This document shows positions 1 through 64,000 of a stretch of DNA of 64,000 nt, piece after piece; positions within the stretch are counted from its first letter, which is position 1; each line of letters starts with the position of its first letter. The stretch is from a virus. The DNA lies in the IMG/VR virus record IMGVR_UViG_3300043449_001609, positions 4,864 through 68,863 of that record. One strand, 5' to 3'. Below the pieces are notes generated by a model. It worked only from the letters and a program-made list of their open reading frames with translations, had not been told where the DNA came from and did no database searches. The position numbers were made by a program, and so were the translations under genes.

Positions 1-318
1 CGGGTGCTGAAGCCCGGCGGTACGTGCACCCTGATCTTCCCGCATTGGGCCAGCACACGGTACTACGGCGATCCGACGCACAAGGAGCCCTTCTCCGAGA
101 TGGGGTTTTATTACCTGTCGAAAGAGTGGCGCGCGCAGCAGGCGCCGCATACGGACATCGAGTGGAACCCGAACGGCTACACCTGCGACTTCCAAGCGGT
201 GTGGGGTAACGGCATGCACGCTGATCTGATGACCCGCTCACAGGACTACCAGCAGTTCGCCATGAGCTGGTACAAGGAGGCCATTCAAGACCTCCACGCG
301 ACGCTGACGAAGAAATGA
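1..318 (+). CDS. Class I SAM-dependent methyltransferase, C-terminal part (5'-truncated by window)
   Basis: Frame open from base 1; RVLKPGG motif typical of Methyltransf_11-type proteins, followed by GDPTH. Confidence 0.7.
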   Translation, partial: RVLKPGGTCTLIFPHWASTRYYGDPTHKEPFSEMGFYYLSKEWRAQQAPHTDIEWNPNGYTCDFQAVWGNGMHADLMTRSQDYQQFAMSWYKEAIQDLHATLTKK

Positions 319-524
319 GCGCCACGGCATTCCAGTTTGGCGCGTTCCAGACGGACGCGTTTCAGATATGCGTGCAGACGCTCTGGAGTGCCGTGGACAC
401 GGATGCAGGGGGCAGCACGGTATGGGCACGCGTGAACAACGCGCAGACGAACACATGGACCCAGCTGGACTCCTCCGCCGCGGCGGGCTGGACGCAACTG
501 GACAACACGGCAGGGTCTTGCTAG
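315..524 (+). CDS. Small hypothetical protein with W-T/S-x-V/L-D/N repeats
   Basis: ATGA overlap with upstream gene; repeated WSAVD/WARVN/WTQLD units. Confidence 0.5.
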   Translation: MSATAFQFGAFQTDAFQICVQTLWSAVDTDAGGSTVWARVNNAQTNTWTQLDSSAAAGWTQLDNTAGSC

Positions 525-570
525 GCCGGTTATTTTCTGGTTTACTTGCCACAACGTAGCGGGGTGTGTT

Positions 571-714
571 ATGCCATCGAAATCAGCCAAGCAGGCCCGC
601 ACGATGCGCGCTGCCGCACACTCCCCTCAATTCGCCAAGAAACTTGGCATTCCCACCAAGGTAGCGAAGGACTTCGTTGCCGCCGACAAACGCAAATCGA
701 AGCGAGGTAAATGA
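571..714 (+). CDS. Small basic protein (47 aa, MPSKSAKQARTMRAAAH...)
   Basis: Translated by hand (below ORF-track cutoff); tightly packed with next gene. Confidence 0.7.
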   Translation: MPSKSAKQARTMRAAAHSPQFAKKLGIPTKVAKDFVAADKRKSKRGK

Positions 715-715
715 C

Positions 716-844
716 ATGGCCGAGTCCAAGAAGATGGTCAAACGGGAGATTGCGTTCTTCAAGAAGAAGGGCGCTCCGAAGGACATGATCGCGCACGAGA
801 AGGCGGAAGCTAAATCGGCCGGCAAGAAAAAGGGGAAGAAGTGA
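716..844 (+). CDS. Small Lys-rich protein (42 aa, MAESKKMVKREIAFFKKKG...)
   Basis: Translated by hand; GAGGT RBS upstream; TGATG overlap with next gene. Confidence 0.7.
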   Translation: MAESKKMVKREIAFFKKKGAPKDMIAHEKAEAKSAGKKKGKK

Positions 845-1068
845 TGCCAACGCCCAACCCTAACGCCAAACCTCGTCGCGCCTCCACGGAGCCGACTGAG
901 GAGCAGAAGCAGATGGCACGCGACGCCGAGACGGATCGCCTGCAGCGTGCTGCAGCGAAAAGCGCACCAACCACCAAGACGACCATGGGCAAACGATTCG
1001 CCAAAGGCGGCGGCGTTCGTGGTGGCGGCTGCGCGTCCAAGGGCGTCGGTCGCGGCATGATGCGGTAA
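844..1068 (+). CDS. Small basic protein with FAKGG and RGxGxAxKG motifs
   Basis: ORF track; coupled start. Confidence 0.7.
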   Translation: MPTPNPNAKPRRASTEPTEEQKQMARDAETDRLQRAAAKSAPTTKTTMGKRFAKGGGVRGGGCASKGVGRGMMR

Positions 1069-1079
1069 GGAGGTGTGTG

Positions 1080-1334
1080 ATGGCCAAGTCTCCCGCGTGG
1101 CAGCGTAAGGAAGGCAAGAACCCCGAAGGCGGCTTGAACGCGAAGGGCCGCGCCTCCTACAACAAGGCGAACCCCGGCAAGCCGGGCCTCAAGCGTCCGC
1201 AGCCAGAAGGCGGCTCGCGCCGCGATTCGTTCTGCGCTCGCATGAAAGGCATGAAGAAAAAGCTCACCAGCTCCGAGACTGCCAAAGACCCGGACAGCCG
1301 GATCAACAAGAGCCTCCGGGCATGGAAATGCTGA
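1080..1334 (+). CDS. Small basic phage protein (DUF6321-like)
   Basis: AAGGAGGT RBS; GGLNAKGR...RRDSFCARM...SLRAWKC pattern. Confidence 0.7.
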   Translation: MAKSPAWQRKEGKNPEGGLNAKGRASYNKANPGKPGLKRPQPEGGSRRDSFCARMKGMKKKLTSSETAKDPDSRINKSLRAWKC

Positions 1335-1335
1335 C

Positions 1336-3291
1336 ATGCAGAACTTCTTTGATGTAGTGCAGACACGAACCGGCGACGCCATTTATGGCGCGTCTGTGAG
1401 CGTGTACGACGCATCAGGAGCGTTGGCCACCATATACAGCGACAACGGCACTACCCAACAGGTAAACCCGCTCACCACGAACGAGGACGGAGAGTATTCG
1501 TTTTACGCTGCGAACGGGCGGTACTCCCTCACTATCACGGCTTCCGGGTACGACGCTCAGACGCGCGGCGGCATTGTGCTGTACGACGCCAGCGGTGCAC
1601 TGGAGTGGGTGTGGGCGGAAGACTACGGTGCTGTCGGTGACGGTACAACTGACGACACGGATGCGCTGAGAACTGCGCTTGCTGTGGGCGGCCACGTAGT
1701 CCTCCGCGATGGAGCGACGTACCTGATTTCTTCTGGGCTCACGTTCACCAACGGTTCCGGTCTGGTGTGCCCAAACGGGTACGCGTGGCTGAAAGCCAAG
1801 ACGGGCGCTGGCGGTTTCTTTGCTACCAACGTCGGAACGCCGAGAACGGGCACCGACAAGAACATGATCGTTTGCACCAGCGCGGATGATCTGACGCTGG
1901 ACGGCATAGGGTTCACCACCGACGGTGTCATGCAGGTGGTTCTGCACGGCGTGCGGGTAACGGCTGGCACGGAGACGTACGGTTTCTCGTTCCGCCGGTT
2001 GCGCTTCTCCAACTGGCCTGTTGGCGTAATGGTTGTGTGCAACTCGCTGGGCGCGGCGCCCAACAAGATCATTGATATTGAGTCTGCGAATGGTTGCTAC
2101 GTTACCAACGACAACACATATTGGTTTGGCGGCACCCCCCAGACAACTGTTGTGGAGGTGGACAACGACCGTTTGGGCGGCGTTGCTTCCAGCCCCGGTG
2201 TAATTCGCATCGCATCAGTAAAGAACATCCTGTTCTCTGGCGGGGCACTGTTAAGCTACGGGCAGCAGACGGACGTTGTGAACCTGACCGGCACATCGGG
2301 CAACAAGACCGCTGGCTGGGACATCGAGATTGGCACTGTGGACGGCGTGGGCGAAGTCGTTGACATTTTTGCCAACGCTAACAACGTGCGCGTCGGGCAC
2401 GTAAAAAACACGTACAACGACGCCCTCAAGCTCATTCACGGCGCGCAGGGAAACAAGATTACGCTCGGCGTCTCCGAGAACTCCGGGCGTTCCGTTGTCG
2501 TGCTGAGCGGGTCCAACTCTGCAGATCAAGACACCAAGGGCAACTCGGTCACTGTGGGAACCGTGCGTAACCCCGGAACATATGGGCTGGGTACGACTGC
2601 GCAGACACAGGTTGTCCTGTTCCTCCTCTCGACGGGAACGTACAAGCCGGTAAGTAACCACGTGCACATCCAGAACGTCATCGGTGATGGTGTCAATCTG
2701 GACTATGTCGTCCATGATGGCAGCGGTGCGTCAAACAACGACAACAGCATCATCATAGATCGCGCACAGGGATGGGCGATAGCCAGCACAGGCGGGTCCA
2801 CACCCGGGTCTGGCAGCAGCAACTATCAAGTTCAGTGCACGTCGCCGTGCTATACGATGATGGCGTTGTCTGGCGATCAGACGGGTATCGTTACTGCGAC
2901 GGACACCGTCGTCGACTGGGGCGAAACCATTGTTGATCTTGAAGGTCTTGCGGACCTCGTAAACAACAAGATCACCGTGAAGTGGCCCGGGCTGTATCAG
3001 TTTGAGGCATCTGCCCGTTTGAATGCGCAGGCGGTTGGGGCAACGGATCAGTGGCGGCTGACGCTGTACAAGGCGGGCACATCCCCTGTTGTGTCTGGAC
3101 GTGGGCGCATCCAGTTCACCGCCACCAACGATGAAACGATAACTGTGCGCGCCACCATATACGTGGACTACAACGACGTCGGTACGACGTTCGCTGATTT
3201 CTCTGTCAAGTTCTACCAGACCACCGGGGTGGATCGCACGGTGTCTGATGCCAACACCATGACGTACTTCTCCGCAACACGGATCAAGTGA
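1336..3291 (+). CDS. Tailspike/receptor-binding protein with probable beta-helix domain
   Basis: DYGAVGDGTTDDT motif that starts pectate-lyase-like beta-helices; N-terminal anchor shared with next gene. Confidence 0.75.
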   Translation: MQNFFDVVQTRTGDAIYGASVSVYDASGALATIYSDNGTTQQVNPLTTNEDGEYSFYAANGRYSLTITASGYDAQTRGGIVLYDASGALEWVWAEDYGAVGDGTTDDTDALRTALAVGGHVVLRDGATYLISSGLTFTNGSGLVCPNGYAWLKAKTGAGGFFATNVGTPRTGTDKNMIVCTSADDLTLDGIGFTTDGVMQVVLHGVRVTAGTETYGFSFRRLRFSNWPVGVMVVCNSLGAAPNKIIDIESANGCYVTNDNTYWFGGTPQTTVVEVDNDRLGGVASSPGVIRIASVKNILFSGGALLSYGQQTDVVNLTGTSGNKTAGWDIEIGTVDGVGEVVDIFANANNVRVGHVKNTYNDALKLIHGAQGNKITLGVSENSGRSVVVLSGSNSADQDTKGNSVTVGTVRNPGTYGLGTTAQTQVVLFLLSTGTYKPVSNHVHIQNVIGDGVNLDYVVHDGSGASNNDNSIIIDRAQGWAIASTGGSTPGSGSSNYQVQCTSPCYTMMALSGDQTGIVTATDTVVDWGETIVDLEGLADLVNNKITVKWPGLYQFEASARLNAQAVGATDQWRLTLYKAGTSPVVSGRGRIQFTATNDETITVRATIYVDYNDVGTTFADFSVKFYQTTGVDRTVSDANTMTYFSATRIK

Positions 3292-3292
3292 C

Positions 3293-4738
3293 GTGCAAAA
3301 CTTTTTTGATGTCGTACAGACCCGCACCGGCGACGCTATTTACGGCGCGTCCGTGAGTGTGCACAACTCAGGCGGATCGCTTGCTACGATATACAGCGAT
3401 GATGGGGTGACGCAGCAGACGAACCCCATGACAACGAACGCAGATGGGGAGTACTCCTTTTTCGCCGCGGACGGCAAGTACTCAATCACCATTACGGCTA
3501 CCGGGTACGACACGCAGGTACGCTCCGGAGTTGTCCTGTACGATGCTGCAGTGGCACAACCATTGTCGGCTACTGACGTCTCGTTTCCGACCCAAAACGA
3601 TGTTCTGGCCTATATTGACGGGCTATGGCGTAACAGCCCCGGCTGGAGCGGCGTCAGCTTGTTGCCGCTGAATAATACGTGGACTGGCACGAACACGTTC
3701 ACTGCCACTGTAACGGCAGATCAGTTGTATGCGTCGTTTGTAAAAATAGGCGGGAGCTACTGGATATACGGCGACGGTTCGTTTGCCGGCGATTATATGC
3801 GCTGGGAGTACTCATCGGATGGTGTGACTGGCGGCGCCGCGTTTATACCCAGTGCAGCAACAGCGGCATACAATTTTTACATAGACAGCACGCACGCTGT
3901 AGCCATTGAGGACACAGGAAACATCCTGCTGTACTCTGGGGCACCTACAATCTCCAGTGCATACCACGTCGTCCCAAAAGGCTACGCTGACGCCACGTAC
4001 GCGCCGAAAGGTGCTGCCACTGCCAGCGGAATTACTATGACCAGCGCGCGTCTTCTCGGGCGCACGACGGCAAGCACAGGAGCCATTGAGGAACTGACGG
4101 TTGGTGCTGGCTTGACGCTGAGTGCCGGCGCGCTCGGGCGCCCTGCATTGACGGGAGATGTCACGGCGTCGGCCGATAGCAACGCCACCACGATTGCCAA
4201 TAACGCCGTTACCACGGCAAAGATTAATGATACGGCGGTTACGACTGCCAAGATCACCGACGCCAATGTCACGAACGCCAAGCTGGCGAACATGGCGAAC
4301 AGCACCATCAAGGGTCGCACCACGTCTGGCACTGGCGTGCCAGAAGACATGACCGCGGCGCAGACCGCTGCCATTGTGCAGGGTGACGGCCTCACGGTCG
4401 ACCTATGCGGGTTCCGTGGCGTGCCGTTGAACTCTCAGAGCGCCGACTACGGAATAGTAGCGGCGGATTCAGGCAAGACAATTGCGCACCCCTCTACGGA
4501 CGCTAACAATCGGACGTTCACGATCCCTGCCAACGGCAGTGTTGCGTTCCCAATCGGAACTGCCCTGACGTTCTCCAACATGAGCGCCAATTCACTAACC
4601 ATCGCCATCACGACGGATACGATGTATCTGGCGGGGGCAGGCACTACGGGATCGCGCACATTGGCCCAGTATGGTGTAGCGACGGCGCTCAAGCTCACGT
4701 CCACAACGTGGCTTATCAGCGGCACGGGGTTGGCCTAA
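3293..4738 (+). CDS. Fibre protein with the same N-terminal anchor domain
   Basis: First ~85 aa near-identical to 1336 gene; VTTAKI repeats; C-terminal WLISGTGL. Confidence 0.75.
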   Translation: MQNFFDVVQTRTGDAIYGASVSVHNSGGSLATIYSDDGVTQQTNPMTTNADGEYSFFAADGKYSITITATGYDTQVRSGVVLYDAAVAQPLSATDVSFPTQNDVLAYIDGLWRNSPGWSGVSLLPLNNTWTGTNTFTATVTADQLYASFVKIGGSYWIYGDGSFAGDYMRWEYSSDGVTGGAAFIPSAATAAYNFYIDSTHAVAIEDTGNILLYSGAPTISSAYHVVPKGYADATYAPKGAATASGITMTSARLLGRTTASTGAIEELTVGAGLTLSAGALGRPALTGDVTASADSNATTIANNAVTTAKINDTAVTTAKITDANVTNAKLANMANSTIKGRTTSGTGVPEDMTAAQTAAIVQGDGLTVDLCGFRGVPLNSQSADYGIVAADSGKTIAHPSTDANNRTFTIPANGSVAFPIGTALTFSNMSANSLTIAITTDTMYLAGAGTTGSRTLAQYGVATALKLTSTTWLISGTGLA

Positions 4739-5496
4739 TGGGCGGTACGTTTCAGGCTTTGTTGATGGTGCGAGGCGAACAAGTGATTCCGTTCTCGGCT
4801 GTGTCGCTGTTGCTGCACATGAACGGAGCGGACGGCAGCACGACGTTCACTGACAGCAGCAGCTACGCCACGAACCCGAGCCACATATTTTCATGGCCGA
4901 AGATCTCCAGCACGTCGCCGAAGTTCGGCAACGGCTGTGGTTCTTTTGGGGTAACTGGCGCGGGCGACAACGGCTATTTAGACCGTAGCTACGTGTCGTA
5001 CCTCGACTTCAGTTCGGGGAATTTCACGGTCCAGTATTGGTTTCGCTCGACCAATTCGGCGCAGGTTTCTCGGCGCATGATTTCGTTCTGTAAGGCAGGG
5101 CCTTCTGCGGCCGCCGACTTCCAGTACACCATCGCTATCAACAGCGGCGGGACGCTCTATGCCAGCGTGTACTCGGGGTCTACAGGGTACACCGTGGGAT
5201 CAGCGTTATGGTCGACGTATGCCGATGGCAACTGGCACTTCCTCGAACTCTGTCGGATAGGTAATGATTTTTTCATGCTTATAGATGGTTCTGTGATCGG
5301 CTCAATAACGCAGAGTATTACGTTGAACACCAACGCCGCGTGGCTACTAGAGATCGGCGCGATTCAGCCCTCGGTTAGCCAGCCGTACAGCGGATACTTT
5401 GACGACATGCGACTAATCAAAGGGTATGGCTTGAAGTACACCAGCGTACCGACAGCCCAGTTTTCCGATAGCTCCGTGAACCCAACAGGCGGCTGA
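4738..5496 (+). CDS. LamG/concanavalin-A-like lectin-domain virion protein
   Basis: SLLLHMNGADGSTTFTDSS, FTVQYW, WHFL, GYFDDMRL; TAATG coupling gives start 4738. Confidence 0.75.
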   Translation: MGGTFQALLMVRGEQVIPFSAVSLLLHMNGADGSTTFTDSSSYATNPSHIFSWPKISSTSPKFGNGCGSFGVTGAGDNGYLDRSYVSYLDFSSGNFTVQYWFRSTNSAQVSRRMISFCKAGPSAAADFQYTIAINSGGTLYASVYSGSTGYTVGSALWSTYADGNWHFLELCRIGNDFFMLIDGSVIGSITQSITLNTNAAWLLEIGAIQPSVSQPYSGYFDDMRLIKGYGLKYTSVPTAQFSDSSVNPTGG

Positions 5497-5497
5497 C

Positions 5498-6205
5498 ATG
5501 ACAAGCGTACTATCAGGAACAGGGACTACATCGGGCGTCACTACGTTCGATCTGGACCTCACCGAGATTATCGAGGAGGCATACGAGCGCTGTGGCGCCG
5601 AGCTGCGTACGGGATATGAGGTACGCACAGCGCGCCGTTCGCTCAACCTGTTACTGCAGGACTGGGCCAATCGCGGCATAAACCTGTGGACGCTAGAGGA
5701 AGGCACGCAAGTGCTGACGGCTGGGACGGACACCTACGTGTTGCCCACGGACACGGTCGACCTGCTCGATCATGTGATCCGCACCGGTAGCGGCACCACG
5801 CAGTCCGACATCACTATTTCGCGCATCAGCTCCTCCACGTACGCGAGCATCCCCACCAAGACGTCAGCAGGTCGGCCCATCCAAATCTGGGTGCAGCGCT
5901 TGCTCACGCCGCAGTTCACGGTGTGGCCGGTGCCGGACGACACCCAGACGTACACGTTGGTCTATTGGCGCTTGCGGCGCATGGACGACATGCTGACAGG
6001 GGTGAACACAACCGACGTGCCGTTCCGTCTGTTGCCGGCGCTGGTCGCAGGGCTGGCGTACTACCTGTCCATGAAGGTGCAGGGCGCGCTGGAGCGCATG
6101 CCCGCACTGAAGGCGCAGTACGATGAGTTCTGGCAGATGGCTGCCGACGAAGACCGCGAGAAGGCGCCGATACGGCTCGTGCCGCGTGCGATGCCGTGGC
6201 GGTGA
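5498..6205 (+). CDS. Head-tail adaptor / tail tubular protein A-like
   Basis: EIIEEAYERCG...ARRSLNLL...WANRG...VWPVPD pattern; structural context. Confidence 0.6.
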   Translation: MTSVLSGTGTTSGVTTFDLDLTEIIEEAYERCGAELRTGYEVRTARRSLNLLLQDWANRGINLWTLEEGTQVLTAGTDTYVLPTDTVDLLDHVIRTGSGTTQSDITISRISSSTYASIPTKTSAGRPIQIWVQRLLTPQFTVWPVPDDTQTYTLVYWRLRRMDDMLTGVNTTDVPFRLLPALVAGLAYYLSMKVQGALERMPALKAQYDEFWQMAADEDREKAPIRLVPRAMPWR

Positions 6206-6208
6206 AGC

Positions 6209-6598
6209 ATGAGCAGCCAATTCGCCTCTGGAAAAATCGCGATTGCGGTGTGCGACCGCTGTGGCTTCCAGTACAAGCTGAAAGAGCTCAAGACGCTCAC
6301 GATCAAGACCAAGCAGGTCAACCTGCTGGTGTGCCCGTCGTGCTGGGAGCCGGATCATCCGCAGCTCCAGCTGGGTATGTACCCCGTATCAGACCCGCAG
6401 GCACTGCGCAACCCCCGGAGGGATACATCCTACGAGGCTTCTGGTACACTTCCGGACGGCTCCATTGGCGAGGGCAGCAGGGTGTTTCAGTGGGGGTGGA
6501 ACCCGGTCGGGGGCTCCCGCGCATTCGACGCTGACATGACGAAGAACGACCTTGTCCTGACCATCTTGGTAGGCACGGTCACAGTGACCACCACGTGA
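6209..6598 (+). CDS. Hypothetical protein with two CxxC pairs
   Basis: CDRCG and CPSCW; packed in operon. Confidence 0.65.
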   Translation: MSSQFASGKIAIAVCDRCGFQYKLKELKTLTIKTKQVNLLVCPSCWEPDHPQLQLGMYPVSDPQALRNPRRDTSYEASGTLPDGSIGEGSRVFQWGWNPVGGSRAFDADMTKNDLVLTILVGTVTVTTT

Positions 6599-6602
6599 GG
6601 GT

Positions 6603-6728
6603 ATGACCATGAAGAACGCCAGCAAACCCAGCGGAAAGGGCAACGTCGGTAAGACGAACGCCAACATGCTGAAGCTCGGTCGCAACCGTGCCAAGATCGC
6701 CGCCCAGAAAGGCGGAAAAGGAGCCTGA
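6603..6728 (+). CDS. Small basic protein (41 aa)
   Basis: Translated by hand: MTMKNASKPSGKG...KGGKGA; GAGGG RBS. Confidence 0.55.
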   Translation: MTMKNASKPSGKGNVGKTNANMLKLGRNRAKIAAQKGGKGA

Positions 6729-6729
6729 C

Positions 6730-6927
6730 ATGCCTACCTACAAACAGCCGTCCAAAGTCGCGTCGCCGGAAGCCGGCCCCGCCAAGGTGCGGGAGACTCT
6801 GCGTGCCAACGTCACGATTGCCAATCGGCGCAGCAACGCGTACGACGGCGTCAAGACGTCCGGCATCAAGGTTCGCGGCACGGGTGCAGCAACCAAGGGT
6901 TTGATGGCCCGCGGCCCGATGGCATGA
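6730..6927 (+). CDS. Small basic protein with RGTGAATKG motif
   Basis: AAGGAG RBS before ATG 6730. Confidence 0.7.
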   Translation: MPTYKQPSKVASPEAGPAKVRETLRANVTIANRRSNAYDGVKTSGIKVRGTGAATKGLMARGPMA

Positions 6928-6930
6928 TCC

Positions 6931-7593
6931 ATGAACTACACGCAGCTCGTTGCGGCAGTTCAGTCGTACCTTGAGGACACGGACAGCACGTTCGTCGCGC
7001 TGATCCCGACGTTCATCACGCAGGCGGAGACACGGATATTCAACACCGTGCAGTTTCCGGCGCTGCGCCGCACGTCGCTGGGTAACGCCACCATCAGCAA
7101 TCGGTTCTTGAGCTGCCCCAGCGACTTCCTTGCCCCCTACTCTCTGGCCGTCGTGCTGAGCACGGGGGAGTATCGGTTCCTGCTGAACAAGGACGCGACG
7201 TTCATTCGCGAAGCCTACCCAACGATCACCGCGACCGGCATCCCGCGCTACTACGCGCTGTTTGGTCCGCAGTACACGGACGCCACCGAGTTGTCGCTGA
7301 TCTTGGGGCCGACGCCCAACGCCACCTACAGCATGGAGCTCCAGTACTTCTTCTACCCCGAGTCGATCACGGTCGCCGCGAGCGGCACGACGTGGTTGGG
7401 TGACAACTACGATCCGGTGCTGTTGTATGGCACGCTGGTCGAGGCGTACACCTACATGAAGGGTGAGGCGGACCTGCTGCAGCTGTACGACGCGAAGTAC
7501 AAGGAAGCCCTTGCCCAAGCCAAGCGTCTGGGAGACGCCATGGAGCGGCAGGACTCGTACCGCGGCGGCCAGTACCGACAGGCGGTGACCTGA
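6931..7593 (+). CDS. Second adaptor / tail tubular-like protein
   Basis: MNYTQLVAAVQSY...FITQAETRI...GIPRYY...LGPTP...LLYGTLVEA pattern. Confidence 0.6.
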   Translation: MNYTQLVAAVQSYLEDTDSTFVALIPTFITQAETRIFNTVQFPALRRTSLGNATISNRFLSCPSDFLAPYSLAVVLSTGEYRFLLNKDATFIREAYPTITATGIPRYYALFGPQYTDATELSLILGPTPNATYSMELQYFFYPESITVAASGTTWLGDNYDPVLLYGTLVEAYTYMKGEADLLQLYDAKYKEALAQAKRLGDAMERQDSYRGGQYRQAVT

Positions 7594-7594
7594 C

Positions 7595-8020
7595 ATGGCT
7601 ATCCAGCAGACGGCCACATACAGTTTCGCAGCACAGCTGCCTGTTGGCACGCACGTGTTTGGCACTGACGTCCTCAAGATGGCGCTGTACATCAGCACCG
7701 CAACACTCAACGCCGACACGACGGCGTACACGGCGTCTGGTGAGGTGTCGGCCACTGGGTACACAGCTGGAGGCGCCACGTTGACAGGGGTTGCCGTGAC
7801 ATCGTCGGATGGTGTGGCGTGCATCACTTTTGCGGCGCCGGTGTGGACGGCAGCGCTGACGGCGCGCGGCGCACTGATATACAACTCGTCCAAGGCGAAC
7901 GCTGCCATTGCCGTGTTGGACTTTGGCGGGGACAAGACATCCACCACCACGTTCACCGTAACGCCGCCGGCGGCCACATCCACGAGTGCGGTCATCCGCA
8001 TTCGCGTGGGCAACATTTAA
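7595..8020 (+). CDS. Probable structural protein
   Basis: LKMALY...GYTAGG...ARGALIYN...VLDFGGDK; structural operon. Confidence 0.6.
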   Translation: MAIQQTATYSFAAQLPVGTHVFGTDVLKMALYISTATLNADTTAYTASGEVSATGYTAGGATLTGVAVTSSDGVACITFAAPVWTAALTARGALIYNSSKANAAIAVLDFGGDKTSTTTFTVTPPAATSTSAVIRIRVGNI

Positions 8021-8029
8021 GGAGGCGTC

Positions 8030-9436
8030 ATGCCCAGTTCATATTCCACCAACCTTGCGCTGGAGCTGATGGCCACCGGCGACAAGGCCGGCCTATGGGG
8101 AGACATCACCAACACCAACCTCGGCACTCTGATTGAGCAGGCTATCAGCGGGTACGTGACGCAGGCCATCACGGATGGCGCCGACACCGTCATCACGATC
8201 CCGAACGGTGCCACGGGCGTGGCGCGGAACATGTTTCTGGAGCTGACGGGCGCGCTGTCTGCTGCACGCAATCTGATTGTCCCTGCCAACAAGAAACTGT
8301 ACTTCATCTACAACAACACCACCGGCGGCAGTGGGTATGCTGTGACGGTGAAGGTCAGCGGGCAGACGGGCGTGTCCGTCCCCAACGGCGCCAAGATGCT
8401 GCTGGTGTGCGATGGCACCGACGTTGAGCTGGCAACAACGTACATGCGCATGACGGGGATGACGTCCTCGGGTGCGGTGGGTATTGGCACAACGACGCCG
8501 CTATTTTCTCTTGATGTGAGCGGCACCGGCGCAGACACATTCATTCGCCAGATCAATACCGGCACTTCGGCATCCGACGACTCTATCGTCTCTGTGCAGA
8601 CAAGCTCGACAGGCACGACAGCTACCGTATCGGGGTTGTATTTCGGGGACGGAGACAACCAAACAATAGGCCGCTTGTGGTACCAGCACGCTGACGACTC
8701 CATGGCGTTCTACACGAACAGCACTGAAAAGCTTCGTGTGACTTCAGCCGGGTATGTTGGTATTGGCACCACAAGCCCAAACTGGAAACTTGATGTACAA
8801 GGCACTGGAACTGACACATTCTTCCGCCAGTTGAATACCGGAACCTCCGCTTCCGACGACTCAATTATCTCCATACAGACCAGCTCGACTGGCGCCACAG
8901 CTACGTTGTCCGGCATCTACTTCGGAGACGGCGATAGCCAGACGGTTGGGCGTATCTGGTACAGCCACAGCTCCAACAACTTGCAGTTCTGGACAAGTGA
9001 CACGTACCAAGGGGCTATCGACACGGATGGCAACTGGTTGGTCGGGTACAGCGGCTCCAACGGCGCGTACAAGCTGCAGGTCAACTCCCAGATATTCGCC
9101 ACCAACGCCACGATTGCCACGTCCGATGGTCGATACAAGGAAAACGTGCAGGCGCTGGAGGCTGGGCTGAGTGTGATCGAGAAGTTGCGCCCGGTTACCT
9201 TCACGTGGCGCCCGCACACGGTGCACAACTTCCCTGTCGGGACGACCGACATCGGTTTCATCGCGCAGGAGGTGAAGACTGCGCTGCCGTTCTGGTATGG
9301 CGGCGCCGTGGTGAAGGAGAACTCGATTGGCGACGAGCCGTTCCTTGGCATGGCCGACAGCAAACTGATCCCGATTCTGGTTCGTGCGGTGCAGGAACTG
9401 GCCGCCCGAGTTTCTGAACTGGAGGGTGCGCGGTGA
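8030..9436 (+). CDS. Tail fibre with C-terminal intramolecular chaperone (peptidase S74)
   Basis: Two ~93-aa VGIGTTxP repeats; TSDGRYKENV...GFIAQEV...VRAVQEL. Confidence 0.85.
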   Translation: MPSSYSTNLALELMATGDKAGLWGDITNTNLGTLIEQAISGYVTQAITDGADTVITIPNGATGVARNMFLELTGALSAARNLIVPANKKLYFIYNNTTGGSGYAVTVKVSGQTGVSVPNGAKMLLVCDGTDVELATTYMRMTGMTSSGAVGIGTTTPLFSLDVSGTGADTFIRQINTGTSASDDSIVSVQTSSTGTTATVSGLYFGDGDNQTIGRLWYQHADDSMAFYTNSTEKLRVTSAGYVGIGTTSPNWKLDVQGTGTDTFFRQLNTGTSASDDSIISIQTSSTGATATLSGIYFGDGDSQTVGRIWYSHSSNNLQFWTSDTYQGAIDTDGNWLVGYSGSNGAYKLQVNSQIFATNATIATSDGRYKENVQALEAGLSVIEKLRPVTFTWRPHTVHNFPVGTTDIGFIAQEVKTALPFWYGGAVVKENSIGDEPFLGMADSKLIPILVRAVQELAARVSELEGAR

Positions 9437-9783
9437 AATACTTCACTGAAGCTGAGTTTGTGTGCTCGTGCTGCGGCGAAAACGGGATGCTTCGCTCTAC
9501 CATGGAAGCGCTCGACCGACTGCGCGGTGAGTGTGGGTTTCCCTTCATCATCACCAGCGGGTACAGATGCCCGAAGCACAACGAAGCGGTGGGTGGGGAA
9601 AAGAACTCCATGCACATGCGTGGCATAGCTGCCGATATTGCGTGCAGCGCGTCACAGGCGTACATCATTCTTTCCCTTGCCGCACGCCATGGGTTTCGCG
9701 GCATCGGTGTGTCGCAGAAGGGTTACAGTCGGTTCGTTCATCTGGACACGCGGGATACGCCCGCAGTTGTCTGGTCCTACTAG
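9433..9783 (+). CDS. Endolysin, peptidase M15A family
   Basis: YFTEAEFVCSCCG, ITSGYRCPKHN, SMHMRGIAAD, FVHLD. Confidence 0.85.
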   Translation: MKYFTEAEFVCSCCGENGMLRSTMEALDRLRGECGFPFIITSGYRCPKHNEAVGGEKNSMHMRGIAADIACSASQAYIILSLAARHGFRGIGVSQKGYSRFVHLDTRDTPAVVWSY

Positions 9784-9793
9784 GAGGTGTGTC

Positions 9794-9991
9794 ATGCCCG
9801 GTGATGGAGTAAAGACAGAGCGCAAGTCGTGGTACAAGTCGAAGACGATCATCGTCAATGCGGCGATTGGTAGTCTTGCATCGGCAGCCCCGGAACTGGT
9901 TGCGTTGATCCCCCCGCAGTATCAGGTGCTTGGGGTCGTGGCGATCAACCTGCTCCTGCGCAAGTTCACGAACCAGCCGTTGGGCAAGTAG
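9794..9991 (+). CDS. Small membrane protein, holin-like
   Basis: AGGAGG RBS; KSWYKSKT then two hydrophobic segments; next to endolysin. Confidence 0.55.
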   Translation: MPGDGVKTERKSWYKSKTIIVNAAIGSLASAAPELVALIPPQYQVLGVVAINLLLRKFTNQPLGK

Positions 9992-10296
9992 TGCGAACGT
10001 ATTGTATGACGACGCAATACGTTTCTGCTTTCATTCACTTTCTCGTGTTGGCTTACGCAACGCGCATTGTGTGTACATGGAGGCACGACAGACGCATTCC
10101 TCGTCAGGATGATGTGTCCGCGGTACGTGTTGGGTTCTTGCTCAGCTTCCTGCTTTTTGCGGGTGCTGCCGTCGAAGACTTTGTCAGAACAGGGTACCAG
10201 CATGCCATGTGGCATTTGGCGTCTGCGTCCTGCGTGATAGTGGTTGGGATGGTCGTCTGTATCGTGCGCGGTGTGGGACGAAAAAAAGAGCCATAA
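9991..10296 (+). CDS. Membrane protein (three hydrophobic segments), lysis module
   Basis: Hydrophobic stretches with basic C-terminus; start uncertain. Confidence 0.45.
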   Translation: MRTYCMTTQYVSAFIHFLVLAYATRIVCTWRHDRRIPRQDDVSAVRVGFLLSFLLFAGAAVEDFVRTGYQHAMWHLASASCVIVVGMVVCIVRGVGRKKEP

Positions 10297-10307
10297 GGGG
10301 CAGGCTA

Positions 10308-10622
10308 ATGATCGAGGTGGAAGACGTTATGAACGCCAGCAAACCCGGCGTGATGGGAGCGGCAGCGGCACTGTTGGGCTATCTTGCCAACGTGGCGCAT
10401 CGGGGCGCTCCGTTCAGTAGGCGAGCACTGTTTCTATCCATGTTCTCCGGTGGGGTGCTGGGCACGCTCGTGCAGTACTCGTGGCCGCCGGACTTGCCCG
10501 GTATGGGAGCAGCCATCAGCCTGATCGGCATGGCGAATCTCGTGTTCGTGGCCGGTGTGCAGGACGGCGTGCCCACTCTCACGAAGCGGCTCATGGACTG
10601 GTTGGCCGGTCGTATCAAGTAA
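10308..10622 (+). CDS. Holin-like membrane protein
   Basis: Three hydrophobic segments; lysis cluster; start may be 10329. Confidence 0.5.
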   Translation: MIEVEDVMNASKPGVMGAAAALLGYLANVAHRGAPFSRRALFLSMFSGGVLGTLVQYSWPPDLPGMGAAISLIGMANLVFVAGVQDGVPTLTKRLMDWLAGRIK

Positions 10623-10633
10623 CGCGAGGGTAC

Positions 10634-12616
10634 ATGCCACTCCAGAAACTCACGTTCAAGCCCGGCGTCAACCGGGAAGCCACCACGCTGGCGAACGAAG
10701 GCGGCTGGTGGGCGTGTGATCGCGTGCGCTTCCGCTCGGGGTACCCGGAGCAGATCGGCGGCTGGCAGGTTGATGCCGGCGCGCAGGTTTCCGGCTTGCT
10801 TCCCGATGGCGGTCAGTTCTGGGGTGTGGCGCGCGCGTTGTGGGTGTGGTTGACGTTGAACGGGAACAACCTGCTTGGTATCGGCACGCACCTCAAGTAC
10901 TACATCCAGAACGGCATGGACGGCACGTTGTTCGATGTCACACCGTTGCGGGACACTACTACGGCGACTACGACGTTTGCAGCTACCAACGGTAGCTCAA
11001 CGGTGACTGTCACCGACAATGCGCACGGTGCCGGCGTGGGTGACTTCGTGACGTTCAGCGGAGCTGTGTCGCTTGGTGGCGTCGTTACCGCCGCGGTGTT
11101 GAACGCCGAGTTCCGCATTCTGACTGTGCCGACCGTAAACACGTATACCATTGACGTTGGCGTGCTGGCGAACGGGTCCGACACAGGAAATGGTGGCGGG
11201 GCAGTGGACTCCGAATATCAGCTGTCCATCGGCTTGCCGTTTTCTGCGCCGGCGTTCGGTTGGGGTGCTGGCGGTTGGGGCGGCGTTACTGGGTCGAGCA
11301 CGACGGGGTGGGGGGAGTCTGAATACCTTGCACCGATGCGGTTTTGGTCACAAGCCAACTACGGCGAAAACCTCATCTTCAACGTCACGAACGGACCTCT
11401 GTTCCTGTGGGTGCCAGGCGGCAGTTTCCCCGGCACGGTGAACCGCGGCGAGTTGTTGTGGGACGGTGGCACGGGCGTATACCAGACGGATGTGAACTGC
11501 CCTGCGTACTGCACGCAAGTGCTAGTCTCCGACGCTTCGCGGTTTGTGATTGCACTGGGTGTGAACGATCTGGATGCCACCTACGGCGGCTCCAGCCAAG
11601 ACCCCATGCTCGTTCGGTGGAGCGACCAAGAAGACTACACCACGTGGACGCCGGAGCCGACGAACCAAGCGGGCGGGTATCGACTGAGCCACGGGTCGTA
11701 CATTGTCGGCGCGCTGCAGACTCGACAGGAAGTGCTGGTGTGGACGGACGCTGCGCTGTACTCGATGCAGTACCTTGGGCCGCCGTATGTATGGGGGTTC
11801 AACATTCTGGCCGATAACGTGTCGGTCATGTCAGCCAACTCGACCGCGACTGCCAACGGCATTGTGTTCTGGATGGGATTGGACAAGTTCTACGTGTATA
11901 CGGGCCGCGTCGAGACGCTGTCGTGCACGCTCCGCCAGTACGTGTTCGGCGACATAAATCTGGAGCAGCGCGCGCAAATTTTCTGCAGCACCAACGAAGC
12001 CTACAACGAGGTGTGGTGGTTCTACTGCTCGGCAAACTCTGCCACGGTAGACCGCTACGTGGTGTTCAACTACCTTGAGCGGCTGTGGTACTACGGCACC
12101 ATGGAGCGCACGATGTGGCTCGACACGTCTCTGCGCACCTACCCCATCGCCACCAACTACGACGCCGAAGCCGAGTCTGGCAACGTGATCTATCACGAGT
12201 ACGGTGTGGATGAAGTACTGGACGATAGCGGTGTCGGCGTGGCGCTGAACTCCTACATCGAGTCTGCGGACACGGATGTCGACGACGGACACCGCTTCGG
12301 GTTCATCTGGCGCATGCTGCCTGACGTGACGTTCGAAGGCTCCATCTCTGCTGCGCCGGAAGTGACGTTGACGCTGACGCCGCGCCGCGCGCCGGGCTCG
12401 CCCTATGGTACTGCTGTAGGCAACGACGTGGTCAGTAGCAATGACTACCTGCCACCTCCGCAGAAGAACTATTCGGTTCAGCTGTTCACGGAGCAGATAT
12501 TCCCACGCCTGCGCGGTCGCCAGATCAAGTTCAAGATCGCTGCGACTGAGGCCGGCACCAAATGGCAGCTCGGGGAGCCGCGGGTCGACCTGCGGCCTGA
12601 CGGACGGCGCCAATGA
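10634..12616 (+). CDS. Tail nozzle / DNA stabilisation protein (P22 gp10 / T7 gp12-like role)
   Basis: MPLQKLTFKPGVNRE start with GAGGG RBS; beta-rich, VRWSDQED; position before ejection proteins. Confidence 0.65.
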   Translation: MPLQKLTFKPGVNREATTLANEGGWWACDRVRFRSGYPEQIGGWQVDAGAQVSGLLPDGGQFWGVARALWVWLTLNGNNLLGIGTHLKYYIQNGMDGTLFDVTPLRDTTTATTTFAATNGSSTVTVTDNAHGAGVGDFVTFSGAVSLGGVVTAAVLNAEFRILTVPTVNTYTIDVGVLANGSDTGNGGGAVDSEYQLSIGLPFSAPAFGWGAGGWGGVTGSSTTGWGESEYLAPMRFWSQANYGENLIFNVTNGPLFLWVPGGSFPGTVNRGELLWDGGTGVYQTDVNCPAYCTQVLVSDASRFVIALGVNDLDATYGGSSQDPMLVRWSDQEDYTTWTPEPTNQAGGYRLSHGSYIVGALQTRQEVLVWTDAALYSMQYLGPPYVWGFNILADNVSVMSANSTATANGIVFWMGLDKFYVYTGRVETLSCTLRQYVFGDINLEQRAQIFCSTNEAYNEVWWFYCSANSATVDRYVVFNYLERLWYYGTMERTMWLDTSLRTYPIATNYDAEAESGNVIYHEYGVDEVLDDSGVGVALNSYIESADTDVDDGHRFGFIWRMLPDVTFEGSISAAPEVTLTLTPRRAPGSPYGTAVGNDVVSSNDYLPPPQKNYSVQLFTEQIFPRLRGRQIKFKIAATEAGTKWQLGEPRVDLRPDGRRQ

Positions 12617-13239
12617 CGGACAACACACTCCAGCTGGTGCCTACGCGCTCGCCGTACTTGCCAACGGCGCCCACGGAGTATGACCCCCGTGCGTTCCATC
12701 AGCTCACTGATGCACTGCGGGTGTACTTCAACCAGATCGACTCGCGGTTCCAGCAGGTGCTGCTCGGGTTCAACAACTACGGGTCGTTCCTGAGTACGGC
12801 GACACAGACGAACCCGGTTGGGGGCGCTGCTAATGCCGTAACGTACGACACAACGATGGAGAATTATGGTGTCTATGTTGACAGCGTAAACACGTCGCGT
12901 GTCTATGTGGTGCGGGATGGCGTGTACAACTTCCAGTTCTCGGCCCAACTGGATCACACTGGTGGTGGGTCCGTCACGTTTTTCATTTGGTACGCCATCG
13001 GCGGCACGCCCGTTGCCAACTCTGCGACGAAGATGGTGCTATCTGGCCCCAACGACGAGAAGTGCGCGGCGTGGAACTTCGTGACCAGCATGGCAGCAGG
13101 CACGTATTTCGAACTGATGTGGAGCTCGTCGGATACAGCAGCGGTGCTGGCGGCAGCGGCGGCAAGCTCGCCCGTACCGGCCGTCCCGTCCGTGATCCTG
13201 ACCGTCTCGTACATGTACCCAGCAGGCACCGTGCGATAG
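12613..13239 (+). CDS. Probable structural protein
   Basis: ATGA overlap; PTAPTEYD...LRVYFNQID; beta-sandwich-like C-terminus GVYNFQFSAQL. Confidence 0.6.
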   Translation: MTDNTLQLVPTRSPYLPTAPTEYDPRAFHQLTDALRVYFNQIDSRFQQVLLGFNNYGSFLSTATQTNPVGGAANAVTYDTTMENYGVYVDSVNTSRVYVVRDGVYNFQFSAQLDHTGGGSVTFFIWYAIGGTPVANSATKMVLSGPNDEKCAAWNFVTSMAAGTYFELMWSSSDTAAVLAAAAASSPVPAVPSVILTVSYMYPAGTVR

Positions 13240-13290
13240 CACAGGGTGTTGAATTTTGTTACTATCGGGCAAGACTGAAGGAGCCCCCTC

Positions 13291-14415
13291 ATGCAACACG
13301 TAGCCAATCACTTGTCCCAGTACGGCCGTCACGGCGACGATACGCTGGTGCACATGAGCCGCGAGGAAGTCGGCGGTCTGGAAGCGCTGGCACGCGCGCA
13401 AGGCCACGGCCTCTCCACCAATCCGCACACTGGGCTGCCCGAGGCGTTTAGCCTCAAGAAAGCGTTCAAGTCGCTGATCGCGCCGGTGGCTGGCGCCCTC
13501 CTGTCTCCGTTCATCACGCCCATGGGCGCGGCTGCCGTGGTCGGCGGCATCACCGGGCTGGCGAAGAAGAACCTGCTGGCGGGCCTGACGGCTGGGCTAG
13601 GTGCGTATGGCGGTGCGAACTTGGCGGGGAGTCTTGCGAATGCAGGCACCACGGGGTCGCAGTTGGGCTTGAACCCAGAGGTAGCGGCGCAGGCTGCCAA
13701 GTCAGGCGTTGATGTTGCGGTGCCGTCACAAGCGGGGTTTGTCACCTCCGAAGGTGTGAAGGCAGGCGCCAGTCAGTTGGGGCAACAAGGAGGTCTATCT
13801 TCCCTTGCGCAGAACGCCAACATCTGGGGCGGCAAAGCAGCAGACGCTGGCTACGGCCAGCTCGCCAAGTACAGCATGGCAGCAGCGACGCCTTTCATGA
13901 CTCAGTCGCCGTCCGGCGGCGTGGACATGCCGGAGCAGATGCCTACCAAGTTCCGCAAGTACGACTTCATGCGTACGCGCAATCCGTATCAGGAGCCGGG
14001 CACATACACCGGCGAGCAGCGCTACTTCAATGACCAGTACAACGCGTACGACCCGACGGACAAATATGACTATGCCGGCGGCGGTATCGCTGGGCTGTAC
14101 AGTGGCGGCGGCGCGACGGACTCCACGATTGATTCGTTCGGCAACGTCGCTGGCTATGCAGCGGGTGGACGCATGATCCGTGGCCCCGGCGATGGCACGT
14201 CCGACAGCATCCCTGCCACGATCAACGGCCAACAGCCGGCGGCGCTGGGCGACGGGGAGTTCGTGATCCCGGCCCGTATCGTGGCGGAGATTGGCAACGG
14301 TTCGTCGGAAGCCGGCGCGCGACAGCTGTATGCGATGTTGAGCCGTGTCGAGCAGCGGGCGCAGCAAGCGCAGCGGGGACAGGATTCGGGTGCGTGGCAA
14401 GAGCTGCCGGCCTGA
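13291..14415 (+). CDS. Internal virion / ejection protein
   Basis: AAGGAG RBS; GRHGDDTLVH, NPHTGLPEAF, glycine-zipper segment, GPGDGTSDSIPA. Confidence 0.65.
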   Translation: MQHVANHLSQYGRHGDDTLVHMSREEVGGLEALARAQGHGLSTNPHTGLPEAFSLKKAFKSLIAPVAGALLSPFITPMGAAAVVGGITGLAKKNLLAGLTAGLGAYGGANLAGSLANAGTTGSQLGLNPEVAAQAAKSGVDVAVPSQAGFVTSEGVKAGASQLGQQGGLSSLAQNANIWGGKAADAGYGQLAKYSMAAATPFMTQSPSGGVDMPEQMPTKFRKYDFMRTRNPYQEPGTYTGEQRYFNDQYNAYDPTDKYDYAGGGIAGLYSGGGATDSTIDSFGNVAGYAAGGRMIRGPGDGTSDSIPATINGQQPAALGDGEFVIPARIVAEIGNGSSEAGARQLYAMLSRVEQRAQQAQRGQDSGAWQELPA

Positions 14416-14438
14416 CACAGTAACCAGAGGATAGCCGC

Positions 14439-15380
14439 ATGGCCAAGACGACAGCCACTACTTACACCACCAACATACCGGAGTATGCCCAGCCGTACGT
14501 GACCAACTTGCTTGGTCAGGCGGAGGCGTTGACGGACATCAACAAGAACCCCTACCAAGCGTACGAAGGGCAGCGGCGCGCGAACTTTACGCCGATGCAG
14601 CAGCAGGCGTTTCAAGGTATCGCCGGGCTGGCGCCGTCTCTCGCCGGGCGCGCGGGGCAGGGCTGGGCTGCGCAGGGCATCATGGGGGCCTTCAATCCGC
14701 AGTCGTGGACGCAGCCGGGCACATCGCAGCAGTTCATGTCGCCGTACATGCAGGGTGTGGTGGACATCCAGCAGCGCGAGGCTCAGCGCCAAGCGGACAT
14801 GGCCACGCAGGGGCGCAACGCGCAGGCAGTCAAGGCAGGTGCCTTCGGCGGCTCGCGGCAGGCGATCACTGATGCTGAAGCAGCGCGCAATCTGGCGTTC
14901 CAGAAAGGGGACATCCAAGCGCAGGGGCTGCAGCAAGCATACGACCGTGGCATGGCGCAGTTCAACGCCGAGCAGGCCAACCGCATGCAGGGGCTCAACG
15001 TCGGCATCCAAGGTGCCAACGTGCTCGGTCAGTTGGGGCAGCAAGACTTCAGCCAGCAGCAGCAGGCACTGCAGATGCAGAACCAAGCCGGCACGCAGCA
15101 ACAGGAGCAGGAGCAGAAAGGGCTGACCATGGGGTACCAAGACTTCATGGACCAGCTGAACTACCCGTATAAGCAGCTTACGTTTATGTCCGATATGGCG
15201 CGTGGCACGAGTGGTTTGCAGACCCAAACGGGCGCATACACCAACGCGGCCCAACCCTCGCTGATGAACCAGCTGGCTGGGCTTGGCACCATGGGCGCTG
15301 GACTCACGATGAAGGCTGCTGGCGGCATGATCGACCGGCCGGCTGGGTTGATGGAACTTGCCATGCGCCGCGCGGCGTGA
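14439..15380 (+). CDS. Internal virion / DNA transfer protein
   Basis: Gln-rich; AGAFGGSR motif. Confidence 0.65.
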   Translation: MAKTTATTYTTNIPEYAQPYVTNLLGQAEALTDINKNPYQAYEGQRRANFTPMQQQAFQGIAGLAPSLAGRAGQGWAAQGIMGAFNPQSWTQPGTSQQFMSPYMQGVVDIQQREAQRQADMATQGRNAQAVKAGAFGGSRQAITDAEAARNLAFQKGDIQAQGLQQAYDRGMAQFNAEQANRMQGLNVGIQGANVLGQLGQQDFSQQQQALQMQNQAGTQQQEQEQKGLTMGYQDFMDQLNYPYKQLTFMSDMARGTSGLQTQTGAYTNAAQPSLMNQLAGLGTMGAGLTMKAAGGMIDRPAGLMELAMRRAA

Positions 15381-15390
15381 GGAGATGGAC

Positions 15391-17019
15391 ATGATGCCTA
15401 CCGCTCCCCAAGGAGCTCCGCAGCAAGCGCCGCAGGCACCACAAGCGCCGCAGATGCAGCGCGGCGGCGTGCCGACGAACCCGTACCAGCTGACGAGTCA
15501 GGTCGCCAAGGCGCCGGACCAGCAGCTCACGCAAATGCTCCAGCAGTACAAAGGGGTCGGGGATGCTGTGTCCTTCTCCGTCGTGTACAACGAGCTGCAG
15601 CGCCGCAAAGAGATGCGTGGCGCCAGCCAAGCGCAGCAGGCGCCAGCGCAGCAACCCACCGTGGCGGATCAGGCCCTAACTGGTATCGCAGCGGCGCCGG
15701 CGGGCGACATGCAGTTCGCTGACGGCGGGATTGTGGGGTTTGCGACGGGGAACATGGTTGGTCCGTACCAGCGCTCCGGACTGTCGTTGCAAGAGACAAG
15801 CGAGCTTGAGCGGCTGGCGCAGATGCGTAACGACTTGAGCACACCGTACTTCGGCAGCATACACGGGCGCGATCAGTCGCAGGCACGCGAAGCACAGCTG
15901 GGGCAGATAGACCCCCGCTTCAACGAGCTGCTTGGCAAGAATGCTGCGGCTCGGCAGGCGGAGCAAGATGCACGCTTTGCGCAAATGTTTCCGGAGGAAG
16001 CTGCACCGCAACCCCAAGCTCCGGCCCAACCTCAAGCAGCGGCACCTGCGCCAGCCGAGGCGCCACGCCGTGAGTTCGGTGATGTGGGCTACCCGTCCAC
16101 GGCGTTCATGCGCGACAAGCCGCCAATGAAATCCCCCGCCGAGGAAGTTGAATCGCTCAACATGGAAGGCATAATGCGGTTGCTGGCGCCCGAAGCCGGC
16201 ACCAAGGGCTTCGAAGCCATCATGAAGTCCGCCGACGCAGCCAAGGCCGACGACCTCAAGGCACTGGAGGCGTACCAGAAGCAGCGCCGCGATCCCACCA
16301 AGGCCATCGAAGACATCATCGCCAAGGGTGAGGCGAGCGAAGTCGAGGACCGTCGTGACGCCAAGCGCCAAGCACTCATCATGGCAGGCGCTGCGATTGC
16401 CAATTCCACGGGTCCGCTGGGTGCTGCGATTGGCCAAGGTGCCATGGCCGCGCTGCCCGGCTACAAGCAAGACATGCGTGCGATCAAGAAGGCCGAGGAT
16501 GAGCGCGACAAGCTGCGCATTCTGGCCGATCAGGCGCACCAAGCCATGCTGGAGGGCGACTACAAGGCGCACCGCGAAATCACTAAGGAGCATCGCGCGC
16601 TGTCCACCACGGTGGCGTTGGAGATGCAGAAGGCCGAAGAAGCGCGGGCACGTACCCTCGCGCGCACGGGCGCCACGGTGGTAGCTGCCCAGATCACGGC
16701 GGACGCTGCCAAAAGCCAGATCGAGCAGAAGGCCGATGACAAGCGCCGCGGGACGCCGTCTCAGTTGGAGGAGGTGCAGCGCACGCAGCTGGCGAAAATT
16801 GACGCGGAGCTTGCAAAAGTTCAAGTAGCGGCGGCCCAAGGAATGGCGCTGACGCCAGAACAGGAAGCTGCAATGGCACAACTCATGGAGCAGCGCCGGG
16901 GTCTGGTGCTTGGCCTGTCGCAGTTGGAGTCTGCGCGCATGTCCGGGCAAAGCGTCGGTGCAGCACCGTACAACTTCTCGCTAAGCACAGGGCTCACCTC
17001 CGGCGCACCCCAACAGTAA
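15391..17019 (+). CDS. Internal virion protein, helical/coiled-coil
   Basis: GAGGAG RBS before ATG 15391; Ala/Gln/Glu-rich. Confidence 0.6.
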   Translation: MMPTAPQGAPQQAPQAPQAPQMQRGGVPTNPYQLTSQVAKAPDQQLTQMLQQYKGVGDAVSFSVVYNELQRRKEMRGASQAQQAPAQQPTVADQALTGIAAAPAGDMQFADGGIVGFATGNMVGPYQRSGLSLQETSELERLAQMRNDLSTPYFGSIHGRDQSQAREAQLGQIDPRFNELLGKNAAARQAEQDARFAQMFPEEAAPQPQAPAQPQAAAPAPAEAPRREFGDVGYPSTAFMRDKPPMKSPAEEVESLNMEGIMRLLAPEAGTKGFEAIMKSADAAKADDLKALEAYQKQRRDPTKAIEDIIAKGEASEVEDRRDAKRQALIMAGAAIANSTGPLGAAIGQGAMAALPGYKQDMRAIKKAEDERDKLRILADQAHQAMLEGDYKAHREITKEHRALSTTVALEMQKAEEARARTLARTGATVVAAQITADAAKSQIEQKADDKRRGTPSQLEEVQRTQLAKIDAELAKVQVAAAQGMALTPEQEAAMAQLMEQRRGLVLGLSQLESARMSGQSVGAAPYNFSLSTGLTSGAPQQ

Positions 17020-17031
17020 GGAGCCCCGCTC

Positions 17032-20000
17032 ATGCCGTACATGTTCCCGCTCCCGAACGGGCAATACGTCAATGTCACCGATGACACGCCGCCAGATGTA
17101 GTGGAGGCGCGACTGCGCAAGGAAGCGCCGCAGCTGTTCGCAGGCTTGGAGGTCGAGCAGCCCGCACCGGACTACGGTCTGTTGGAAGCCTTCGGGAAGG
17201 GCGTGAAGCGTGGCACGCGCCAGATGGCCTCTGCGTTCGGAGATGTGATCCCGGCGATGGCTGCCAACGCGCTCGGCGCCGACGAGTACGCCAAGCAGCA
17301 GATGGACGAAGCGGCAGCGTCTCGCGAAGCCATCCAGAAGGAAGTGCCGGCGCAAGTCCCGTCGTACCGCGACGTCGATGGGGTGCGGAGTGGGGCCATC
17401 TACGCGCTGGAAGCCGCTGGCGAAGCCGTGCCGTCCATGCTGGGCGCGTTGCTCCCCGGCGGTATCGCAGGCAGTATCGCCAAGCGTGGTGTGTTGGCAG
17501 CCGCCGAGAAAGGTGCGCTGTCGTTGGGAGCCAAGGAGCTTGCGACGCTCGCTGCCAAGAAGCAGATGACGGGCCAACTGGTCGGGGCCTATCTGGGCTC
17601 CTACGCGCAGAACGCACCCGAGATTTTCCAGAACATCTACGACCGCACGGGTGACATGCGCCCGGGTGTGGCGATGCTTGCGAGTACGGTGTCCGCTGCG
17701 CTCGATACGGTGGTGCCGGCGAAGGTGTTGCATGGCATGAACGCTCCGGTGCGCGCGGAGGTAGTCAAGCAGCTGCTGCAGAAGTCTGGTACGCACCCGG
17801 TGCTCGCCGGGCTGGCCAAGGGCCTGCTGGCAGGGGCAGCCGAGGAAGGCATCACAGAAGCCGCGCAGGAAGGCGTCAGCATCGCCGCGGAGCGCTTCGT
17901 TGAGGGCAACGACAGCCTGTGGACGAGCGACGAGTGGCACCGTGTCATTGACTCCGGCCTGAAGGGCGCAGCGGGCGGCGCAGGCTTCGGCGCGCTGGGT
18001 GGCGGTGCGGAAGCGTACCGGGTCAAGACAGAAGCTGAGCGTGTGGACCAGCCGCCTCCGCCGGCGCCGTTCACCGGCAAGCAGTTGGGATGGATGGGGG
18101 AAGACGACGCAGGTGCCGCCGACTTCGGCCCTGTGTTCACGGGTGGGCCGACAGACGGTGAGCCCCCAGCAGGCGGCATGCGAGAACACGAGCTGCCTGA
18201 CGCCGAGAACTTGCGCACGTTCGACATGTCGCAGGAAGCTGAACGCGCCGGCGCACCGCTGCATCAGTTCGGTGATGTGTTCCCTCCCCCGGAAACGAAG
18301 GAGGCGCCCGCAACACCCAGCGCCACTCGATTGGGTTGGATTGGTGAGGCGGATGAAGGCGCCCCTGCAGCAGACTTCGGCTCTGTCGTGGACATGGCGA
18401 ACCAGCCAGAGTTCTACAACACGGTAAACAAGTTCCCGGCAGTGGTGCCGCCGACAACGGACTTCGTGGGCACGGACACGGGAGACGTGTCGGCTTCCGC
18501 TGACGAGGCAAGTGCTGCTGCGCTGGAGCGCCAGTACCGCCCACGCCCGCTCGATATTCCTACCGTCTCCGCTCCGCGCCCGATTACGCTGGAGGATGTG
18601 GCGGCAACGGGCGTGGCGTATCCGGGGCGAGACAGGTGGTTTGCAGAAAACGTCGTGGGCAAGACGCAGGACGAGCTGCGCCAACTTGTGTTCAACAAGC
18701 CGGAGCTGCTGCCCACACAGGGACAAGAACTATCCGAAAAACAGCGCGCGAAAAACGTCAAGCTGAACCCGCGCGCACAGGTCATATCGGCGTTGTTGGG
18801 CAAGCCCCTCGTTGCGGAAGACGCGCCGGCGCAGGTAGGCAAAGCGATTGCCGAGGCGGTGCCGAACAGGCCCGGCTGGCTGCAGTCCTACGCAGACGAT
18901 CTGACCACGCGTGTCACGCCTCTGTTGCCCAATGGCAGCGCCCTGAAAGCAGCTCTGCAGGTCGAGCGCACGGCGATCCGCCGCAGCAAGGCGTCCGATG
19001 ACGCGAAGCAAGCCAAGCTGGCCATGGTCGACGCGATCCAGCAGAAGGGCAACGCATACCGTCAGCAGATGCGCAAGCAGCCCAAGCAGACGCCGCTGAA
19101 AAGCCAAGGCGACTCCACGACCACCGGGCACACGGCGGACGAGCTTAACTCGCGGTTGGACAGCATCTTCGGTGCGGGCTTCATGGACAAGCTGTTCGGC
19201 ACCGGGCGGTTCCATGTCGGCTCGGCGGAGCAGGTTGGTGCGGCGACGCAGGAAGACACCGGCAACACGCGCGGTATGTACGACCGTCGCACCGGCATCA
19301 CGCACCTCATCGCAGACAACATCCCGAAGGCGCTGACCGACAACCAGCTCCGTGGTCTCATGCTGCACGAGATAGCTGTGCACGCCCTGCGCGTGGGACG
19401 CGACAGCGACGGCTGGCAGTTTCTGATGAGTGAGTTGCAGCGCCTGCACAAGCTCGGCAACAAGGATGTGGTCGAGGCGCACGAGCGCGCGGCAGCGGCC
19501 GGCACGGAAGACGCAGACCTGTGGGAAGAAGTCGCGGCGTACCTCGTGCAGAACAAGCCCAAGGCGTCCATCACACGGCGCATCCTCACGTGGTTCAAGG
19601 ATCAGGTCAACAAGGTGTTGAGCGCGTTCGGCCGAGACAGGCTCTCGCTGACGCCAGACGACATCACTGCCATGGCCCAGAGTGCGTTCGCCCGCGCGCC
19701 GCGTGAGTTGAGCAAGGCAGTTGTGCCGGGTGAGGGAGTCATCCCCTCCGAGCGTGCGCCGATATGGTACTCGCAGCTGAAGCGCGTCATGGAGCAACAG
19801 GGCGAGACGGAGCGCTCTGGCAATGAGTGGATTCAGTGGCTGAACGGCAACCTGTCCAAGCTCGGCGTCAAGAAGGTAGAGGTCGAGGCATCCGGCATCA
19901 CGGACTTCTTGGCGCTGCTGGGCAAGAAGAAAACATCGGCGCAGGAGCTGGCTGCGTTCGTGGAGCGTAATGGCCCGCGCGTGGAGTCACGGGTGCTTTC

Positions 20001-23000
20001 GGCAACTCCCGCAGATGGCCCAGCCCCATGGTCGGACTACAAATCGTTGCATGGCGGCCATTTGTATGGGGTGCTTGCTGTGCACTACCCACACACCGCG
20101 GTTACGGAGCTTCCTGATGGGTGGATAGTGGAGCCGGCAGGTCACGACGCCGATAGTGGGACGGTTTTTTTCCATGTTCGTGATGAGAATGGCAGGTATG
20201 TGCCCGACACACTGGCCACCAGTCGGGAACTAGCTGTACAGCAGGCGACAGAAAAAAGCAGTCTCCTATACCAATCTCCGCACTACAACGGGCGCGTGTT
20301 CTCGCGCAAACATGCGATACCAAATCTCATTGCCACGGCACGCGTGTCTGACATAGAAGCGGCCTCTGGTGAGACTGTGTTGGCAGCCCATGAGCTGCAG
20401 AGCGACTGGGGTGCTGACCTGATCGAGCAGGCAAAGCCCGAGACAACTTTGGAAGTCCTCCAGCGTAGACTTGATGAGGCCGCTGCCGCAAGAGACGCGG
20501 CATGGGAGGACTTTCATACACTCATAGCACCGTTTGTGCGAGACATTTCGACTGAGCTGGCGCTGGCGCTGGAGAAAGTACAACATACAGACCCTAACAG
20601 GTACGCAAAAGCTAAATTCGAAAGTAGGTTTTCGGGGACCGCGGAAGACTACGCCGAGAAAATGCTCATGCCCGGCGATCCGACAACTACAATGCGGCTC
20701 GTTCGACAAGCGCTCACGGGTTTCCGCACAACGCTGGGGGAGTTCAGGCACGCCATAAATGATGAGCGCTACAGACGAGTTAGAAATGCGTTGGATAACT
20801 TGGAAGAATCCACCGCCTACGACGATCTACTCCGAGCGCAGGATCGTTACTTTGACGCCACCAATGCGCTTGATCGGTATGAGCTGGACGGCCCCGAGCA
20901 AAGAAACGTGGCTCCACCAGCACCACACGTAAACGATACTCGCACATGGACGGCGCTCATCCTCAAGAACATGTTGCGGCACGCAGTGGACAACGGCTAC
21001 AACGGCATTGGCTGGGCGTCTGGCATGGATGTACACATCATGTTCCCCACCGCGGAAGATGGTTCCAGCACGTTGCCGGGCATGAAGAAGTACTATGACG
21101 AAATAGCACCGTCCGTTGCCCGTGACGTGATGAAGAAGCTCGGCGGTGGGGAAGTGACCACCATAGAAACGAAAGCTGGACAGCGCATCCACTACATCCC
21201 GTTGACGGACAAGCTGCGCGACACCGTCTCCCGAGGCATGCCGCTGTTCAGCAAGGCGCCCGCTGCGACGGCGCGAGCTAAGCCACTCCGCTCCATGACG
21301 TTCGATGATGACGTCGCTGGGGCCACGGCGCCGCAGGCAGCTGCCAGCACAATGCAGAAGTTCGGCAAGACGCTGCAGCAAGCATCGGACACAGTGCTTG
21401 GCCCGGAGCGCACGAACGCGCTTGACGGCCTGCTGCGTGGCACGGCGTCCGACGTCGCCAAGAACGCCACACTGGGTGCGCTGCCTCTGCATGCACTGGC
21501 TGACTGGATCAAGACGCGCGCCGGACGTGTGGTAACTGAGCAGACGCGCGCACTGGCTGACGCTGCGGCACGATTCCTTGATCTTGAGCGCTTGCGTAAC
21601 GGTGCGTACAAGGAGGCTGATGCCGACGTCGGTGCGATCTACAAGGCGACGGAAACGTGGCGGCGCGCGAACCCGAACAAGATTTCGGCATTCAACGAAG
21701 TTGTGTTCCGTGGTTCGGATGCCAAGATAGATTTCCGTTTCGGTGAGCCGCACTACGCCGAGCGGGTGGCTGCAGCCAAGAGCGAAGACGCGCGCGCCGC
21801 GGCCGTGGAGAAGCTGAACGCATACCGGGCGCTGAAGCCGCTGTACGACAGTCTCGGCAAGGACGGCCAAGCCACGTACGCCAAGATGCGTGCGACGTAC
21901 GACCGCCTGTACTACGACGTGGTCGAGCAGATCAGGCACAAGGTGCAGTCAATCAGCGGTGACGGCGAACTCGCTACGTCCGTGCACAACGTGTTCCATA
22001 GAAAGTTGATCGAGAGCGGTGGCCTTGAAGGTTACGCACCGTTCCTGCGTGAAGGCGACTACATCCTGAAGTACGACATCCGTGAGCCCGGCAAAGAAGG
22101 TACGGTGCCTGTGGTGCGGTTCTTCAAGAGCAAGCTGGAGCGCAGTCGCTTCATTGAGGGCATCGAGAAAGTTGATCCGGGGCTGGTGCAGGGGTCGATC
22201 CAGATGCCCGCCAAGGTGTCGCGAGAGACGTTCCGCGGTGCGCCGCCGAATTCGTTCATGGGGCAGCTCATGACGGTGCTGAGCGACAACGGTGTGCAGG
22301 GTGAGACGCTGGACGAAATCATGCGGCTGGCTGTGTCCCTGTCCCCGGAAGGTTCGCTCGCGCGGATGCTCCAGCACCGTAAGGGCACGCGCGGCTACGT
22401 CGAGGATGCGTTCTGGGCGTTCGAAAAGAATGCGCTCTCCTTGCGCAAGAAAGCGTTGAACCTGCGCTTCGCTGCCGACTTCTCCGACACACTGCGCAAG
22501 GTGAAGGACGCCGAGAAGCTGGCGGGTCCGGATGAAGTGTTGGTACGCCACGCACAAGAGCTGGAGAAGCGACTGCAGTTTGCGATGAACCCGACGCTGC
22601 CCACGTGGTCGCACCTCGCGCGCACCGCGACATACGCATGGACGCTGGGGCTCAACGTATCCTCCGCCATGATCGACATGGCAGCGATCCCCATGGTGTT
22701 CTACCCGTATCTGCTTGCCAACTACGGCAGCTCGGCTACCGCGGCGCTGAGCGACGCCACCAAGGTGTTCTTCGGCAGTGGGCGCACGCACCGGGTGGAG
22801 TCGTACCTGACTGCTGGCTTGGAAGGTGACGCTCTGAAGGAGGCGAAGAAAGCAGCCGGGCTCACGGGGCGCGACATCTCGGAGCTCAAGGGATACTACT
22901 CGATCACCAACTACGACTTCTCCAAGATCACGGACCCGCGCATCAAGCGGCTGGAGACGCTGGCGAAAATCGCCAACGACCATGGGCAGGTGATCCGGTT

Positions 23001-24228
23001 CTCCATGTACGACGACAAGGACGCGTTGCAGGAGGGCAGCACGCTCGCCAAGGTGAACGCGTGGCAGGGGCTGATGATGCAGCTGAGCGAGCGCACGCGC
23101 CGCGAGATTGGCATGACCGCGCACTATAACCTCGCACTGGACAAGATCGAGCGCGCCACGGGGCGCCCGGCGACCGCCGCCGAGCAGCAGCAGGCAGCGC
23201 GGAACGCTGTGGACTTCATCGAGAACACCAGCGGTGGCCTGTCCAGCATCGCCTCTCCACGATGGTCGCAGTCGTCTCTTGGCAGCGTGGCGTTCCTGTA
23301 CAAGAAGTACGGCCTCACCATGTACTACCACCAGTTCAAGATGCTGCGGGAGCTGCTGGCGTCCGAGTCCGATCCGGCGACGCGCGCGGCAGCGAAGCGG
23401 CAGTTCTTCACCACCATGGTCACGTCGGCCCTCTTTGCTGGTGTGCGTGGGATGCCCATGGTCGGCATCGTGGCGGCGCTCTGGAACGCGTTCAAGGACG
23501 AGGAAGACGACGACTTCAACACCATGCTGTCGAAGAACATCGGCTGGGGCGCTACGGGTCCGATCAACGCGCTGCTCAACACTGAGGTGTCGGCTCGGGT
23601 GAGCTTGACCAACCTGCTCGTGCGCGACCTGCCCGGCAACGAGAACCGGAGCACGGCGGACATCTTCGCACTGGTGCTGGGCGGGCCTGCGTGGGGCACT
23701 GCAGATCGCGTGATGCGGGGCGTGGGGCTCATCAACCAAGGCAACATGGAGCGTGGGCTGGAGACGCTGCTGCCGGCCTCTGTGGCGAACGTCATGAAGT
23801 CGGTGCGGTACTACGCCGAGGGCACCACCAACCTGAAGGGCGATCCGATTACCAAGGACGTGTCGTTCTTCAACGCAGTGGGACAGGCAATCGGCTTCGC
23901 GCCGGCGGACTACATCGCCGCGCAGGAGCGCGCCACGATCCTCAAGGCAGGCGACGACGCCATGCGCGCTGCGCGCGGCAAGCTGATGCAGCGCCTGTGG
24001 ATTGCCAGCCGTGCCAGCGATGCCGAGGAAGTGCGTTCGATCATGCAGGACGTGCAGGAGTTCAACAAGCGGTATCCGTACTCGGCCATCACCGGGGACA
24101 CGATCATGCGCTCGCGCTCCCAGCACATGCGCGCCCTGAAGGACATGATCTACAGCAGGATTCCGGATGCGTCGCGGCGGGCGTTCTGGCTGTCTCAGCT
24201 GCGGGAGCAGGGTGCCGACGACTTCTAG
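17032..24228 (+). CDS. Large polyvalent ejection protein (2398 aa) with zincin-like and PLxRFG-like regions
   Basis: AAGGAG RBS; LMLHEIAVH...WEEVAAY metallopeptidase-like motif; YAPFLREGDY resembles PLxRFG motif; last gene of virion operon. Confidence 0.7.
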   Translation: MPYMFPLPNGQYVNVTDDTPPDVVEARLRKEAPQLFAGLEVEQPAPDYGLLEAFGKGVKRGTRQMASAFGDVIPAMAANALGADEYAKQQMDEAAASREAIQKEVPAQVPSYRDVDGVRSGAIYALEAAGEAVPSMLGALLPGGIAGSIAKRGVLAAAEKGALSLGAKELATLAAKKQMTGQLVGAYLGSYAQNAPEIFQNIYDRTGDMRPGVAMLASTVSAALDTVVPAKVLHGMNAPVRAEVVKQLLQKSGTHPVLAGLAKGLLAGAAEEGITEAAQEGVSIAAERFVEGNDSLWTSDEWHRVIDSGLKGAAGGAGFGALGGGAEAYRVKTEAERVDQPPPPAPFTGKQLGWMGEDDAGAADFGPVFTGGPTDGEPPAGGMREHELPDAENLRTFDMSQEAERAGAPLHQFGDVFPPPETKEAPATPSATRLGWIGEADEGAPAADFGSVVDMANQPEFYNTVNKFPAVVPPTTDFVGTDTGDVSASADEASAAALERQYRPRPLDIPTVSAPRPITLEDVAATGVAYPGRDRWFAENVVGKTQDELRQLVFNKPELLPTQGQELSEKQRAKNVKLNPRAQVISALLGKPLVAEDAPAQVGKAIAEAVPNRPGWLQSYADDLTTRVTPLLPNGSALKAALQVERTAIRRSKASDDAKQAKLAMVDAIQQKGNAYRQQMRKQPKQTPLKSQGDSTTTGHTADELNSRLDSIFGAGFMDKLFGTGRFHVGSAEQVGAATQEDTGNTRGMYDRRTGITHLIADNIPKALTDNQLRGLMLHEIAVHALRVGRDSDGWQFLMSELQRLHKLGNKDVVEAHERAAAAGTEDADLWEEVAAYLVQNKPKASITRRILTWFKDQVNKVLSAFGRDRLSLTPDDITAMAQSAFARAPRELSKAVVPGEGVIPSERAPIWYSQLKRVMEQQGETERSGNEWIQWLNGNLSKLGVKKVEVEASGITDFLALLGKKKTSAQELAAFVERNGPRVESRVLSATPADGPAPWSDYKSLHGGHLYGVLAVHYPHTAVTELPDGWIVEPAGHDADSGTVFFHVRDENGRYVPDTLATSRELAVQQATEKSSLLYQSPHYNGRVFSRKHAIPNLIATARVSDIEAASGETVLAAHELQSDWGADLIEQAKPETTLEVLQRRLDEAAAARDAAWEDFHTLIAPFVRDISTELALALEKVQHTDPNRYAKAKFESRFSGTAEDYAEKMLMPGDPTTTMRLVRQALTGFRTTLGEFRHAINDERYRRVRNALDNLEESTAYDDLLRAQDRYFDATNALDRYELDGPEQRNVAPPAPHVNDTRTWTALILKNMLRHAVDNGYNGIGWASGMDVHIMFPTAEDGSSTLPGMKKYYDEIAPSVARDVMKKLGGGEVTTIETKAGQRIHYIPLTDKLRDTVSRGMPLFSKAPAATARAKPLRSMTFDDDVAGATAPQAAASTMQKFGKTLQQASDTVLGPERTNALDGLLRGTASDVAKNATLGALPLHALADWIKTRAGRVVTEQTRALADAAARFLDLERLRNGAYKEADADVGAIYKATETWRRANPNKISAFNEVVFRGSDAKIDFRFGEPHYAERVAAAKSEDARAAAVEKLNAYRALKPLYDSLGKDGQATYAKMRATYDRLYYDVVEQIRHKVQSISGDGELATSVHNVFHRKLIESGGLEGYAPFLREGDYILKYDIREPGKEGTVPVVRFFKSKLERSRFIEGIEKVDPGLVQGSIQMPAKVSRETFRGAPPNSFMGQLMTVLSDNGVQGETLDEIMRLAVSLSPEGSLARMLQHRKGTRGYVEDAFWAFEKNALSLRKKALNLRFAADFSDTLRKVKDAEKLAGPDEVLVRHAQELEKRLQFAMNPTLPTWSHLARTATYAWTLGLNVSSAMIDMAAIPMVFYPYLLANYGSSATAALSDATKVFFGSGRTHRVESYLTAGLEGDALKEAKKAAGLTGRDISELKGYYSITNYDFSKITDPRIKRLETLAKIANDHGQVIRFSMYDDKDALQEGSTLAKVNAWQGLMMQLSERTRREIGMTAHYNLALDKIERATGRPATAAEQQQAARNAVDFIENTSGGLSSIASPRWSQSSLGSVAFLYKKYGLTMYYHQFKMLRELLASESDPATRAAAKRQFFTTMVTSALFAGVRGMPMVGIVAALWNAFKDEEDDDFNTMLSKNIGWGATGPINALLNTEVSARVSLTNLLVRDLPGNENRSTADIFALVLGGPAWGTADRVMRGVGLINQGNMERGLETLLPASVANVMKSVRYYAEGTTNLKGDPITKDVSFFNAVGQAIGFAPADYIAAQERATILKAGDDAMRAARGKLMQRLWIASRASDAEEVRSIMQDVQEFNKRYPYSAITGDTIMRSRSQHMRALKDMIYSRIPDASRRAFWLSQLREQGADDF

Positions 24229-24257
24229 AAAAAAGAACCCCCGCACGGGGCGGGGGC
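24229..24257 (-). terminator. Intrinsic terminator at convergence of the two genome arms
   Basis: GCCCCCGC-CCCGT-GCGGGGGT-TCTTTTTT on - strand. Confidence 0.8.
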
Positions 24258-24297
24258 AACAACTTGAGAGGACTTGAACGACGCCGACCAAAGCGTC
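24229..24297 (-). ncRNA. Candidate small RNA (~69 nt): 5' hairpin, unpaired anti-RBS seed, terminator
   Basis: GACGCU-UUGGUC-GGCGUC hairpin at predicted +1, then GUUCAAGUCCUCUCAAGUUGUU, then GC hairpin and U-tract; own promoter. Confidence 0.6.
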
Positions 24298-24303
24298 ACG
24301 TGC

Positions 24304-24332
24304 ATTATACCGCCCGGCTCAGCTGTCTGCAA
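24304..24332 (-). promoter_or_regulatory. Sigma70-type promoter overlapping the primase stop codon
   Basis: TTGCAG-N17-TATAAT. Confidence 0.65.
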
Positions 24333-27153
24333 CCTCCCCGGCGGCAGCGTCCAGCGGCTTCTGCATCTCCGGTGTAAACCACCCTTCCCCGCTAACCTTG
24401 AGTGCCAGCGTGGGCGGCATGTCGATCTTCGTGCCCTTGCCCAGCCTGCACCGAACAAGCGTGCCATTGGCCGGCGCGCGCTGCATCTCCTTGACCAGCC
24501 ATCCGTAGTTGATCTGCCGGGACACGCACCAGTTCTTGAGTGGCGTGGGCAGGATGTACCACATGTTGGTGTCCGTCTCGTGCCGGCCCCGGATGTCTCC
24601 GCGCGGCACTGCGTCCACTATGGACGCGTCATGGCGTCGCCTGTCGTCGGTACTGCGCAGGCGCAGGAAGTTGCTGTACGTGGCGTTCAGGTACTCCATC
24701 AGCAGGTCGGGTGCCGATAGATCATCGTCGTTGATCCGCTTGCGCTCCTGTATCAGCGCTCGGATTATCCACGCCTGCAGCGCTTCCAGATCGTAGCTGA
24801 CCAGTCCGAGGTGCTTGGCGATCTTGAGTGCCGTCAGTACGCAGGCTGCTTGCACGGACCAGTGGCGGTTCTCGGCGGTGAGTCCGGCGGCCTCGTCAAT
24901 GTCTTGCTGAATGGCAGCCACAGCAGCCTGCACATCCTCCACGTGCTCCATGACATACGCCAGAAAGATCGGCCCCGCGTGCCCGTAGTTGGCCTTGAGC
25001 GCGCGGCTGAACACGTCCGTTTCGTGCTTGTTCTTGAACAGCATGCGGTGCGCTGTCACTTCGATGACACGCTGCGCTTCCGCCTTCGGCACAGCCTTGT
25101 ACTCGGATATGCGCTCAAGCAAGCTGGTGTTGCCGGTGGTGACTGCGATCAGCGCCCATGGCTTACCCCGCGTGCGCTCGACGTTCATGCTGCCTGCCAT
25201 GCGGTTGCGCTGCATGCCGCTGGGTATCTGGTAGATAATGTCGCTCGCTTCGTTGGGCTTCACGTTGGTCATCTCGTCCAGATACAGCGGCAGGTCTTTG
25301 TACACTTCCGCACGCAGCATCTTGGAGTTGTTCGTGTCCTGCTCGATCAGCACATACTGATCCGGGTCTGCCCACACCGATGCACCAGCCCACATCGCTG
25401 ACGTCTTGCCAAGGCCGGAGTCTTTGCTGTGGAAGTGGAACAGGCTGCCGCGGATGGGCGTGAGTCGTGTGAGCACCGAACCGAACCCGGTGCCGACGAT
25501 GTATTGGTGGGCTTCGAAGTCCGGCCGGTTGTAGAAGTTGACGGTGTCCTTCCAATCTTGCAGCGTTCCTTTCGGAACGAAGATGGGGAACAACTTCACC
25601 GTTGTCGGCGCCGGCGGGTTCGCGACTGTTCCCTTGACGGTGTACACCTTGTCTCCCAGAGCGAACCCCGTGAAGGTGTCATCCGTCCAGCCGAACTGTC
25701 TGTGTGTAAATGCAGCTGATGTTGTGTACTCCATTTTAGTCGTCCACTTGATGAGGTAGTCCATGATGAGGTCGACCTTCGGCTCCAGCACACCGTGCTT
25801 GGCCATGATCTTCCTCAGTTCTTCTTTCGTCGCCACGGTGGTTGTGGGCACCGTGATTTCCCGAACACCATCGCGCGGCATGTGCACGCGCACGATGATC
25901 GCATCTCCCACATCCTCGTCGTTGATCCGGTTCACAACGTACATGTCGTTGCGATATACGCAGACGTCCATGGGGTCGCCGGCCTTGTCCTGCGTACGAA
26001 GGTACACGCCGCCGTTCTTGCCGCGGAAGTAGGGTGCAGGGTACTGCGGCACTTCCAACGTCACGGATTCCGCGTCTTCCCACTGCGCGCGCTTGGTGGG
26101 TTCCTTCACGGTCACCACGTTATCTTCCGGCTCCGCTTCGATCACTTCTTTCCCAAGCTGTATGGGAGATGTGATCCTGCCCTTGTGCGGGCAGCCTTCG
26201 CAGCGCTCGGCGTTCAACGTCGCAAACGAACTGCAGTGGTACGGACCTTTCGTGAGCTGTGCCTTTTCGGCCGTCTCGGCTGGGTTGTAGTTGGGGTGCT
26301 TCTCGGAAATCTTGTGTATCGCCTTGTCGGCGTCAACACAGTGCGCTGCGATAGACAGCGCAGCTCGCCACAGGGGCTCGTCAACTTCGTCTTGGTGCGT
26401 CGCCGCAAACGTCAGCTGGCTGCACCCGGTGCCCTTGGCACACTTCTGCATGATGGTGCGAAAGCGGCTCGTCATGTTGCCCAGCAACGCGTCCATGAGT
26501 GGATCGCTCGGCAGACTTATCGCTGCAGGCACAGGAGTCTTGATGACAGGCACCAGCTCGCGCACGCGCGCAACAGATAACAGCTGGCCGCCGGGCACTA
26601 CCACACGCACCGGACGCGGCGTGCCGTCCTTCATGTTCTCACTGCCGGGCACACGCAGTACGCGCGCACTGTCAGCTGTTACAACAGGGTCGATAGCAAA
26701 CCCATTCGACAGGCAGAGCTCACGGAAGCCGTCAGCAAGCGGCTGCCACTCTCGTCTCGGCAGTGCGTCTTCCAACGGCCAGTACGCGTGGATGCCGCGC
26801 CCGGAGTTCACCACGATGGGTTTGGGCAGCTTGTGTTGCTTGCAGAATGCGCGCAGCGCCGTGACCGCGTGGGGCTGGTCGACAAATGGCTTGCCTACCC
26901 CACAGTCCAGATCGACGAACAGGGACCGCAGCGCCTCGACGTTATCGGCCTTGCGCCCCTTCGGATCGACAAACGTGGCGAGCGCAAAATAGACATCACA
27001 CCCTTCGCCGGCGCGCTGCATGGCAGCATCGACCAGCTGTGGGATGGTCTTATGAAACGTCTGCACAGGTTGCTGGCTAGACGCGCGCGTAGCGAACAGG
27101 CAGTAGTAGCCCGTGTCGCTCAAAACTATACGCAGAAACTCGTCTGTGGTCAT
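24319..27153 (-). CDS. Primase-helicase (RepB/AEP-like primase plus DUF927-type helicase)
   Basis: FVDLD, NSGRGIHAYW, RVLRVPG; Walker A SGLGKTS; YLDE. Confidence 0.85.
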   Translation of the reverse strand: MTTDEFLRIVLSDTGYYCLFATRASSQQPVQTFHKTIPQLVDAAMQRAGEGCDVYFALATFVDPKGRKADNVEALRSLFVDLDCGVGKPFVDQPHAVTALRAFCKQHKLPKPIVVNSGRGIHAYWPLEDALPRREWQPLADGFRELCLSNGFAIDPVVTADSARVLRVPGSENMKDGTPRPVRVVVPGGQLLSVARVRELVPVIKTPVPAAISLPSDPLMDALLGNMTSRFRTIMQKCAKGTGCSQLTFAATHQDEVDEPLWRAALSIAAHCVDADKAIHKISEKHPNYNPAETAEKAQLTKGPYHCSSFATLNAERCEGCPHKGRITSPIQLGKEVIEAEPEDNVVTVKEPTKRAQWEDAESVTLEVPQYPAPYFRGKNGGVYLRTQDKAGDPMDVCVYRNDMYVVNRINDEDVGDAIIVRVHMPRDGVREITVPTTTVATKEELRKIMAKHGVLEPKVDLIMDYLIKWTTKMEYTTSAAFTHRQFGWTDDTFTGFALGDKVYTVKGTVANPPAPTTVKLFPIFVPKGTLQDWKDTVNFYNRPDFEAHQYIVGTGFGSVLTRLTPIRGSLFHFHSKDSGLGKTSAMWAGASVWADPDQYVLIEQDTNNSKMLRAEVYKDLPLYLDEMTNVKPNEASDIIYQIPSGMQRNRMAGSMNVERTRGKPWALIAVTTGNTSLLERISEYKAVPKAEAQRVIEVTAHRMLFKNKHETDVFSRALKANYGHAGPIFLAYVMEHVEDVQAAVAAIQQDIDEAAGLTAENRHWSVQAACVLTALKIAKHLGLVSYDLEALQAWIIRALIQERKRINDDDLSAPDLLMEYLNATYSNFLRLRSTDDRRRHDASIVDAVPRGDIRGRHETDTNMWYILPTPLKNWCVSRQINYGWLVKEMQRAPANGTLVRCRLGKGTKIDMPPTLALKVSGEGWFTPEMQKPLDAAAGEVADS

Positions 27154-27177
27154 GCGCCATACCAGAGCAAAGCGGGG

Positions 27178-27204
27178 AAAAAGAAGGGCCTTGCGGCCCC
27201 TCTC
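27178..27204 (-). terminator. Intrinsic terminator after SSB-like gene
   Basis: GGGGCC-GCAA-GGCCCT-TCTTTTT on - strand. Confidence 0.75.
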
Positions 27205-27223
27205 ACGTCAACACACGATGGTG

Positions 27224-28249
27224 TTACTCGTCATCCCACTCGTCCAGCATGCTGCCCAAGTCCTTGACAGGAGCCGCAGGCTCCGGCGCCTTCGTTTGCT
27301 CCCGGCGCTTCGGCTCGGCAACGGGCTCCGTGGCAGGCTCGGCGCTACCAAAGCCTTTCGCACCCTTCGGACGGCCACGCGTCTTGACAGCTGCCGGTGC
27401 CGGCGTAGGTGCGGGCGCTTCTTCGTCGTCGCCTTCCTCGTCGTCAGCTGCCGGCTCCGGCGCAGGGGCGGGCTTGGACTTGGCGCCGCCGAACAGATCG
27501 GCCTTTTCCTTCTTCTCGGCTTTCTTCTCCGTGCGATCTGCTTGCGCTACCGTAAAGGTGATGGCGTTCAGCGCTTCCGGGCTGTCTTTGTGCTCGATAA
27601 CCGCACGCAGCTCGTCTTCGTCCAGCGGGCGCACCGGGCTGAAGGTCAGCATCGGGGTCGTGGAGTCGACGTCCATCGTCATGCGCGTGACCACGCTGAT
27701 GATGTGCGTGTTGTGTGCCTTCAGCAGACGGGCGTACCCCTGCATGGACATCTTGTTCTTGTCGCCACCAAATAGCGACGTCGCCGGCAGCTGCATCTGG
27801 TACACCGGGCCATCTTCAATAGCGCCGTCCAGCACGACAGCCACACGTTGCGAGAAGCGGCACGCACGGCTTTCGCCTTGGCCAGACCCCTTGATGTTCT
27901 GCGGGCAGTCCATGCAGCGGCTGGCTTGGCGCTGATCCTCCGGCACATCATCGGCAGGCACTTGCGTGTCGCGCGACCAGCAGGTCGGTGCGGACGACTC
28001 GCCCTCCACGTACGGGCCGTCGTAGAAGTGTCGGGACATGGTTGCCGCCGCAACAATCACCACGTCCAGCTCGCTCTCTTTCGATACGCGCACTTCTTCG
28101 CCGTTGATGACTTCGCGGAATCGACCACCGCGGATCGAGATGCGGTTACCTCCACCGCCGCCCGCCAGTGTGCCGGTGATGTTATCTTCGATACCCTCAA
28201 GCAGTTTGAGAGCTGGGTTCTTCTTGAACAATGCAAGATCGGTACTCAT
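27224..28249 (-). CDS. Single-stranded DNA-binding-like protein
   Basis: RISIRGGRF, PTCWS, CMDCPQN...SRAC; acidic aromatic tail LDEWDDE; replication context. Confidence 0.6.
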   Translation of the reverse strand: MSTDLALFKKNPALKLLEGIEDNITGTLAGGGGGNRISIRGGRFREVINGEEVRVSKESELDVVIVAAATMSRHFYDGPYVEGESSAPTCWSRDTQVPADDVPEDQRQASRCMDCPQNIKGSGQGESRACRFSQRVAVVLDGAIEDGPVYQMQLPATSLFGGDKNKMSMQGYARLLKAHNTHIISVVTRMTMDVDSTTPMLTFSPVRPLDEDELRAVIEHKDSPEALNAITFTVAQADRTEKKAEKKEKADLFGGAKSKPAPAPEPAADDEEGDDEEAPAPTPAPAAVKTRGRPKGAKGFGSAEPATEPVAEPKRREQTKAPEPAAPVKDLGSMLDEWDDE

Positions 28250-28545
28250 TCAGAGTCTCCTTCAGTTGGGAAAATATCTTCCAGTCGAAACGGCCGGTGC
28301 TCCGGTGCGGGCACAGGCTCCTCCAGTTGCAGCGGTAGCTGCTCCTCATCCACGGCCGCTACGCGAGGCTGCGGCCTGAACGCTATCAGCAGGGCTTCCA
28401 TATCGAAGCGATACGTCTGCCCTATCTTGCAGTAGCAGTGCGCAGGGACAAGCCCACGGCGCAGCCAATACCGCACGGTTCCTACAGTCACATCCAGCTG
28501 CGTCGCCACCGCGTCAATGCGAACCCAGCGCGGGTCATCGCTCAT
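28246..28545 (-). CDS. Excisionase/MerR-like helix-turn-helix protein
   Basis: VATQLDVTVGTVRYWLRRGLVP...KIGQTYRF. Confidence 0.7.
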   Translation of the reverse strand: MSDDPRWVRIDAVATQLDVTVGTVRYWLRRGLVPAHCYCKIGQTYRFDMEALLIAFRPQPRVAAVDEEQLPLQLEEPVPAPEHRPFRLEDIFPTEGDSE

Positions 28546-28548
28546 GGG

Positions 28549-28962
28549 TCAGCCCCCTGATGCGCGCGGCTTGGTGATGACGATTTCGTACTTGACCGTG
28601 CTGTTCAGCCCGGGCGGCAGCAGGTCGGGGTGATCGGTCAGGAACTCTTTCATGTTGCTCTGGTTGATGCGACGGTCGAGCAGCCCCAGCGCGTCGTGCT
28701 CCTTGATGAAGCCGTACATCGAATCCCAGTCGTTCGTCTCGTACCGCGTGCTGGTCTTGCGGTAGAAGCTGCCGGCATCCGTGCGCCCGCTCTCGACGTT
28801 GTGCTCTTTGCAGTAGTCCATGAGCGCTTGCTTGATGATGGTCTGCTTTTCTTCCAGCTCGGCGTCTTGGTCTTCGAACGCCTTCTTGAGTTCGGAGCGC
28901 TTGTTGCGCAGCTTGATGAACACTTTGACCAGACGTTCGATGTCCAGTGTGCTGTCGGTCAT
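28549..28962 (-). CDS. Hypothetical replication-region protein
   Basis: GGAGT RBS before ATG 28962; coiled coil then RTDAGSFY...NDWD. Confidence 0.65.
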   Translation of the reverse strand: MTDSTLDIERLVKVFIKLRNKRSELKKAFEDQDAELEEKQTIIKQALMDYCKEHNVESGRTDAGSFYRKTSTRYETNDWDSMYGFIKEHDALGLLDRRINQSNMKEFLTDHPDLLPPGLNSTVKYEIVITKPRASGG

Positions 28963-28992
28963 GGGGTGGACTCCATGGTGGGTTGAGCTGTC

Positions 28993-29021
28993 ATTAAAAC
29001 ATAACAATTCGTTTCAATCAA
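28993..29021 (-). promoter_or_regulatory. Sigma70-type promoter (extended -10)
   Basis: TTGATT-N17-TTTAAT with TGn. Confidence 0.55.
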
Positions 29022-30552
29022 GTAGTTTTCGATACATTTCGACAATCTGGGTGTGAACGTCGATGTTGTTGTCCAGCATGCTGTACACGTGTCGCTCAAC
29101 AGGGGCGCCTTCCAACCGCACGACAGTGCAAGGAAACTTCTGTCCGGCACGGTGCGGTCGGGCGTTGGCTTGCGCGTAAATCTCCAGCGAGCTGGTCGGC
29201 CCCCACCAGACGATGGTGTCGGCTGCGGTGAGCGTCACGCCGTGTGCGGCTGACTGAGGCTGGATAATCAGGATACGCGGGTCTGGGTCGTCTTGAAAAG
29301 CCCTGAACAGCCGCGTGCGCTCGCCGGCGGACACCGCCCCGTTGATGACCCCCACGGTGTAGCCGTCCTCCTTGAGCCGCGACTGCAGCGCCTGTATGGC
29401 GTGCGTGTACATGACGAACACCAGCACCTTGCGATCTGTCTCGCTGATGACCTCCTCCAGCACGCGGTAGCGGTTGCTGATGTCGTAGTCGAGGATTGCC
29501 CCGGACTCGGTGTAACTCGCCCCTGACGCGATCTGGAGCAGCCTGTTGAGCTTCACGGCGGCGTTGGCAGCGGTGATCTGCTCCCCGGCCGCGCTGATGA
29601 GCATGTGCTTGCGGAACTCGTCGTAGTAGTGCTTCTGCTGCTGCGTCATCGGCACGTGGCGCGTGACGTACGTTATCTCCGGCAGGTCAAGGCACTCCTT
29701 CTTGGTGAAGCGGATCGCCGGCTGCAGCGCAGCGTGCACGATGTCCTTGGCGTTGGGGCGCGGGATGTACTTGAAGTTGGTGACCTTCTGCATCACCTGT
29801 TCGCGGAAGCCGTTGAAGAACCGCGGCACGCCGTTGGGGTTCACGAGCTTGGCCAGTCCGTAGGCATCCACAGGCGACTGCGCCGCCGGCGTGCCGGTCA
29901 TCATCCACAGCCACGTATTGGGCTTGACGAGCTTGGCCATCGACTTCCACCGGCGCGTGCTGGTGGTCTTCACGGCGTTGGCTTCATCTGCGATGACAAG
30001 GTCGAACCCGGCAAGCATCAGGTACTCCATCATGATGGGCACCCCGTCGTAGTTGATGATGACGAACTCAGCGTTGCCTTGGATCACCTTGCGGCGCTGC
30101 TCGGCGGAGCCGTGTGCGATGTCCACGCGCCGGTGCATGAGGGTCTTGAACAGGTCGCTCCGCCACGCGTTGTCCATGACGGACACAGGACACACGATCA
30201 GCACGCGCTTGATGAGCCCCTTCTCCATGAGGTAGTCCGCAGCCCACGCCGCCGACATTGTTTTCCCGGTTCCCTGTTCCCCGAAGTTGAACGCGCGCGA
30301 GTGCATGGTGAGGAACGCAGCGACCGTCTTCTGGTGCTCAAAGGGCTTGTACATGCCGGGCCAGTTGTAGTCCCGCATGATGGGAGATGGCGCTGACTTG
30401 ACACCGAGGTTCTGCAGCACGCGCATCTCGTCTACGCCCCAGTGCACCAGCACGCGACCGTCCGGCAGCAGTCGACTCTTGGGTATGGCTGCCAGAATGT
30501 GTGCAGGCCGCTTCACGCGCACGGCAACGGCGCGGTTCTCGATTACTTCCAT
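29014..30552 (-). CDS. SNF2-family helicase
   Basis: EQGTGKT, IADEA, MTGTP, HGVTLT, QANARPHRAGQ. Confidence 0.9.
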   Translation of the reverse strand: MEVIENRAVAVRVKRPAHILAAIPKSRLLPDGRVLVHWGVDEMRVLQNLGVKSAPSPIMRDYNWPGMYKPFEHQKTVAAFLTMHSRAFNFGEQGTGKTMSAAWAADYLMEKGLIKRVLIVCPVSVMDNAWRSDLFKTLMHRRVDIAHGSAEQRRKVIQGNAEFVIINYDGVPIMMEYLMLAGFDLVIADEANAVKTTSTRRWKSMAKLVKPNTWLWMMTGTPAAQSPVDAYGLAKLVNPNGVPRFFNGFREQVMQKVTNFKYIPRPNAKDIVHAALQPAIRFTKKECLDLPEITYVTRHVPMTQQQKHYYDEFRKHMLISAAGEQITAANAAVKLNRLLQIASGASYTESGAILDYDISNRYRVLEEVISETDRKVLVFVMYTHAIQALQSRLKEDGYTVGVINGAVSAGERTRLFRAFQDDPDPRILIIQPQSAAHGVTLTAADTIVWWGPTSSLEIYAQANARPHRAGQKFPCTVVRLEGAPVERHVYSMLDNNIDVHTQIVEMYRKLLD

Positions 30553-30557
30553 AAATT

Positions 30558-31067
30558 TTACATCCCCGATACGAGTTGGTCTAAGCGCAACGGTGCTGCG
30601 CACTCTGCATTAAGCTCCGGCTTCAGCACGTGAATATATATGGACTCTAGGCGGTTTAATTTTTCTGGCGGGCACGGGACGTAAGCAAAACGGTCAAATG
30701 TTTTATCTTTGTGCTGCGAGAGTCGGCTATAGACATTCACGGATTGTCCAACGTAGACAACTCGGTTGTCACGTATCAAGAAGTACACCCCAGACACACG
30801 AGACATACTGTAGCTGGCCGCTACAATGTGCTCCTCCGACAACAAAAGTTTATCGTTCAGTTCCGGGTGCTGGGCTTGCAGCTCCGCGCACAGCCTTGCC
30901 ATTCCGAGTCGTTGCTCCAGAGCCTGCACTTCTTCGGCCAGACGGAAGCGCTGGCTCATCGCGTATTCTCGTTCCGCGTGCAGCTTGTCCAGTCTCGCTC
31001 GCCGTGTAGCCACCCCTTTTGCAGCGCTGGCTCTGCGCTGGTCCGGTGTCCTGTCGTGCAGTCCCAT
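30558..31067 (-). CDS. GIY-YIG nuclease-domain protein
   Basis: SGVYFL...VYVGQS...RLSQH...LESIYI...PELN; more AT-rich than neighbours. Confidence 0.75.
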   Translation of the reverse strand: MGLHDRTPDQRRASAAKGVATRRARLDKLHAEREYAMSQRFRLAEEVQALEQRLGMARLCAELQAQHPELNDKLLLSEEHIVAASYSMSRVSGVYFLIRDNRVVYVGQSVNVYSRLSQHKDKTFDRFAYVPCPPEKLNRLESIYIHVLKPELNAECAAPLRLDQLVSGM

Positions 31068-31070
31068 AAC

Positions 31071-31331
31071 TTATTTTTTCTCGCCCGGCTTGTGGCCATT
31101 GCGGGAACGGTTGGTGCGCGGCGACTCAAGGTAGTACCCGTCGCCGTTGTCGCCGCCCTTGGCGAGCGCCTTCTTGTGGCTGACGTCTTTGCCCTTGCGG
31201 TTCACGCCCTTCTTGTCGAGCGCTCTGCGCGCACGCTGCCGCTCCATGCGGTCCTCGTGCTCACCACGCTTCTTCTGCAGCTCGTACTCGTGCTTGTACG
31301 GGCGATCCTTCTCGGGGTTCTTGTAGGCCAT
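31071..31331 (-). CDS. Small HNH-like protein
   Basis: GKDVSHKKALAKGGDN...NRSRN. Confidence 0.65.
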   Translation of the reverse strand: MAYKNPEKDRPYKHEYELQKKRGEHEDRMERQRARRALDKKGVNRKGKDVSHKKALAKGGDNGDGYYLESPRTNRSRNGHKPGEKK

Positions 31332-31999
31332 TACCTGTTACTCCCATTGTGTACACACGACTCAACGATGCAGTGCCGACGACAAAGACCTGACTCGCGT
31401 GGGTTCCAGATGTCGTTCTTGAACGCCAGCTCCAGTGCGCGGTGCTCGCGTAACCACTTGTCCCACAGCTGCGACTCTTGCGCGCGGTGGTATATCTCAC
31501 GGGGGAAGCTGTTGGCGACCACGAACAGCAACCCAGCACGCACGATGTCCACGTCGGGGAAGTGCTTGAAGATGGCCATGGCCATCAGCTCCAGCTGCCC
31601 CTTGTCTGCGTACTTTGCGCTGGCGCCCGTCTTGTAGTCGATGACCCGTGCCGTGCGGTCTTGCAGGATCACCAAGTCGGCCACGCCCCGCCACCACACA
31701 TTGTGCGCGTCGATAGCGCATGGTTCAAGGTCTTCCGTGAGCCCCATGGTGTACTCGCACAGTTTCTTGCCGGGCATCTCCTTGAGCTTGGTCAGTGCCT
31801 CCAGCGCGAAGTCGAACTTCGCCGGCAGCTCGTGCGTTCCCTGCACGAACAGCTCTGCGGCCTTGTGGAACTCCGTGCCGTACCGTGTGGCCTCCGTGTC
31901 TTCGATCTGGTAGTTCTTCAGCACCCGTATCTCGTGGTACTGCCGCGGGCACGTCTTGAAGTTCTTCAGGCTGCTGTACGACCATGTGCGTGCTTTCAT
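31331..31999 (-). CDS. PD-(D/E)XK exonuclease (RecB/Cas4-like)
   Basis: WSYSSLKNFKTCPRQY, GTEFH, GVADL, VIDYKTG, QLELMA, C-terminal Cys cluster. Confidence 0.85.
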   Translation of the reverse strand: MKARTWSYSSLKNFKTCPRQYHEIRVLKNYQIEDTEATRYGTEFHKAAELFVQGTHELPAKFDFALEALTKLKEMPGKKLCEYTMGLTEDLEPCAIDAHNVWWRGVADLVILQDRTARVIDYKTGASAKYADKGQLELMAMAIFKHFPDVDIVRAGLLFVVANSFPREIYHRAQESQLWDKWLREHRALELAFKNDIWNPRESGLCRRHCIVESCVHNGSNR

Positions 32000-32289
32000 T
32001 TCAAATCACTCCACGGTACATCTACACCACACAACAAGCACAGCGCGTTCTCGGGCATGAGACAGAACTCGTAGCTGCCGCACTTGCATTGAAACACCAT
32101 ACCTTCTGCCGGCAGCACCACGTGCGTGTACCGGCCCTTCATCGTGCCACAAGCCGGGCACTCCAGCTCACGCGTCCCTGCGGGGGCCACACAATGCCAC
32201 TTATGCCGACACTCGATGCACACAGCTTCCGATTGAATGTGCGGCATGCGCTTGAGGCGTTCGGCTTCCAAGTCGATGGGCTCGCTCAT
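31996..32289 (-). CDS. Zinc-ribbon hypothetical protein
   Basis: Four CxxC/CxC pairs; coupled to exonuclease gene. Confidence 0.55.
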   Translation of the reverse strand: MSEPIDLEAERLKRMPHIQSEAVCIECRHKWHCVAPAGTRELECPACGTMKGRYTHVVLPAEGMVFQCKCGSYEFCLMPENALCLLCGVDVPWSDLK

Positions 32290-32290
32290 T

Positions 32291-32554
32291 TCATTTCTCC
32301 ATATCACATGCCGTTTCCGCTATCGACGCAGTCAGCCCAGCAATATCAATAAAGCGAGCGATTGCATTTAGTGTTTTTTCCTGCTCGGCTAATTTTTCTT
32401 CGCACGCGCCCAATTTCGCTTTCGTACGCGCAACGTCTAGGTTCGCTCGCTGCAGTTGTATCATAAGACTAGAAATCTCCGCGGCGTGATCTGAGCACAC
32501 ACCAGCCAATTTCAGGTACTCATCTTCTAAGTTAGTCCACTGTATGTCGTTCAT
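32291..32554 (-). CDS. Coiled-coil hypothetical protein
   Basis: MNDIQWTNLE start overlapping the pol stop; AT-richer. Confidence 0.5.
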   Translation of the reverse strand: MNDIQWTNLEDEYLKLAGVCSDHAAEISSLMIQLQRANLDVARTKAKLGACEEKLAEQEKTLNAIARFIDIAGLTASIAETACDMEK

Positions 32555-35421
32555 TTCATTTCTCCATAGCACGTACCCGTGCTGCCTGCGGCCCACACGA
32601 CCAGCTGCGGCCACCACGCCGGCGGCGTGCGCATGATGCGCAGCACCGTGTCCAGCAGCGCGTCAGCGTCTTCCTCCGGTGCCACGTACATCAGCTCGTC
32701 ATGCACCGACAACACCGGGCGTTGCTTGGTTGCCTTGTAGATGTCGAACGCCATGTCAGCCACCACGTCGCGCGCCAGCGCCTGCACGCAGTTGTGCACT
32801 ATGAACGGGCCTTCTTTGCCTTTGACGACAAACCGTTGTCGGGGGCCACAGTTGACGATGTCGTATACCGACCGCTGACATTCGGCGTTGTCCGCAGCTG
32901 TGTTTTGCTCCATCCGTGTGAAATTCGATAGTACAGCGTCGAGCGGCTTATTCCAGTCTGTGCGCTCAACTGCGGCACGTCCACCATGCGAATTGTATTT
33001 CGTTTGTTCATGGTGTTTACCCGACGAGAAACCCACCGGCAGTTCTTCTTTGTGTAGTCTCCTTCGTTGTTTTTTCGATCCAAGTCCATCCCCGGCTGGT
33101 ACGAGCTGCCCATGTCCGCCCAGAAATTCTCGAAAGATGCTTGCCATCGAACACACACTGTTATTCCACGCGCTCCGTAGTTTTTCCACGCCCTGTGCGA
33201 TGGCAGCTGGCAGCGGTCCAACATAGCCCTCCACACTGCGTATGCCGGGTGCTTTGACATGCCGTGTGTCGTTACCTTCTGTCTCAATCTGTCCCAGCTG
33301 GAACACCCGCAATTGGGCACTCTCCCCGCGCGCATATCTTTTTTGACGTCGCAGCCAAGTTTCTCGCAGCGATTTCCACATGCGCACTGGAACTCCCAAC
33401 TCCATGTCTTTCCCGTGGACCGTGTCGGTCGCACCGCTGTCAACTTCCCGAATGTTTGGCCGGTAAGGTCTTTGAACCTCCAGTGCAGCTTTCCATCCTT
33501 CATCCGTTAGTACCTCATGATCCGGTGTCATAAACACACCATCCACGGTAACACAGGTTTGGACTGATTTGAATACTTTACCGGCATGCCGCACGAACTC
33601 GACACCATCGTGCACTCTGTCATCCAAGCGCACGTCTTGTATCGGCACCCAACCGCGCTCACATAGAACCAACGTGCCTTCGGCTATGCAGTTCTCGTCG
33701 ATCTTCCCAGCATAAATACGTGCAGTGTGGCGCCCCTCGCCGTAGAACCACTCCGTCTTGCCCGCCTCGTCCATCTGCTTGCGCAGCTCCGGGTAGCGGA
33801 TATACCGCCCGCTCGGGAGCATGATGCCCTCTGCACAGGTGCGTGTCAGTCCCCACGGATCAATCGGCACGATGTCGCCGGACTCGATAGCCGGCAGCAG
33901 CGAGTGACACTTTTTCCACCCCTGCACAATCTCGGGGTACATCTCGCGCCACGCGTTTTTGATGTTCTCGGACTCCGCTTCGGTCAGCGTGACACCGCCC
34001 ATCGTCTTGGCCACGCTGCGGAATGTCTCGGCGCCCGAACCGAAGCCCAAGCCCAGCTGCGCCACCTTGCCCATCTGACGCTGGTCTTTCGACACGTCCT
34101 TCACAGGCACAGCGTATAGCGACGCCGCAAACTGCCGATACAGGTCGGCTTCTGCTGGGTCTTTCTTGAACAGGTCCATGCTGCTCGGCACTTTCCACAG
34201 GAAGTGGTTCACGCGCAGCTCGATGCCGGACAAGTCAGCCACGACCAGCTTGTGGCCGGGCGGTGCGTTGATACTGCACCGCAGGGCGTCGGAGATTTTT
34301 GGTGCTTTGGGGTTCACGCGCGGCAGGTTCTGCAGGTTCAGGCCGCCGATGCCGGCGCCCCAGCGCCCCGTCGTGGTTGCGCCACAGTAGTTGAGCGGGA
34401 CAGGCAGCTTGCCCTTCATCGTCTTGCCGACGTTGATGAAAGACTCCAGCCGCGTTTCGATAATGGTGGACTTCACATCCAGACGCGCGCACACCGCGGC
34501 GGCGACAAGTTCGTTCTCGTGTTCCTGCAGGGCAAGAAACTCCTGATCGGTCTTTGAGAACGCCAGCGTCTGCTGCCCCGTGGTGGGGCTGATCTTGGTG
34601 GGCGGTGTCACGCCCTCTTGTGCCATAACGGCGGCCAGCTTGACGTTGGACATCAGTGTGGCCTTGGTGCGCTCAATGGCTGCGTCCATGACGCCGCTCA
34701 CGACAGCGCGATGGATGGCTTCTTCCTCGCCAAACTGCCGCTTCAAGTCAAGCATTTCCAGATCGAGCACGGATGCCAGTTTCTGCAGCGCCCGCACCTT
34801 GCGTGCTTGCTCCTTGATGAGTGCGCTCTCCAGCATGCGCTTGTCGAGTATCAGCTTCGGGTCGATGAGCATGCGGATGGTGGAGTCTATCTGCCACATC
34901 TCGCGGGAGTTGTAGTGCGGCAACAGCTTCTTGAACAGTGCGGCGCATTGCTCGGTGTCTGCTTCGTTGTATATCTTCATCTGCTCACGTTCAGCAGCAG
35001 TGAACTCGGCCAACTTCCTGCCCTGCGTCTTGAGCAGGACGGTGTTGTCCTTCTTCCCCAGCTCGTAGTGTTCCACCAGCTTGGCCAGTGAGTTGCCTAC
35101 GGTCAGGTTGTGGATGGGCTTGGCCATCGCCAGCGTACACCCCCACGCTTTCGGCTTCACACCCAGACGCCATGCGAAGATCATGGCGTCGAACCCGGAC
35201 ATGTTGTGCGCCACGAACAGGGCGTCCGAGAAGTCGGTCCTCTCCAGCAGCTCGCGTATTTTCCACTCGCCAAACACAACCTTGGTGGGCGCGTCACCCA
35301 CCTTGAGTGACAGCGAAATCAACTCCGTCTCCTTGTGCAGACAGTAGTCAATCGGACTCATCTTCGACAGCGAATGTGTCTGGCTCCAGAACGTCTCCAA
35401 GTCTCCCACTATTACTTTCAT
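32551..35421 (-). CDS. Family A DNA polymerase with 3'-5' exonuclease, intein-containing precursor
   Basis: Exo DLET, AHNMSGFD, YNEAD; motif A DLSGIELR, motif B RQMGKVAQLGLGFG, motif C VHDE. Confidence 0.95.
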   Translation of the reverse strand: MKVIVGDLETFWSQTHSLSKMSPIDYCLHKETELISLSLKVGDAPTKVVFGEWKIRELLERTDFSDALFVAHNMSGFDAMIFAWRLGVKPKAWGCTLAMAKPIHNLTVGNSLAKLVEHYELGKKDNTVLLKTQGRKLAEFTAAEREQMKIYNEADTEQCAALFKKLLPHYNSREMWQIDSTIRMLIDPKLILDKRMLESALIKEQARKVRALQKLASVLDLEMLDLKRQFGEEEAIHRAVVSGVMDAAIERTKATLMSNVKLAAVMAQEGVTPPTKISPTTGQQTLAFSKTDQEFLALQEHENELVAAAVCARLDVKSTIIETRLESFINVGKTMKGKLPVPLNYCGATTTGRWGAGIGGLNLQNLPRVNPKAPKISDALRCSINAPPGHKLVVADLSGIELRVNHFLWKVPSSMDLFKKDPAEADLYRQFAASLYAVPVKDVSKDQRQMGKVAQLGLGFGSGAETFRSVAKTMGGVTLTEAESENIKNAWREMYPEIVQGWKKCHSLLPAIESGDIVPIDPWGLTRTCAEGIMLPSGRYIRYPELRKQMDEAGKTEWFYGEGRHTARIYAGKIDENCIAEGTLVLCERGWVPIQDVRLDDRVHDGVEFVRHAGKVFKSVQTCVTVDGVFMTPDHEVLTDEGWKAALEVQRPYRPNIREVDSGATDTVHGKDMELGVPVRMWKSLRETWLRRQKRYARGESAQLRVFQLGQIETEGNDTRHVKAPGIRSVEGYVGPLPAAIAQGVEKLRSAWNNSVCSMASIFREFLGGHGQLVPAGDGLGSKKQRRRLHKEELPVGFSSGKHHEQTKYNSHGGRAAVERTDWNKPLDAVLSNFTRMEQNTAADNAECQRSVYDIVNCGPRQRFVVKGKEGPFIVHNCVQALARDVVADMAFDIYKATKQRPVLSVHDELMYVAPEEDADALLDTVLRIMRTPPAWWPQLVVWAAGSTGTCYGEMK
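32791..33690 (-). mobile_element. Intein (300 aa, residues 578-877 of the polymerase precursor)
   Basis: Block A CIAEGTLV, block B TPDHEVLT, block F VYDI, block G IVHN followed by Cys; removal restores GKIDEN/CVQALARD. Confidence 0.95.
32799..33503 (-). CDS. HNH-family (His-Me finger) endonuclease nested in the +1 frame of the intein
   Basis: DLTGQTFGKLT, CACG, CGC, THGMS, WRAMLDRC, YGARGITVCVRW, LDRKNNEGDYTKKNCRW, C-terminal HTH-like; GAGGT 8 nt before ATG. Confidence 0.85.
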   Translation of the reverse strand: MKDGKLHWRFKDLTGQTFGKLTAVRPTRSTGKTWSWEFQCACGNRCEKLGCDVKKDMRAGRVPNCGCSSWDRLRQKVTTHGMSKHPAYAVWRAMLDRCQLPSHRAWKNYGARGITVCVRWQASFENFWADMGSSYQPGMDLDRKNNEGDYTKKNCRWVSRRVNTMNKRNTIRMVDVPQLSAQTGISRSTLYYRISHGWSKTQLRTTPNVSGRYTTSSTVAPDNGLSSKAKKARS

Positions 35422-35424
35422 AGG

Positions 35425-35622
35425 TCACGCCCACGTATTGTTGTGGATGACGTTGAAGATACACATGGTGGACACGTCGTACCGCTTCGCAAGCATGGCT
35501 TGTGTGTAGCGCCCGGTTTCGTACAGCACGCGGATGCGTGCGGCCTTGGCGTATGTGAGTTTGGCGCGGCCGTTACGTTCGCCGGCGTTGTTGGAAACTT
35601 TCTTCGCAGTTGACTTCTTCAC
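35425..35622 (-). CDS. Small helix-turn-helix protein
   Basis: GERNGRAKLT...TQAMLAKRYDVS...VIHNNTW, like HTH tails of HNH proteins. Confidence 0.65.
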   Translation of the reverse strand: MKKSTAKKVSNNAGERNGRAKLTYAKAARIRVLYETGRYTQAMLAKRYDVSTMCIFNVIHNNTWA

Positions 35623-36065
35623 TTGGACTCTCCTTTCACAATGTCATGTAGATCAAACTTGGTGTTCTCCCGTGCACGGAGTGCGGGGAGTATTGCTGCC
35701 TGCTCGTCCAGCAGCTCGTCAAAGTCCCCCATGTAGGGGGGCCGGTTGTCGTTGAACAGCTCGGTGCCGTCAACATCCAGTATCATCATCAGGCACGCGC
35801 AGGCAGCTGCCAGCGGGTGTACGCCGTCCGATGTCTTATCCTTCCCACACCACCACGCAAAGATGTGTCGCATGGCCGCGCCAAAGTACACGCTGGCGCT
35901 GATCTTCTCCTCCTCCCAGTTGTATGGTTGATATTTAAACCCACCGTCCGCAAACGCCATGGCGATCTTCGCCAGTGCACGGACAGGTATGAGGTGAAGC
36001 GGCACTTTGTTCATGCCGCCCACGCGCGTCTTTGGGTTGCTGTCAGGTGCCGGCATTGCTGTCAT
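35619..36065 (-). CDS. dATP/dGTP diphosphohydrolase-like protein (DUF5664)
   Basis: NPK...KVPLHLIP...GGFKYQPYNW...AAMRH...W. Confidence 0.7.
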   Translation of the reverse strand: MTAMPAPDSNPKTRVGGMNKVPLHLIPVRALAKIAMAFADGGFKYQPYNWEEEKISASVYFGAAMRHIFAWWCGKDKTSDGVHPLAAACACLMMILDVDGTELFNDNRPPYMGDFDELLDEQAAILPALRARENTKFDLHDIVKGESK

Positions 36066-36252
36066 CCCGTAGAAACTCAATGGTCGGTGCTTCTTCCCGC
36101 AGTGCGTAGTATTCAATCTGTGCTTTGGCCGAGTTAATCATCTTGCCCGCGATGTTGGCAAGTTCTGCAGCCTCGTGGTGCTGCATCTTCCCCTGCTTCA
36201 GTAGTTTGAACACGTCGCTTAATTCCGTCCGTAACTCACTTGCCGTTTTCAT
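36043..36252 (-). CDS. Hypothetical protein
   Basis: MKTASELRTEL...ELANIAGKMINSAK; overlaps neighbours. Confidence 0.6.
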   Translation of the reverse strand: MKTASELRTELSDVFKLLKQGKMQHHEAAELANIAGKMINSAKAQIEYYALREEAPTIEFLRDDSNAGT

Positions 36253-36637
36253 TTGCATGCCTCTTAATCTGAAGTTGAAGTCGCTTAATATCAGCCAAAA
36301 CTTGCGGCACGTCTACTGTGGATAGCCCCGTGTTGTTTGCCACAAGTCGTTTGGCGTATGTATTACTGATGGTCTTGCTTGCGTTGCCGCTGTTTCTCCT
36401 CCTCATGGTTGATAAAACTTTCCTGCCTTTGGTTGACGTCCTGTATTTTTTTATGGCCGCTTTATGCTTTCCGGTTCTGCTGCGCCACTCGCGCGCAATG
36501 TTTCTTGCGCACCCCCTGCACGGGCGACCAGATGCGCTGCGACAGTCGCTCCACACACCGAACCACGACACAGGCAGTACGTTATAACAGCGTGGGCAAT
36601 ACTTAAACCCCGAACACGCTATCTGACATGCCAGCAT
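36236..36637 (-). CDS. Basic Zn-finger-like hypothetical protein
   Basis: KYCPRC...CRGC; K/R-rich; start uncertain. Confidence 0.45.
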   Translation of the reverse strand: MLACQIACSGFKYCPRCYNVLPVSWFGVWSDCRSASGRPCRGCARNIAREWRSRTGKHKAAIKKYRTSTKGRKVLSTMRRRNSGNASKTISNTYAKRLVANNTGLSTVDVPQVLADIKRLQLQIKRHANENGK

Positions 36638-36959
36638 CGCCGTCCCTCCGCAATTTAAGTTCCCACTGTGCGTACGCACACTTCAGCCAGACCATCACAC
36701 CGGCGGCGTTCGCCTCACGCATGACGCACGACACACCACCCGCTGTTTTTATCCGACGCAGTTGGTTCTCCTGCAGCGCCGTGGGTTGATTATCCCCCGC
36801 TTTACACTCAATTGCAAAGAACATCCCGCGGTAGCAGCCGACGATGTCCGGCACGCCTGATGTGCCGTAACCTCCGGTAGCGGGGAAAAAGTAATACACC
36901 CCGTGCGCCTTGAGCTCGTCGGTGATGGTTTTCTTGACTTTCTTTTCTGGTGTACTCAT
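36603..36959 (-). CDS. VRR-NUC nuclease (Holliday junction resolvase-like)
   Basis: TPEKKVK, GVPDI, AIECKA, PTALQ. Confidence 0.85.
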   Translation of the reverse strand: MSTPEKKVKKTITDELKAHGVYYFFPATGGYGTSGVPDIVGCYRGMFFAIECKAGDNQPTALQENQLRRIKTAGGVSCVMREANAAGVMVWLKCAYAQWELKLRRDGDAGMSDSVFGV

Positions 36960-37026
36960 CGACGGTACAACCACAAAGCGAGCATCAGGACCGAGCACGA
37001 GTACCACATCACAACTTCAATATCTG

Positions 37027-38988
37027 TCATCCCTCGTTCTCCACTTGAACGTCGCGCCATTCGCCCTTGACTCCATACGAGATGCCGCATAAGTCAAAGT
37101 CTTCCCATTCCCACCACTGTTGCAATGCCAACCCCATGCGAGTACGCGGCACCCCTTCCAGTTCCGTAACTATCATTTCCTTTTCTACCCATCTCAACTT
37201 CGCTGTCGGTGTCATGCGTCCTCCCGCTGGTCTGCCCAACCTGTACGAGATGCTTTCAAGTTCATTCCCTCCACTCCTGCACATCGGCAGTGCATGTGAT
37301 GTACGGCAGCGTCGGATACGTCGGCGTCACTGGGTAGTAGTACGGCGGATGCACATACACCGGCGCAGTTCTGCACGGTGCGTGCGCGGATAGCCAGCGA
37401 TCGTGCTGGTTGCGTTCGTCAGATTCGTAATGCTGCTGTATCACAAACACCGCACCGCATTTGCATGTGTCGTTAATCATCTTGCTTCTCCTGCTCGCCT
37501 CGGGCTGCGTCCACGATTTCACACGCTGCGGCTTTTGTGCTTGCAACAGCCGCATCCTCAGCAACTTGCTGCCAGCGCAGCACTTCGGCCCTAGCCTCGT
37601 CCCGCTCGCGGGTGAGGCGTTCGATTTCGGGCCGCATCGACAGGAGTTGTGCGATTGCCTCGACAACCAGCGTGTCGTATCCGTCGTCGGCTTCGCCGTT
37701 TTCGAGTGTTTCTACCAACCCCCGCAGTTGGTAGATCATTCGATCAAAGTCTGCCTGCTGCATCACTCTCCCTCCCCGCCGCGCGCTGCGTCGATGGCTG
37801 CGGCTTCTTCCGGTTTGTTTTGCGGCTCCGTCACCACGTACAACCTGATAATGTGCGTCCGTTGATACAGGTCGCCGTCATAGCAGACATTGACCTTATT
37901 GCACCTGCGGTCGGCGTAGTGCCAACAAGTCCGGCAGTCGATGGGGGTCATTCCTCAAACTCCTCGAGGCAGTCGCGAATATCGTCCATGAGACAGGCGC
38001 CATCGCAATCCGCGCCGTCGTAATGTGTGGTCAATTCCATCGGGGAAACGACATATCCCGATTCATTACATTGGCGCAGCATGTCGTAACAGGCGCGTAG
38101 CAGAGTGATTTCCCGTGGCTCTTTCATTTCATCTCCTTCGCTCGGGCGAGCGCGGCTTTTAGTTTGATGCGCGTATTACATGACTCGCAGCATTCAGCGA
38201 CAGGTTCGTCTTCCCACGCTGCATCAAGGCCTGCGAGCGCGGTCTCCAACGCCTGCACCAGCTCCGTATTGATTGAGCGCAGGCGGGTGAGTTCTTTCGC
38301 GACAGTTTCAGCCTCTTGGAATTCCATTGTTTGCTCGATCTTCACGCCATTCATTGCGGCTGCGATAAACCCATCCGATCTAAGCCGTTTTACAACCATG
38401 TCCGCTGCGTTCATCACTCCCCCATCACATCGGTTGGGTTGCCGGACGAATCGATAAGGCCGAAAAAATGCGCCGTTATCATGTGCCCGCCCTCGTCCAG
38501 TATTGATCTCGCAAACCCCCGCAGCGCGGCAAGGTGCTTTTCCTTCTCTCGGAGCACCAAGTTCAGAGCCGCTACCGTAACCTCGCTCCCTTGAAATTCT
38601 TCCCGCAGGCTGCGCACTTCGGCGCGCAGGCTGTCATTATCAGCAACGATAGATTCATATACAGGCAGAGGTTTACTGTATAGATACTTGCCACAGCGTT
38701 CACACTGATCGTTACTATTCATACCTTCCCCCATCATGCAACTCTCCGTCGTCTTTTGTATTCCCGGTGTGCCTTGCGGGCGCACACCACACAGTGCTTG
38801 GTCTTGGTGTATCTCTCCTTGCCACCACACGTCTTGCACGCAACAGACAGGTACGTCTTGTGTCCGGCGTGCAGTGCAGCCTCCCGGCGCCTGCGTTTCT
38901 CGGCGTCAGGCATGTACTCGCGGTCCAGTGGGATGTCGTTGTGGACGCGATACTTCATTATGTCATTAGGTATATCGAAATCAAACAC
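37027..38988 (-). other. Cluster of about eight short, overlapping hypothetical genes
   Basis: Chain of ATGA/GTGA-coupled ORFs (37027, 37262, 37473, 37763, 37948-38127 translated by hand, 38124, 38414, 38734). Confidence 0.6.
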
Positions 38989-39019
38989 AGTGTCCTCCTG
39001 TGTATACCACGGTATACAG

Positions 39020-39286
39020 TCAGCCCAAGTCTATCCAGAATACGTTCTTGCCCACGCGTTCGCCCACGCCGGGTATCAACTCCAACAACGGCGGCGGTAC
39101 CGGCATCATGTGCAGCTTGCGCAGGTTATCTTGTATTTGGTCGTACTGAGGGGACGCGACTAGCGACTTAATCTCCAGATCAGATAGCCACTTGGTGCCG
39201 GGCAGGCCGCCGTCGTAACGCAGCACGGACTTGATGCTGCCGTCATCAGCAAGCTCTACGCGCAGTGACGGGGTGTGCCCGCTCAC
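39020..39286 (-). CDS. Hypothetical protein, paralogue of the adjacent gene's C-terminus
   Basis: IPGVGERVGKNVFWID versus VPGVGLHVGDCVFWVE. Confidence 0.65.
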   Translation of the reverse strand: MSGHTPSLRVELADDGSIKSVLRYDGGLPGTKWLSDLEIKSLVASPQYDQIQDNLRKLHMMPVPPPLLELIPGVGERVGKNVFWIDLG

Positions 39287-39918
39287 GACTCCACCTCCAC
39301 CCAGAACACACAGTCCCCCACGTGCAGGCCAACACCCGGCACCACCATGTCGTCCAGCTCACGTGTGCCGAAGTCGATCACAGGCAGTATCACGAGCCGC
39401 TGTATTTTGTTCATCATCCACTCAGGCGCGGTGCCCTTGCTGTAGTAAGCCCTGACACCGTAGTCCGTCAAGGTCGCACGCCCGGAGCCCAGCGTGTCCA
39501 GCCACAGGTGCTCTTGCTTGCTAACCCACACTCGCACCATCGGCCGCGGCAAAATGCTGTCGTCACAGTAGGTGTCGTACTGCTCGCGCTCCACCACTGA
39601 GGCTGTCGCGCCGACGATGTTTCGTGAGTACATCGGATTGGGGTTGACGCCGATTTGCCACCCCCCAGTGCTGCTGGTTATGGTGGACACAAGGTGGCGG
39701 GATTGCGAACCCACCATAGTGATAAGGCCGCCACCAAGGCTGGCGCCAGAACTACCACCCAAAATACCCTGTGAGTGGGCAGGTACACCGTTGGTTGCGT
39801 TTGTCTGCTGTGCGCTTGCGTACAGCTTCTTGTTTTCTTTTTCTTGTTTCTTCACCGCAGCTCGGGCCGCGTCCATGCGGCGTTCTTCTTCCGTTTTCTT
39901 GCGAAACAAGTCTTTCAT
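39283..39918 (-). CDS. Hypothetical protein
   Basis: GAGGACTGACC-ATG start. Confidence 0.65.
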   Translation of the reverse strand: MKDLFRKKTEEERRMDAARAAVKKQEKENKKLYASAQQTNATNGVPAHSQGILGGSSGASLGGGLITMVGSQSRHLVSTITSSTGGWQIGVNPNPMYSRNIVGATASVVEREQYDTYCDDSILPRPMVRVWVSKQEHLWLDTLGSGRATLTDYGVRAYYSKGTAPEWMMNKIQRLVILPVIDFGTRELDDMVVPGVGLHVGDCVFWVEVES

Positions 39919-39920
39919 GG

Positions 39921-41156
39921 TCAGTCCTCGATGTGAACAGTCCGGCCAACGCCAGCTGTAGTGTGTTTATTGTTGAGTATACACCACAGCACAGGGCAGT
40001 TCCATTGCCCCCAGCTGCCGCCGAGATACCCGTCCGTCAATACAACGACAGCCTGCGGCGTGATGCGGTTCTCCTGCATATACTCAGGCACACATTCAAC
40101 AGTCGTGCCACCACCGCCGGCTGGCTTGGTGGACTGCACCAGCTTGTCCAGCTCCCCCTGCTCGTACACCTCCGAACGGCACACCTTGGTGTCCCAGTAC
40201 AGCAGGCGCACGCGCTGCGGGTTGACGGTGTCGCAGATACCCTTGACCTCACCCAGAAACTGCATGAGTTGTCGCCCGCCGATGGAGCCCGACGTGTCGA
40301 TGGCCAGCACCAGCTCACCCACAGCTTCGCTGATCGCAGTCGGCAGGTACACGCCAGACGAGACGTAGCGGCGGTTGGGTCGGCGCCACGTGGAGAAGTC
40401 ACGCCCCGTGCATGTGGTGGACACGAACTCGCGCAGCACCTCACGCCAGTCGATCTTCGGCTCCAGCAAGTCCTCCAGATTGCGGATGCCGCCGGTGCCC
40501 AGCTTGCCGGCCACAGCCACACCTTGGCGTACAGCCATGTCAATCTCGCGCTCCAGTGCGTGAGCTTCCTCGGGCGTCATCTCCTCGGCGCCTTCCCAGT
40601 CGTGCTCGTCCAGACTCGGCATACCGCCGCCCTTACCGGCGCTCTTGCCCTTACCTTTGCCGCCTTGCGGCTGTTGCTGCGGCTGTTGCTGCGCCTGCTG
40701 CTTGAGTAGCTGGTAAATCTGCGCGGAGTCCATGCCGTCGTACTGCGGGTCGTACAGCCCCTTGAGCGTGCCGTCCTTCTCGGTGGGCATGGCGATGCTG
40801 ACACCGAGCTTGGTGATGTCGTTCATGAGCTTGCCGTTGATGCAGTAGTCGCAGGCAGCGTTGGCCAGCTCGGCGTTCTCCTTGTACAGCGGGCGCCACG
40901 TGGTGAGGTGCCGGTACATCTTGTGGTAGCACTCGTGCAGCACGAGGAAGCGCAGCTCCGCGTCGCTCAGGCTGTCGATGAACGCACGCCCGTACATCTC
41001 GTCGCGTCCGTTGGTGCAGGCAGTGGGGATCGTGTCGCTGACACGCTTGCTGCCGACCATGAGCACCCCCTGCAAGGCGATGTACTCTGGTATGGCCATG
41101 ATGTCCACGACGGCTCGCGTGAGACGCTGGTCTGCGGTGAGTTGTTGGTTGAACAT
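39921..41156 (-). CDS. Metallopeptidase-VWA protein (DUF2201-like)
   Basis: TACTNG, HECYH (HExxH), IDTSGS MIDAS, GGGGT, LTDG. Confidence 0.85.
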   Translation of the reverse strand: MFNQQLTADQRLTRAVVDIMAIPEYIALQGVLMVGSKRVSDTIPTACTNGRDEMYGRAFIDSLSDAELRFLVLHECYHKMYRHLTTWRPLYKENAELANAACDYCINGKLMNDITKLGVSIAMPTEKDGTLKGLYDPQYDGMDSAQIYQLLKQQAQQQPQQQPQGGKGKGKSAGKGGGMPSLDEHDWEGAEEMTPEEAHALEREIDMAVRQGVAVAGKLGTGGIRNLEDLLEPKIDWREVLREFVSTTCTGRDFSTWRRPNRRYVSSGVYLPTAISEAVGELVLAIDTSGSIGGRQLMQFLGEVKGICDTVNPQRVRLLYWDTKVCRSEVYEQGELDKLVQSTKPAGGGGTTVECVPEYMQENRITPQAVVVLTDGYLGGSWGQWNCPVLWCILNNKHTTAGVGRTVHIED

Positions 41157-41193
41157 TGGTCTCGTCCTCTTGTGTATACCGCGGTATACAGGG

Positions 41194-41556
41194 TTAGCTT
41201 TGAAGCCCCGCGGTCACCGCGCGGCGTATGGCATCGTTTACTTCGTACGCGTTCAGCAGCATGCTCATGGCTCTGGACACCGGCTTGTTGTGCAGACCGC
41301 CGACACCCACGTGCTTGTAGCGCGCAGCTGCATCATCGACCGACACGTTTGTCTCCACAGTGCCAGCCTTCTTCCACACCCAGCTGACGTGCTTCCCCTG
41401 TGCCGCCGTGTATGCCGCTACCTCGTAGTGCAGCGTGTCGTGCACCGCCCAGCGCGGCCCCTTGGTCTTGACCGCCACCAGCCGGAGCAGGTACTCCTTT
41501 TTCTCTGCCTCCGGGGTGAATAACGTCCCGCAGTGCGGGCAGGTTACGGCATCCAT
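41194..41556 (-). CDS. Hypothetical protein
   Basis: GAGG RBS; CPHC; sits between AAA and VWA genes. Confidence 0.6.
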   Translation of the reverse strand: MDAVTCPHCGTLFTPEAEKKEYLLRLVAVKTKGPRWAVHDTLHYEVAAYTAAQGKHVSWVWKKAGTVETNVSVDDAAARYKHVGVGGLHNKPVSRAMSMLLNAYEVNDAIRRAVTAGLQS

Positions 41557-41564
41557 GCCTCACC

Positions 41565-42665
41565 TCACTTCTTCTCGGCGGCGTACAGCCAGCCGAACTT
41601 CTGTGCCCACTTGCCGAAGCCTGCGGCCATCACCACTGCGTTGCGGCGCTTGACGTTATACTTGGCCGGGCGGATGCCGTTCACGAACAGCCCCTGCGCT
41701 TCGCTCTCCAAGCGGTCGAGATAGGTGAACCATGCGTCCACCCACGTCTCGTCGATGAGCGACAGCGCGCGGTACACCACCATGCACGTGGCAGACGGGG
41801 ACGTCGGCACCACGGCAGACTTCGGGTTGTTCTTGATCGACTCCAGCGACGGCAGCTGGTCAGCGAGCTGCACGAACGCCATCAGGTCCAGCGCGCCGCG
41901 CTCGCCAATGGTACCCATGAGCAGGGAGACGAGCGTCTGCGAGTCCATGGTGTGGCGCAGCTTGACCCAGTCCGACGCAGCCTCCAGCGAGCGTGGCGTG
42001 ACGAACGCCGTGCGCTGCTCGCGCGGATGGTAGATGTACGGGTTGTCGCTCGGGCGGTCCACATCTTCGAACGTGTGGAACAGCTGCGGGTTGTCCTTGC
42101 ACCAGCCAAGCAACGTGTGGTCGATGCCGTTCTCGATGCCCCACTCGATCCACTCCATCGCCTCGGGCTTGCGCATGGTGAGCACGGTCATGCGGTTGCG
42201 TGCGTGCGGCGGCAGCAGGTCGCCCACACCCTCGGCGCCCAAGTTGGTCGTCGCGAACACGAGGCTGTCCGGGTGCAGCGTGTAGCTGCCGATCTTGCGC
42301 TCCAGCATGAGGCGCAGCATCGCGTTCTTCACGGCAGGGTTGGCCTTGCCATACTCGTCCAGCATCAGGATCACCGGCGCGTTCAGGTGCACGCCCAGCT
42401 CCTCGTTGGTGAGGTACGACACGAAGCCAGTTCCGTCGTCGAGCTTGGCGATGTTGGGGATGGTGATGTCGCCCAAGTCCTTGGTCGTGCAGTCGAAGTA
42501 GCATGGCGTGTGCGTCGGCAGCGCGTCAGCGAGCATGCGCAGCAGGGATGACTTACCCGTGCCCATGTGCCCTTGCACAAGCACCGTGCGGTGGTTGCCA
42601 CCGTTCTTGATGGCGTTGAAGGTCTGGTCGATAGACAGTGCGTACATCTGTTGTGCGGTCGTCAT
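41565..42665 (-). CDS. MoxR-like AAA+ ATPase
   Basis: Walker A GHMGTGKS, Walker B LMLDE, ATTN, TPRS. Confidence 0.85.
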   Translation of the reverse strand: MTTAQQMYALSIDQTFNAIKNGGNHRTVLVQGHMGTGKSSLLRMLADALPTHTPCYFDCTTKDLGDITIPNIAKLDDGTGFVSYLTNEELGVHLNAPVILMLDEYGKANPAVKNAMLRLMLERKIGSYTLHPDSLVFATTNLGAEGVGDLLPPHARNRMTVLTMRKPEAMEWIEWGIENGIDHTLLGWCKDNPQLFHTFEDVDRPSDNPYIYHPREQRTAFVTPRSLEAASDWVKLRHTMDSQTLVSLLMGTIGERGALDLMAFVQLADQLPSLESIKNNPKSAVVPTSPSATCMVVYRALSLIDETWVDAWFTYLDRLESEAQGLFVNGIRPAKYNVKRRNAVVMAAGFGKWAQKFGWLYAAEKK

Positions 42666-42668
42666 GGT

Positions 42669-42842
42669 CTAGTCCTCTTTCGATTGGTTCATTTTGTTTA
42701 CCCACTCCACAGCGGCTTGCTGCGTGGGGAAGATCAGCTCTTGGTGTCCGGTACTCCAGCGGTGCAAGTACACGAAACCGTCTTTGCCATCCTTGGCTTC
42801 CGTCGCCTTGCGCATGTAGAACACGTCGTGTTCCGTGGTCAT
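42669..42842 (-). CDS. Small hypothetical protein (57 aa)
   Basis: Translated by hand, MTTEHDVFYMRK...QSKED; AGAGGA RBS. Confidence 0.65.
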   Translation of the reverse strand: MTTEHDVFYMRKATEAKDGKDGFVYLHRWSTGHQELIFPTQQAAVEWVNKMNQSKED

Positions 42843-42875
42843 GGTCTAGTCCTCTTGTGTATACCGCGGTATACA

Positions 42876-43091
42876 TTAGTGTGATGTGTTCAGCTTCTTC
42901 TCGATGAGTCCGTTCAGTTCACGTACACGGGTAACCGCATCCTTGAGTGGTTCCCACTTCAACTCGTCGTCACGCAGGTGCAGCACGACGTAAGCTGCAA
43001 TCTGGGGCAGCAGGACGCGCACTTCCGTGTACGCATCCGACGCTTCCTGATCCGTCTCCAGCAGGGTGATGAACTCAACCATGCCTGCCAT
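42876..43091 (-). CDS. Hypothetical protein
   Basis: Fills the gap exactly; stop abuts a palindrome. Confidence 0.55.
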   Translation of the reverse strand: MAGMVEFITLLETDQEASDAYTEVRVLLPQIAAYVVLHLRDDELKWEPLKDAVTRVRELNGLIEKKLNTSH

Positions 43092-43092
43092 G

Positions 43093-44007
43093 TTACATCC
43101 CCAGCCCCGGCAAAGTTGCGATGATGGCGTCCACGCGCGCCTTGGTCTGGCGACGCAGCACGTTGTCCTCGCGCAGTGCAGCGGGGGTCACGTTGAACAT
43201 GGCGTTGCGCAGCATGTCCGCGGCGGACTTCATCGTCGCGTCGTTGGTTATGTTGCACGTCTCCAGCAGGTTAATCATATCCAGCACGTTGTCCACGAGC
43301 GAGTCGCGGAACACCTTCTTATCCGTGTCGCCCAGATAGTCGAGACGGTCGGACATGCGCTTGAGTGCGTCGTACACACGCTCCCATACGCTACGCATCG
43401 CACCCTCCAGCTGCGTGCGGTAGTACTCGGAGTAGTGCTTGGTCAGCGTGGCCTTGGCCTCGTTGCCGACGTCCACACGCCAGTCGCCAGCATCAGGCAG
43501 CGGGATGTAGTTCACCCGGAACCCGAACTTCTCACGCACGGACTCGGATGACGGGTACTCGCCGCGCTTGAACAGCTCGCCCAGTCGCAGCTCCGCCTGC
43601 CCCACCTCCCAGTCATACGCTTGCACGAATGCCTCCACGAGTCGCCAGAACTCCGCTTGCAGCGTGGTCATCTCGTTCTGGTAGGTGAAGAACGCAGCGC
43701 TGGGCAAGATGCGCAAGCCGCTGTCACTCCACGGCATGGTGCTGGCGTAGGACGCCGTGCGCACGTTGGCTGCGAACTTGATGACCGCCTCCAGCTCCGG
43801 GCAGTCCCCGAGCAGCTTCTTGTTGACGTTGGCCACGCCACGCTTGGCGTTCTTGTTGTCGGTCACCTCGTTGCTCGCCTTCTTGTCGAGCTTCTTGCCC
43901 GTCCAGCACGAGATGGACAGCTCCACCAGCATGCTGCTCGTGCCGATACTCGGCACCGAGATTTCAGGGGCGTTGTTGGTAAAAGGGATCACTTGTGCAG
44001 TGTTCAT
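43093..44007 (-). CDS. Conserved early phage protein (DUF3150-like)
   Basis: LSISCWTGKKLD, TMPWSDSGLRIL, YPSSESVREKF; next to AAA/VWA pair. Confidence 0.6.
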   Translation of the reverse strand: MNTAQVIPFTNNAPEISVPSIGTSSMLVELSISCWTGKKLDKKASNEVTDNKNAKRGVANVNKKLLGDCPELEAVIKFAANVRTASYASTMPWSDSGLRILPSAAFFTYQNEMTTLQAEFWRLVEAFVQAYDWEVGQAELRLGELFKRGEYPSSESVREKFGFRVNYIPLPDAGDWRVDVGNEAKATLTKHYSEYYRTQLEGAMRSVWERVYDALKRMSDRLDYLGDTDKKVFRDSLVDNVLDMINLLETCNITNDATMKSAADMLRNAMFNVTPAALREDNVLRRQTKARVDAIIATLPGLGM

Positions 44008-44092
44008 CGCGTCAGTCCTCTTGGTTGTGTATACCGTGGTATACAGTTTGGGTAGTCATGAGCGGGCGGTCTTTTCCCAGCTCATGTTGCAC

Positions 44093-44121
44093 ATTATACA
44101 CTCATATTACATTCAAGTCAA
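44093..44121 (-). promoter_or_regulatory. Strong sigma70-type early promoter
   Basis: TTGACT-N17-TATAAT. Confidence 0.8.
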
Positions 44122-44124
44122 ATG

Positions 44125-44574
44125 TCACTCGTCCCCGACGAAGCGGAGCTTGTGATCCTTCTTGGGCTTTTTCTCGGAGCACTTCACGCAGGCTCCATCG
44201 AGCTTGTACCGCATGTACGTGCCGCACGCCATGTGATAGTCGCCCCGGAACACATCGCGCTGCGCCAGCCGCTTGTCTCTCGACTGCTGCTTGCTGCGCT
44301 CGCCAGCACACACCACGCAGGTGCGGCTGGACACGTAGCGGATGGTGCCCCCGCACTTGTCGCATGGCCGGGCCTCGTACGTCGTCAGGCGCAGCCGGCG
44401 GGCCTGCGCGCGCTTCTTCTTGTCGATGCGGGCCTCCTCGGTATCGCGTGCCTTGTAGGGTGCGTCGAGCGGTACGTCACGCTGTACACGCGACCACAGT
44501 GTGTTGATCGGGATGCCGGTGAACTCATGTACCCGGCGCAGTTTCTCGGCAGTGCTGTTTCTATCGCGTTTCAT
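44125..44574 (-). CDS. HTH plus Zn-finger hypothetical protein
   Basis: GIPINTLWSRV; CDKCGG...CVVC. Confidence 0.6.
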   Translation of the reverse strand: MKRDRNSTAEKLRRVHEFTGIPINTLWSRVQRDVPLDAPYKARDTEEARIDKKKRAQARRLRLTTYEARPCDKCGGTIRYVSSRTCVVCAGERSKQQSRDKRLAQRDVFRGDYHMACGTYMRYKLDGACVKCSEKKPKKDHKLRFVGDE

Positions 44575-46024
44575 CAGTATTCCTCCATCGTGTGGTAGTC
44601 ATAGTTCATCGGTGGTGGTGGCGGCAGGTGTGGGGCAATCCCGCTTGCTATCGCACGGTTTATGCCGTCCACCGCACCGAACTTGTACACAAGATCCATC
44701 GTTTGGTACGTCAGTGCGTACCGTGCGCCGTTCAGCAAGATGACGGCCAGCATCTGTACCCCCCGTACCTGCATTTTTGTGTCGACTTCGCGCAGCGTGA
44801 TGCTAGATTCGTCCAGCGAGTGTTGAAGCAGCGTCATGAGCTTTGCCGACCTGTCTATGTGGAACTCCCGCTGCATCTGGCGCTCGTAATCGCGGTTGCT
44901 GGGGTTGTTGATAGATGTACTTATCGCCATACACCATCCCTCCCATCAAGTCCTATCAGCTCACGCAGAAACTTCACGCCTGTCTGTGTCGTGGGCTCGT
45001 GCGGATGCAGCTGGCTGTGTTGCTTGGATGTCGTCGGCCCCCACTTCTCGCCGTTCTCCAGCCAGTACTTGTTGGTCTGGTCGTAGGCAAACATCGGCCA
45101 GTGGTAGCCATAGCTGTACACCACGTAGTAGCTGCGCTCGCCGTGCTGTCGTATCTCCGCGAACGTGTTGTGCCCACGGAACGGTCGATGCTTCTGCACG
45201 TAAGGGCGTGCGTCCCGGTTATTTATCTTCATATTTCACCTCCGTGATTTCGTCGTGAATGGCCTGTGTCCACGTCATGCGCCCCGTTGTCGTGCCTGCG
45301 TATTGCAACGGCGGCGACTGGGGCGTGCCGTATGTCAGATAGTTTTTCAGGTGCGTCTGCCAGTCTGACGTTTTGGCAGGCTCCCAACCCAACAACTCAC
45401 GCAACACATCAATGTCCATCGGCACTGTCGCCGTACCGGGGTGTGCGTCTTTTTTCGCTTGATTGCGGTTCGTATCAGCGGGGTGATACCCCTCCCGCTC
45501 CAACCACGCCCCGCTCGACTTGACGTACACATAGATGGGCTGGCGTGCGTACGGCTCGCGCTCATCCGCCCGCGACCCCAAGCACACCACGTAGAACCCC
45601 CCATACCACAGGCCACAGTGCTCGGTGCTCCGGTACTCCATGCGGTGGTGCGTGTAGATATGCGCATTGCGCGGGCTGCGCAGCTGCTTGCGGATCGACC
45701 GCGGCTCTCGGTTCTTGTTCACAGCACGCCTCCCGCTTCGCCCTCGGACACGTAACCTGCGACCACCGCGCGCACCAGTGCGTGCTGCCAGTATGCAGGC
45801 ACACCACGCTTGGACTTGCTGAACTCAGCTATGTCATACGCCCATACCCGGCGCACAGAACCGCTACGTCTGTTCTTCGCCACCAGCTGATGCGGCATCG
45901 TCAAGTTGTTGGGCTCCTCGGCTATGTGCACGAACAACTCGTGCCCACCGAACTCCCCGAGCCCCTTGCACTGTGCGCAGTTGTCCTCGTGGTCCCACCA
46001 GCCCCAGTTCTCATCTCTTTTCAT
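44574..46024 (-). other. Four coupled hypothetical early genes (44574-44930, 44921-45232, 45219-45722, 45719-46024)
   Basis: Overlapping starts and stops, RBS-like motifs. Confidence 0.6.
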
Positions 46025-46101
46025 ACGCCCTCCAGTTGTTGTGTATACCGTGGTATACATACTTGATAAAATTCTTGCGTGGTGCTTCGCCCACTCAGGT
46101 G

Positions 46102-46885
46102 TCATAGTCGCCTCCGCTTGCGCAGCTCCCACTCCACCAACGCAGTGCGGCGCTCCAGCCACTCGTTGCCCTCCGGTGCACGGCGGCACGTTTCCAGAAG
46201 CAGCAGACGGTGCATGGCCTCCAACATGTTGTTGCTTTCCTGCCTGAGCCGTATCGCTTGTAGCTTCACATGTTCAGGTGTCACGGCTTCAACCTCCGCC
46301 TGCGCATCTCTGCATATTCCACGTCGCGCTCCATACGCAAGCGTGCAAAGCCTACCGGGCTTAGGTGGCTCTGCCCCTCGTTCTCGGCGATGGCGTCCAC
46401 ACCCATCCGGTGCAACTCTATGAGTGCGGTGTCGCTATGCTGACGTATGCGGATCGCGTACTTCTTCCTCCGCTCCGGTGTGGAGGTCATGTCGACGTCG
46501 CTCATGGGAAATCTCATACCTTCATCCTCCGCCGCTTCATCTCCGCCAGCGACACCTGTGCGTCCTTGACATACCGCAGGTTGGTGGTAAACGGGCTAGA
46601 TTGAGCTTTCTTGATGGCATCACGAGCGAACTCGCGAGCGAACTCACGATCTGACATGTAGCACGCTTTGACCTGACGGTTGTCCATGTGACGCAGTGCT
46701 ATGGCATACAGCTTGAGGGGTTCTGCGTCCGTGCCCGGTATCGACGCTGCCCGTATCGACATTTCCCAGAAGTCGTCTCTCATTGATGCCAGTTCCTCAT
46801 CTCCTCCGGGCTCAGCTGATAGCACTCGTACGAGTGCAGCACGCCCTTGCTGTCCACGTAACGCTCGCCACACCCTGTTGCCCAC
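46102..46885 (-). other. Three tandem paralogous small genes (46102-46284, 46281-46517, 46514 to about 46800)
   Basis: Shared K-x-(Y/Q)-A-I-x-(L/I)-R and E-(M/L)-(R/K)-(R/K)-R-R motifs. Confidence 0.65.
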
Positions 46886-46992
46886 ATGAACAGGATATAG
46901 GCAATCAACAAGCCCATGATGAGGCAGGCAAAAAACGCTTTCAATATGTCCAGCATGTCATCCTCCTGTGTATACCGTGGTATACAGTTGTT

Positions 46993-47736
46993 TCATACAC
47001 ACTCGTACGGGTTAGCTTTCAACGCGCGAATGCGAACGCACCTGCGGCGTATCCGGTTGGCGTAGTCGAGCAGCTTCTGTTTCACTTCCTCGTGCATGAC
47101 CACACGGAACGGAATGCCGTTGAGCTGGCGATAGCGCTTGTACTCCTCCACGATGGGCCGGCATTCTTCTACACGAATATCGTATATCTCATCACGCAGT
47201 GACTCTATTTCCTGCTGTGCCTTGTCCTTGATGCTGTCTGCATACGCATCCTCGGCCCACGATTGTGCGTTGTGGTTGGCTGCGTATGCGGCTTCACGCA
47301 GGTCGTCGGTCCTGTCTCTGAAGTATGCGACCACGCCGGAGCACTCGCTGTGCCGCGCCACGGGCACGAAGAACCCACTGACCTTGACCACGGCAGCCTC
47401 CACGGTAGCATCACCGTCCACGTCCGCACCGTGGCGCTCCAGTATGCGCTTCAGATCGACTTCGTCATCCTTCTCCACGTGCCGCCATGGCCAGTCGTCG
47501 TCTTGCAAGTACAGCTCACCGCGCTCGCCGCGGCTCACGGGGTACGTGTCCCGGTTACTGTACGGGCTGAACAGATATGTACGCACGCTGCGCCACGATG
47601 TGTCATCGTCCGGCCTTCCCCACACCGCGTTGTTGCTCCGCGTGACCGCTGCGTACTCCTTGTAGAAGGCAAGCCGCGCCTTGGCGCTGTACATCATCGC
47701 CTGCACGTTGGGTCTAGGGGGATTTTTGTATGCCAT
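46993..47736 (-). CDS. Hypothetical early protein
   Basis: GGAGAG RBS before MAYKNPPRP. Confidence 0.6.
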   Translation of the reverse strand: MAYKNPPRPNVQAMMYSAKARLAFYKEYAAVTRSNNAVWGRPDDDTSWRSVRTYLFSPYSNRDTYPVSRGERGELYLQDDDWPWRHVEKDDEVDLKRILERHGADVDGDATVEAAVVKVSGFFVPVARHSECSGVVAYFRDRTDDLREAAYAANHNAQSWAEDAYADSIKDKAQQEIESLRDEIYDIRVEECRPIVEEYKRYRQLNGIPFRVVMHEEVKQKLLDYANRIRRRCVRIRALKANPYECV

Positions 47737-47895
47737 GTGTCTCTCTCCAGTTGTCACAGGGTTTTTGGGACAAGTAGTGCGCCTCGGTGCGCGCTTGCTT
47801 CAGCAACGCCAGCACCAGCTCCGCCTCCACGCGGTCGTGAAACTCCGCCACGGTGTATGTGTCCTTGCACTTGCCGACACGTTGTAGATACAGCT

Positions 47896-48243
47896 TCATG
47901 CGCACAATTCCTCCGGTATATTCACCTCGTCACCGAGTTTGGACGCGACGTAGCAGCGCATGGCTGCGATGAGGGGGGTGGGGGCACCGTGCCATTCGCC
48001 GTAGTAGGCGTACCACTCGGCTGAGTCTGGGTCTGGGTCTATGTTGATTCGCTCCCGCTCGATGATCGGGCCGGCTTGGTTCCAGCTGGATGACCAGCGG
48101 TACAGGTACTCGCCGTTCTTGACCACGTGCTTGCGCTGATCCCTCCAGTCTGACACACCGAATCGTGTCGCCTCCGGGTCTTCAATGGTTGTTACCGCCC
48201 AATCCAACGCAATATCCGCCAACTCACTCACCTTAATCTGCAT
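47896..48243 (-). CDS. NinX/DUF2591-family phage protein
   Basis: KVSEL...LDWAV...WNQAGPIIERE...TPLIAAMRCYVASKLGDEV. Confidence 0.8.
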   Translation of the reverse strand: MQIKVSELADIALDWAVTTIEDPEATRFGVSDWRDQRKHVVKNGEYLYRWSSSWNQAGPIIERERINIDPDPDSAEWYAYYGEWHGAPTPLIAAMRCYVASKLGDEVNIPEELCA

Positions 48244-50030
48244 TTACATATCCTCCCACCAGCGCACGCTGGTATGCTGTTTGAAAACGCTTCGGACTAT
48301 CCGCAGCCACTTCATCTGACCACATGTACTCGGTCACCTTCTCGCCGCGCACCTGTCGGTGCACATACAGCCGGTGCACCACAGGCGAGACTTTGCAGTC
48401 CATCAGGGACAACCTCATGCCGCGCCACTTGCCGAGTGACGTCAACGGATACACGACCTCGTCGGCATCCGGACCACGCACATCTCCCCAAGACAACCCA
48501 TACACGGTCACGACACTTCCTCCGTCAACCACTGGTTGAACGACTGCACGATGAGTTCCTTGATGTTGTTCCTGTCCTTGCCTGACACCTTGATGTTGAT
48601 GCCAAACACCAGCGACGCACGCACCGTGACCACGTGGTCAGTCCAGCCATCGTAGTATCCGTGCGTGTCCATGTGGTGGAAGTGTGTGCGGAACATCAGC
48701 TTCTCCGGCGTGCTGTCGTCGTCCAGCACCGTGCCCAGATCGAAGCCGCTACCCTTGGGTGCCGAGTCCATATGCGTGAGCAGTGACTCGTTGTGTTTCT
48801 TCACCCACTCGTGCCTGTCATTCTTCCGCGAGTTCTCGATAGCCAGCAGCAGGCTGGCGATCTTGTTTGCTCTTTTCATGTGTCAGTCCTCCTTCTCGCT
48901 GTCGCGAGTATGCGAGAGCAGCACCCGCTCGATGCGGCGCATCTGCGCTCCCGTGATGTTGAGCCAGTGTGTTTCCCGGTCGCCGTTTTTTATCTGCATC
49001 GTGAACGTGTGGTCGATCTTGTAGGTGGTTGGGGAGAGCACCATGAGCTGGTGCTCCATGTACTGCCGGGTGTACCGCGTGGCCTTGATCTTCTCCAGCC
49101 GGCGCTTGGGTGCGATGTTGGGGTCATACTCGCGCAGCAGCTCGCCGTTCTTCATCAGGAACACCGGCTCATTCGCTATGCGACCGTAACCGCGCCGTGA
49201 GTCACGCACGTAGGAGACGAACTCCTTCTCTGCACGCTCCCGGCTGGGGCCGGTGTGCACCGTGCCGATGCTTCCGGCGATGACGAGGTATTCGTTGGGG
49301 TGTCGTTTCATTTTTTGGCTCCTTGGAGCACCAGCTCCCACAGCGCACCGACTTTTGTGCAGCCAAGCGGCGTGAACTCGATATGTCCCTCGGCCGTGCC
49401 GAAGGATAAGTAGCCCCGGATCGTGAAGCCGCGCACCTTGCACGCAGCTGGAACCGACCAGTAGCTGTCGCTGTAGCCTGTGGCGTAGCACGTGCGGCGC
49501 AAGTTGGTGTCCCTGATCGGGCAGTTCTGCACCTTGGCATAAGGTCCGAGACAGTCGAAGGGTCCGCCGGGGCGCCAGCCGATGGCGCCGTTGTCGAAGT
49601 GGAAAGGTTCGCGAGCGACGAAGCGTTGAAGTCCCATGTTTTGCTCCTTTGTATACCGCGGTATACAGGTTGTCAGTGGTTGCTGTTTGGCCCCGTTGTA
49701 CGGGCGGTATACAGGTTGTGGTCGGGTTTTGGCACGGGGAGAGGGAGAGTTGCCCTCAAAGCCGTGCGAGAAGGCACCTGTGGTGGCTCAGGGGAAGCGT
49801 ATGTAGAGCACCGTGTGCTCCCCTACCGGGTACACCGTGCAGCCGCTCTCGTCGCACGTGGCGACGTCACGGGCGCTGGCGAAGCCGGCCCACTGTTTGG
49901 CCCTGCGGATCAGGGCTTTCTCCGTGATCCCGTGCGGTAGTGGCTCGTGCTTGCGGGTGCGGATCACCACGTCGCCGCGACGCGTGGCCAACGTGAAGCT
50001 GGCAGTCTTGTGTTCGATTGCTTTTGGCAT
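48233..50030 (-). other. Five hypothetical early genes (48233 to about 48511, 48508-48879, 48883-49311, 49308-49637, 49788-50030)
   Basis: Coupled ORFs with AGGAG/AGAGGA RBS. Confidence 0.6.
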
Positions 50031-50114
50031 GGTCTGGTCCTCTTGGTTGTGTATACCGCGGTATACAGGTTGGTGGTCGAGTGCGCAGAAGGGGGATTCC
50101 CGACTGGCTCCGCC

Positions 50115-50143
50115 AGTATAGCAGGCTTTCTTATGCAGGTCAA
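50115..50143 (-). promoter_or_regulatory. Sigma70-type early promoter (extended -10)
   Basis: TTGACC-N17-TATACT with TGn. Confidence 0.8.
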
Positions 50144-50144
50144 A

Positions 50145-50845
50145 TTAAAAGGACAGTTTTGGAGGGGCTGACTTGCACAATTTTAAGTGCTTGATTTGCA
50201 AGGGGGAAATGAGAGGAATGCAATATGTGTGTGTAATGTTACGCAATGTGCACTTATTTTTGCTGGAACCGGAACAATATAAGTTATTGATTTATATAGG
50301 TGTTGTGAATATGCATATATATAATGTATCTAATGTTCACTATAAAAAAGGGTATGGGTGGGGGGTAAAATGCTTATAGGGAGATTAAATAAATTAGGAA
50401 CAAAAGGCCGGATAATTATTGCCTCCCACACCCCCTACTATACCCTTTTTTTCGGTGTACATTGCGTACAATATATGTATGGCACTGCATAATTCCTTTC
50501 GAATCAGCTTTCTGCCGGTGCAGCAAAAACCGCAAATTGACATGTATTTGCAGAACAATATAGGAACATTGTACAAAAAACGTCCAAAACGAGGTATTAA
50601 ATTGCCAAAAATCACGTGGTGCGCGTGAGATTCTGTGTTTCTGTATTAACATACAGTGGTTTTCGATTTAATTGAATTTATTTTTGTGTGGTCATTAAAT
50701 GCTTTTCGGATTTATTTTGGCCGTATCATTGTGCATCTCACCAATTAATTGCCGCGAATAATATAACCGTTGTTATATTAACTGGGTCGCCGGCTTGGAA
50801 ACTGGCATCATTAATTCGGCGTTGCGACCGAATTAATTCCCCGTG
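50145..50845. other. AT-rich non-coding region, candidate origin or genome end/packaging region
   Basis: Sharp GC drop, no credible ORF, two IHF-consensus matches (50184-50196, 50280-50292). Confidence 0.55.
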
Positions 50846-50878
50846 CGTGCGTATACCGCGGTATACAAATTCGGGGCG

Positions 50879-50906
50879 AAAAAAAGCCCGGCACATGGCC
50901 GGGCTT
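50879..50906 (-). terminator. Intrinsic terminator after first early gene
   Basis: AAGCCCGGC-CATGT-GCCGGGCTT-TTTTT on - strand. Confidence 0.85.
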
Positions 50907-50926
50907 GGTGGGTGGAACGGTTCGGG

Positions 50927-51565
50927 TTACTTGCGCGGCCCCGCCTTGCCACGCTTCGGCGCCGCTGGGATGCACGCCAGCGCCTTATCAATGTGAGCGA
51001 TAAAAGCGGCCATGTCGAAGCCGGGCAATTCCACGCCATCACATTCGCGCAGTGTGTCGCGCAGCGCCGTCGTCGTGCCGACCCACGCGCGGAGCTTAGT
51101 GACCGGATCGGCGCCCGCGTCGCCCGCGTCATCGTCGTCGCCGCCCTGCACGCGTGGCGCTTTCGGCTTCACTTCATTCCATGCAATGTCGAGCCGGTTC
51201 GCGGTGTCATATGCGTACTTGTTTGCGCTGATGGCTTGCGCGCGCTTCTTGTCTTGCTCCGCCTTAGCCAGTTTATCGGATGGCGTCGCGCGCAATACTT
51301 CCGCCTCTTTCCCCCAGCCCGCATATATGGCGTTTAGTACCGCGTCACGGTACGCGCCACCGGGGCGGACGTCCGCGCCGTGTACGCCTTCTTTTTTCAG
51401 TGCCACCGCGATCGCCGCATATTTGCCGGCGGCGGATTCGATCGCATGCATCGCTTCAACAATTACGCTGATCGTTGCCGCGCCCAACCCTCTCGGGACC
51501 GGAGTCGTTTTCGTTGCCTTCTTGCCTGCTACCTTCTTGCCTGCTACTTGCTTAGTCATGGTCAT
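50927..51565 (-). CDS. Hypothetical immediate-early protein, monocistronic
   Basis: GAGGA RBS, own promoter and terminator; Lys/Ala-rich ends. Confidence 0.7.
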   Translation of the reverse strand: MTMTKQVAGKKVAGKKATKTTPVPRGLGAATISVIVEAMHAIESAAGKYAAIAVALKKEGVHGADVRPGGAYRDAVLNAIYAGWGKEAEVLRATPSDKLAKAEQDKKRAQAISANKYAYDTANRLDIAWNEVKPKAPRVQGGDDDDAGDAGADPVTKLRAWVGTTTALRDTLRECDGVELPGFDMAAFIAHIDKALACIPAAPKRGKAGPRK

Positions 51566-51607
51566 ATCCTCATCAGGTTGCCTGTATCGACTTGATACAG
51601 TGCGAGC

Positions 51608-51636
51608 ATTATCTCATATCTAGTTATGCAATGCAA
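51608..51636 (-). promoter_or_regulatory. Sigma70-type promoter
   Basis: TTGCAT-N17-GATAAT. Confidence 0.6.
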
Positions 51637-52027
51637 ATACTAAAGGTTGCGATTGTATACCGTGGTATACAGCACGCGGCGCGTATCTATCCGCACGACA
51701 ATCATTGCACTGACAACTAATCGGCGCCGCGCCGCGCGCGTGGCAGCAGAGTGGAGCGCGGTGGGCTGGGTGGCTCGACCCCACCGGGAGGGCAGGGGGC
51801 GCTGGGAAACGAAGGGCAGTGTCTTGTTGGTACTACCAATCATTTCCCTCACACTACAAATTTTTACAATACCCACACAATTTACATGGCTATCCCCGCG
51901 TCGCTCGCGCTACCGCACGCCGCGACCCCCACCCCCCTCCACGGAACCATACCCCCCAAATTACCTCCCCTATTCCTCCTCCGCGTGCTATATTCCAGAA
52001 ATCGGCCACAAGTCCGCGGGTAACTTG

Positions 52028-52549
52028 GTGAAGAAAAAAGCTGAAATTCCGGCCGCATGGCCGACGATAGACAAGGAAAAGCGCAAGTCGGTAGCTCTCC
52101 AGCCACCGTCACCTGCCGGCGCCGCGTTCGCGGAGCGCATCCTTGAAGATTTCGGCATCAGCACCAAGGCTACCCCGTCCCAGATTCGCAACGTCGTCAT
52201 CAACAAGCTGCTCGTGGAGGCGGATAACCCCCAAGCCACCGTGCGCGTGCGTGCGTTGGAGCTGTTGGGCAAGATTCGCGAGGTTGGCCTGTTCTCCGAG
52301 CGTACCGAGACGGTTGTCACCCACCAGACGTCAGAGGAATTGCGCGCCAAGCTGCTCGACAGGCTGCAGAAGCTGCGTTCTCTCTCGCCTCAAGGTGCCA
52401 ATCACGAGCCCGTGCTTATAGAAGAAGGGAAAGTGGTGCCGCAACGGAGTCCAAAAGCGGTTCTTCACCCTGTTTTGGACATTTTGGACCTCATGGAAGG
52501 TGAAATCGTGCTCGCGCAGCCTGATCTGCCGTGGGTAGCGCACCCATGA
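52028..52549 (+). CDS. Probable terminase small subunit
   Basis: RVRALELLGKI...GLFSERTE; ATGA overlap with large subunit; start uncertain. Confidence 0.55.
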   Translation: MKKKAEIPAAWPTIDKEKRKSVALQPPSPAGAAFAERILEDFGISTKATPSQIRNVVINKLLVEADNPQATVRVRALELLGKIREVGLFSERTETVVTHQTSEELRAKLLDRLQKLRSLSPQGANHEPVLIEEGKVVPQRSPKAVLHPVLDILDLMEGEIVLAQPDLPWVAHP

Positions 52550-54081
52550 TGGTGCCGTTGGAGCTCACCGACGAGGATATTGCGCTGCTGCTGGCCAATG
52601 TCGACCAGTTGAGCCCCGAGGAGCGCCACGAACTCGACGAAATCACGGAAACCTTGGAGCGCCGCAAGCGCGCGGCGTTGTGCCGGGACGATCTGCTGGA
52701 GTTCTGCAAGACAATGCAGCCGGATTACAAGGTCGGTGCCCATCACCGAGCCCTTGCCAAGCTCCTCATGCAGATCGAGAAGGGCGAAAAGGACCGGATT
52801 TCCGTCTCGATTGCCCCCAGACACGGCAAATCGCAGCTCACATCCATCTATTTCGCGGCGTGGTTCATCGGCAGAAACCCGGCGAAAAAGATCATCATGG
52901 TGTCCCACACGACCGATTTGGCCGTGGATTTCGGTCGAAAAGTGCGAAATATCATCGACACACCTGCCTACAAGGAGGTGTTCACGGACGTCACGCTGGC
53001 GCCGGACTCCAAGAGCGCCGGGCGCTGGAACACCAACCATCTGGGGGAGTTCTTCGCGTGCGGTATCGGGTCGAGCTTGGCCGGTCGCGGTGCGGACCTG
53101 CTGCTGATTGACGACCCCCACTCCGAGCAGGACGTGCTGGCGGGCAACTACAGCGTGTTCGACAAGGCGTATGAGTGGTTCACCTTCGGTGCGCGCACAC
53201 GACTGATGCCGCAAGGCCGCGTCGCTATCGTGGCCACGCGCTGGCACCAAGATGACCTCATCGGGCGCATGATCCGTGACATGACCAACAACCCCGTGTC
53301 CGACCAGTACGAGGTGGTCGAGTTTCCAGCGATTCTCCACGAGGGCACCGGCGACGAGAAGGCACTGTGGCCGGAGTTCTTCGACCTGCCGGCGCTCAAG
53401 CGGACCAAGGCGTCCATGCCGCTGTACCAGTGGGAGGCGCAGTACCAGCAGCGGCCCACGGGCAAGGAGGCTGCCATCGTGCAGAAAGAGTGGTGGCGGC
53501 GCTGGCGCAAGAGCAAGCCGCCCGTCAGCGACTACATCATCATGTGCCTCGACGCGGCCTCCGAGACGCACAACCGTGCCGACTTCACTGCCATCACCAC
53601 GTGGGGAGTGTTCTTCAACGAGGAGGAGTCGCTGCACAACGTGATCCTGCTGAACGCCATACAGGAGCGCATGCAGTTCCCCGAGCTCAAGAAGAAGGCG
53701 CTGGAGGAGTACCGGGAGTGGGAGCCCGATGCGTTCATCGTGGAGAAAAAGTCCGCCGGGACGCCGCTGTATCAGGAGCTGCGCCGGCTCGACATTCCGG
53801 TGCAGGAGTACACGCCCCACCGCGGCAGCGGCGACAAGATCGCGCGGTTGAACTCCGTGGCCGACATCATCAAGTCGGGCCTCGTGTGGGTGCCGGACCT
53901 GCGCTGGGCCGACACGCTGGTGGAGGAGACTGCGGCATTCCCCAACGGGTCGCATGACGACCTCGTGGACACCATGATAATGGCGCTGATGCGCTTCCGC
54001 AGCGGAGGGTTCCTCGTGCTGCCGACCGATGCCAAGGACGAGCCGTTGTATACTCGACGGCGCCGAGCTGCTTACTATTGA
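52546..54081 (+). CDS. terL: Terminase large subunit
   Basis: Walker A APRHGKS, Walker B LLIDD, ATRWH, nuclease CLDAA, HDDLVD. Confidence 0.93.
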   Translation: MMVPLELTDEDIALLLANVDQLSPEERHELDEITETLERRKRAALCRDDLLEFCKTMQPDYKVGAHHRALAKLLMQIEKGEKDRISVSIAPRHGKSQLTSIYFAAWFIGRNPAKKIIMVSHTTDLAVDFGRKVRNIIDTPAYKEVFTDVTLAPDSKSAGRWNTNHLGEFFACGIGSSLAGRGADLLLIDDPHSEQDVLAGNYSVFDKAYEWFTFGARTRLMPQGRVAIVATRWHQDDLIGRMIRDMTNNPVSDQYEVVEFPAILHEGTGDEKALWPEFFDLPALKRTKASMPLYQWEAQYQQRPTGKEAAIVQKEWWRRWRKSKPPVSDYIIMCLDAASETHNRADFTAITTWGVFFNEEESLHNVILLNAIQERMQFPELKKKALEEYREWEPDAFIVEKKSAGTPLYQELRRLDIPVQEYTPHRGSGDKIARLNSVADIIKSGLVWVPDLRWADTLVEETAAFPNGSHDDLVDTMIMALMRFRSGGFLVLPTDAKDEPLYTRRRRAAYY

Positions 54082-54090
54082 GGAAACGAC

Positions 54091-56619
54091 ATGGCAACCA
54101 ACATTGACAAGACGCTGTACCCCGCCTCTGGCGAGTTCATGGGGGGCACCGAGCCCGACGACACCGTGCTGGAGATTGAGGTCACCGACGAAGACCTCGC
54201 GGAAGCGGAGGAAACCGGCGTGAGCGAGGAGATGGACTTCGGTCTGAACCTCGCGGAAACGATGGACGACGACACACTGCAGTCGCTCGCCAGTACGTTG
54301 GCCTCGGACATCGAGAACGACAGGAACAGTCGCAAGGACTGGGAACAGACCTACATCGACGGCCTGAAGCTGATGGGACTCAAGCCCGAGGAGCGCTCGG
54401 AGCCGTGGATCGGCGCGTGCGGCGTCGTGCACCCCATGATTACCGAAGCGGTCATGCGCTTCCAAGCCGAGACTATCATGGAGACGTTCCCCGCGCAGGG
54501 GCCGGTGACCACCAAGATCATCGGGGAGGAGACGCCGGAGAACCGGGCCGCGGCGACACGCGTCAAGGAGGACATGAACAACGAGCTGACCGAGCGCATG
54601 GTCGAGTATCGCCCCGAGCACGAGAAGATGCTCTGGAACCTGCCGGCAACGGGCTCTGCGTTCAAGAAGGTCTACTTCGACCCCAGCCTTGGGCGGCAAG
54701 TGTCACTGTTCGTACCAGCGGATGATGTGTTGATACCGTACGGCACGTCGGACATGAGCACGTGTTACCGCGTTACCCACGTGATGCGCAAGACCAAGAA
54801 CGAGCTGCGCAAGCTCCAAGCCGCTGGGTTTTACGTTGACGTCGAGCTGCCGGAGCCTGAGAAAACCAAGGACGACATCCAGCAGGCCAAGGACAAGGAG
54901 ACGGGGTTCTCCGACATCAACGACGACCGCTACGTGATCTTCGAAGCACACGTGGACCTCGACCTCAAGGGGCACGAGGACATGGCGCTCGACCCGGAGA
55001 CGGGGGAGATGGCGCCCAGCAAGATCGCGCTGCCCTACGTGGTGACCATGATCCGCGGGACCAACACCATCCTCGGCATCCGCCGCAACTGGGTCGAGAG
55101 CGAACCGCTCAAACTCAAGCGTCAGCACTTCGTGCACTACCAGTACGTGCCGGGCTTCGGGGCCTATGGGTTCGGCCTGTTCCACCTGATCGGCGGCTAC
55201 GCCAAGAGCGCCACAGCCATCACCCGGCAGCTCGTGGATGCCGGCACGCTGGCGAACTTGCCCGGTGGTCTGAAGACGCGCGGGCTGCGTATCAAGGGCG
55301 ACGACACACCCATCTCCCCCGGGGAGTTCCGCGACGTGGACGTCTCATCGGGGACCATCCGCGACAACATCCTGCCGCTCCCGTACAAGGAGCCCAGCAA
55401 CACCCTGTACCAGCTGCTCGGCAACATCGTGGAGGAGGGCCGGCGCTTCGCCGCTACCTCGGACGTGAAGGTGACCGACATGAGCTCGCAGGCGCCGGTG
55501 GGGACCACGCTGGCCCTGCTGGAGCGACAGTTGAAGCCGCTCACTGCGGTGCAGGCGCGCGTGCACTACGCCATGAAGCAGGAGCTGAAGCTCCTCAAGG
55601 ACATCATCCGCGACCACACGCCGGCGGAGTACGACTACATCCCTGACGGCGGCAAGCCGCGTGCCAAGCGCAGCGACTACGAGCGAGTCGACGTCATCCC
55701 GGTGTCGGACCCCAACGCCGCCACTATGTCGCAGCGGATCGTGCAGTACCAAGCCGTGATTCAGATGGCGCAGATGGCACCCGACATCTACGACCTGCCG
55801 GTGCTGCACCGGGGGATGCTGGACGTACTGGGTATCAAGCACGCGGACAAGCTGGTGCCGCTGCCGACCGATATGAAGCCGCAAGACCCCGTGACCGAGA
55901 ACATGCGCTTGCTGAAGACCGAGCCGGTCAAGGCGTTCGTGTATCAGGATCACGAGTCGCACATCAAGGTGCACATGGCGCTCATGCAAGACCCGATGAT
56001 CCAGCAGATGGTGGGCCAGAGCCCGCAGGCGGCGCAGATCGGTGGGGCCATCATGGCGCACGTGATCGAGCACGTCGGCTTCTCGTATCGCCAGAAAGTC
56101 GAGGCGCAGCTGGGCCTGTCGCTGCCGCCGGTGGAGACAGAGCTGCCGCCCGAAGCGGAGGTCGCCGTGTCCGCCATGATGGCGCAGGCCGCCGGACAGG
56201 TGCTCCAACAGTCGCAGACTGCCGCCGCTGCACAACAAGCGCAGCAGGCCGCGCAAGACCCGGTGTTGCAGATTCAGCAAGGCGAGCTGGAGGTCAAGAA
56301 GGGCGAGCTGCAGATCAAGGACAAGGAGGCCGATGCCAAGATCAGGAAGATACTGGCCGACATCATGCTGGAGCGCGAGAAGCTGGAGATTGAGCGGGAG
56401 AAACTTGAGTCCGACTCGCTCCACAAGGGCTTCGCTGCTGGGGCACAGGCGCACGCGGCGCGTGAGCAGGTGCGGTTGGCGGAGGAGAAGCAGCATACCG
56501 ATGCACATGCTGCTGGGTTGAAGATTGGTGCCGACATCGGCAAGACGAAACACACAACGGCCGCCGCGCAGGAGAAAGCCAAATCCCGCCCGAAAGCCGC
56601 GAAAAAACCGAAGGAGTAA
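54091..56619 (+). CDS. Portal protein
   Basis: 842 aa right after terL; GSAFKKVYFD, GFGAYGFGL, long helical C-terminal barrel. Confidence 0.85.
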   Translation: MATNIDKTLYPASGEFMGGTEPDDTVLEIEVTDEDLAEAEETGVSEEMDFGLNLAETMDDDTLQSLASTLASDIENDRNSRKDWEQTYIDGLKLMGLKPEERSEPWIGACGVVHPMITEAVMRFQAETIMETFPAQGPVTTKIIGEETPENRAAATRVKEDMNNELTERMVEYRPEHEKMLWNLPATGSAFKKVYFDPSLGRQVSLFVPADDVLIPYGTSDMSTCYRVTHVMRKTKNELRKLQAAGFYVDVELPEPEKTKDDIQQAKDKETGFSDINDDRYVIFEAHVDLDLKGHEDMALDPETGEMAPSKIALPYVVTMIRGTNTILGIRRNWVESEPLKLKRQHFVHYQYVPGFGAYGFGLFHLIGGYAKSATAITRQLVDAGTLANLPGGLKTRGLRIKGDDTPISPGEFRDVDVSSGTIRDNILPLPYKEPSNTLYQLLGNIVEEGRRFAATSDVKVTDMSSQAPVGTTLALLERQLKPLTAVQARVHYAMKQELKLLKDIIRDHTPAEYDYIPDGGKPRAKRSDYERVDVIPVSDPNAATMSQRIVQYQAVIQMAQMAPDIYDLPVLHRGMLDVLGIKHADKLVPLPTDMKPQDPVTENMRLLKTEPVKAFVYQDHESHIKVHMALMQDPMIQQMVGQSPQAAQIGGAIMAHVIEHVGFSYRQKVEAQLGLSLPPVETELPPEAEVAVSAMMAQAAGQVLQQSQTAAAAQQAQQAAQDPVLQIQQGELEVKKGELQIKDKEADAKIRKILADIMLEREKLEIEREKLESDSLHKGFAAGAQAHAAREQVRLAEEKQHTDAHAAGLKIGADIGKTKHTTAAAQEKAKSRPKAAKKPKE

Positions 56620-56622
56620 CTG

Positions 56623-56820
56623 ATGAGTCCCAGAGATTTCGCGCAGGTGTTGGTCCTAGCGATGCGTGAAGACATGGATTCCATGGCCGACTCCATTGCC
56701 CGCGGGCAGTGCACGTCGTACGAGGAGTACAAGCGTTGTGTAGGCGTGTTGCAGGGGTACAAGCTGTCCCTCCAGCACATTGAGACGGTGATGCAGAAAC
56801 TGGAGAAAGACGATGAGTGA
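56623..56820 (+). CDS. Small hypothetical protein
   Basis: AAGGAG RBS; YEEYKRCVGVLQG. Confidence 0.7.
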   Translation: MSPRDFAQVLVLAMREDMDSMADSIARGQCTSYEEYKRCVGVLQGYKLSLQHIETVMQKLEKDDE

Positions 56821-57253
56821 GTCCGCATTTGTTCTTCCTGAAAACGTGACGCTTCCGGAGGCATTGCAGCCGGTAGATGAGGTGGAGGAGGGGTTGAGTG
56901 ATGAGCAGCGCGCGCGGCGCGTGCCGAAGCCTACCGGGTACCGTTTGCTCTGCGTGGTGCCGGACGTCAAGGATACCTTCGAAGGCACGAGTCTCATCAA
57001 AGCGTCGTCTATCATGAAAGGCGAGGAGCACGGCACGACCGTGTTGTTTGTGCTCGACGTGGGGCCGGACGCGTACAAGGACGAGGCCAAGTTCCCCTCC
57101 GGGCCATGGTGCAAGGCCGGGGATTTTGTGTTGGTGCGCACGTACACCGGCACGCGCTTCAAAATATACGGGAAGGAGTTCAGGCTCCTGAACGATGACC
57201 AGATCGACGCTGTTGTCGACGACCCGCGCGGGATTTCCCGCGTCGCTGTGTAA
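56813..57253 (+). CDS. GroES-like co-chaperonin
   Basis: KPTGYRLL...VLDVGP...KAGDFVL...YTGTRF...GKEFRLLNDDQIDAVV follows the Cpn10 pattern. Confidence 0.8.
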   Translation: MSESAFVLPENVTLPEALQPVDEVEEGLSDEQRARRVPKPTGYRLLCVVPDVKDTFEGTSLIKASSIMKGEEHGTTVLFVLDVGPDAYKDEAKFPSGPWCKAGDFVLVRTYTGTRFKIYGKEFRLLNDDQIDAVVDDPRGISRVAV

Positions 57254-57280
57254 CCGCCCGCAGGGCGCAAGGAGACTGCC

Positions 57281-58219
57281 ATGAATGACAAGTTTAAGTT
57301 CCCCGACGAGATTGACGAGAAAGATGGGATCGAGGTGCAAGCCGAAGACGACATCGAGATTGTGGATGATACGCCGCCGGTAGACCGTGGTCGTAAGCCG
57401 CTCGACCGAGACGTCAATGACCCGACCGATGACGAGCTTGCTGCGTACTCGGAAGGCGTCAAGAAGCGTATGAACGAGCTGACGCACGCGCGCCACGACG
57501 AGCGCCGGGCCAAGGAAGCACTGCTGCGTGAGAAGCAGGAGCTGGAGCGCGTTGCGCAGGTGGTGCTGGAGGAGAATCGTCGGCTGAAGCAGGCGGTCAA
57601 CACCGGCACCGAGCAGTACGTCGAGACGGCCAAGACCGCAGCAGAGGCGTCACTGGACGTCGCCAAGCGTCGGTTCAAGGAGGCGTTCGAAACGGGGGAT
57701 GCGGACCAGATCATGGATGCGCAGGCAGCCCTGACGACGGCCCAGATGCGTGCTGAGACAGCAAAAAATTTCCGTCACACCCCTTTACAGGTCGACGAAG
57801 ATGTTGTACAACAACGCCAACCAGTCGCACAAGCCCCTGAACTGGACGAGAAAACACTGAGCTGGCAGGCACGTAACCAGTGGTTCGGGGACAAGCGACA
57901 CAAGGCCATGACCAGCTTCGCCCTCGGGGTGCATCAAGAGCTGGTCGACGACGGGGTTGACACCCGCTCCGATGCGTACTACGAGAAACTTGATTCTCGT
58001 GTGCGGTCTACCTTCCGCGACTTTTTCGCGGACACCGACAAGTCCGGCGCTTCGCAAAGACGAAATCCGCCGCCTACCGTTGTCGCCCCAGCCGCGCGCT
58101 CCACAGGCACACGGAAAGTCCAGCTGACGCAAACGCAGGTTCAACTTGCCGCTCGTCTCGGACTTACACCCAAGCAGTACGCTGCAGAACTCGTGAAACT
58201 GGAGAAGCAAAATGGCTGA
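57281..58219 (+). CDS. Probable scaffolding protein
   Basis: Acidic N-terminus, coiled coil, upstream of capsid genes. Confidence 0.65.
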   Translation: MNDKFKFPDEIDEKDGIEVQAEDDIEIVDDTPPVDRGRKPLDRDVNDPTDDELAAYSEGVKKRMNELTHARHDERRAKEALLREKQELERVAQVVLEENRRLKQAVNTGTEQYVETAKTAAEASLDVAKRRFKEAFETGDADQIMDAQAALTTAQMRAETAKNFRHTPLQVDEDVVQQRQPVAQAPELDEKTLSWQARNQWFGDKRHKAMTSFALGVHQELVDDGVDTRSDAYYEKLDSRVRSTFRDFFADTDKSGASQRRNPPPTVVAPAARSTGTRKVQLTQTQVQLAARLGLTPKQYAAELVKLEKQNG

Positions 58220-58667
58220 GCAACAACGAACCCCCCGCGAACTGGAAACGCGCGAAAAGGAACCGCTTCGGACGGTGTACACCCCTCCGAGCACGCTGCC
58301 CGAGCCGAACCCTCGGCCCGGACTGGCACATCGCTGGATCGCCACCCATATCATGGGCCAAGCCGATCCGACGAACGTGTCGAAGCGCTTGCGAGAAGGT
58401 TGGGTGCCGGTGAAGGCGGCCGACTACCCGGAGTTGATGCTGGCAGCATCGAAGTCGGGAAACGTAGAGATTGGTGGGTTGATGTTGTGTGTTGCGTCCG
58501 CAGAGTTCGCCAAGTCGCGTGAAGCGTATTACAACGCTCAGGCGCGCGGGCAGATGGAGTCGGTGGACAACAACTTCATGCGCAATAGCGACCCCCGGAT
58601 GCCACTGTTCGCGGAGAAGAAAAGCTCCACGAGCCGCGGCAAAGATAGTTTTGGTTCAGGAACCTAA
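58212..58667 (+). CDS. Head-region hypothetical protein
   Basis: HRWI...REGWVPV...GGLML. Confidence 0.65.
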   Translation: MAEQQRTPRELETREKEPLRTVYTPPSTLPEPNPRPGLAHRWIATHIMGQADPTNVSKRLREGWVPVKAADYPELMLAASKSGNVEIGGLMLCVASAEFAKSREAYYNAQARGQMESVDNNFMRNSDPRMPLFAEKKSSTSRGKDSFGSGT

Positions 58668-58680
58668 AGGAGTGCTTTAA

Positions 58681-59322
58681 ATGGCAAGCTCAGCAACCCC
58701 CTTCGGGCTGCGTCCGTTCAATCTGATTGGCGGCCAGTCTTTCAACGGTGGCACGATCCGTGAGTATAAACTGCCCAGCAACGTGGCAGCGGCCTACTAC
58801 ACCGGCTCGGTCATCTACATGAACACCAACGGCGTACCGACCGCGATCACCGCGACTCCGGTGGCTCCGAAGTACACCTCGACGTCGTCTGACGGCACCG
58901 CGGGTATCTTGGGCGTCATGGTTGGTGTCCGATACACCGACCCGACCCTGAAGTACACCGTGTTTGGTCAGTACCTGCCGTCCGGTGCAATCACTGCGGG
59001 CTACACCGATGTGTACATCCGCGTGTGCGACGACCCGGATCAGCTATACATGATCCAAGCCACCACGGCTGTCGGCTCCAAGACCAACGGCGCGCGCGGC
59101 GCAATTGGCCAGAACGCTGCTCTGTCCGGGTTCTCCGGCAGTGCCACGACTGGTCTGGCGACGACCGCTCTGGATACGGGCGCCAACTGGGGCAGCTGTG
59201 CTTCCACGACCACGCTGGCAATGCGTATCGTGGACATCTACACCCCGGACGATACGATCCCTGAAGTGATCGTGAAGTTCAACCATGGGGTCCATTCGTA
59301 CCTCAACCCGCTCGGCGTGTAA
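58681..59322 (+). CDS. Probable minor capsid/cement protein
   Basis: PFGLRP start, beta-rich, immediately upstream of capsid gene. Confidence 0.55.
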   Translation: MASSATPFGLRPFNLIGGQSFNGGTIREYKLPSNVAAAYYTGSVIYMNTNGVPTAITATPVAPKYTSTSSDGTAGILGVMVGVRYTDPTLKYTVFGQYLPSGAITAGYTDVYIRVCDDPDQLYMIQATTAVGSKTNGARGAIGQNAALSGFSGSATTGLATTALDTGANWGSCASTTTLAMRIVDIYTPDDTIPEVIVKFNHGVHSYLNPLGV

Positions 59323-59335
59323 GGAGTAACTTGAC

Positions 59336-60265
59336 ATGGCAATTTCACGTTCCCAGCTTCTCAAGGAGCTTCTGCCCGGCCTCAACGCCCTGTATGGCAT
59401 GGAATATGCCCGCTACGGCGAGGAGCACAAAGAGCTGTACGAAACCGAAACGTCCGAGCGTTCGTTTGAAGAAGAAACGAAACTGTCGGGTTTTGGTGCC
59501 GCTCCGGTGAAATCGGAAGGCGCGTCCATCTCGTACGACACCGCGCAGGAAGCGTACACCGCTCGATACACCCACGAGACGATTGCTCTGGGCTTCAGCA
59601 TCACGGAGGAAGCAGTGGAGGACAACCTCTATGACTCCCTCTCGGCTCGCTACACGAAGGCACTGGCTCGCGCCATGGCCTACACAAAGCAAGTCAAGGC
59701 TGCCTCGGTCCTGAACAACGGCTTCAACGGCTCGTATCTGGGTGGCGACGGCACCACGCTGCTCGGCAACAACTCCAGCTCGACCCGTGTGGGTCACCCG
59801 CTCGTCAGTGGCGGCGTGAACTACAACAGCCCCGCAACCAGCACCGACTTGAACGAGACGGCTCTGGAAAACGCAGTCATTCAGATTGCGGCGTGGACGG
59901 ACGAGCGCGGTCTGTTGATCGCAGCCAAGCCGAAAAAACTCATCATCCCGCCGGCGTACATGTTTGTTGCCAAGCGACTGCTCGACACGGAACTCCGCGT
60001 CAGCACGACCGACAACGACATCAATGCCATCAAGCAGATGGGAGCGATTCCGGAAGGCTACACCGTCAACCACTTCCTGACCGACACCAACGCGTGGTTC
60101 CTGACCACTGACGTTCCGAACGGCCTGAAGCACTTCGTGCGCGCAGCCATGACGACGTCGATGGATGGAGACTTCGACAGCGGCAATGTTAGGTATAAGG
60201 CGAGAGAGCGGTACAGCTTCGGATGGAGCGATCCTTTGGGAATCTGGGGAAGCCCCGGAGCCTGA
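59336..60265 (+). CDS. Major capsid protein
   Basis: MAISRSQLLKELLPGLNAL...SERSFEE...KLIIPP...YKARERYSFGWSD; strong RBS; terminator follows. Confidence 0.88.
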   Translation: MAISRSQLLKELLPGLNALYGMEYARYGEEHKELYETETSERSFEEETKLSGFGAAPVKSEGASISYDTAQEAYTARYTHETIALGFSITEEAVEDNLYDSLSARYTKALARAMAYTKQVKAASVLNNGFNGSYLGGDGTTLLGNNSSSTRVGHPLVSGGVNYNSPATSTDLNETALENAVIQIAAWTDERGLLIAAKPKKLIIPPAYMFVAKRLLDTELRVSTTDNDINAIKQMGAIPEGYTVNHFLTDTNAWFLTTDVPNGLKHFVRAAMTTSMDGDFDSGNVRYKARERYSFGWSDPLGIWGSPGA

Positions 60266-60282
60266 TAAATCAACAACTTACG

Positions 60283-60304
60283 AGGGGCCGCAAGGCCCCT
60301 TTTT
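60283..60304 (+). terminator. Intrinsic terminator after capsid gene
   Basis: AGGGGCC-GCAA-GGCCCCT-TTTT. Confidence 0.85.
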
Positions 60305-60321
60305 GTTTCTGCAGCTTTTTC

Positions 60322-60350
60322 TTTACACCATGGTGTGTTTTATGTATTAT
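60322..60350 (+). promoter_or_regulatory. Sigma70-type promoter of the endonuclease gene
   Basis: TTTACA-N17-TATTAT. Confidence 0.6.
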
Positions 60351-60379
60351 CTCTCAGTAGCTCAATACCGGAGGTAAAC

Positions 60380-61273
60380 ATGAAGCGCCAAGTCATATAC
60401 AAAATCGTGAACACAACCAACGCCAAGTTCTACGTTGGAAGCACCACAAACCTCAAAGAGCGCACCCGAGCCCATAGAAAAATGCTCCGCGCCGGCACCC
60501 ACCACTGCAAGCATCTGCAGGCGGCGTGGAAGCGATACGGCGAGGGCGTTTTCGTGTTTCTGGTTGTTCAGGATGTATCGCAGGGGGAGTCTTTGCGCGC
60601 GGCGGAAGATGCGTGGCTGCAGCAGTGGGTGGGGCAGGACCAGTGCTACAACACCGGATATTTTTCTGCGGCGCCGTGGCGCGGAGTGCCGCCAGAAGCG
60701 CACCCAAACTACGGGCGCCCCGTTCCCGAAGCCACTGCGGAGAAAATTTCCACCTCCCTGAAGGAGTTCTTTGCCGCCAATCCAGACAGCCACCCAAGGA
60801 AAGGAAAGCGGCACGACGTGGAAACAAGGCAGAAGATCAGTACCAGTCGGAAAGGGAAAGCGGCAGGACAGTCCCACTATCGGTATGGCAAGGAAGTGGC
60901 CGTAGATGTGCGGGAGAAGATAGGCGCTGCACAGCGGGGCAAACCAAAACAAGCGGGCAGGCAATTGTCAGCGGCGGGCAAAGCAAAGATAGCTGCTGCC
61001 GCTGCAGCCGGGCGGTATAGCCATTGGCTGGGGCGAACGCACACAGAGGCTGCCAAGGCCAAGATGTCGCGCGCTGTTCGCGTTACGTCACCTGCCGGAG
61101 AATCCACGACTTACCCCAGCATCACAGCGCTACGCGAAGTGCTACAGCTGAAACCGGCGACAGTGAATCGTGCATTGAAGTCCGGCGCTCCAATAACAAA
61201 AGGTAGACTTGTTGGGTATTGTTTCGCGTACGCAAACAGCTATACTCAACTGCAAGGTGCCCCCGGTGCCTAA
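60380..61273 (+). CDS. Free-standing GIY-YIG homing endonuclease with NUMOD3-like repeats
   Basis: GGAGGT RBS; VIYKI...FYVGST...R...HLQAAW...E...YN; repeated H-x-x-E-T/A-R/K-x-K-I/M-S. Confidence 0.88.
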   Translation: MKRQVIYKIVNTTNAKFYVGSTTNLKERTRAHRKMLRAGTHHCKHLQAAWKRYGEGVFVFLVVQDVSQGESLRAAEDAWLQQWVGQDQCYNTGYFSAAPWRGVPPEAHPNYGRPVPEATAEKISTSLKEFFAANPDSHPRKGKRHDVETRQKISTSRKGKAAGQSHYRYGKEVAVDVREKIGAAQRGKPKQAGRQLSAAGKAKIAAAAAAGRYSHWLGRTHTEAAKAKMSRAVRVTSPAGESTTYPSITALREVLQLKPATVNRALKSGAPITKGRLVGYCFAYANSYTQLQGAPGA

Positions 61274-61321
61274 TTGTCGCGAGAGTGACAGGCGGGGTGG
61301 ACTCCATCGGGGCGCACCTTC

Positions 61322-61350
61322 TTGCACACCCTGCACACGTGTGCTATAAA
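61322..61350 (+). promoter_or_regulatory. Sigma70-type promoter (extended -10)
   Basis: TTGCAC-N17-TATAAA with TGn. Confidence 0.65.
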
Positions 61351-61437
61351 GCCCTCAATCCGGGGTATACCTGCCCAGCGTGACTGACCCGGCAGACTAC
61401 ATGCAGACACGTGGGCGACTCGCATGTGAGGTGCATC

Positions 61438-61932
61438 ATGGGTTTTGCTACGATGTCCGGCCCGGTTCGTTCGGGCACTGTTCGCTACGGCTCCTCGTCT
61501 GTCATGAATACCGGCTTAGTGGTTCTGGCACAGTCAGCCACGGTATCTTTCTCGGCTATGACGACGGCTCCAACAGCACAAGTGCTGTTCACACTGCCGG
61601 CCGGCGCCAAGATTGTTCGCTTCCAGTTCGAAGTCGTGACTGCCATCACAGGCGGCTCCGTATCGAACGTCGGCGTCACCATCGGTGATTCCGGCACGGC
61701 CAACAAGTACGTCACCACGTTCAACACCGGCACGTCAAGTGCTATGGTTGCGCAGGCAACGGTCGATACCGCCACGGTAGTTGCGCAGACCAATAACCTC
61801 GGCACTTCGGACGTGACGATCTACGGCACGTTCACCGCCGCAACGGGTAACCCGACTGCAGGCTCGACGGTGGTCACTGTGCACTACATCCAGCGGGCAG
61901 CGGATGGCACGGCGAACCCGGCCTCGGCGTAA
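61438..61932 (+). CDS. Probable structural (decoration-like) protein
   Basis: GAGGTG RBS; ATMSGPVRSG, TLPAGAKI; Thr/Val-rich. Confidence 0.65.
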   Translation: MGFATMSGPVRSGTVRYGSSSVMNTGLVVLAQSATVSFSAMTTAPTAQVLFTLPAGAKIVRFQFEVVTAITGGSVSNVGVTIGDSGTANKYVTTFNTGTSSAMVAQATVDTATVVAQTNNLGTSDVTIYGTFTAATGNPTAGSTVVTVHYIQRAADGTANPASA

Positions 61933-61944
61933 TGGAGCGGGCGC

Positions 61945-62226
61945 ATGACTGTGCAAACTGACGTCTCCAATGTACAGGTTGCTGCCTCCGGGTCGGCGTT
62001 TGCGTCGCGCGCACGGGTCAAGGGCATCGTCATCACCACCACAGTCGCAACAGCAGGCAGTGTGCTGCTGAAGGATGGTGGGTCTGGCGGGACGACGCTC
62101 ATCAACATCGACACGCCGGCGGTCGTAGGCACGTACAGCGTGACAGTGCCCGGCGAAGGGGTGTTGTTTGAAACTGACGTGTACGCGACACTGACCAACT
62201 GCAAAGTGTCGATCTTCTACGCGTAA
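61945..62226 (+). CDS. Probable small structural protein
   Basis: GGAG RBS; MTVQTDV...RVKG...LKDGG...PGEGVLF. Confidence 0.65.
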   Translation: MTVQTDVSNVQVAASGSAFASRARVKGIVITTTVATAGSVLLKDGGSGGTTLINIDTPAVVGTYSVTVPGEGVLFETDVYATLTNCKVSIFYA

Positions 62227-62247
62227 CAGGACTGTTCGCGCGACACT

Positions 62248-62281
62248 GGGGGCTTCTGGGACCGTAACAGAAGCCTTTTTT
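62248..62281 (+). terminator. Intrinsic terminator
   Basis: GGCTTCTG-N9-CAGAAGCC-TTTTTT. Confidence 0.75.
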
Positions 62282-62307
62282 GTTTCTGAATAGGGGTTAC
62301 GTTCACT

Positions 62308-64000
62308 GTGGCAATCGTACACGGGTATACCAACACCGTAGCTGACGGGACCGCAACCAGCGTCGTTCGACCGAGCGACTGGAACAGCGCGCACAAGCAG
62401 TACTACACGCTCTCCGGCAACACGCTTGGCTCCGCTGCGGTAAGCGGCACCAACGTCATCCTGCAAGGCTCTGGCAACGTCTCACTGTCCGGTACGGGTA
62501 GCACCATCGTGTTCTATGCCACCGGCGGTGGGGGCGGAGGCGGCGGTGCGGCTATATCTGCCGGCACGCAGTCCAACTCCTCTGGCACCGTGGTGTTCTC
62601 CAACAGCAACGGCGTCACGTTCGGGATGTCCAACTCGTCCGTCATCACGGCGAGCGTGTCTCAGTCCGTACAGACGCAGGCATCAGGCGCGCTGGTGCGC
62701 TCCGGGTTCACCAGCACGACGACGGCAGGCACCGCGATTGTCGGGACCAACAACAGCCTCGGACTCAGTGTGGGCGTGCCCAACTTCCTTACCACGCAGT
62801 CTGTACAGACGCAGGCGTCTGGGGGTATCGCCGGGTCGGGGTTCACCAGCACGACTACGGCTGGCGTGGCAATCGTGGGCACCAACAACAGCGCGGGGCT
62901 GAGCCTCGGGGTGCCGGCCATGCTGACCACGGCTCGGGCGTCCAACGACGCTGTGGGGCTCAACACAGCAGGCACCAACGTCACGTGGACGGTCAATTCC
63001 AGCGGCATCAGTTTCAACGGTTCGGGGTACGCCGGCACAGGCACGAGCGCAACGAATGCGTCGGTGACCTTGAACTCTGCTGGGCTTGCGATCAGCGTTG
63101 CGGCGCCGGGCGCGGCCAACTACTCCATCGGCGTGTCCAACCTCGGCAACACGGCGGGCAGCACGGGCATTACCGGCACCCGCATCGTGTTCGTGGGCAC
63201 CAACAACATCTCGCTCAGCCAGTCCACGGACGCCAACGGGGCGACCATTTCGTTCGATCAGACAGGTGGGGGCGGCGCTGCCATCACCGTGTCGGATGCA
63301 GCCACCAGCGGCACTGTGGGGCGTCTGGCGTTCACCAACTTGAACGGGGTGACGTTGAGCCTGTCCACGGGCGCCGCGGGCTCCCACACGATTGTGGGTA
63401 GCCACAACGCGCTCACGAGCCAGAGCAACCAAGCGTTCTCCGCAGACGCCTCCAGCACGTTCCAGACGCTCAGCTTCCAGAACTCCAACGGCGTGAGCTT
63501 CAGCAACAACGCCGGCGCCTTGCGGGTCACCCACGATCTGCAGTATACGAGCGCCACAAGCGCCATCACGTCGAACGCTCTGAACACATCCGTTTCGCGC
63601 GTCATCAACATCGTCGCTGCGACAAACAACACCGCAGGTGGCACGGCGTCGCTCAGTTCGAACGTGAGCTTCAGCGCGGCCAATGGCTTGACGTTCTACA
63701 CGAGCGCCGGCGGAGCGATTGTGGCTTCTCACAACGCACTGACCAGCCAGAGCAATCAGGCGTTCAGTGCTGACGCGTCGAGCACATTCCAGACGCTAAG
63801 TTTCCAGAACTCCAACGGGGTTTCGTTCTCCAACAATGCTGGCGCGCTGCGCGTAACTCACGATCTGCAGTACACCAGCAACACGAGTGCGATCACGTCG
63901 AATGCGCTGAACACCAGCGTGTCGCGGGTCATCAACATCGTAGCGGCAACGAACAACACGGGCGGCGGCACTGCCTCACTCAGCTCCAATGTGAGCTTCA
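62308..64000 (+). CDS. Long Ser/Thr/Gly/Asn-rich repeat fibre protein (3'-truncated by window)
   Basis: Absent from ORF track because it has no stop; GTG start MAIVHGYTNTVADG; 109-aa tandem repeat (63403 vs 63730) and a shorter QSVQTQASG repeat. Confidence 0.8.
   Translation, partial: MAIVHGYTNTVADGTATSVVRPSDWNSAHKQYYTLSGNTLGSAAVSGTNVILQGSGNVSLSGTGSTIVFYATGGGGGGGGAAISAGTQSNSSGTVVFSNSNGVTFGMSNSSVITASVSQSVQTQASGALVRSGFTSTTTAGTAIVGTNNSLGLSVGVPNFLTTQSVQTQASGGIAGSGFTSTTTAGVAIVGTNNSAGLSLGVPAMLTTARASNDAVGLNTAGTNVTWTVNSSGISFNGSGYAGTGTSATNASVTLNSAGLAISVAAPGAANYSIGVSNLGNTAGSTGITGTRIVFVGTNNISLSQSTDANGATISFDQTGGGGAAITVSDAATSGTVGRLAFTNLNGVTLSLSTGAAGSHTIVGSHNALTSQSNQAFSADASSTFQTLSFQNSNGVSFSNNAGALRVTHDLQYTSATSAITSNALNTSVSRVINIVAATNNTAGGTASLSSNVSFSAANGLTFYTSAGGAIVASHNALTSQSNQAFSADASSTFQTLSFQNSNGVSFSNNAGALRVTHDLQYTSNTSAITSNALNTSVSRVINIVAATNNTGGGTASLSSNVSF

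Follow-up and report, generated by a model that had tools for sequence, protein, structure and literature searches.

A conserved candidate small RNA of uncultured phages with a predicted unpaired motif that co-varies with ribosome-binding sites in its own gene arm

The candidate unit described here, which would encode a small RNA (sRNA) of about 70 nt, is judged from sequence comparison to be a conserved element of a large lineage of uncultured phages, and its predicted unpaired motif is co-evolving with the ribosome-binding sites (RBSs) of the gene arm in which it lies. The most likely function suggested by these patterns is translational damping or shut-off of an early gene class by the predicted sRNA. 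Stated more fully, a conserved trans-acting sRNA would occlude a class-specific RBS and lower or shut off translation, a reading given somewhat better than an even chance. A bolder form of the proposal is put forward tentatively, at rather less than even: early and middle genes would speak a private Shine-Dalgarno (SD) "dialect", a core plus a lineage-specific 3-4-nt flank absent from late genes, and one sRNA would read the dialect and silence the whole class, with dialect and reader drifting together.

Genome organization

The sequence analysed (the window, 64,000 nt) corresponds to positions 4864-68863 of a 68,863-bp IMG/VR virus record rated complete, and judging by the sequencing runs containing it, the phage comes from freshwater. 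Genes on the + strand run from about 51647 through the record end and start up to 24228 and include the terminase, portal, tail fibres and a 2398-aa protein; genes on the - strand run from 51565 down to 24319 and include many small genes, an ATPase, a DNA polymerase, a helicase and a primase/helicase. No lysogeny genes are found among the genes annotated in this phage, and a search of its sequence detected no tRNA or tmRNA. No GenBank phage gave a blastn match to the region, and searches of IMG/VR with single-protein patterns returned no close relatives. Among the public sequencing runs, no RNA run was listed as containing the sequence. Contigs of four DNA runs compared with positions 24200-44199 are short pieces, one of which spans 24273-24489 with no difference and another of which begins at 24305.

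The two arms converge on a 90-nt gap between the primase gene (- strand) and the 2398-aa gene (+ strand), and the candidate sRNA unit lies inside it. The features of this region are as follows:

24319-27153, - strand: primase/helicase gene (944 aa, DUF927), last gene of the - arm
17032-24228, + strand: convergent 2398-aa gene, last gene of the + arm
24332-24327, - strand: -35-like hexamer TTGCAG inside the last primase codons, matching the consensus at 3 of 6 positions (from sequence)
24309-24304, - strand: -10 hexamer TATAAT, counterpart of the conserved TAnnnT box of relatives (from sequence)
24297-24280, - strand: 5' hairpin of the predicted RNA, 6 bp with a 6-nt loop, the predicted start being near 24297 (from fold)
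24279-24258, - strand: unpaired 22-nt seed GUUCAAGUCCUCUCAAGUUGUU (from fold)
24257-24229, - strand: intrinsic terminator made up of an 8-bp GC hairpin (24257-24237) followed by a U-run (24236-24229) (from fold and terminator scan)

Anatomy of the candidate unit

The preliminary description of this locus had reported a promoter of the form TTGCAG-N17-TATAAT, a 5' hairpin, an unpaired stretch and a terminator, and all of these are present where it had placed them. The 17-nt spacer between the two hexamers includes the primase stop codon TGA (24321-24319), and six nt separate TATAAT from the predicted 69-nt RNA (24297-24229). The fold of this RNA has a minimum free energy of -25.5 kcal/mol (z = -2.58), which was equalled or bettered by 2 of 200 shuffled sequences. 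The loop of its 5' hairpin reads UUUGGU(C), and the core of the seed, AGUCCUCU, is the complement of the early-type SD AGAGGACU. The unit and the primase operon have the terminator in common, and its end lies one base short of the convergent gene's stop codon. Within the 69 nt there is no combination of an SD and a start codon; Rfam returned no family at the gathering threshold for the window, and the exact 19-nt seed has no match in IMG/VR. On the + strand, the terminator hairpin is followed by no T-run. Should transcripts of the convergent giant gene run on into the unit, they would be complementary to the whole RNA and could act as a sponge for it.

The terminator was found by a program scan, and the promoter is missing from the list of that scan because its -35 matches only 3 of 6 positions. 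TATAAT occurs five times in the 68,863-bp genome (both strands), two of these having TTG 17 nt upstream, and under a looser promoter rule nine sites are seen genome-wide against 5.0 ± 2.2 in shuffled sequences. Three other sites found by the looser rule lie on the same strand, have 17-nt spacers and are in obvious promoter positions:

before the first - strand gene, - strand: TTGCAT/GATAAT
50142-50115, - strand: TTGACC/TATACT
44121-44093, - strand: TTGACT/TATAAT

Host-type promoters thus appear to be in use on the - strand of this phage, and the candidate promoter resembles them. The possibility that TATAAT is a relic half-site of the palindrome found in early leaders, with which it has GCGGTATA in common, was dropped, as the left half is mismatched.

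Seed complementarity at early start regions

Start regions were compared for 37 genes on the - arm and 37 on the + arm. Perfect complements of the seed of at least 7 nt occur at 9/37 starts of the - arm and 1/37 of the + arm, these starts having been called roughly by a home-made rule that favours SD-like upstream sequence; at 8 nt or more the counts are four and zero. The mean energy of the seed duplex is -13.8 kcal/mol for the - arm and -10.3 kcal/mol for the + arm (Mann-Whitney p = 1.1e-5). When the seed was fully shuffled, 1.2 ± 1.3 matches of at least 7 nt were obtained and none of 200 shuffles reached nine; with the CCTC core held fixed the figure was 2.3 ± 2.5 matches, with 3% reaching nine, and with CCTCT fixed 1% reached nine. 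The observed number of 8-nt matches was reached by 1% (full shuffle), 2.5% (CCTC kept) and 8% (CCTCT kept) of shuffled seeds, and the early-minus-late energy gap of -3.46 was equalled by 0/200 in each of the three shuffle types. Seed complementarity is thus not as frequent at late starts or in shuffles as it is at early starts, with 0-3% of shuffles reaching the nine matches observed.

Within the - arm, all matches of at least 7 nt fall in the promoter-proximal half (9/22, versus 0/15 in the replication half; p = 0.004), and the target flavour AGAGGACU is seen only in this palindrome-rich early half. In this respect the pattern is narrower than previously described, as the matches are confined to the promoter-proximal half of the early arm. 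The predicted targets, all on the - strand, are as follows:

39923-39929: GAGGACU within the SD region, gene start 39918
41164-41170: AGAGGAC after a palindrome copy, gene start 41156
42671-42678: AGAGGACU, gene start 42665
42848-42855: AGAGGACU after a palindrome copy, gene start 42842
44014-44021: AGAGGACU after a palindrome copy, gene start 44007; best predicted duplex (-20.4 kcal/mol)
44946-44954: AGGACUUGA (9 nt), upstream of gene start 44930
46034-46040: AACAACU beside GGAGGG and behind a palindrome copy; its predicted partner is the seed's 3' end
47743-47754: ACAACUGGAGAG (11/12), gene start 47736; duplex -19.8 kcal/mol
48885-48891: GAGGACU, gene start 48879
50037-50043: AGAGGAC after a palindrome copy, gene start 50030, the gene next after the TTGACC-17-TATACT promoter

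Every site listed in the preliminary description was recovered, including AGAGGACT at 42671, 42848 and 44014, AGAGGAC at 41164 and 50037, GAGGACT at 39923 and 48885, AACAACT at 46034 and the 11/12 match at 47743-47754. Several of these sites follow an 18-bp palindrome, TGTATACC-NN-GGTATACA, of which ten copies lie between 39001 and 51671; eight of the ten are followed directly by an SD and start codon. The early RBS shared by the targets is the 3' part of this repeated leader cassette (18-bp palindrome plus SD), and since the early leaders arose in part by copying of this cassette, the seed matches are not independent events. Such copying is already allowed for in the shuffle tests, because the same target set was used throughout.

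Conservation in related phages

The primase of this phage, which lacks close relatives (51% identity at best), was used as the anchor for a search for relatives. A profile search of IMG/VR with it returned 591 contigs, of which the best 80 were analysed; 13 of these 80 loci were left out (contig ends, or no small ORF found), leaving 67 assessable loci whose primases are 42-50% identical. The gene order in relatives begins with the primase, which is followed by a small conserved ORF (71-102 aa), a ~70-95-nt gap and the stop codon of a convergent gene of ~1700-2600 aa, which holds the same position as the 2398-aa gene here. The order within the gap is a box, a hairpin, an unpaired C/U-rich motif and a GC hairpin with a T-run. 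Among the 67 assessable relatives, a TAnnnT box directly follows the upstream stop codon in 57, a terminator (hairpin plus T-run) is present in the gap of 60 and a C/U-rich core is found in 64, with TTCTCC in 38. All three features occur together at the same syntenic spot in 53/67 (at least one is missing in the other 14), a degree of conservation not expected of a chance promoter.

The box of relatives mostly reads TGA-TAnnAT, which has the form of an extended -10, and the positions of the -35 and spacer fall within the last part of the small ORF. Across 27 aligned units, the T and A of the box are invariant and its last T is present in at least 90%; in a sigma-70 -10 element, conservation is strongest at the first T, the A and the final T. 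The first hairpin begins 2-9 nt past the box in most relatives, in the same place in each but formed by many different self-complementary stems. Some of these hairpins have CCUCC-like loops, with the main motif GUUCUCC in the linker; the commonest unpaired motif in the units of relatives is GUUCUCCU (GUUCUCC). The part of the unit 5' of the terminator folds with z < -1 relative to dinucleotide shuffles in 35/41 cases, 24 of which are below -2 and one of which is above 0, and C/U-rich 4-mers are unpaired in 112/139 instances compared to 55% of all bases. As loop lengths vary, the 5' arms are not brought into register by MAFFT, and the structural claim rests on the fold z-scores together with the list of different self-complementary stems. 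The predicted RNA is ~69 nt long in this phage, and among relatives its length ranges over 60-90 nt.

The small ORF of relatives is absent in this phage (tblastn against this genome gave no match below E = 0.1) and the unit is kept. A similar arrangement is seen in one relative, L067, which also has no small ORF and in which TGA-TACTAT, a C/U-rich stretch and a terminator come directly after the primase. A Pfam search with the small ORF gave nothing convincing. Among cultured phages, the best primase relative is Pseudomonas phage Rollin (28% identity), which has no gap at the convergent point; the portal relatives HTVC023P, HTVC027P, MinM2/Pag-Yong1 and CRP-901/902 are absent from the matches of the primase search.

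Co-variation of the RNA motif and the start-region flank

Genes of relatives on the same strand as the unit often start with GGAGAAC, 3-5 nt and ATG, in phages whose RNA carries GUUCUCC. Where the flank of the start regions differs, the motif in the RNA differs with it:

L018 and L031: start flank GGAGAAU(G), RNA motif (C)AUUCUCC
L026: start flank AAGGAGAUU, RNA motif AAUCUCCUU
L071: start flank AUGGAGA, RNA motif UCUCCAU
L075/L078: start flank GGAGAGA, RNA motif UCUCUCC
L023: start flank AGAGAGA, RNA motif UCUCUCU
L049: start flank GAGAAAC, RNA motif GUUUCUC
Phage studied here: start flank AGAGGACU, RNA motif AGUCCUCU

GGAGAAC is found at 34/200 starts in carriers of GUUCUCC compared to 7/293 in non-carriers; likewise, GGAGAAU is found at 8/36 starts in AUUCUCC carriers (11/457 in others) and GGAGAGA at 5/38 starts in UCUCUCC carriers (12/455 in others). 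In the comparison of own with other RNAs, performed on 43 dereplicated phages out of 54 with at least 5 called starts, same-strand starts were matched by the phage's own RNA in 26.9% of cases versus 14.7% for the RNAs of other phages at 7 nt, and in 15.2% versus 5.8% at 8 nt. The preliminary description had spoken of a co-evolved early regulon, and co-variation of seed and RBS in related phages, when tested, is present: none of 20,000 permutations reaches the observed match and the direction is right in 34/43 phages, although these permutation figures overstate the number of independent events, as related phages share descent. The number of distinct switches of seed and flank is about five.

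Control windows from the same genomes, which hold at least as many anti-SD cores (25 phages, 326 starts), lead to an expectation of 26.2 matches at 7 nt and 9.3 at 8 nt, where 83 and 43 are observed. In the whole records of five relatives, matching starts number 35/128 on the same strand and 2/110 on the opposite strand (p = 6e-9). The agreement does not extend to every relative: the RNAs of L002, L045 and L059 score 0 against their own start regions, and those of L004, L044 and L051 score low. Hairpin-loop motifs resembling the 16S tail, CACCUCC and AUCCUCC, have no specific targets (0/28 and 0/15).

Alternative explanations

The conserved RNA could instead be the 3' untranslated end of the primase-arm mRNA, full-length or processed, with TAnnnT kept for some other reason such as tandem stop codons. 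This is unlikely, even though the terminator is common to the unit and the arm, the box abuts the stop codon in relatives, where TGA-TAG and TGA-TAA tandems are common, and the -35 is weak in this phage. The conserved columns are the T, A and final T of a -10 hexamer and so reach beyond the two bases that follow the stop; the box also persists where the small ORF does not, both here and in L067, and the perfect TATAAT of this phage stands apart from the stop codon with TTG 17 nt upstream. The start of the first hairpin 2-9 nt past the box in most relatives further speaks against a 3' untranslated end. The conserved box, and its survival here without the small ORF, tends to favour a primary transcript over a processed 3' end. 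A reading of the whole unit as an arm terminator, accompanied by a promoter-like match and an SD similarity that both arose by chance, has the least probability of those considered and is very unlikely given the comparative data. In a single genome, an 8-nt match to a repeated leader and promoter-like sites only about twice as frequent as in shuffles (9 versus 5.0 ± 2.2) might well be expected of it; the retention of the whole unit in 53/67 relatives, the co-variation of seed and SD flank and the restriction of the matches to one strand would not.

It is also conceivable, though distinctly improbable, that the RNA pairs with early RBSs without repressing them, by protecting from RNase or by opening the hairpin-plus-SD leader, or that its main partner is the 3' end of read-through giant-gene mRNA, in which case it would act in cis-antisense processing or as a sponge. 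The targets here do lie directly behind a stable palindromic hairpin, and the + strand hairpin without a T-run means that late transcripts, which would be fully complementary, may cross the unit. However, pairing over an SD normally blocks initiation, as stated in PMC4615179 and generally known for sRNAs, and it is because sRNAs that cover an SD generally do so that pairing is taken to repress; in addition, a purely cis-antisense role leaves the co-variation with start regions 15-26 kb away unexplained. Identity to the early RBS on the late strand and complementarity on the early strand are one and the same observation on DNA, and so the functional strand could in principle be the late one, with a copy of the early-type RBS that would begin a tiny late gene or act as a decoy for the 30S subunit or an RBS-binding repressor. 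In this phage, a 148-codon frame (24274-24720, + strand) does come right after the SD-like motif, but its codon score is -0.12 per codon compared to about +0.2 to +0.4 for most called genes. Across the 43 phages, 16 have no start codon 3-12 nt after any SD-like core, and a frame of at least 30 codons is found in only 10 and of at least 60 in 2; the polarity of the -10 box and T-run moreover fits the early strand. A late-strand gene or RBS was rejected given the few frames behind the SD-like core and the negative codon score here, and a functional late strand as a whole is left with a slim chance.

Relation to known regulators

What is found at this locus, namely a terminator-ended non-coding unit with an accessible seed that is complementary to several mRNAs beyond chance and co-varies with them, is what would be expected of a trans-acting sRNA, and several known systems resemble it in part. 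The c4 RNA, 77 nt in length, serves in the immunity of temperate phages by acting on one operon (icd-ant) and is processed from the same transcript; Rfam includes a C4 model, and the c4 family is not among the Rfam matches of this phage or its relatives. In P1 and P7, exposed sequences of c4 pair around the RBS of a phage mRNA and block its translation, according to PMC12197685. Both are small phage-encoded RNAs with an exposed sequence directed against an RBS, the one here being predicted from sequence; it differs in having many predicted targets, up to 26 kb away, in a phage with no lysogeny genes among those annotated. Cis-antisense phage RNAs such as lambda OOP and P22 sar are encoded opposite their target and are fully complementary to it, unlike the predicted RNA, whose putative targets are 15-26 kb away on the same strand with matches of 7-9 nt. 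The unit overlaps no opposite-strand gene, as the giant gene stops at 24228.

Anatomically, there is a likeness to type I 3'-UTR-derived sRNAs (DapZ, MicL), in which the promoter extends into the last part of the preceding coding region, the terminator is shared with the mRNA and the seed lies just upstream of it. Here, similarly, the -35 is within the last primase codons, the spacer takes in the stop codon and only one terminator is present. This likeness is one of anatomy only; those sRNAs are bacterial, Hfq-dependent and have unrelated host mRNAs as targets, whereas the candidate closes a 27-kb phage arm and has its matches among the genes of this arm.

Rsa RNAs of S. aureus have C-rich unpaired motifs that pair with G-rich SD regions. 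The 6C sRNA of Actinobacteria likewise pairs with SD sequences through a C-rich loop (PMC6486639). The likeness is an unpaired C-rich motif facing the G-rich SD regions of several mRNAs; the difference is that generic motifs there meet generic SDs, and the match here reaches into a lineage-specific flank that co-varies. In the cuckoo (alpha-r14, CcsR) sRNAs of Alphaproteobacteria, represented by Rfam family RF02344 (ar14), hairpin stems are variable and an unpaired, anti-SD-like C/U-rich motif alone is conserved; each of their 2-4 adjacent hairpins holds CCUCCUCCC in the loop (PMC4615179). The phage units share the variable hairpins and the unpaired anti-SD-like C/U-rich motif with these sRNAs. 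The unit of L045 scored 30.2 bits (E = 2.7e-4) against ar14, below the gathering score of 58.8, and ar14 gave no match to the unit of this phage at E up to 10; with a sub-threshold score in the one and no match in the other, the candidate is not considered a member of ar14. The CCUCCUCCC loop motif is also absent, there being one 5' hairpin with AGUCCUCU in the linker, and the RNA is phage-encoded and would be aimed at the phage's own genes.

Lytic phages are known to shut off their early genes in a timed manner mainly by means of proteins (T4 RegA and RegB) and by promoter switching. RegB of T4 cuts GGAG in the SDs of early genes, from which most middle and all late mRNAs escape, and RegA represses many early and middle mRNAs at the RBS, according to PMC3014915. 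The proposed task is the same, the silencing of a temporal class at its initiation regions, and the analogy is a functional one only; RegA and RegB are proteins, and specificity here would come from RNA-RNA pairing with the SD flank.

Proposed mechanism and implications

In the proposed mechanism, the host sigma-70 RNA polymerase would start at the -10 box at the end of the early/replication arm, as the conserved promoter consensus suggests, and would stop at the intrinsic terminator that, from the anatomy shown above, also closes the arm. The resulting RNA is predicted from its fold, the structure signal of which is conserved, to consist of a 5' hairpin, an unpaired pyrimidine-rich stretch and a terminator hairpin. 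As the counts, the shuffles and the co-variation across relatives show, the unpaired stretch is the reverse complement of an SD together with a lineage-specific flank, an SD flavour carried by about a quarter of the genes of the same arm and lacking in late genes. Pairing of the RNA would then keep 30S subunits off the target mRNAs and result in less or no translation of a temporal class; decay of the mRNAs may be added to this, and the effect would grow as the RNA accumulates and genome copies rise.

A literature search that covered the text of a 2025 review of phage sRNAs (PMC12197685), whose supplement lists 38 further ones, found no phage sRNA that controls a class of its phage's own genes through a shared RBS, and the term "early gene" does not occur in the text of that review. 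If the proposal is true, it would describe a simple translational switch, programmable by sequence and common among environmental phages (the anchoring primase is encoded by at least 591 IMG/VR contigs), and would explain why the two arms of one genome differ in SD flavour. Late genes would stay translated while one RNA silences the early class, making it an RNA counterpart of T4 RegA and RegB. A ~70-nt RNA with an 8-nt leader tag could also serve as a compact part for synthetic control, and the co-variation seen across relatives already points to the compensatory mutations that reporter tests could use.

A conserved small ORF beside the RNA gene of relatives

In nearly all relatives, a conserved small ORF of 71–102 aa lies with primase on one side and the gene of the predicted RNA on the other, and its product carries the motifs PDGVRIVV.W, SVFIPC.NT and GVR.WR. 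Examples from the IMG/VR phage contigs used for comparison are as follows.

L029: 12807–13070, small ORF
L045: 8480–8734, small ORF
L004: 12813–13028, small ORF

Comparison of the relatives' ORF with Pfam gave no convincing family, and a tblastn search of the genome of this phage found it to be absent. As the small ORF adjoins the RNA gene, its product is a candidate partner of the predicted RNA, a proposal made from gene arrangement. In the relatives, the −35 element and spacer of the predicted RNA promoter fall within the last codons of the ORF. In four of them (L045, L051, L076 and L025), the C-terminal W-R-T codons at the end of the ORF read GGAGAAC, approximately 40 nt upstream of the GUUCUCC of the RNA; thus, in mRNA that reads through, the upstream copy could mask the seed (the unpaired C/U-rich stretch of the RNA), whereas the short RNA would lack this copy.

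Shine-Dalgarno types and a palindrome family

The SD sequences of the window differ in flavour between the arms, as the late genes mostly have (U/A)AAGGAG while the early half of the − arm uses AGAGGAC(U) or AGGAGGA. The same division is seen in the relatives, in which the GGAGAAC type is confined to the primase strand only.

An 18-bp palindrome, TGTATACC-NN-GGTATACA, has 10 copies within 39001–51671 (nine exact and one with a single mismatch).

Palindrome copies (window positions): 39001, 41173, 42858, 44028, 46042, 46969, 49650, 50050, 50850, 51654

Eight copies come after a stop codon (or promoter) and ahead of the SD and start codon of the following gene; one comes after a terminator, and the last is located in the divergent control region separating both arms. 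The palindrome may serve as an operator bound by a dimeric regulator; alternatively, it may form a hairpin in the RNA, for example one that directs processing or affects stability. Unrelated phage contigs of IMG/VR, some with 58% and 69–70% GC, also carry several copies of its 16-bp core, and in one contig (L083) the core again precedes an SD and ATG.

Other features of the window

50100–50850: AT-rich stretch of ~750 nt without genes
17032–24228, +: gene of a 2398-aa protein, end of the late arm

The gene-free stretch contains many short A/T repeats, is flanked by a terminated 212-aa gene and a TTGACC-17-TATACT promoter, and may be an origin or regulatory region; GC content is 0.51 across 50001–52000 compared to ~0.60 elsewhere.

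The 2398-aa protein has weak family matches only: residues ~1600–2370 weakly match PHROGs of unknown function or annotated as 'DarB-like antirestriction', and an LPD39 domain match is sub-threshold. A gene of 1700–2600 aa is present at the corresponding position in all relatives examined.

A 564-codon frame (62308–64000) is still open where the record stops, and another, of 577 aa, begins at base 4 of the record; the two are probably a single gene cut by linearisation of a circularly permuted genome.

Follow-up and report, generated by a model that had tools for sequence, protein, structure and literature searches.

Textbook inteins carry their homing nuclease in frame, and as a consequence gene callers and intein catalogues log elements with an out-of-frame nuclease as endonuclease-less inteins, or as mini-inteins with an odd insert, and miss the nuclease. 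Among the closest described systems are inteins of actinobacteriophages with out-of-frame homing endonucleases (Gosselin, Arsenault & Gogarten, bioRxiv 10.1101/2025.01.02.630785). In those inteins the host frame carries the splicing blocks, and the nuclease ORF is read in a different frame inside the endonuclease-insertion region. Their in-frame middle has no recognizable structure, their nucleases have free-standing relatives, and the authors propose that a free-standing gene invaded an intein; the locus described here is alike in all of these respects. The sole same-strand case presented there is endonuclease VII-like and in frame 3, and the rest are antisense and LAGLIDADG or Vsr-like. In contrast, the putative nucleases of the present family are always in the +1 frame (frame 2) and are PacI/I-HmuI-like His-Me finger proteins without the first His, and in phages and prophages their hosts are family A DNA polymerases and an SNF2 helicase. 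There is precedent for out-of-frame intein endonucleases, and the present family is a further type with another frame and another nuclease.

Two other arrangements are similar in part. Fractured genes (Dassa et al. 2009, PMC2677866) also have a separate nuclease gene at the endonuclease site of an intein, and the nucleases there are GIY-YIG and Vsr-like. The polymerase ORF here is instead continuous; with the host frame open, the intein is in one piece and cis-splicing would be expected. The ShiLan domain of a phage methylase (Arsenault et al. 2025, PMC11855218) is likewise an out-of-frame HNH domain hidden in an open host ORF; it has no splicing domain and remains in the host protein, whereas here Hint ends flank the insert. 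The P45 intein of phage APSE-1 with P46 is a member of the present element family, with 46% identity in the +1 frame and with frame and position unchanged, and RefSeq lists P46 as an 'HNH endonuclease' overlapping P45. P46 is annotated as only 141 aa, although 222 codons of the +1 frame are open there and a GTG lies close to the beginning of this stretch, and the APSE-1 insertion register is 3 codons upstream of that of the intein studied here. We found no description of the P45/P46 overlap in the literature searched; the 1999 APSE-1 paper was outside it and may mention the overlap.

A class 1 intein in a family A DNA polymerase

The window analysed (64,000 nt from IMG/VR virus record IMGVR_UViG_3300043449_001609) contains an interrupted polymerase gene with the following features.

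32551..35421, minus strand, stop included: family A DNA polymerase precursor ORF, 956 aa, intein host gene (ORF list)
33691..35421, minus strand: N-extein, polymerase residues 1-579, ending ...GKIDEN (alignments with 23 intein-bearing and 29 intein-less relatives)
32551..32790, minus strand, stop included: C-extein, starting CVQALARD... and containing a VHDE motif (ORF list and the same alignments)
32791..33690, minus strand: class 1 intein, 300 aa, polymerase frame (frame 0) (invariant residues, profile, Foldseek)
33451..33690, minus strand: Hint N-terminal part, intein residues 1-80, blocks A and B and an N4-like strand (AF2, pLDDT 90-95)
32884..33441, minus strand: frame-0 spacer, intein residues 84-269, stop-free (AF2, codon variability, library relatives)
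32791..32880, minus strand: Hint C-terminal part, intein residues 271-300, blocks F and G, ending ...IVHN (AF2, pLDDT 91-93)

Pfam DNA_pol_A matches the precursor (E=1.5e-20) in two stretches, one on each side of the insert, and the precursor without residues 580-879 aligns contiguously with intein-less polymerases. The sequence GK..EN-CVQALARD runs across the junction in 8 of 29 intein-less relatives, with I, V, or L at that position in the other 21. Judged from these alignments, removal of the intein would restore a contiguous conserved polymerase motif.

The junctions are GKIDEN/CIAEGT and IVHN/CVQALARD, block B is TPDHEVLT, and block F is VYDIVNCGPRQRFVV; the first-pass annotation had listed CIAEGT, TPDH, VYDI, and HN/C as a full set of splicing blocks, and all are present. 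Residues C1, T55, H58, and N300 are invariant across 20 aligned elements and H299 is present in at least 90%; the first C-extein residue is Cys in all 24 aligned sequences, and two relatives (L016 and L017) have Ser-Asn for His-Asn. The Hint C-terminal part is 62% identical among relatives. All 11 PDB matches of the frame-0 profile at E<=0.01 are inteins, including NEQ068 (3e-6) and the Mtu RecA mini-intein (2e-5), residues 67-102 of which align with intein residues 52-87 (E=3e-4). The top Foldseek matches of the frame-0 model are likewise all inteins (gp41-1, Msm DnaB, Mtu RecA), with a probability of 1.0 and E values of only 2e-3 to 1e-2. Pfam Hint models match none of 20 elements. The searches of both frames proposed earlier agree with the first-pass reading, with Hint in frame 0 recovered by the profile search of the PDB and HNH in the +1 frame through PHROG (see below). 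From C1, the block B Thr-x-x-His, His-Asn/Cys, and the modeled Hint fold, we classify the element as a class 1 intein, and the polymerase precursor is predicted to splice.

The middle of the intein is different. AF2 confidence is below 50 (pLDDT) at intein residues 84-176 and 193-269, frame-0 identity in the spacer is 27% among relatives, and Pfam finds nothing in the frame-0 middle of this element or of any of 20 members, which agrees with the earlier observation that no LAGLIDADG or HNH motif is visible there. The spacer has 177 library relatives at E<=1e-3; these sit within large intein-bearing proteins, and both intein halves flank the spacer in 99 of the best 150. The frame-0 middle appears, from the model and the alignments, to be unstructured and without protein-level selection.

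An overprinted ORF for a putative His-Me finger nuclease

A second ORF occupies most of the intein in the +1 frame, as the offset of the two starts shows (35421-33503 = 1918 = 3x639+1).

32799..33503, minus strand, frame +1: overprinted gene for a 234-aa HNH-like (His-Me finger) putative homing endonuclease (PHROG, homologues, AF2)
33516..33512, minus strand: GAGGT, Shine-Dalgarno-like, in the His-Glu-Val codons of block B (read from the sequence, putative function)
33324..33473, minus strand: small N-terminal beta domain, residues 11-60 (pLDDT 93-96)
32994..33260, minus strand: putative nuclease core, residues 82-170 (PacI structural match, I-HmuI profile match)
32889..32979, minus strand: candidate HTH-like C-terminal part, residues 175-205 (AF2 helices, weak evidence)

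The positions proposed in the first-pass annotation for the ribosome-binding site and start, inside the block B codons, and for the stop, inside block G, are correct: GAGGT is separated by 8 nt from the ATG at 33503..33501, and the TAG at 32801..32799 lies within the codons TTC ATA GTG. The two-frame layout of an intein and a 234-aa ORF is confirmed.

GAGGT is found with identical spacing in phage SFCi1 and in L006, L007, L008, L009, and L025. Block B (His-Glu-Val) is itself conserved, however, and conservation of GAGGT cannot therefore be credited to translation alone. Among 23 elements, 16 have a Shine-Dalgarno 4-mer before a candidate start (against a background of 13.7%) and seven have no clear one; all 23 have an ATG, GTG, or TTG upstream of a conserved D-L-T-G motif, 5-6 or 11 codons before it in 22. 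A scan for internal promoters gave two promoter-like sites against 0.6 expected, neither near the +1 start and none convincing, and no special RNA structure was found (fold z-score -0.26). We infer that the +1 ORF is translated from its own start.

The +1 protein matches phrog_374 ('HNH endonuclease', E=6.7e-54) and, beyond it, four further nuclease PHROGs at E<=2.6e-20; phrog_3377 ('HNH endonuclease') matches at E=1.3e-44. It is 41-63% identical to ORFs at the same position and in the same frame in other phages, has 26 invariant columns in 25 sequences, and is modeled by AF2 with a mean pLDDT of 84. Pfam and NCBIfam nuclease models do not match it, and this includes Pfam HNH. The N-terminal domain gives only weak matches, to small beta-barrels (Z<=5.1); C40, C42, and C65 are invariant and C67 is present in at least 90%, and from this pattern the cluster is probably a zinc site. 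At the C terminus, AF2 places helices at 175-183, 187-195, and 200-203, and HTH_8 and HTH_10 (Pfam, E ~0.1) and LCoR HTH (profile, E=0.45) match weakly. I-HmuI is a modular phage homing nuclease that also has a C-terminal HTH.

The core is 52% identical among 20 relatives, and its invariants include a helix adjacent to H80 as well as R143, Y150, N154, C155, and N166. In a comparison with 48,161 chains, the +1 model fits PacI best (3m7k_A; Z 6.1, rmsd 2.5, 74 residues aligned), a match of a strength (structural Z below 8) that can reflect a common arrangement; Foldseek found no match for the +1 model. The top sequence match of the +1 profile is I-HmuI (1u3e, E=0.042), in which D-H...N-L-R-W...N aligns with D-R...N-C-R-W...N of the +1 protein. 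The model has strands at 139-143 and 155-159 followed by a helix at 160-165, an order that may correspond to the beta-beta-alpha core of PacI and I-HmuI, to which the likeness is weak. The position of the first (catalytic) His of I-HmuI is occupied by Arg143, which is invariant in 25 sequences including free-standing relatives; N166, also invariant, aligns with the I-HmuI Asn at the metal-ligand position on the helix, and the invariant Y150 is in the loop between the two core strands of the AF2 model. PacI itself has no catalytic His, uses a loop Tyr instead, and is an active nuclease (Jablonska et al. 2017, PMC5714182, group 20). Specific to the +1 family are its Arg in place of the His, its N-terminal domain rich in Cys, and the conserved motifs H-G-M-S, Y-G-x-R-G-I, and F-E-N-F-W-x-D-M-G. 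The view that the ORF encodes an intact HNH-family endonuclease holds insofar as the protein is folded, conserved, and a strong PHROG match, but the protein is atypical in the replacement of the first His and the absence of a Pfam HNH match. With no canonical general-base His, no Pfam or NCBIfam model, a PacI Z of 6.1, and the Foldseek result, nuclease activity is not assured, and we propose that the +1 protein may cleave DNA and promote homing.

The two frames are constrained in different parts of the element

At the intein ends, codon position 3 of frame 0 is the most variable (0.68 and 0.64). At intein residues 86-268, variability peaks (0.60) at position 1 of frame 0, which is the wobble position of the +1 frame, and is lowest (0.35) at position 3. 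The first-pass annotation had suggested comparing homologues for frame-specific dN/dS and stop avoidance; codon-position variability shows constraint on the +1 frame in the middle and on frame 0 at the ends.

Openness of both frames had been estimated earlier to exceed chance, and this is borne out. In 1000 synonymous-codon shuffles of the +1 ORF of the element studied, the polymerase frame acquired 6.3 stops on average and was never stop-free, so the double openness is not a chance outcome; across 23 elements the mean was seven host-frame stops (per-element means 3.1-13.7), and the stop-free fraction was at most 0.028. The third frame of the overlap has nine stops, and six free-standing nuclease homologues have 6-17 in the equivalent frame. 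All 23 elements have no host-frame stop in the middle and an intact +1 ORF, and T is absent from risky +1 wobble positions in every element (0 of 32 to 0 of 71 cases). That selection holds the host frame open, as had been proposed, is therefore upheld. The further description of frame 0 as a passive linker needs qualification: some 10 codons past block B are structured in both frames, and the frame-0 stretch there is not purely passive.

The layout is not an assembly error. A strain 95-99% identical from a second study (runs X2 and X3) has contigs covering 32547-33106 and 33315-33741 that differ only by substitutions, with neither the compensating indels that the first-pass annotation had named as a concern nor joints. 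Rfam has no match at E<=1 in 32400-34000. The sequence occurs in no RNA run.

The element is widespread and patchily distributed

The same +1 arrangement is present in APSE-1 (P45/P46), Shewanella phage SFCi1, and Caulobacter phages (GB2A), in 20 of 27 IMG/VR loci, and in 27 of 80 bacterial-genome loci, with +2 in none. The contigs of the relatives are labeled as many bacterial phyla, and the polymerases are those of phages and prophages. In SFCi1 and GB2A the nuclease gene has no annotation, and in APSE-1 the annotated version is truncated.

None of the 29 nearest polymerases found (N-extein 30-60% identical) has an intein at this site. Two insertion registers, 3 codons apart, are in use, and an SNF2 helicase is the host of the same element in L025 and L026. 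The patchy distribution, the two registers, and the second host gene suggest that the element is mobile by homing; differential intein loss has been described for APSE polymerases by Rouil et al. 2020.

L020 has the layout of a fractured gene, with split intein halves and a free-standing nuclease: the nuclease is an ordinary ORF with a GTG start between polN-IntN and IntC-polC, and its stop overlaps the start of the IntC gene (ATGA). The host frame is broken in two genome-contig relatives, by a single spacer stop in L084 and by a frame change in L082, and library protein P0002 passes from frame 0 into the nuclease frame; the arrangement does, then, decay or break. In the nuclease tree, 11 of 25 inner branches are open, and with resolution this poor the tree does not tell capture from escape.

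A model for the element and its alternatives

We consider it probable that a class 1 intein and a separate +1 nuclease gene share one stretch of DNA and that the nuclease is the homing endonuclease of the element. The Hint splicing domain would be formed by the intein ends alone (~80 and ~30 residues), and the ~186 middle codons would be a stop-free disordered tether at the canonical endonuclease-insertion point, with which the precursor could still splice in cis to give a functional polymerase. The +1 gene would encode a modular nuclease in which a His-Me finger core lies between a small Cys-rich beta domain and a C-terminal HTH, most likely translated separately from the ATG at 33503 behind GAGGT in block B; with its own start, nuclease dose would be independent of polymerase synthesis and splicing. 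Selection would act on the Hint domain at both ends of the intein and on the +1 protein between them, and the polymerase frame would be kept open by having no T-ending +1 codon before codons starting AA, AG, or GA. Since NNT and NNC are always synonymous, avoidance of T need not alter the nuclease. The element may have arisen by capture of a free-standing nuclease gene, which invaded a mini-intein.

The alternatives that concern the +1 protein itself turn on its motif and its conservation. It could be expressed but act as a DNA-binding factor, through its zinc-binding beta domain and HTH, rather than as a nuclease; the invariant Arg at the catalytic His position, the HTH-like C terminus, and the absence of a curated nuclease model point that way. 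We regard this as unlikely, because the motif retains Asp and Asn as metal ligands, the invariant Tyr150 in the inter-strand loop is a candidate equivalent of the Tyr with which PacI is active in place of His, and the gene is found where homing endonuclease genes typically are (in inteins, between split halves, and as scattered free-standing copies). The missing first His, together with the broken relatives L082, L084, and P0002, could also indicate that the +1 ORF is an open but nonfunctional remnant, in a vertically inherited mini-intein with a long spacer. This is quite improbable given the coding periodicity of the +1 frame, its 52% identity although the host polymerases are only ~30% identical, the sharing of the 26 invariant residues with free-standing homologues, and the integrity of the ORF in all elements analysed. 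Vertical inheritance also fits poorly with an intein that is absent from the 29 nearest polymerases but present in distant ones and in a helicase, a pattern that points to recent mobility.

Other readings concern how the two frames are related. The +1 ORF opens directly past block B in every element, and in APSE-1 and several other elements GTG is the only start and the Shine-Dalgarno-like motifs are weak, so a programmed +1 frameshift after block B could instead yield a fusion of N-extein, Hint-N, and nuclease ending at the block G TAG. However, every element has a +1-frame stop 1-13 codons upstream of the candidate start, which leaves a very short window for frameshifting; no shared slippery motif was noticed by eye in the start regions, and in 22 of 23 elements the start codon keeps to either of two set positions. 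In addition, in the studied element, SFCi1, and L007-L009 the class-1 ATG needs an Asp or Asn codon ending in T, and L020 has its nuclease as an ordinary gene of its own that starts with GTG. Frameshifting is therefore very improbable. Apart from the unusual layout, nothing favors an artefact (compensating frameshifts in an in-frame HNH intein) or a group I intron with an ORF. The same frame relation recurs in three GenBank phage groups, 20 IMG/VR loci, and 27 genome loci, the second-study contigs have no indels, Rfam gives no match in the region searched, chance comes nowhere near explaining the stop-free host frame, and the ends have a Hint fold; the probability of either is negligible. The interpretation in the first-pass annotation is, with four corrections, supported.

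Implications for intein evolution

It seems reasonably likely that these elements form a large, old, and still mobile dual-coding family in which the ordered part of one protein coincides with the disordered part of the other, and that the family is the missing stable intermediate between three known intein states. If so, those states are nuclease-invaded mini-inteins, split inteins in fractured genes (as in L020), and possibly canonical inteins with in-frame endonucleases, and nuclease dose would be set by the gene's own start signal and not by synthesis of the host protein. The out-of-frame layout is not confined to a few actinophages but has widespread and almost undescribed relatives, and the 177 library relatives of the spacer would fit 177 or more protein clusters, counted at 50% identity. 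With its Arg at the catalytic His position and invariant loop Tyr, the +1 family is a putative further type of His-Me finger enzyme. The element is also a clean natural case of overlapping genes in which one frame is constrained merely to stay open. Because contiguous, split, helicase-borne, and free-standing states occur in one set, the family offers tests of nuclease gain and of the origin of split inteins.

Structure of the polymerase locus

The window derives from a complete 68.9-kb virus from a freshwater metagenome, and its DNA polymerase gene contains an intein within which a second, nuclease-like gene is encoded in a different reading frame. We refer to the polymerase frame as frame 0 and that of the overlapping gene as +1.

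Features of the polymerase region (window coordinates)
32551..35421, minus strand: polymerase, a single 956-aa ORF with family A DNA polymerase matches (Pfam) flanking a 300-residue insert
32791..33690, minus strand: intein insert, starting at the Cys of CIAEGT, containing TPDHEVLT and VYDIVNCGPRQRFVV, and ending IVHN, followed by Cys
32799..33503, minus strand: second ORF, wholly within the insert, on the same strand and one base out of phase
35619..36116, minus strand: gene directly upstream of the polymerase, matching phrog_2252 (E=9e-35) and the dATP/dGTP pyrophosphohydrolase family phrog_801 (E=2.7e-13)
36236..36679 and 36603..37007, minus strand: two small nuclease-like genes upstream of the polymerase module

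The +1 ORF opens in block B, whose codons contain both its ATG and, upstream of an 8-nt spacer, GAGGT; it closes with a TAG in the codons of block G. These ORFs, motifs, start and stop, read directly from the sequence, are all as the first-pass annotation had described them. An intron or other RNA family in the insert was considered and set aside, there being no Rfam match at E≤1 within 32400-34000. No near-identical phage was found among GenBank phages by megablast with the polymerase as query, and the five listed substitutions within the intein among variant contigs are too few for a frame comparison.

Of the two upstream nuclease-like genes, one matches phrog_2340 'endonuclease' (E=7.5e-5); for the other the match is to phrog_93 'endonuclease' (E=1.5e-17) and, more weakly, to a Holliday junction resolvase family. 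The N-part of the intein, read in frame 0, weakly matches phrog_93 (E=0.011). Matches of DpoZ models to the window polymerase are very weak (34 and 26 bits versus cut-offs of 350 and 500), and thus lend no support to a modified-base genome.

The two overlapping proteins

The first-pass annotation had proposed a mini-intein whose frame-0 middle is a passive linker. Frame 0 of the intein has no Pfam or NCBIfam domain, but its residues 52-87 align with the Mtu RecA mini-intein (E=3e-4), and a frame-0 profile of 20 relatives finds no PDB entries other than inteins (11 of 11 matches at E≤0.01; best NEQ068, 3e-6). An AlphaFold2 model from a 20-relative alignment has pLDDT values of 90-95 at residues 1-80 and 91-93 at 271-300, with values below 50 at residues 84-176 and 193-269, and its best Foldseek matches are all inteins or Hint domains. 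Profile, model and structure searches therefore agree with the proposal in placing Hint at the frame-0 ends only.

The frame-0 spacer alone, as a phmmer query, finds 177 representatives at E≤1e-3, mostly proteins of ∼900 aa matched at approximately residues 650-850. Among the best 150 of the 177, patterns that we wrote for the intein halves around the match find both halves in 99, one in 46, and neither in five. Because these relatives mostly have intein halves flanking the match, the spacer is not an independent domain family; its similarity is an echo of the nuclease frame. Conserved frame-0 strings are shifted readings of the nuclease, REFLGGHG, for example, corresponding to FENFWADMG.

Pfam and NCBIfam gave nothing useful for the +1 frame. 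Its product matches PHROG 'HNH endonuclease' families (phrog_374, E=6.7e-54), and AlphaFold2 predicts a tripartite fold (mean pLDDT 84) in which a small beta domain is followed by a helical domain containing two strands and a helix, and then by a helical C-terminal part. The C-terminal 24 residues, overlapping blocks F and G, are modeled with low confidence, and only about 10 codons (intein residues 73-83, nuclease residues 11-21) are structured in both frames. As each protein has low pLDDT where the other folds, the two are predicted to be ordered in complementary places.

Residues invariant in 25 sequences include C40, C42, C65, H80, C98, C117, R143, Y150, N154, C155, W157 and N166, and C67 is kept in at least 90%. 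The best nuclease match in the PDB is I-HmuI (E=0.46 by sequence, 0.042 by profile), whose D-H-K-D...N-L-R-W...N aligns with D-R-K-N...N-C-R-W...N of the +1 protein. With D-R aligned on D-H, Arg takes the place of the motif's first His in the +1 protein, which is atypical for the HNH endonucleases to which it had earlier been assigned. Foldseek gave no match to the +1 model at E≤0.001; an all-against-all structural comparison puts PacI first with a middling score (Z 6.1, rmsd 2.5 over 74 residues; model residues 82-170). In the account of PacI in Jablonska et al. 2017 (PMC5714182), the catalytic His is absent and a tyrosine in a loop between strands does its job. Tyr150 is likewise positioned in a loop between strands, and its invariance, together with the PacI precedent, is a lead, not proof, that the nuclease family can be active.

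Conservation and spread of the +1 arrangement

A tblastn search of GenBank phages with the 234-aa product gave its best matches within the polymerase genes of three groups: Shewanella phage SFCi1 (48% identity), APSE-1 to APSE-7 (46%), and four Caulobacter phages (41%). In all three groups the match falls in the +1 frame of an uninterrupted polymerase CDS, with host polymerases only about 30% identical to that of the window. Of the 27 loci found in IMG/VR with the nuclease, 20 share this layout; the others comprise one split locus and six in which the nuclease is free-standing. Among bacterial and archaeal contigs, taking one genome per species, the same layout is present in 27 of the best 80 loci and a +2 arrangement in none; these 27 were scored by an open host frame across the nuclease rather than by the identity of the host gene. 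In 23 of the 27, regex patterns detect block B as well as block G, and contig titles include Burkholderiales, Alicyclobacillus, Paenibacillus, Clostridia, Chloroflexota, Spirochaetes, Verrucomicrobia, Novosphingobium and Arsenophonus, among others.

Two loci have peculiarities of their own. For P46 of APSE-1 (L001, NC_000935.1; polymerase CDS positions 2008-2674), the annotation gives 141 aa, compared to an open +1 stretch of 222 codons, and the conserved N-terminal domain begins near a GTG six codons before the D-I-T-G motif; the annotated start is thus probably too far downstream. In homologous locus L022 (545-4276), the 1244-codon polymerase ORF has a second, separate Hint domain (Pfam Hint_2, residues 390-433) besides the overprinted intein, and the nuclease is shorter (180 codons), without the C-terminal HTH part.

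Selection on the two frames

Alignments A1 and A2 do not include GenBank loci L001-L003, and the start, stop-avoidance and codon analyses omit locus L018, whose block B is cut off at a contig end. At the intein ends of 20 elements, frame-0 codon position 3 is the most variable (0.68 and 0.64 differences per pair), and in the middle it is the least variable (0.35), with position 1, the +1 wobble position, varying most (0.60). Amino acid identity in these elements is 52% for the +1 core versus 27% for the frame-0 middle. A frame-0 stop is possible only where a T-ending +1 codon precedes a +1 codon starting AA, AG or GA; across 23 elements this pair occurs zero times in 32-71 opportunities per element, compared to a T3 frequency elsewhere of 0.08-0.24. 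Synonymous-codon shuffles introduce 3.1-13.7 frame-0 stops (mean 7.0), with a stop-free fraction of at most 0.028 per element, and for the window's +1 ORF none of 1000 shuffles is stop-free. The equivalent frame of six free-standing homologs has 6-17 stops, and the overprinted genes have 7-25 in their third frame.

These patterns argue strongly that the host frame is held open by selection, as had been suggested from the window alone; in the homologs, the wobble pattern switches to +1 in the middle of the intein, and frame-0 stops are absent from all 23 elements.

Expression of the +1 gene

All 23 elements retain a start codon ahead of the conserved D-L-T-G motif, and in 22 there is a candidate at a distance of 5-6 or 11 codons from it. 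Shine-Dalgarno 4-mers lie 4-14 nt upstream of a candidate start in 16 of 23 elements, compared to 13.7% at arbitrary positions. The class-1 ATG in the window, SFCi1 and loci L007-L009 requires that a frame-0 Asp or Asn codon end in T, and T-ending +1 codons are rare overall. A promoter and terminator scan gave no signal above chance, and RNA folding around the +1 start likewise gave nothing above chance. Internal initiation is favored by the kept start codons, the excess of Shine-Dalgarno 4-mers over background, and the retention of T-ending codons that give ATG, although it is something that we infer, since GAGGT also belongs to conserved block B. The nuclease would then be translated separately, from its own start within block B.

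Signs of mobility, and insertion sites

The intein is absent from all 29 of the closest polymerases found (N-extein query, 30-60% identity), and in eight of these the empty site reads EN-C-VQA. There are two insertion registers three codons apart, ...EN|C.QA and ...GK.|CEN..QA, in the polymerase motif GK..EN..QA..RD. Register clusters on the nuclease tree but does not form a single clade; this tree, which omits L018 and L032 (fragments) and L024 (a duplicate of L023), is too poorly resolved to give the number of captures by inteins or the direction between intein-borne and free-standing states. Rouil et al. 2020 note that the APSE polymerases have differentially lost the intein.

In two loci, L025 and L026, a related intein and nuclease interrupt an SNF2 helicase. 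The window encodes an intein-less ortholog of this helicase (29014..30603, minus strand; 55% and 49% identity), with an empty site near 29524..29529 that reads LLQIA|SGASYT, compared to LLQIS|intein|CGAAYT. The phage lineage of the window therefore offers a second target for the element family.

Split, broken and expanded relatives

The split IMG/VR locus (L020, 1447-4423) encodes the polymerase N-part with IntN (1447..3501), ending in a stop, then the nuclease as a free ORF (3483..4121), then IntC with the polymerase C-part, in three different frames. The nuclease ORF is an ordinary one that begins with GTG and has 17 stops in what was the host frame, and the ATG of IntC (4118) overlaps its stop (ATGA). 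The layout is that of the 'fractured genes' described in Dassa et al. 2009 (PMC2677866), and the nuclease falls within a supported clade of polymerase-intein nucleases. The locus is thus the same element with its intein naturally split.

The contiguous form can apparently break too: L084 (3311-4300) has one stop in the frame-0 spacer, in L082 (3000-4600) the N-terminal module of the nuclease is duplicated and there are frame changes, and in protein P0002 a frame change carries the helicase/IntN reading on into that of the nuclease. These broken copies may come from dying prophages or from assembly errors. A search for longer nuclease-containing proteins found two, P0001 and P0002, and no clean in-frame intein-nuclease fusion, an absence that is weak evidence. 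P0001 (582 aa, free-standing) has no intein; three tandem nuclease-like core plus HTH modules follow two Cys-rich N-terminal modules, which shows that the nuclease family grows by internal duplication as well.

Precedents and implications

Out-of-frame nuclease genes have several precedents. Antisense LAGLIDADG genes in inteins are attributed to Gorbalenya 1998 and Gogarten 2002 in a 2025 preprint (bioRxiv 10.1101/2025.01.02.630785), which itself describes antisense Vsr-like and same-strand frame-3 endonuclease VII-like genes in inteins of actinobacteriophages. Out-of-frame HNH genes in the absence of any intein are reported from phage methylases (PMC11855218), and RefSeq places APSE-1 P46, an 'HNH endonuclease', inside P45. 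We did not find the polymerase-intein/HNH overlap described in the literature searched, a scope that excludes the 1999 APSE-1 paper and supplements, where an earlier mention is possible. Within this scope, what appears to be new is an HNH-like gene without the first His, read in the +1 frame of inteins of family A polymerases and a helicase and widespread beyond actinophages, as well as the quantified stop avoidance and the split sibling of this element family.

The first-pass reading of a dual-coding intein is thus supported by folds in both frames, stop avoidance and recurrence, although with the 2025 preprint and APSE-1 P46 this kind of element is no longer unprecedented; splicing, +1 translation and cleavage are putative activities predicted from sequence. 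The element family provides a well-populated natural system for studying overlapping genes and how intein nucleases and split inteins evolve.
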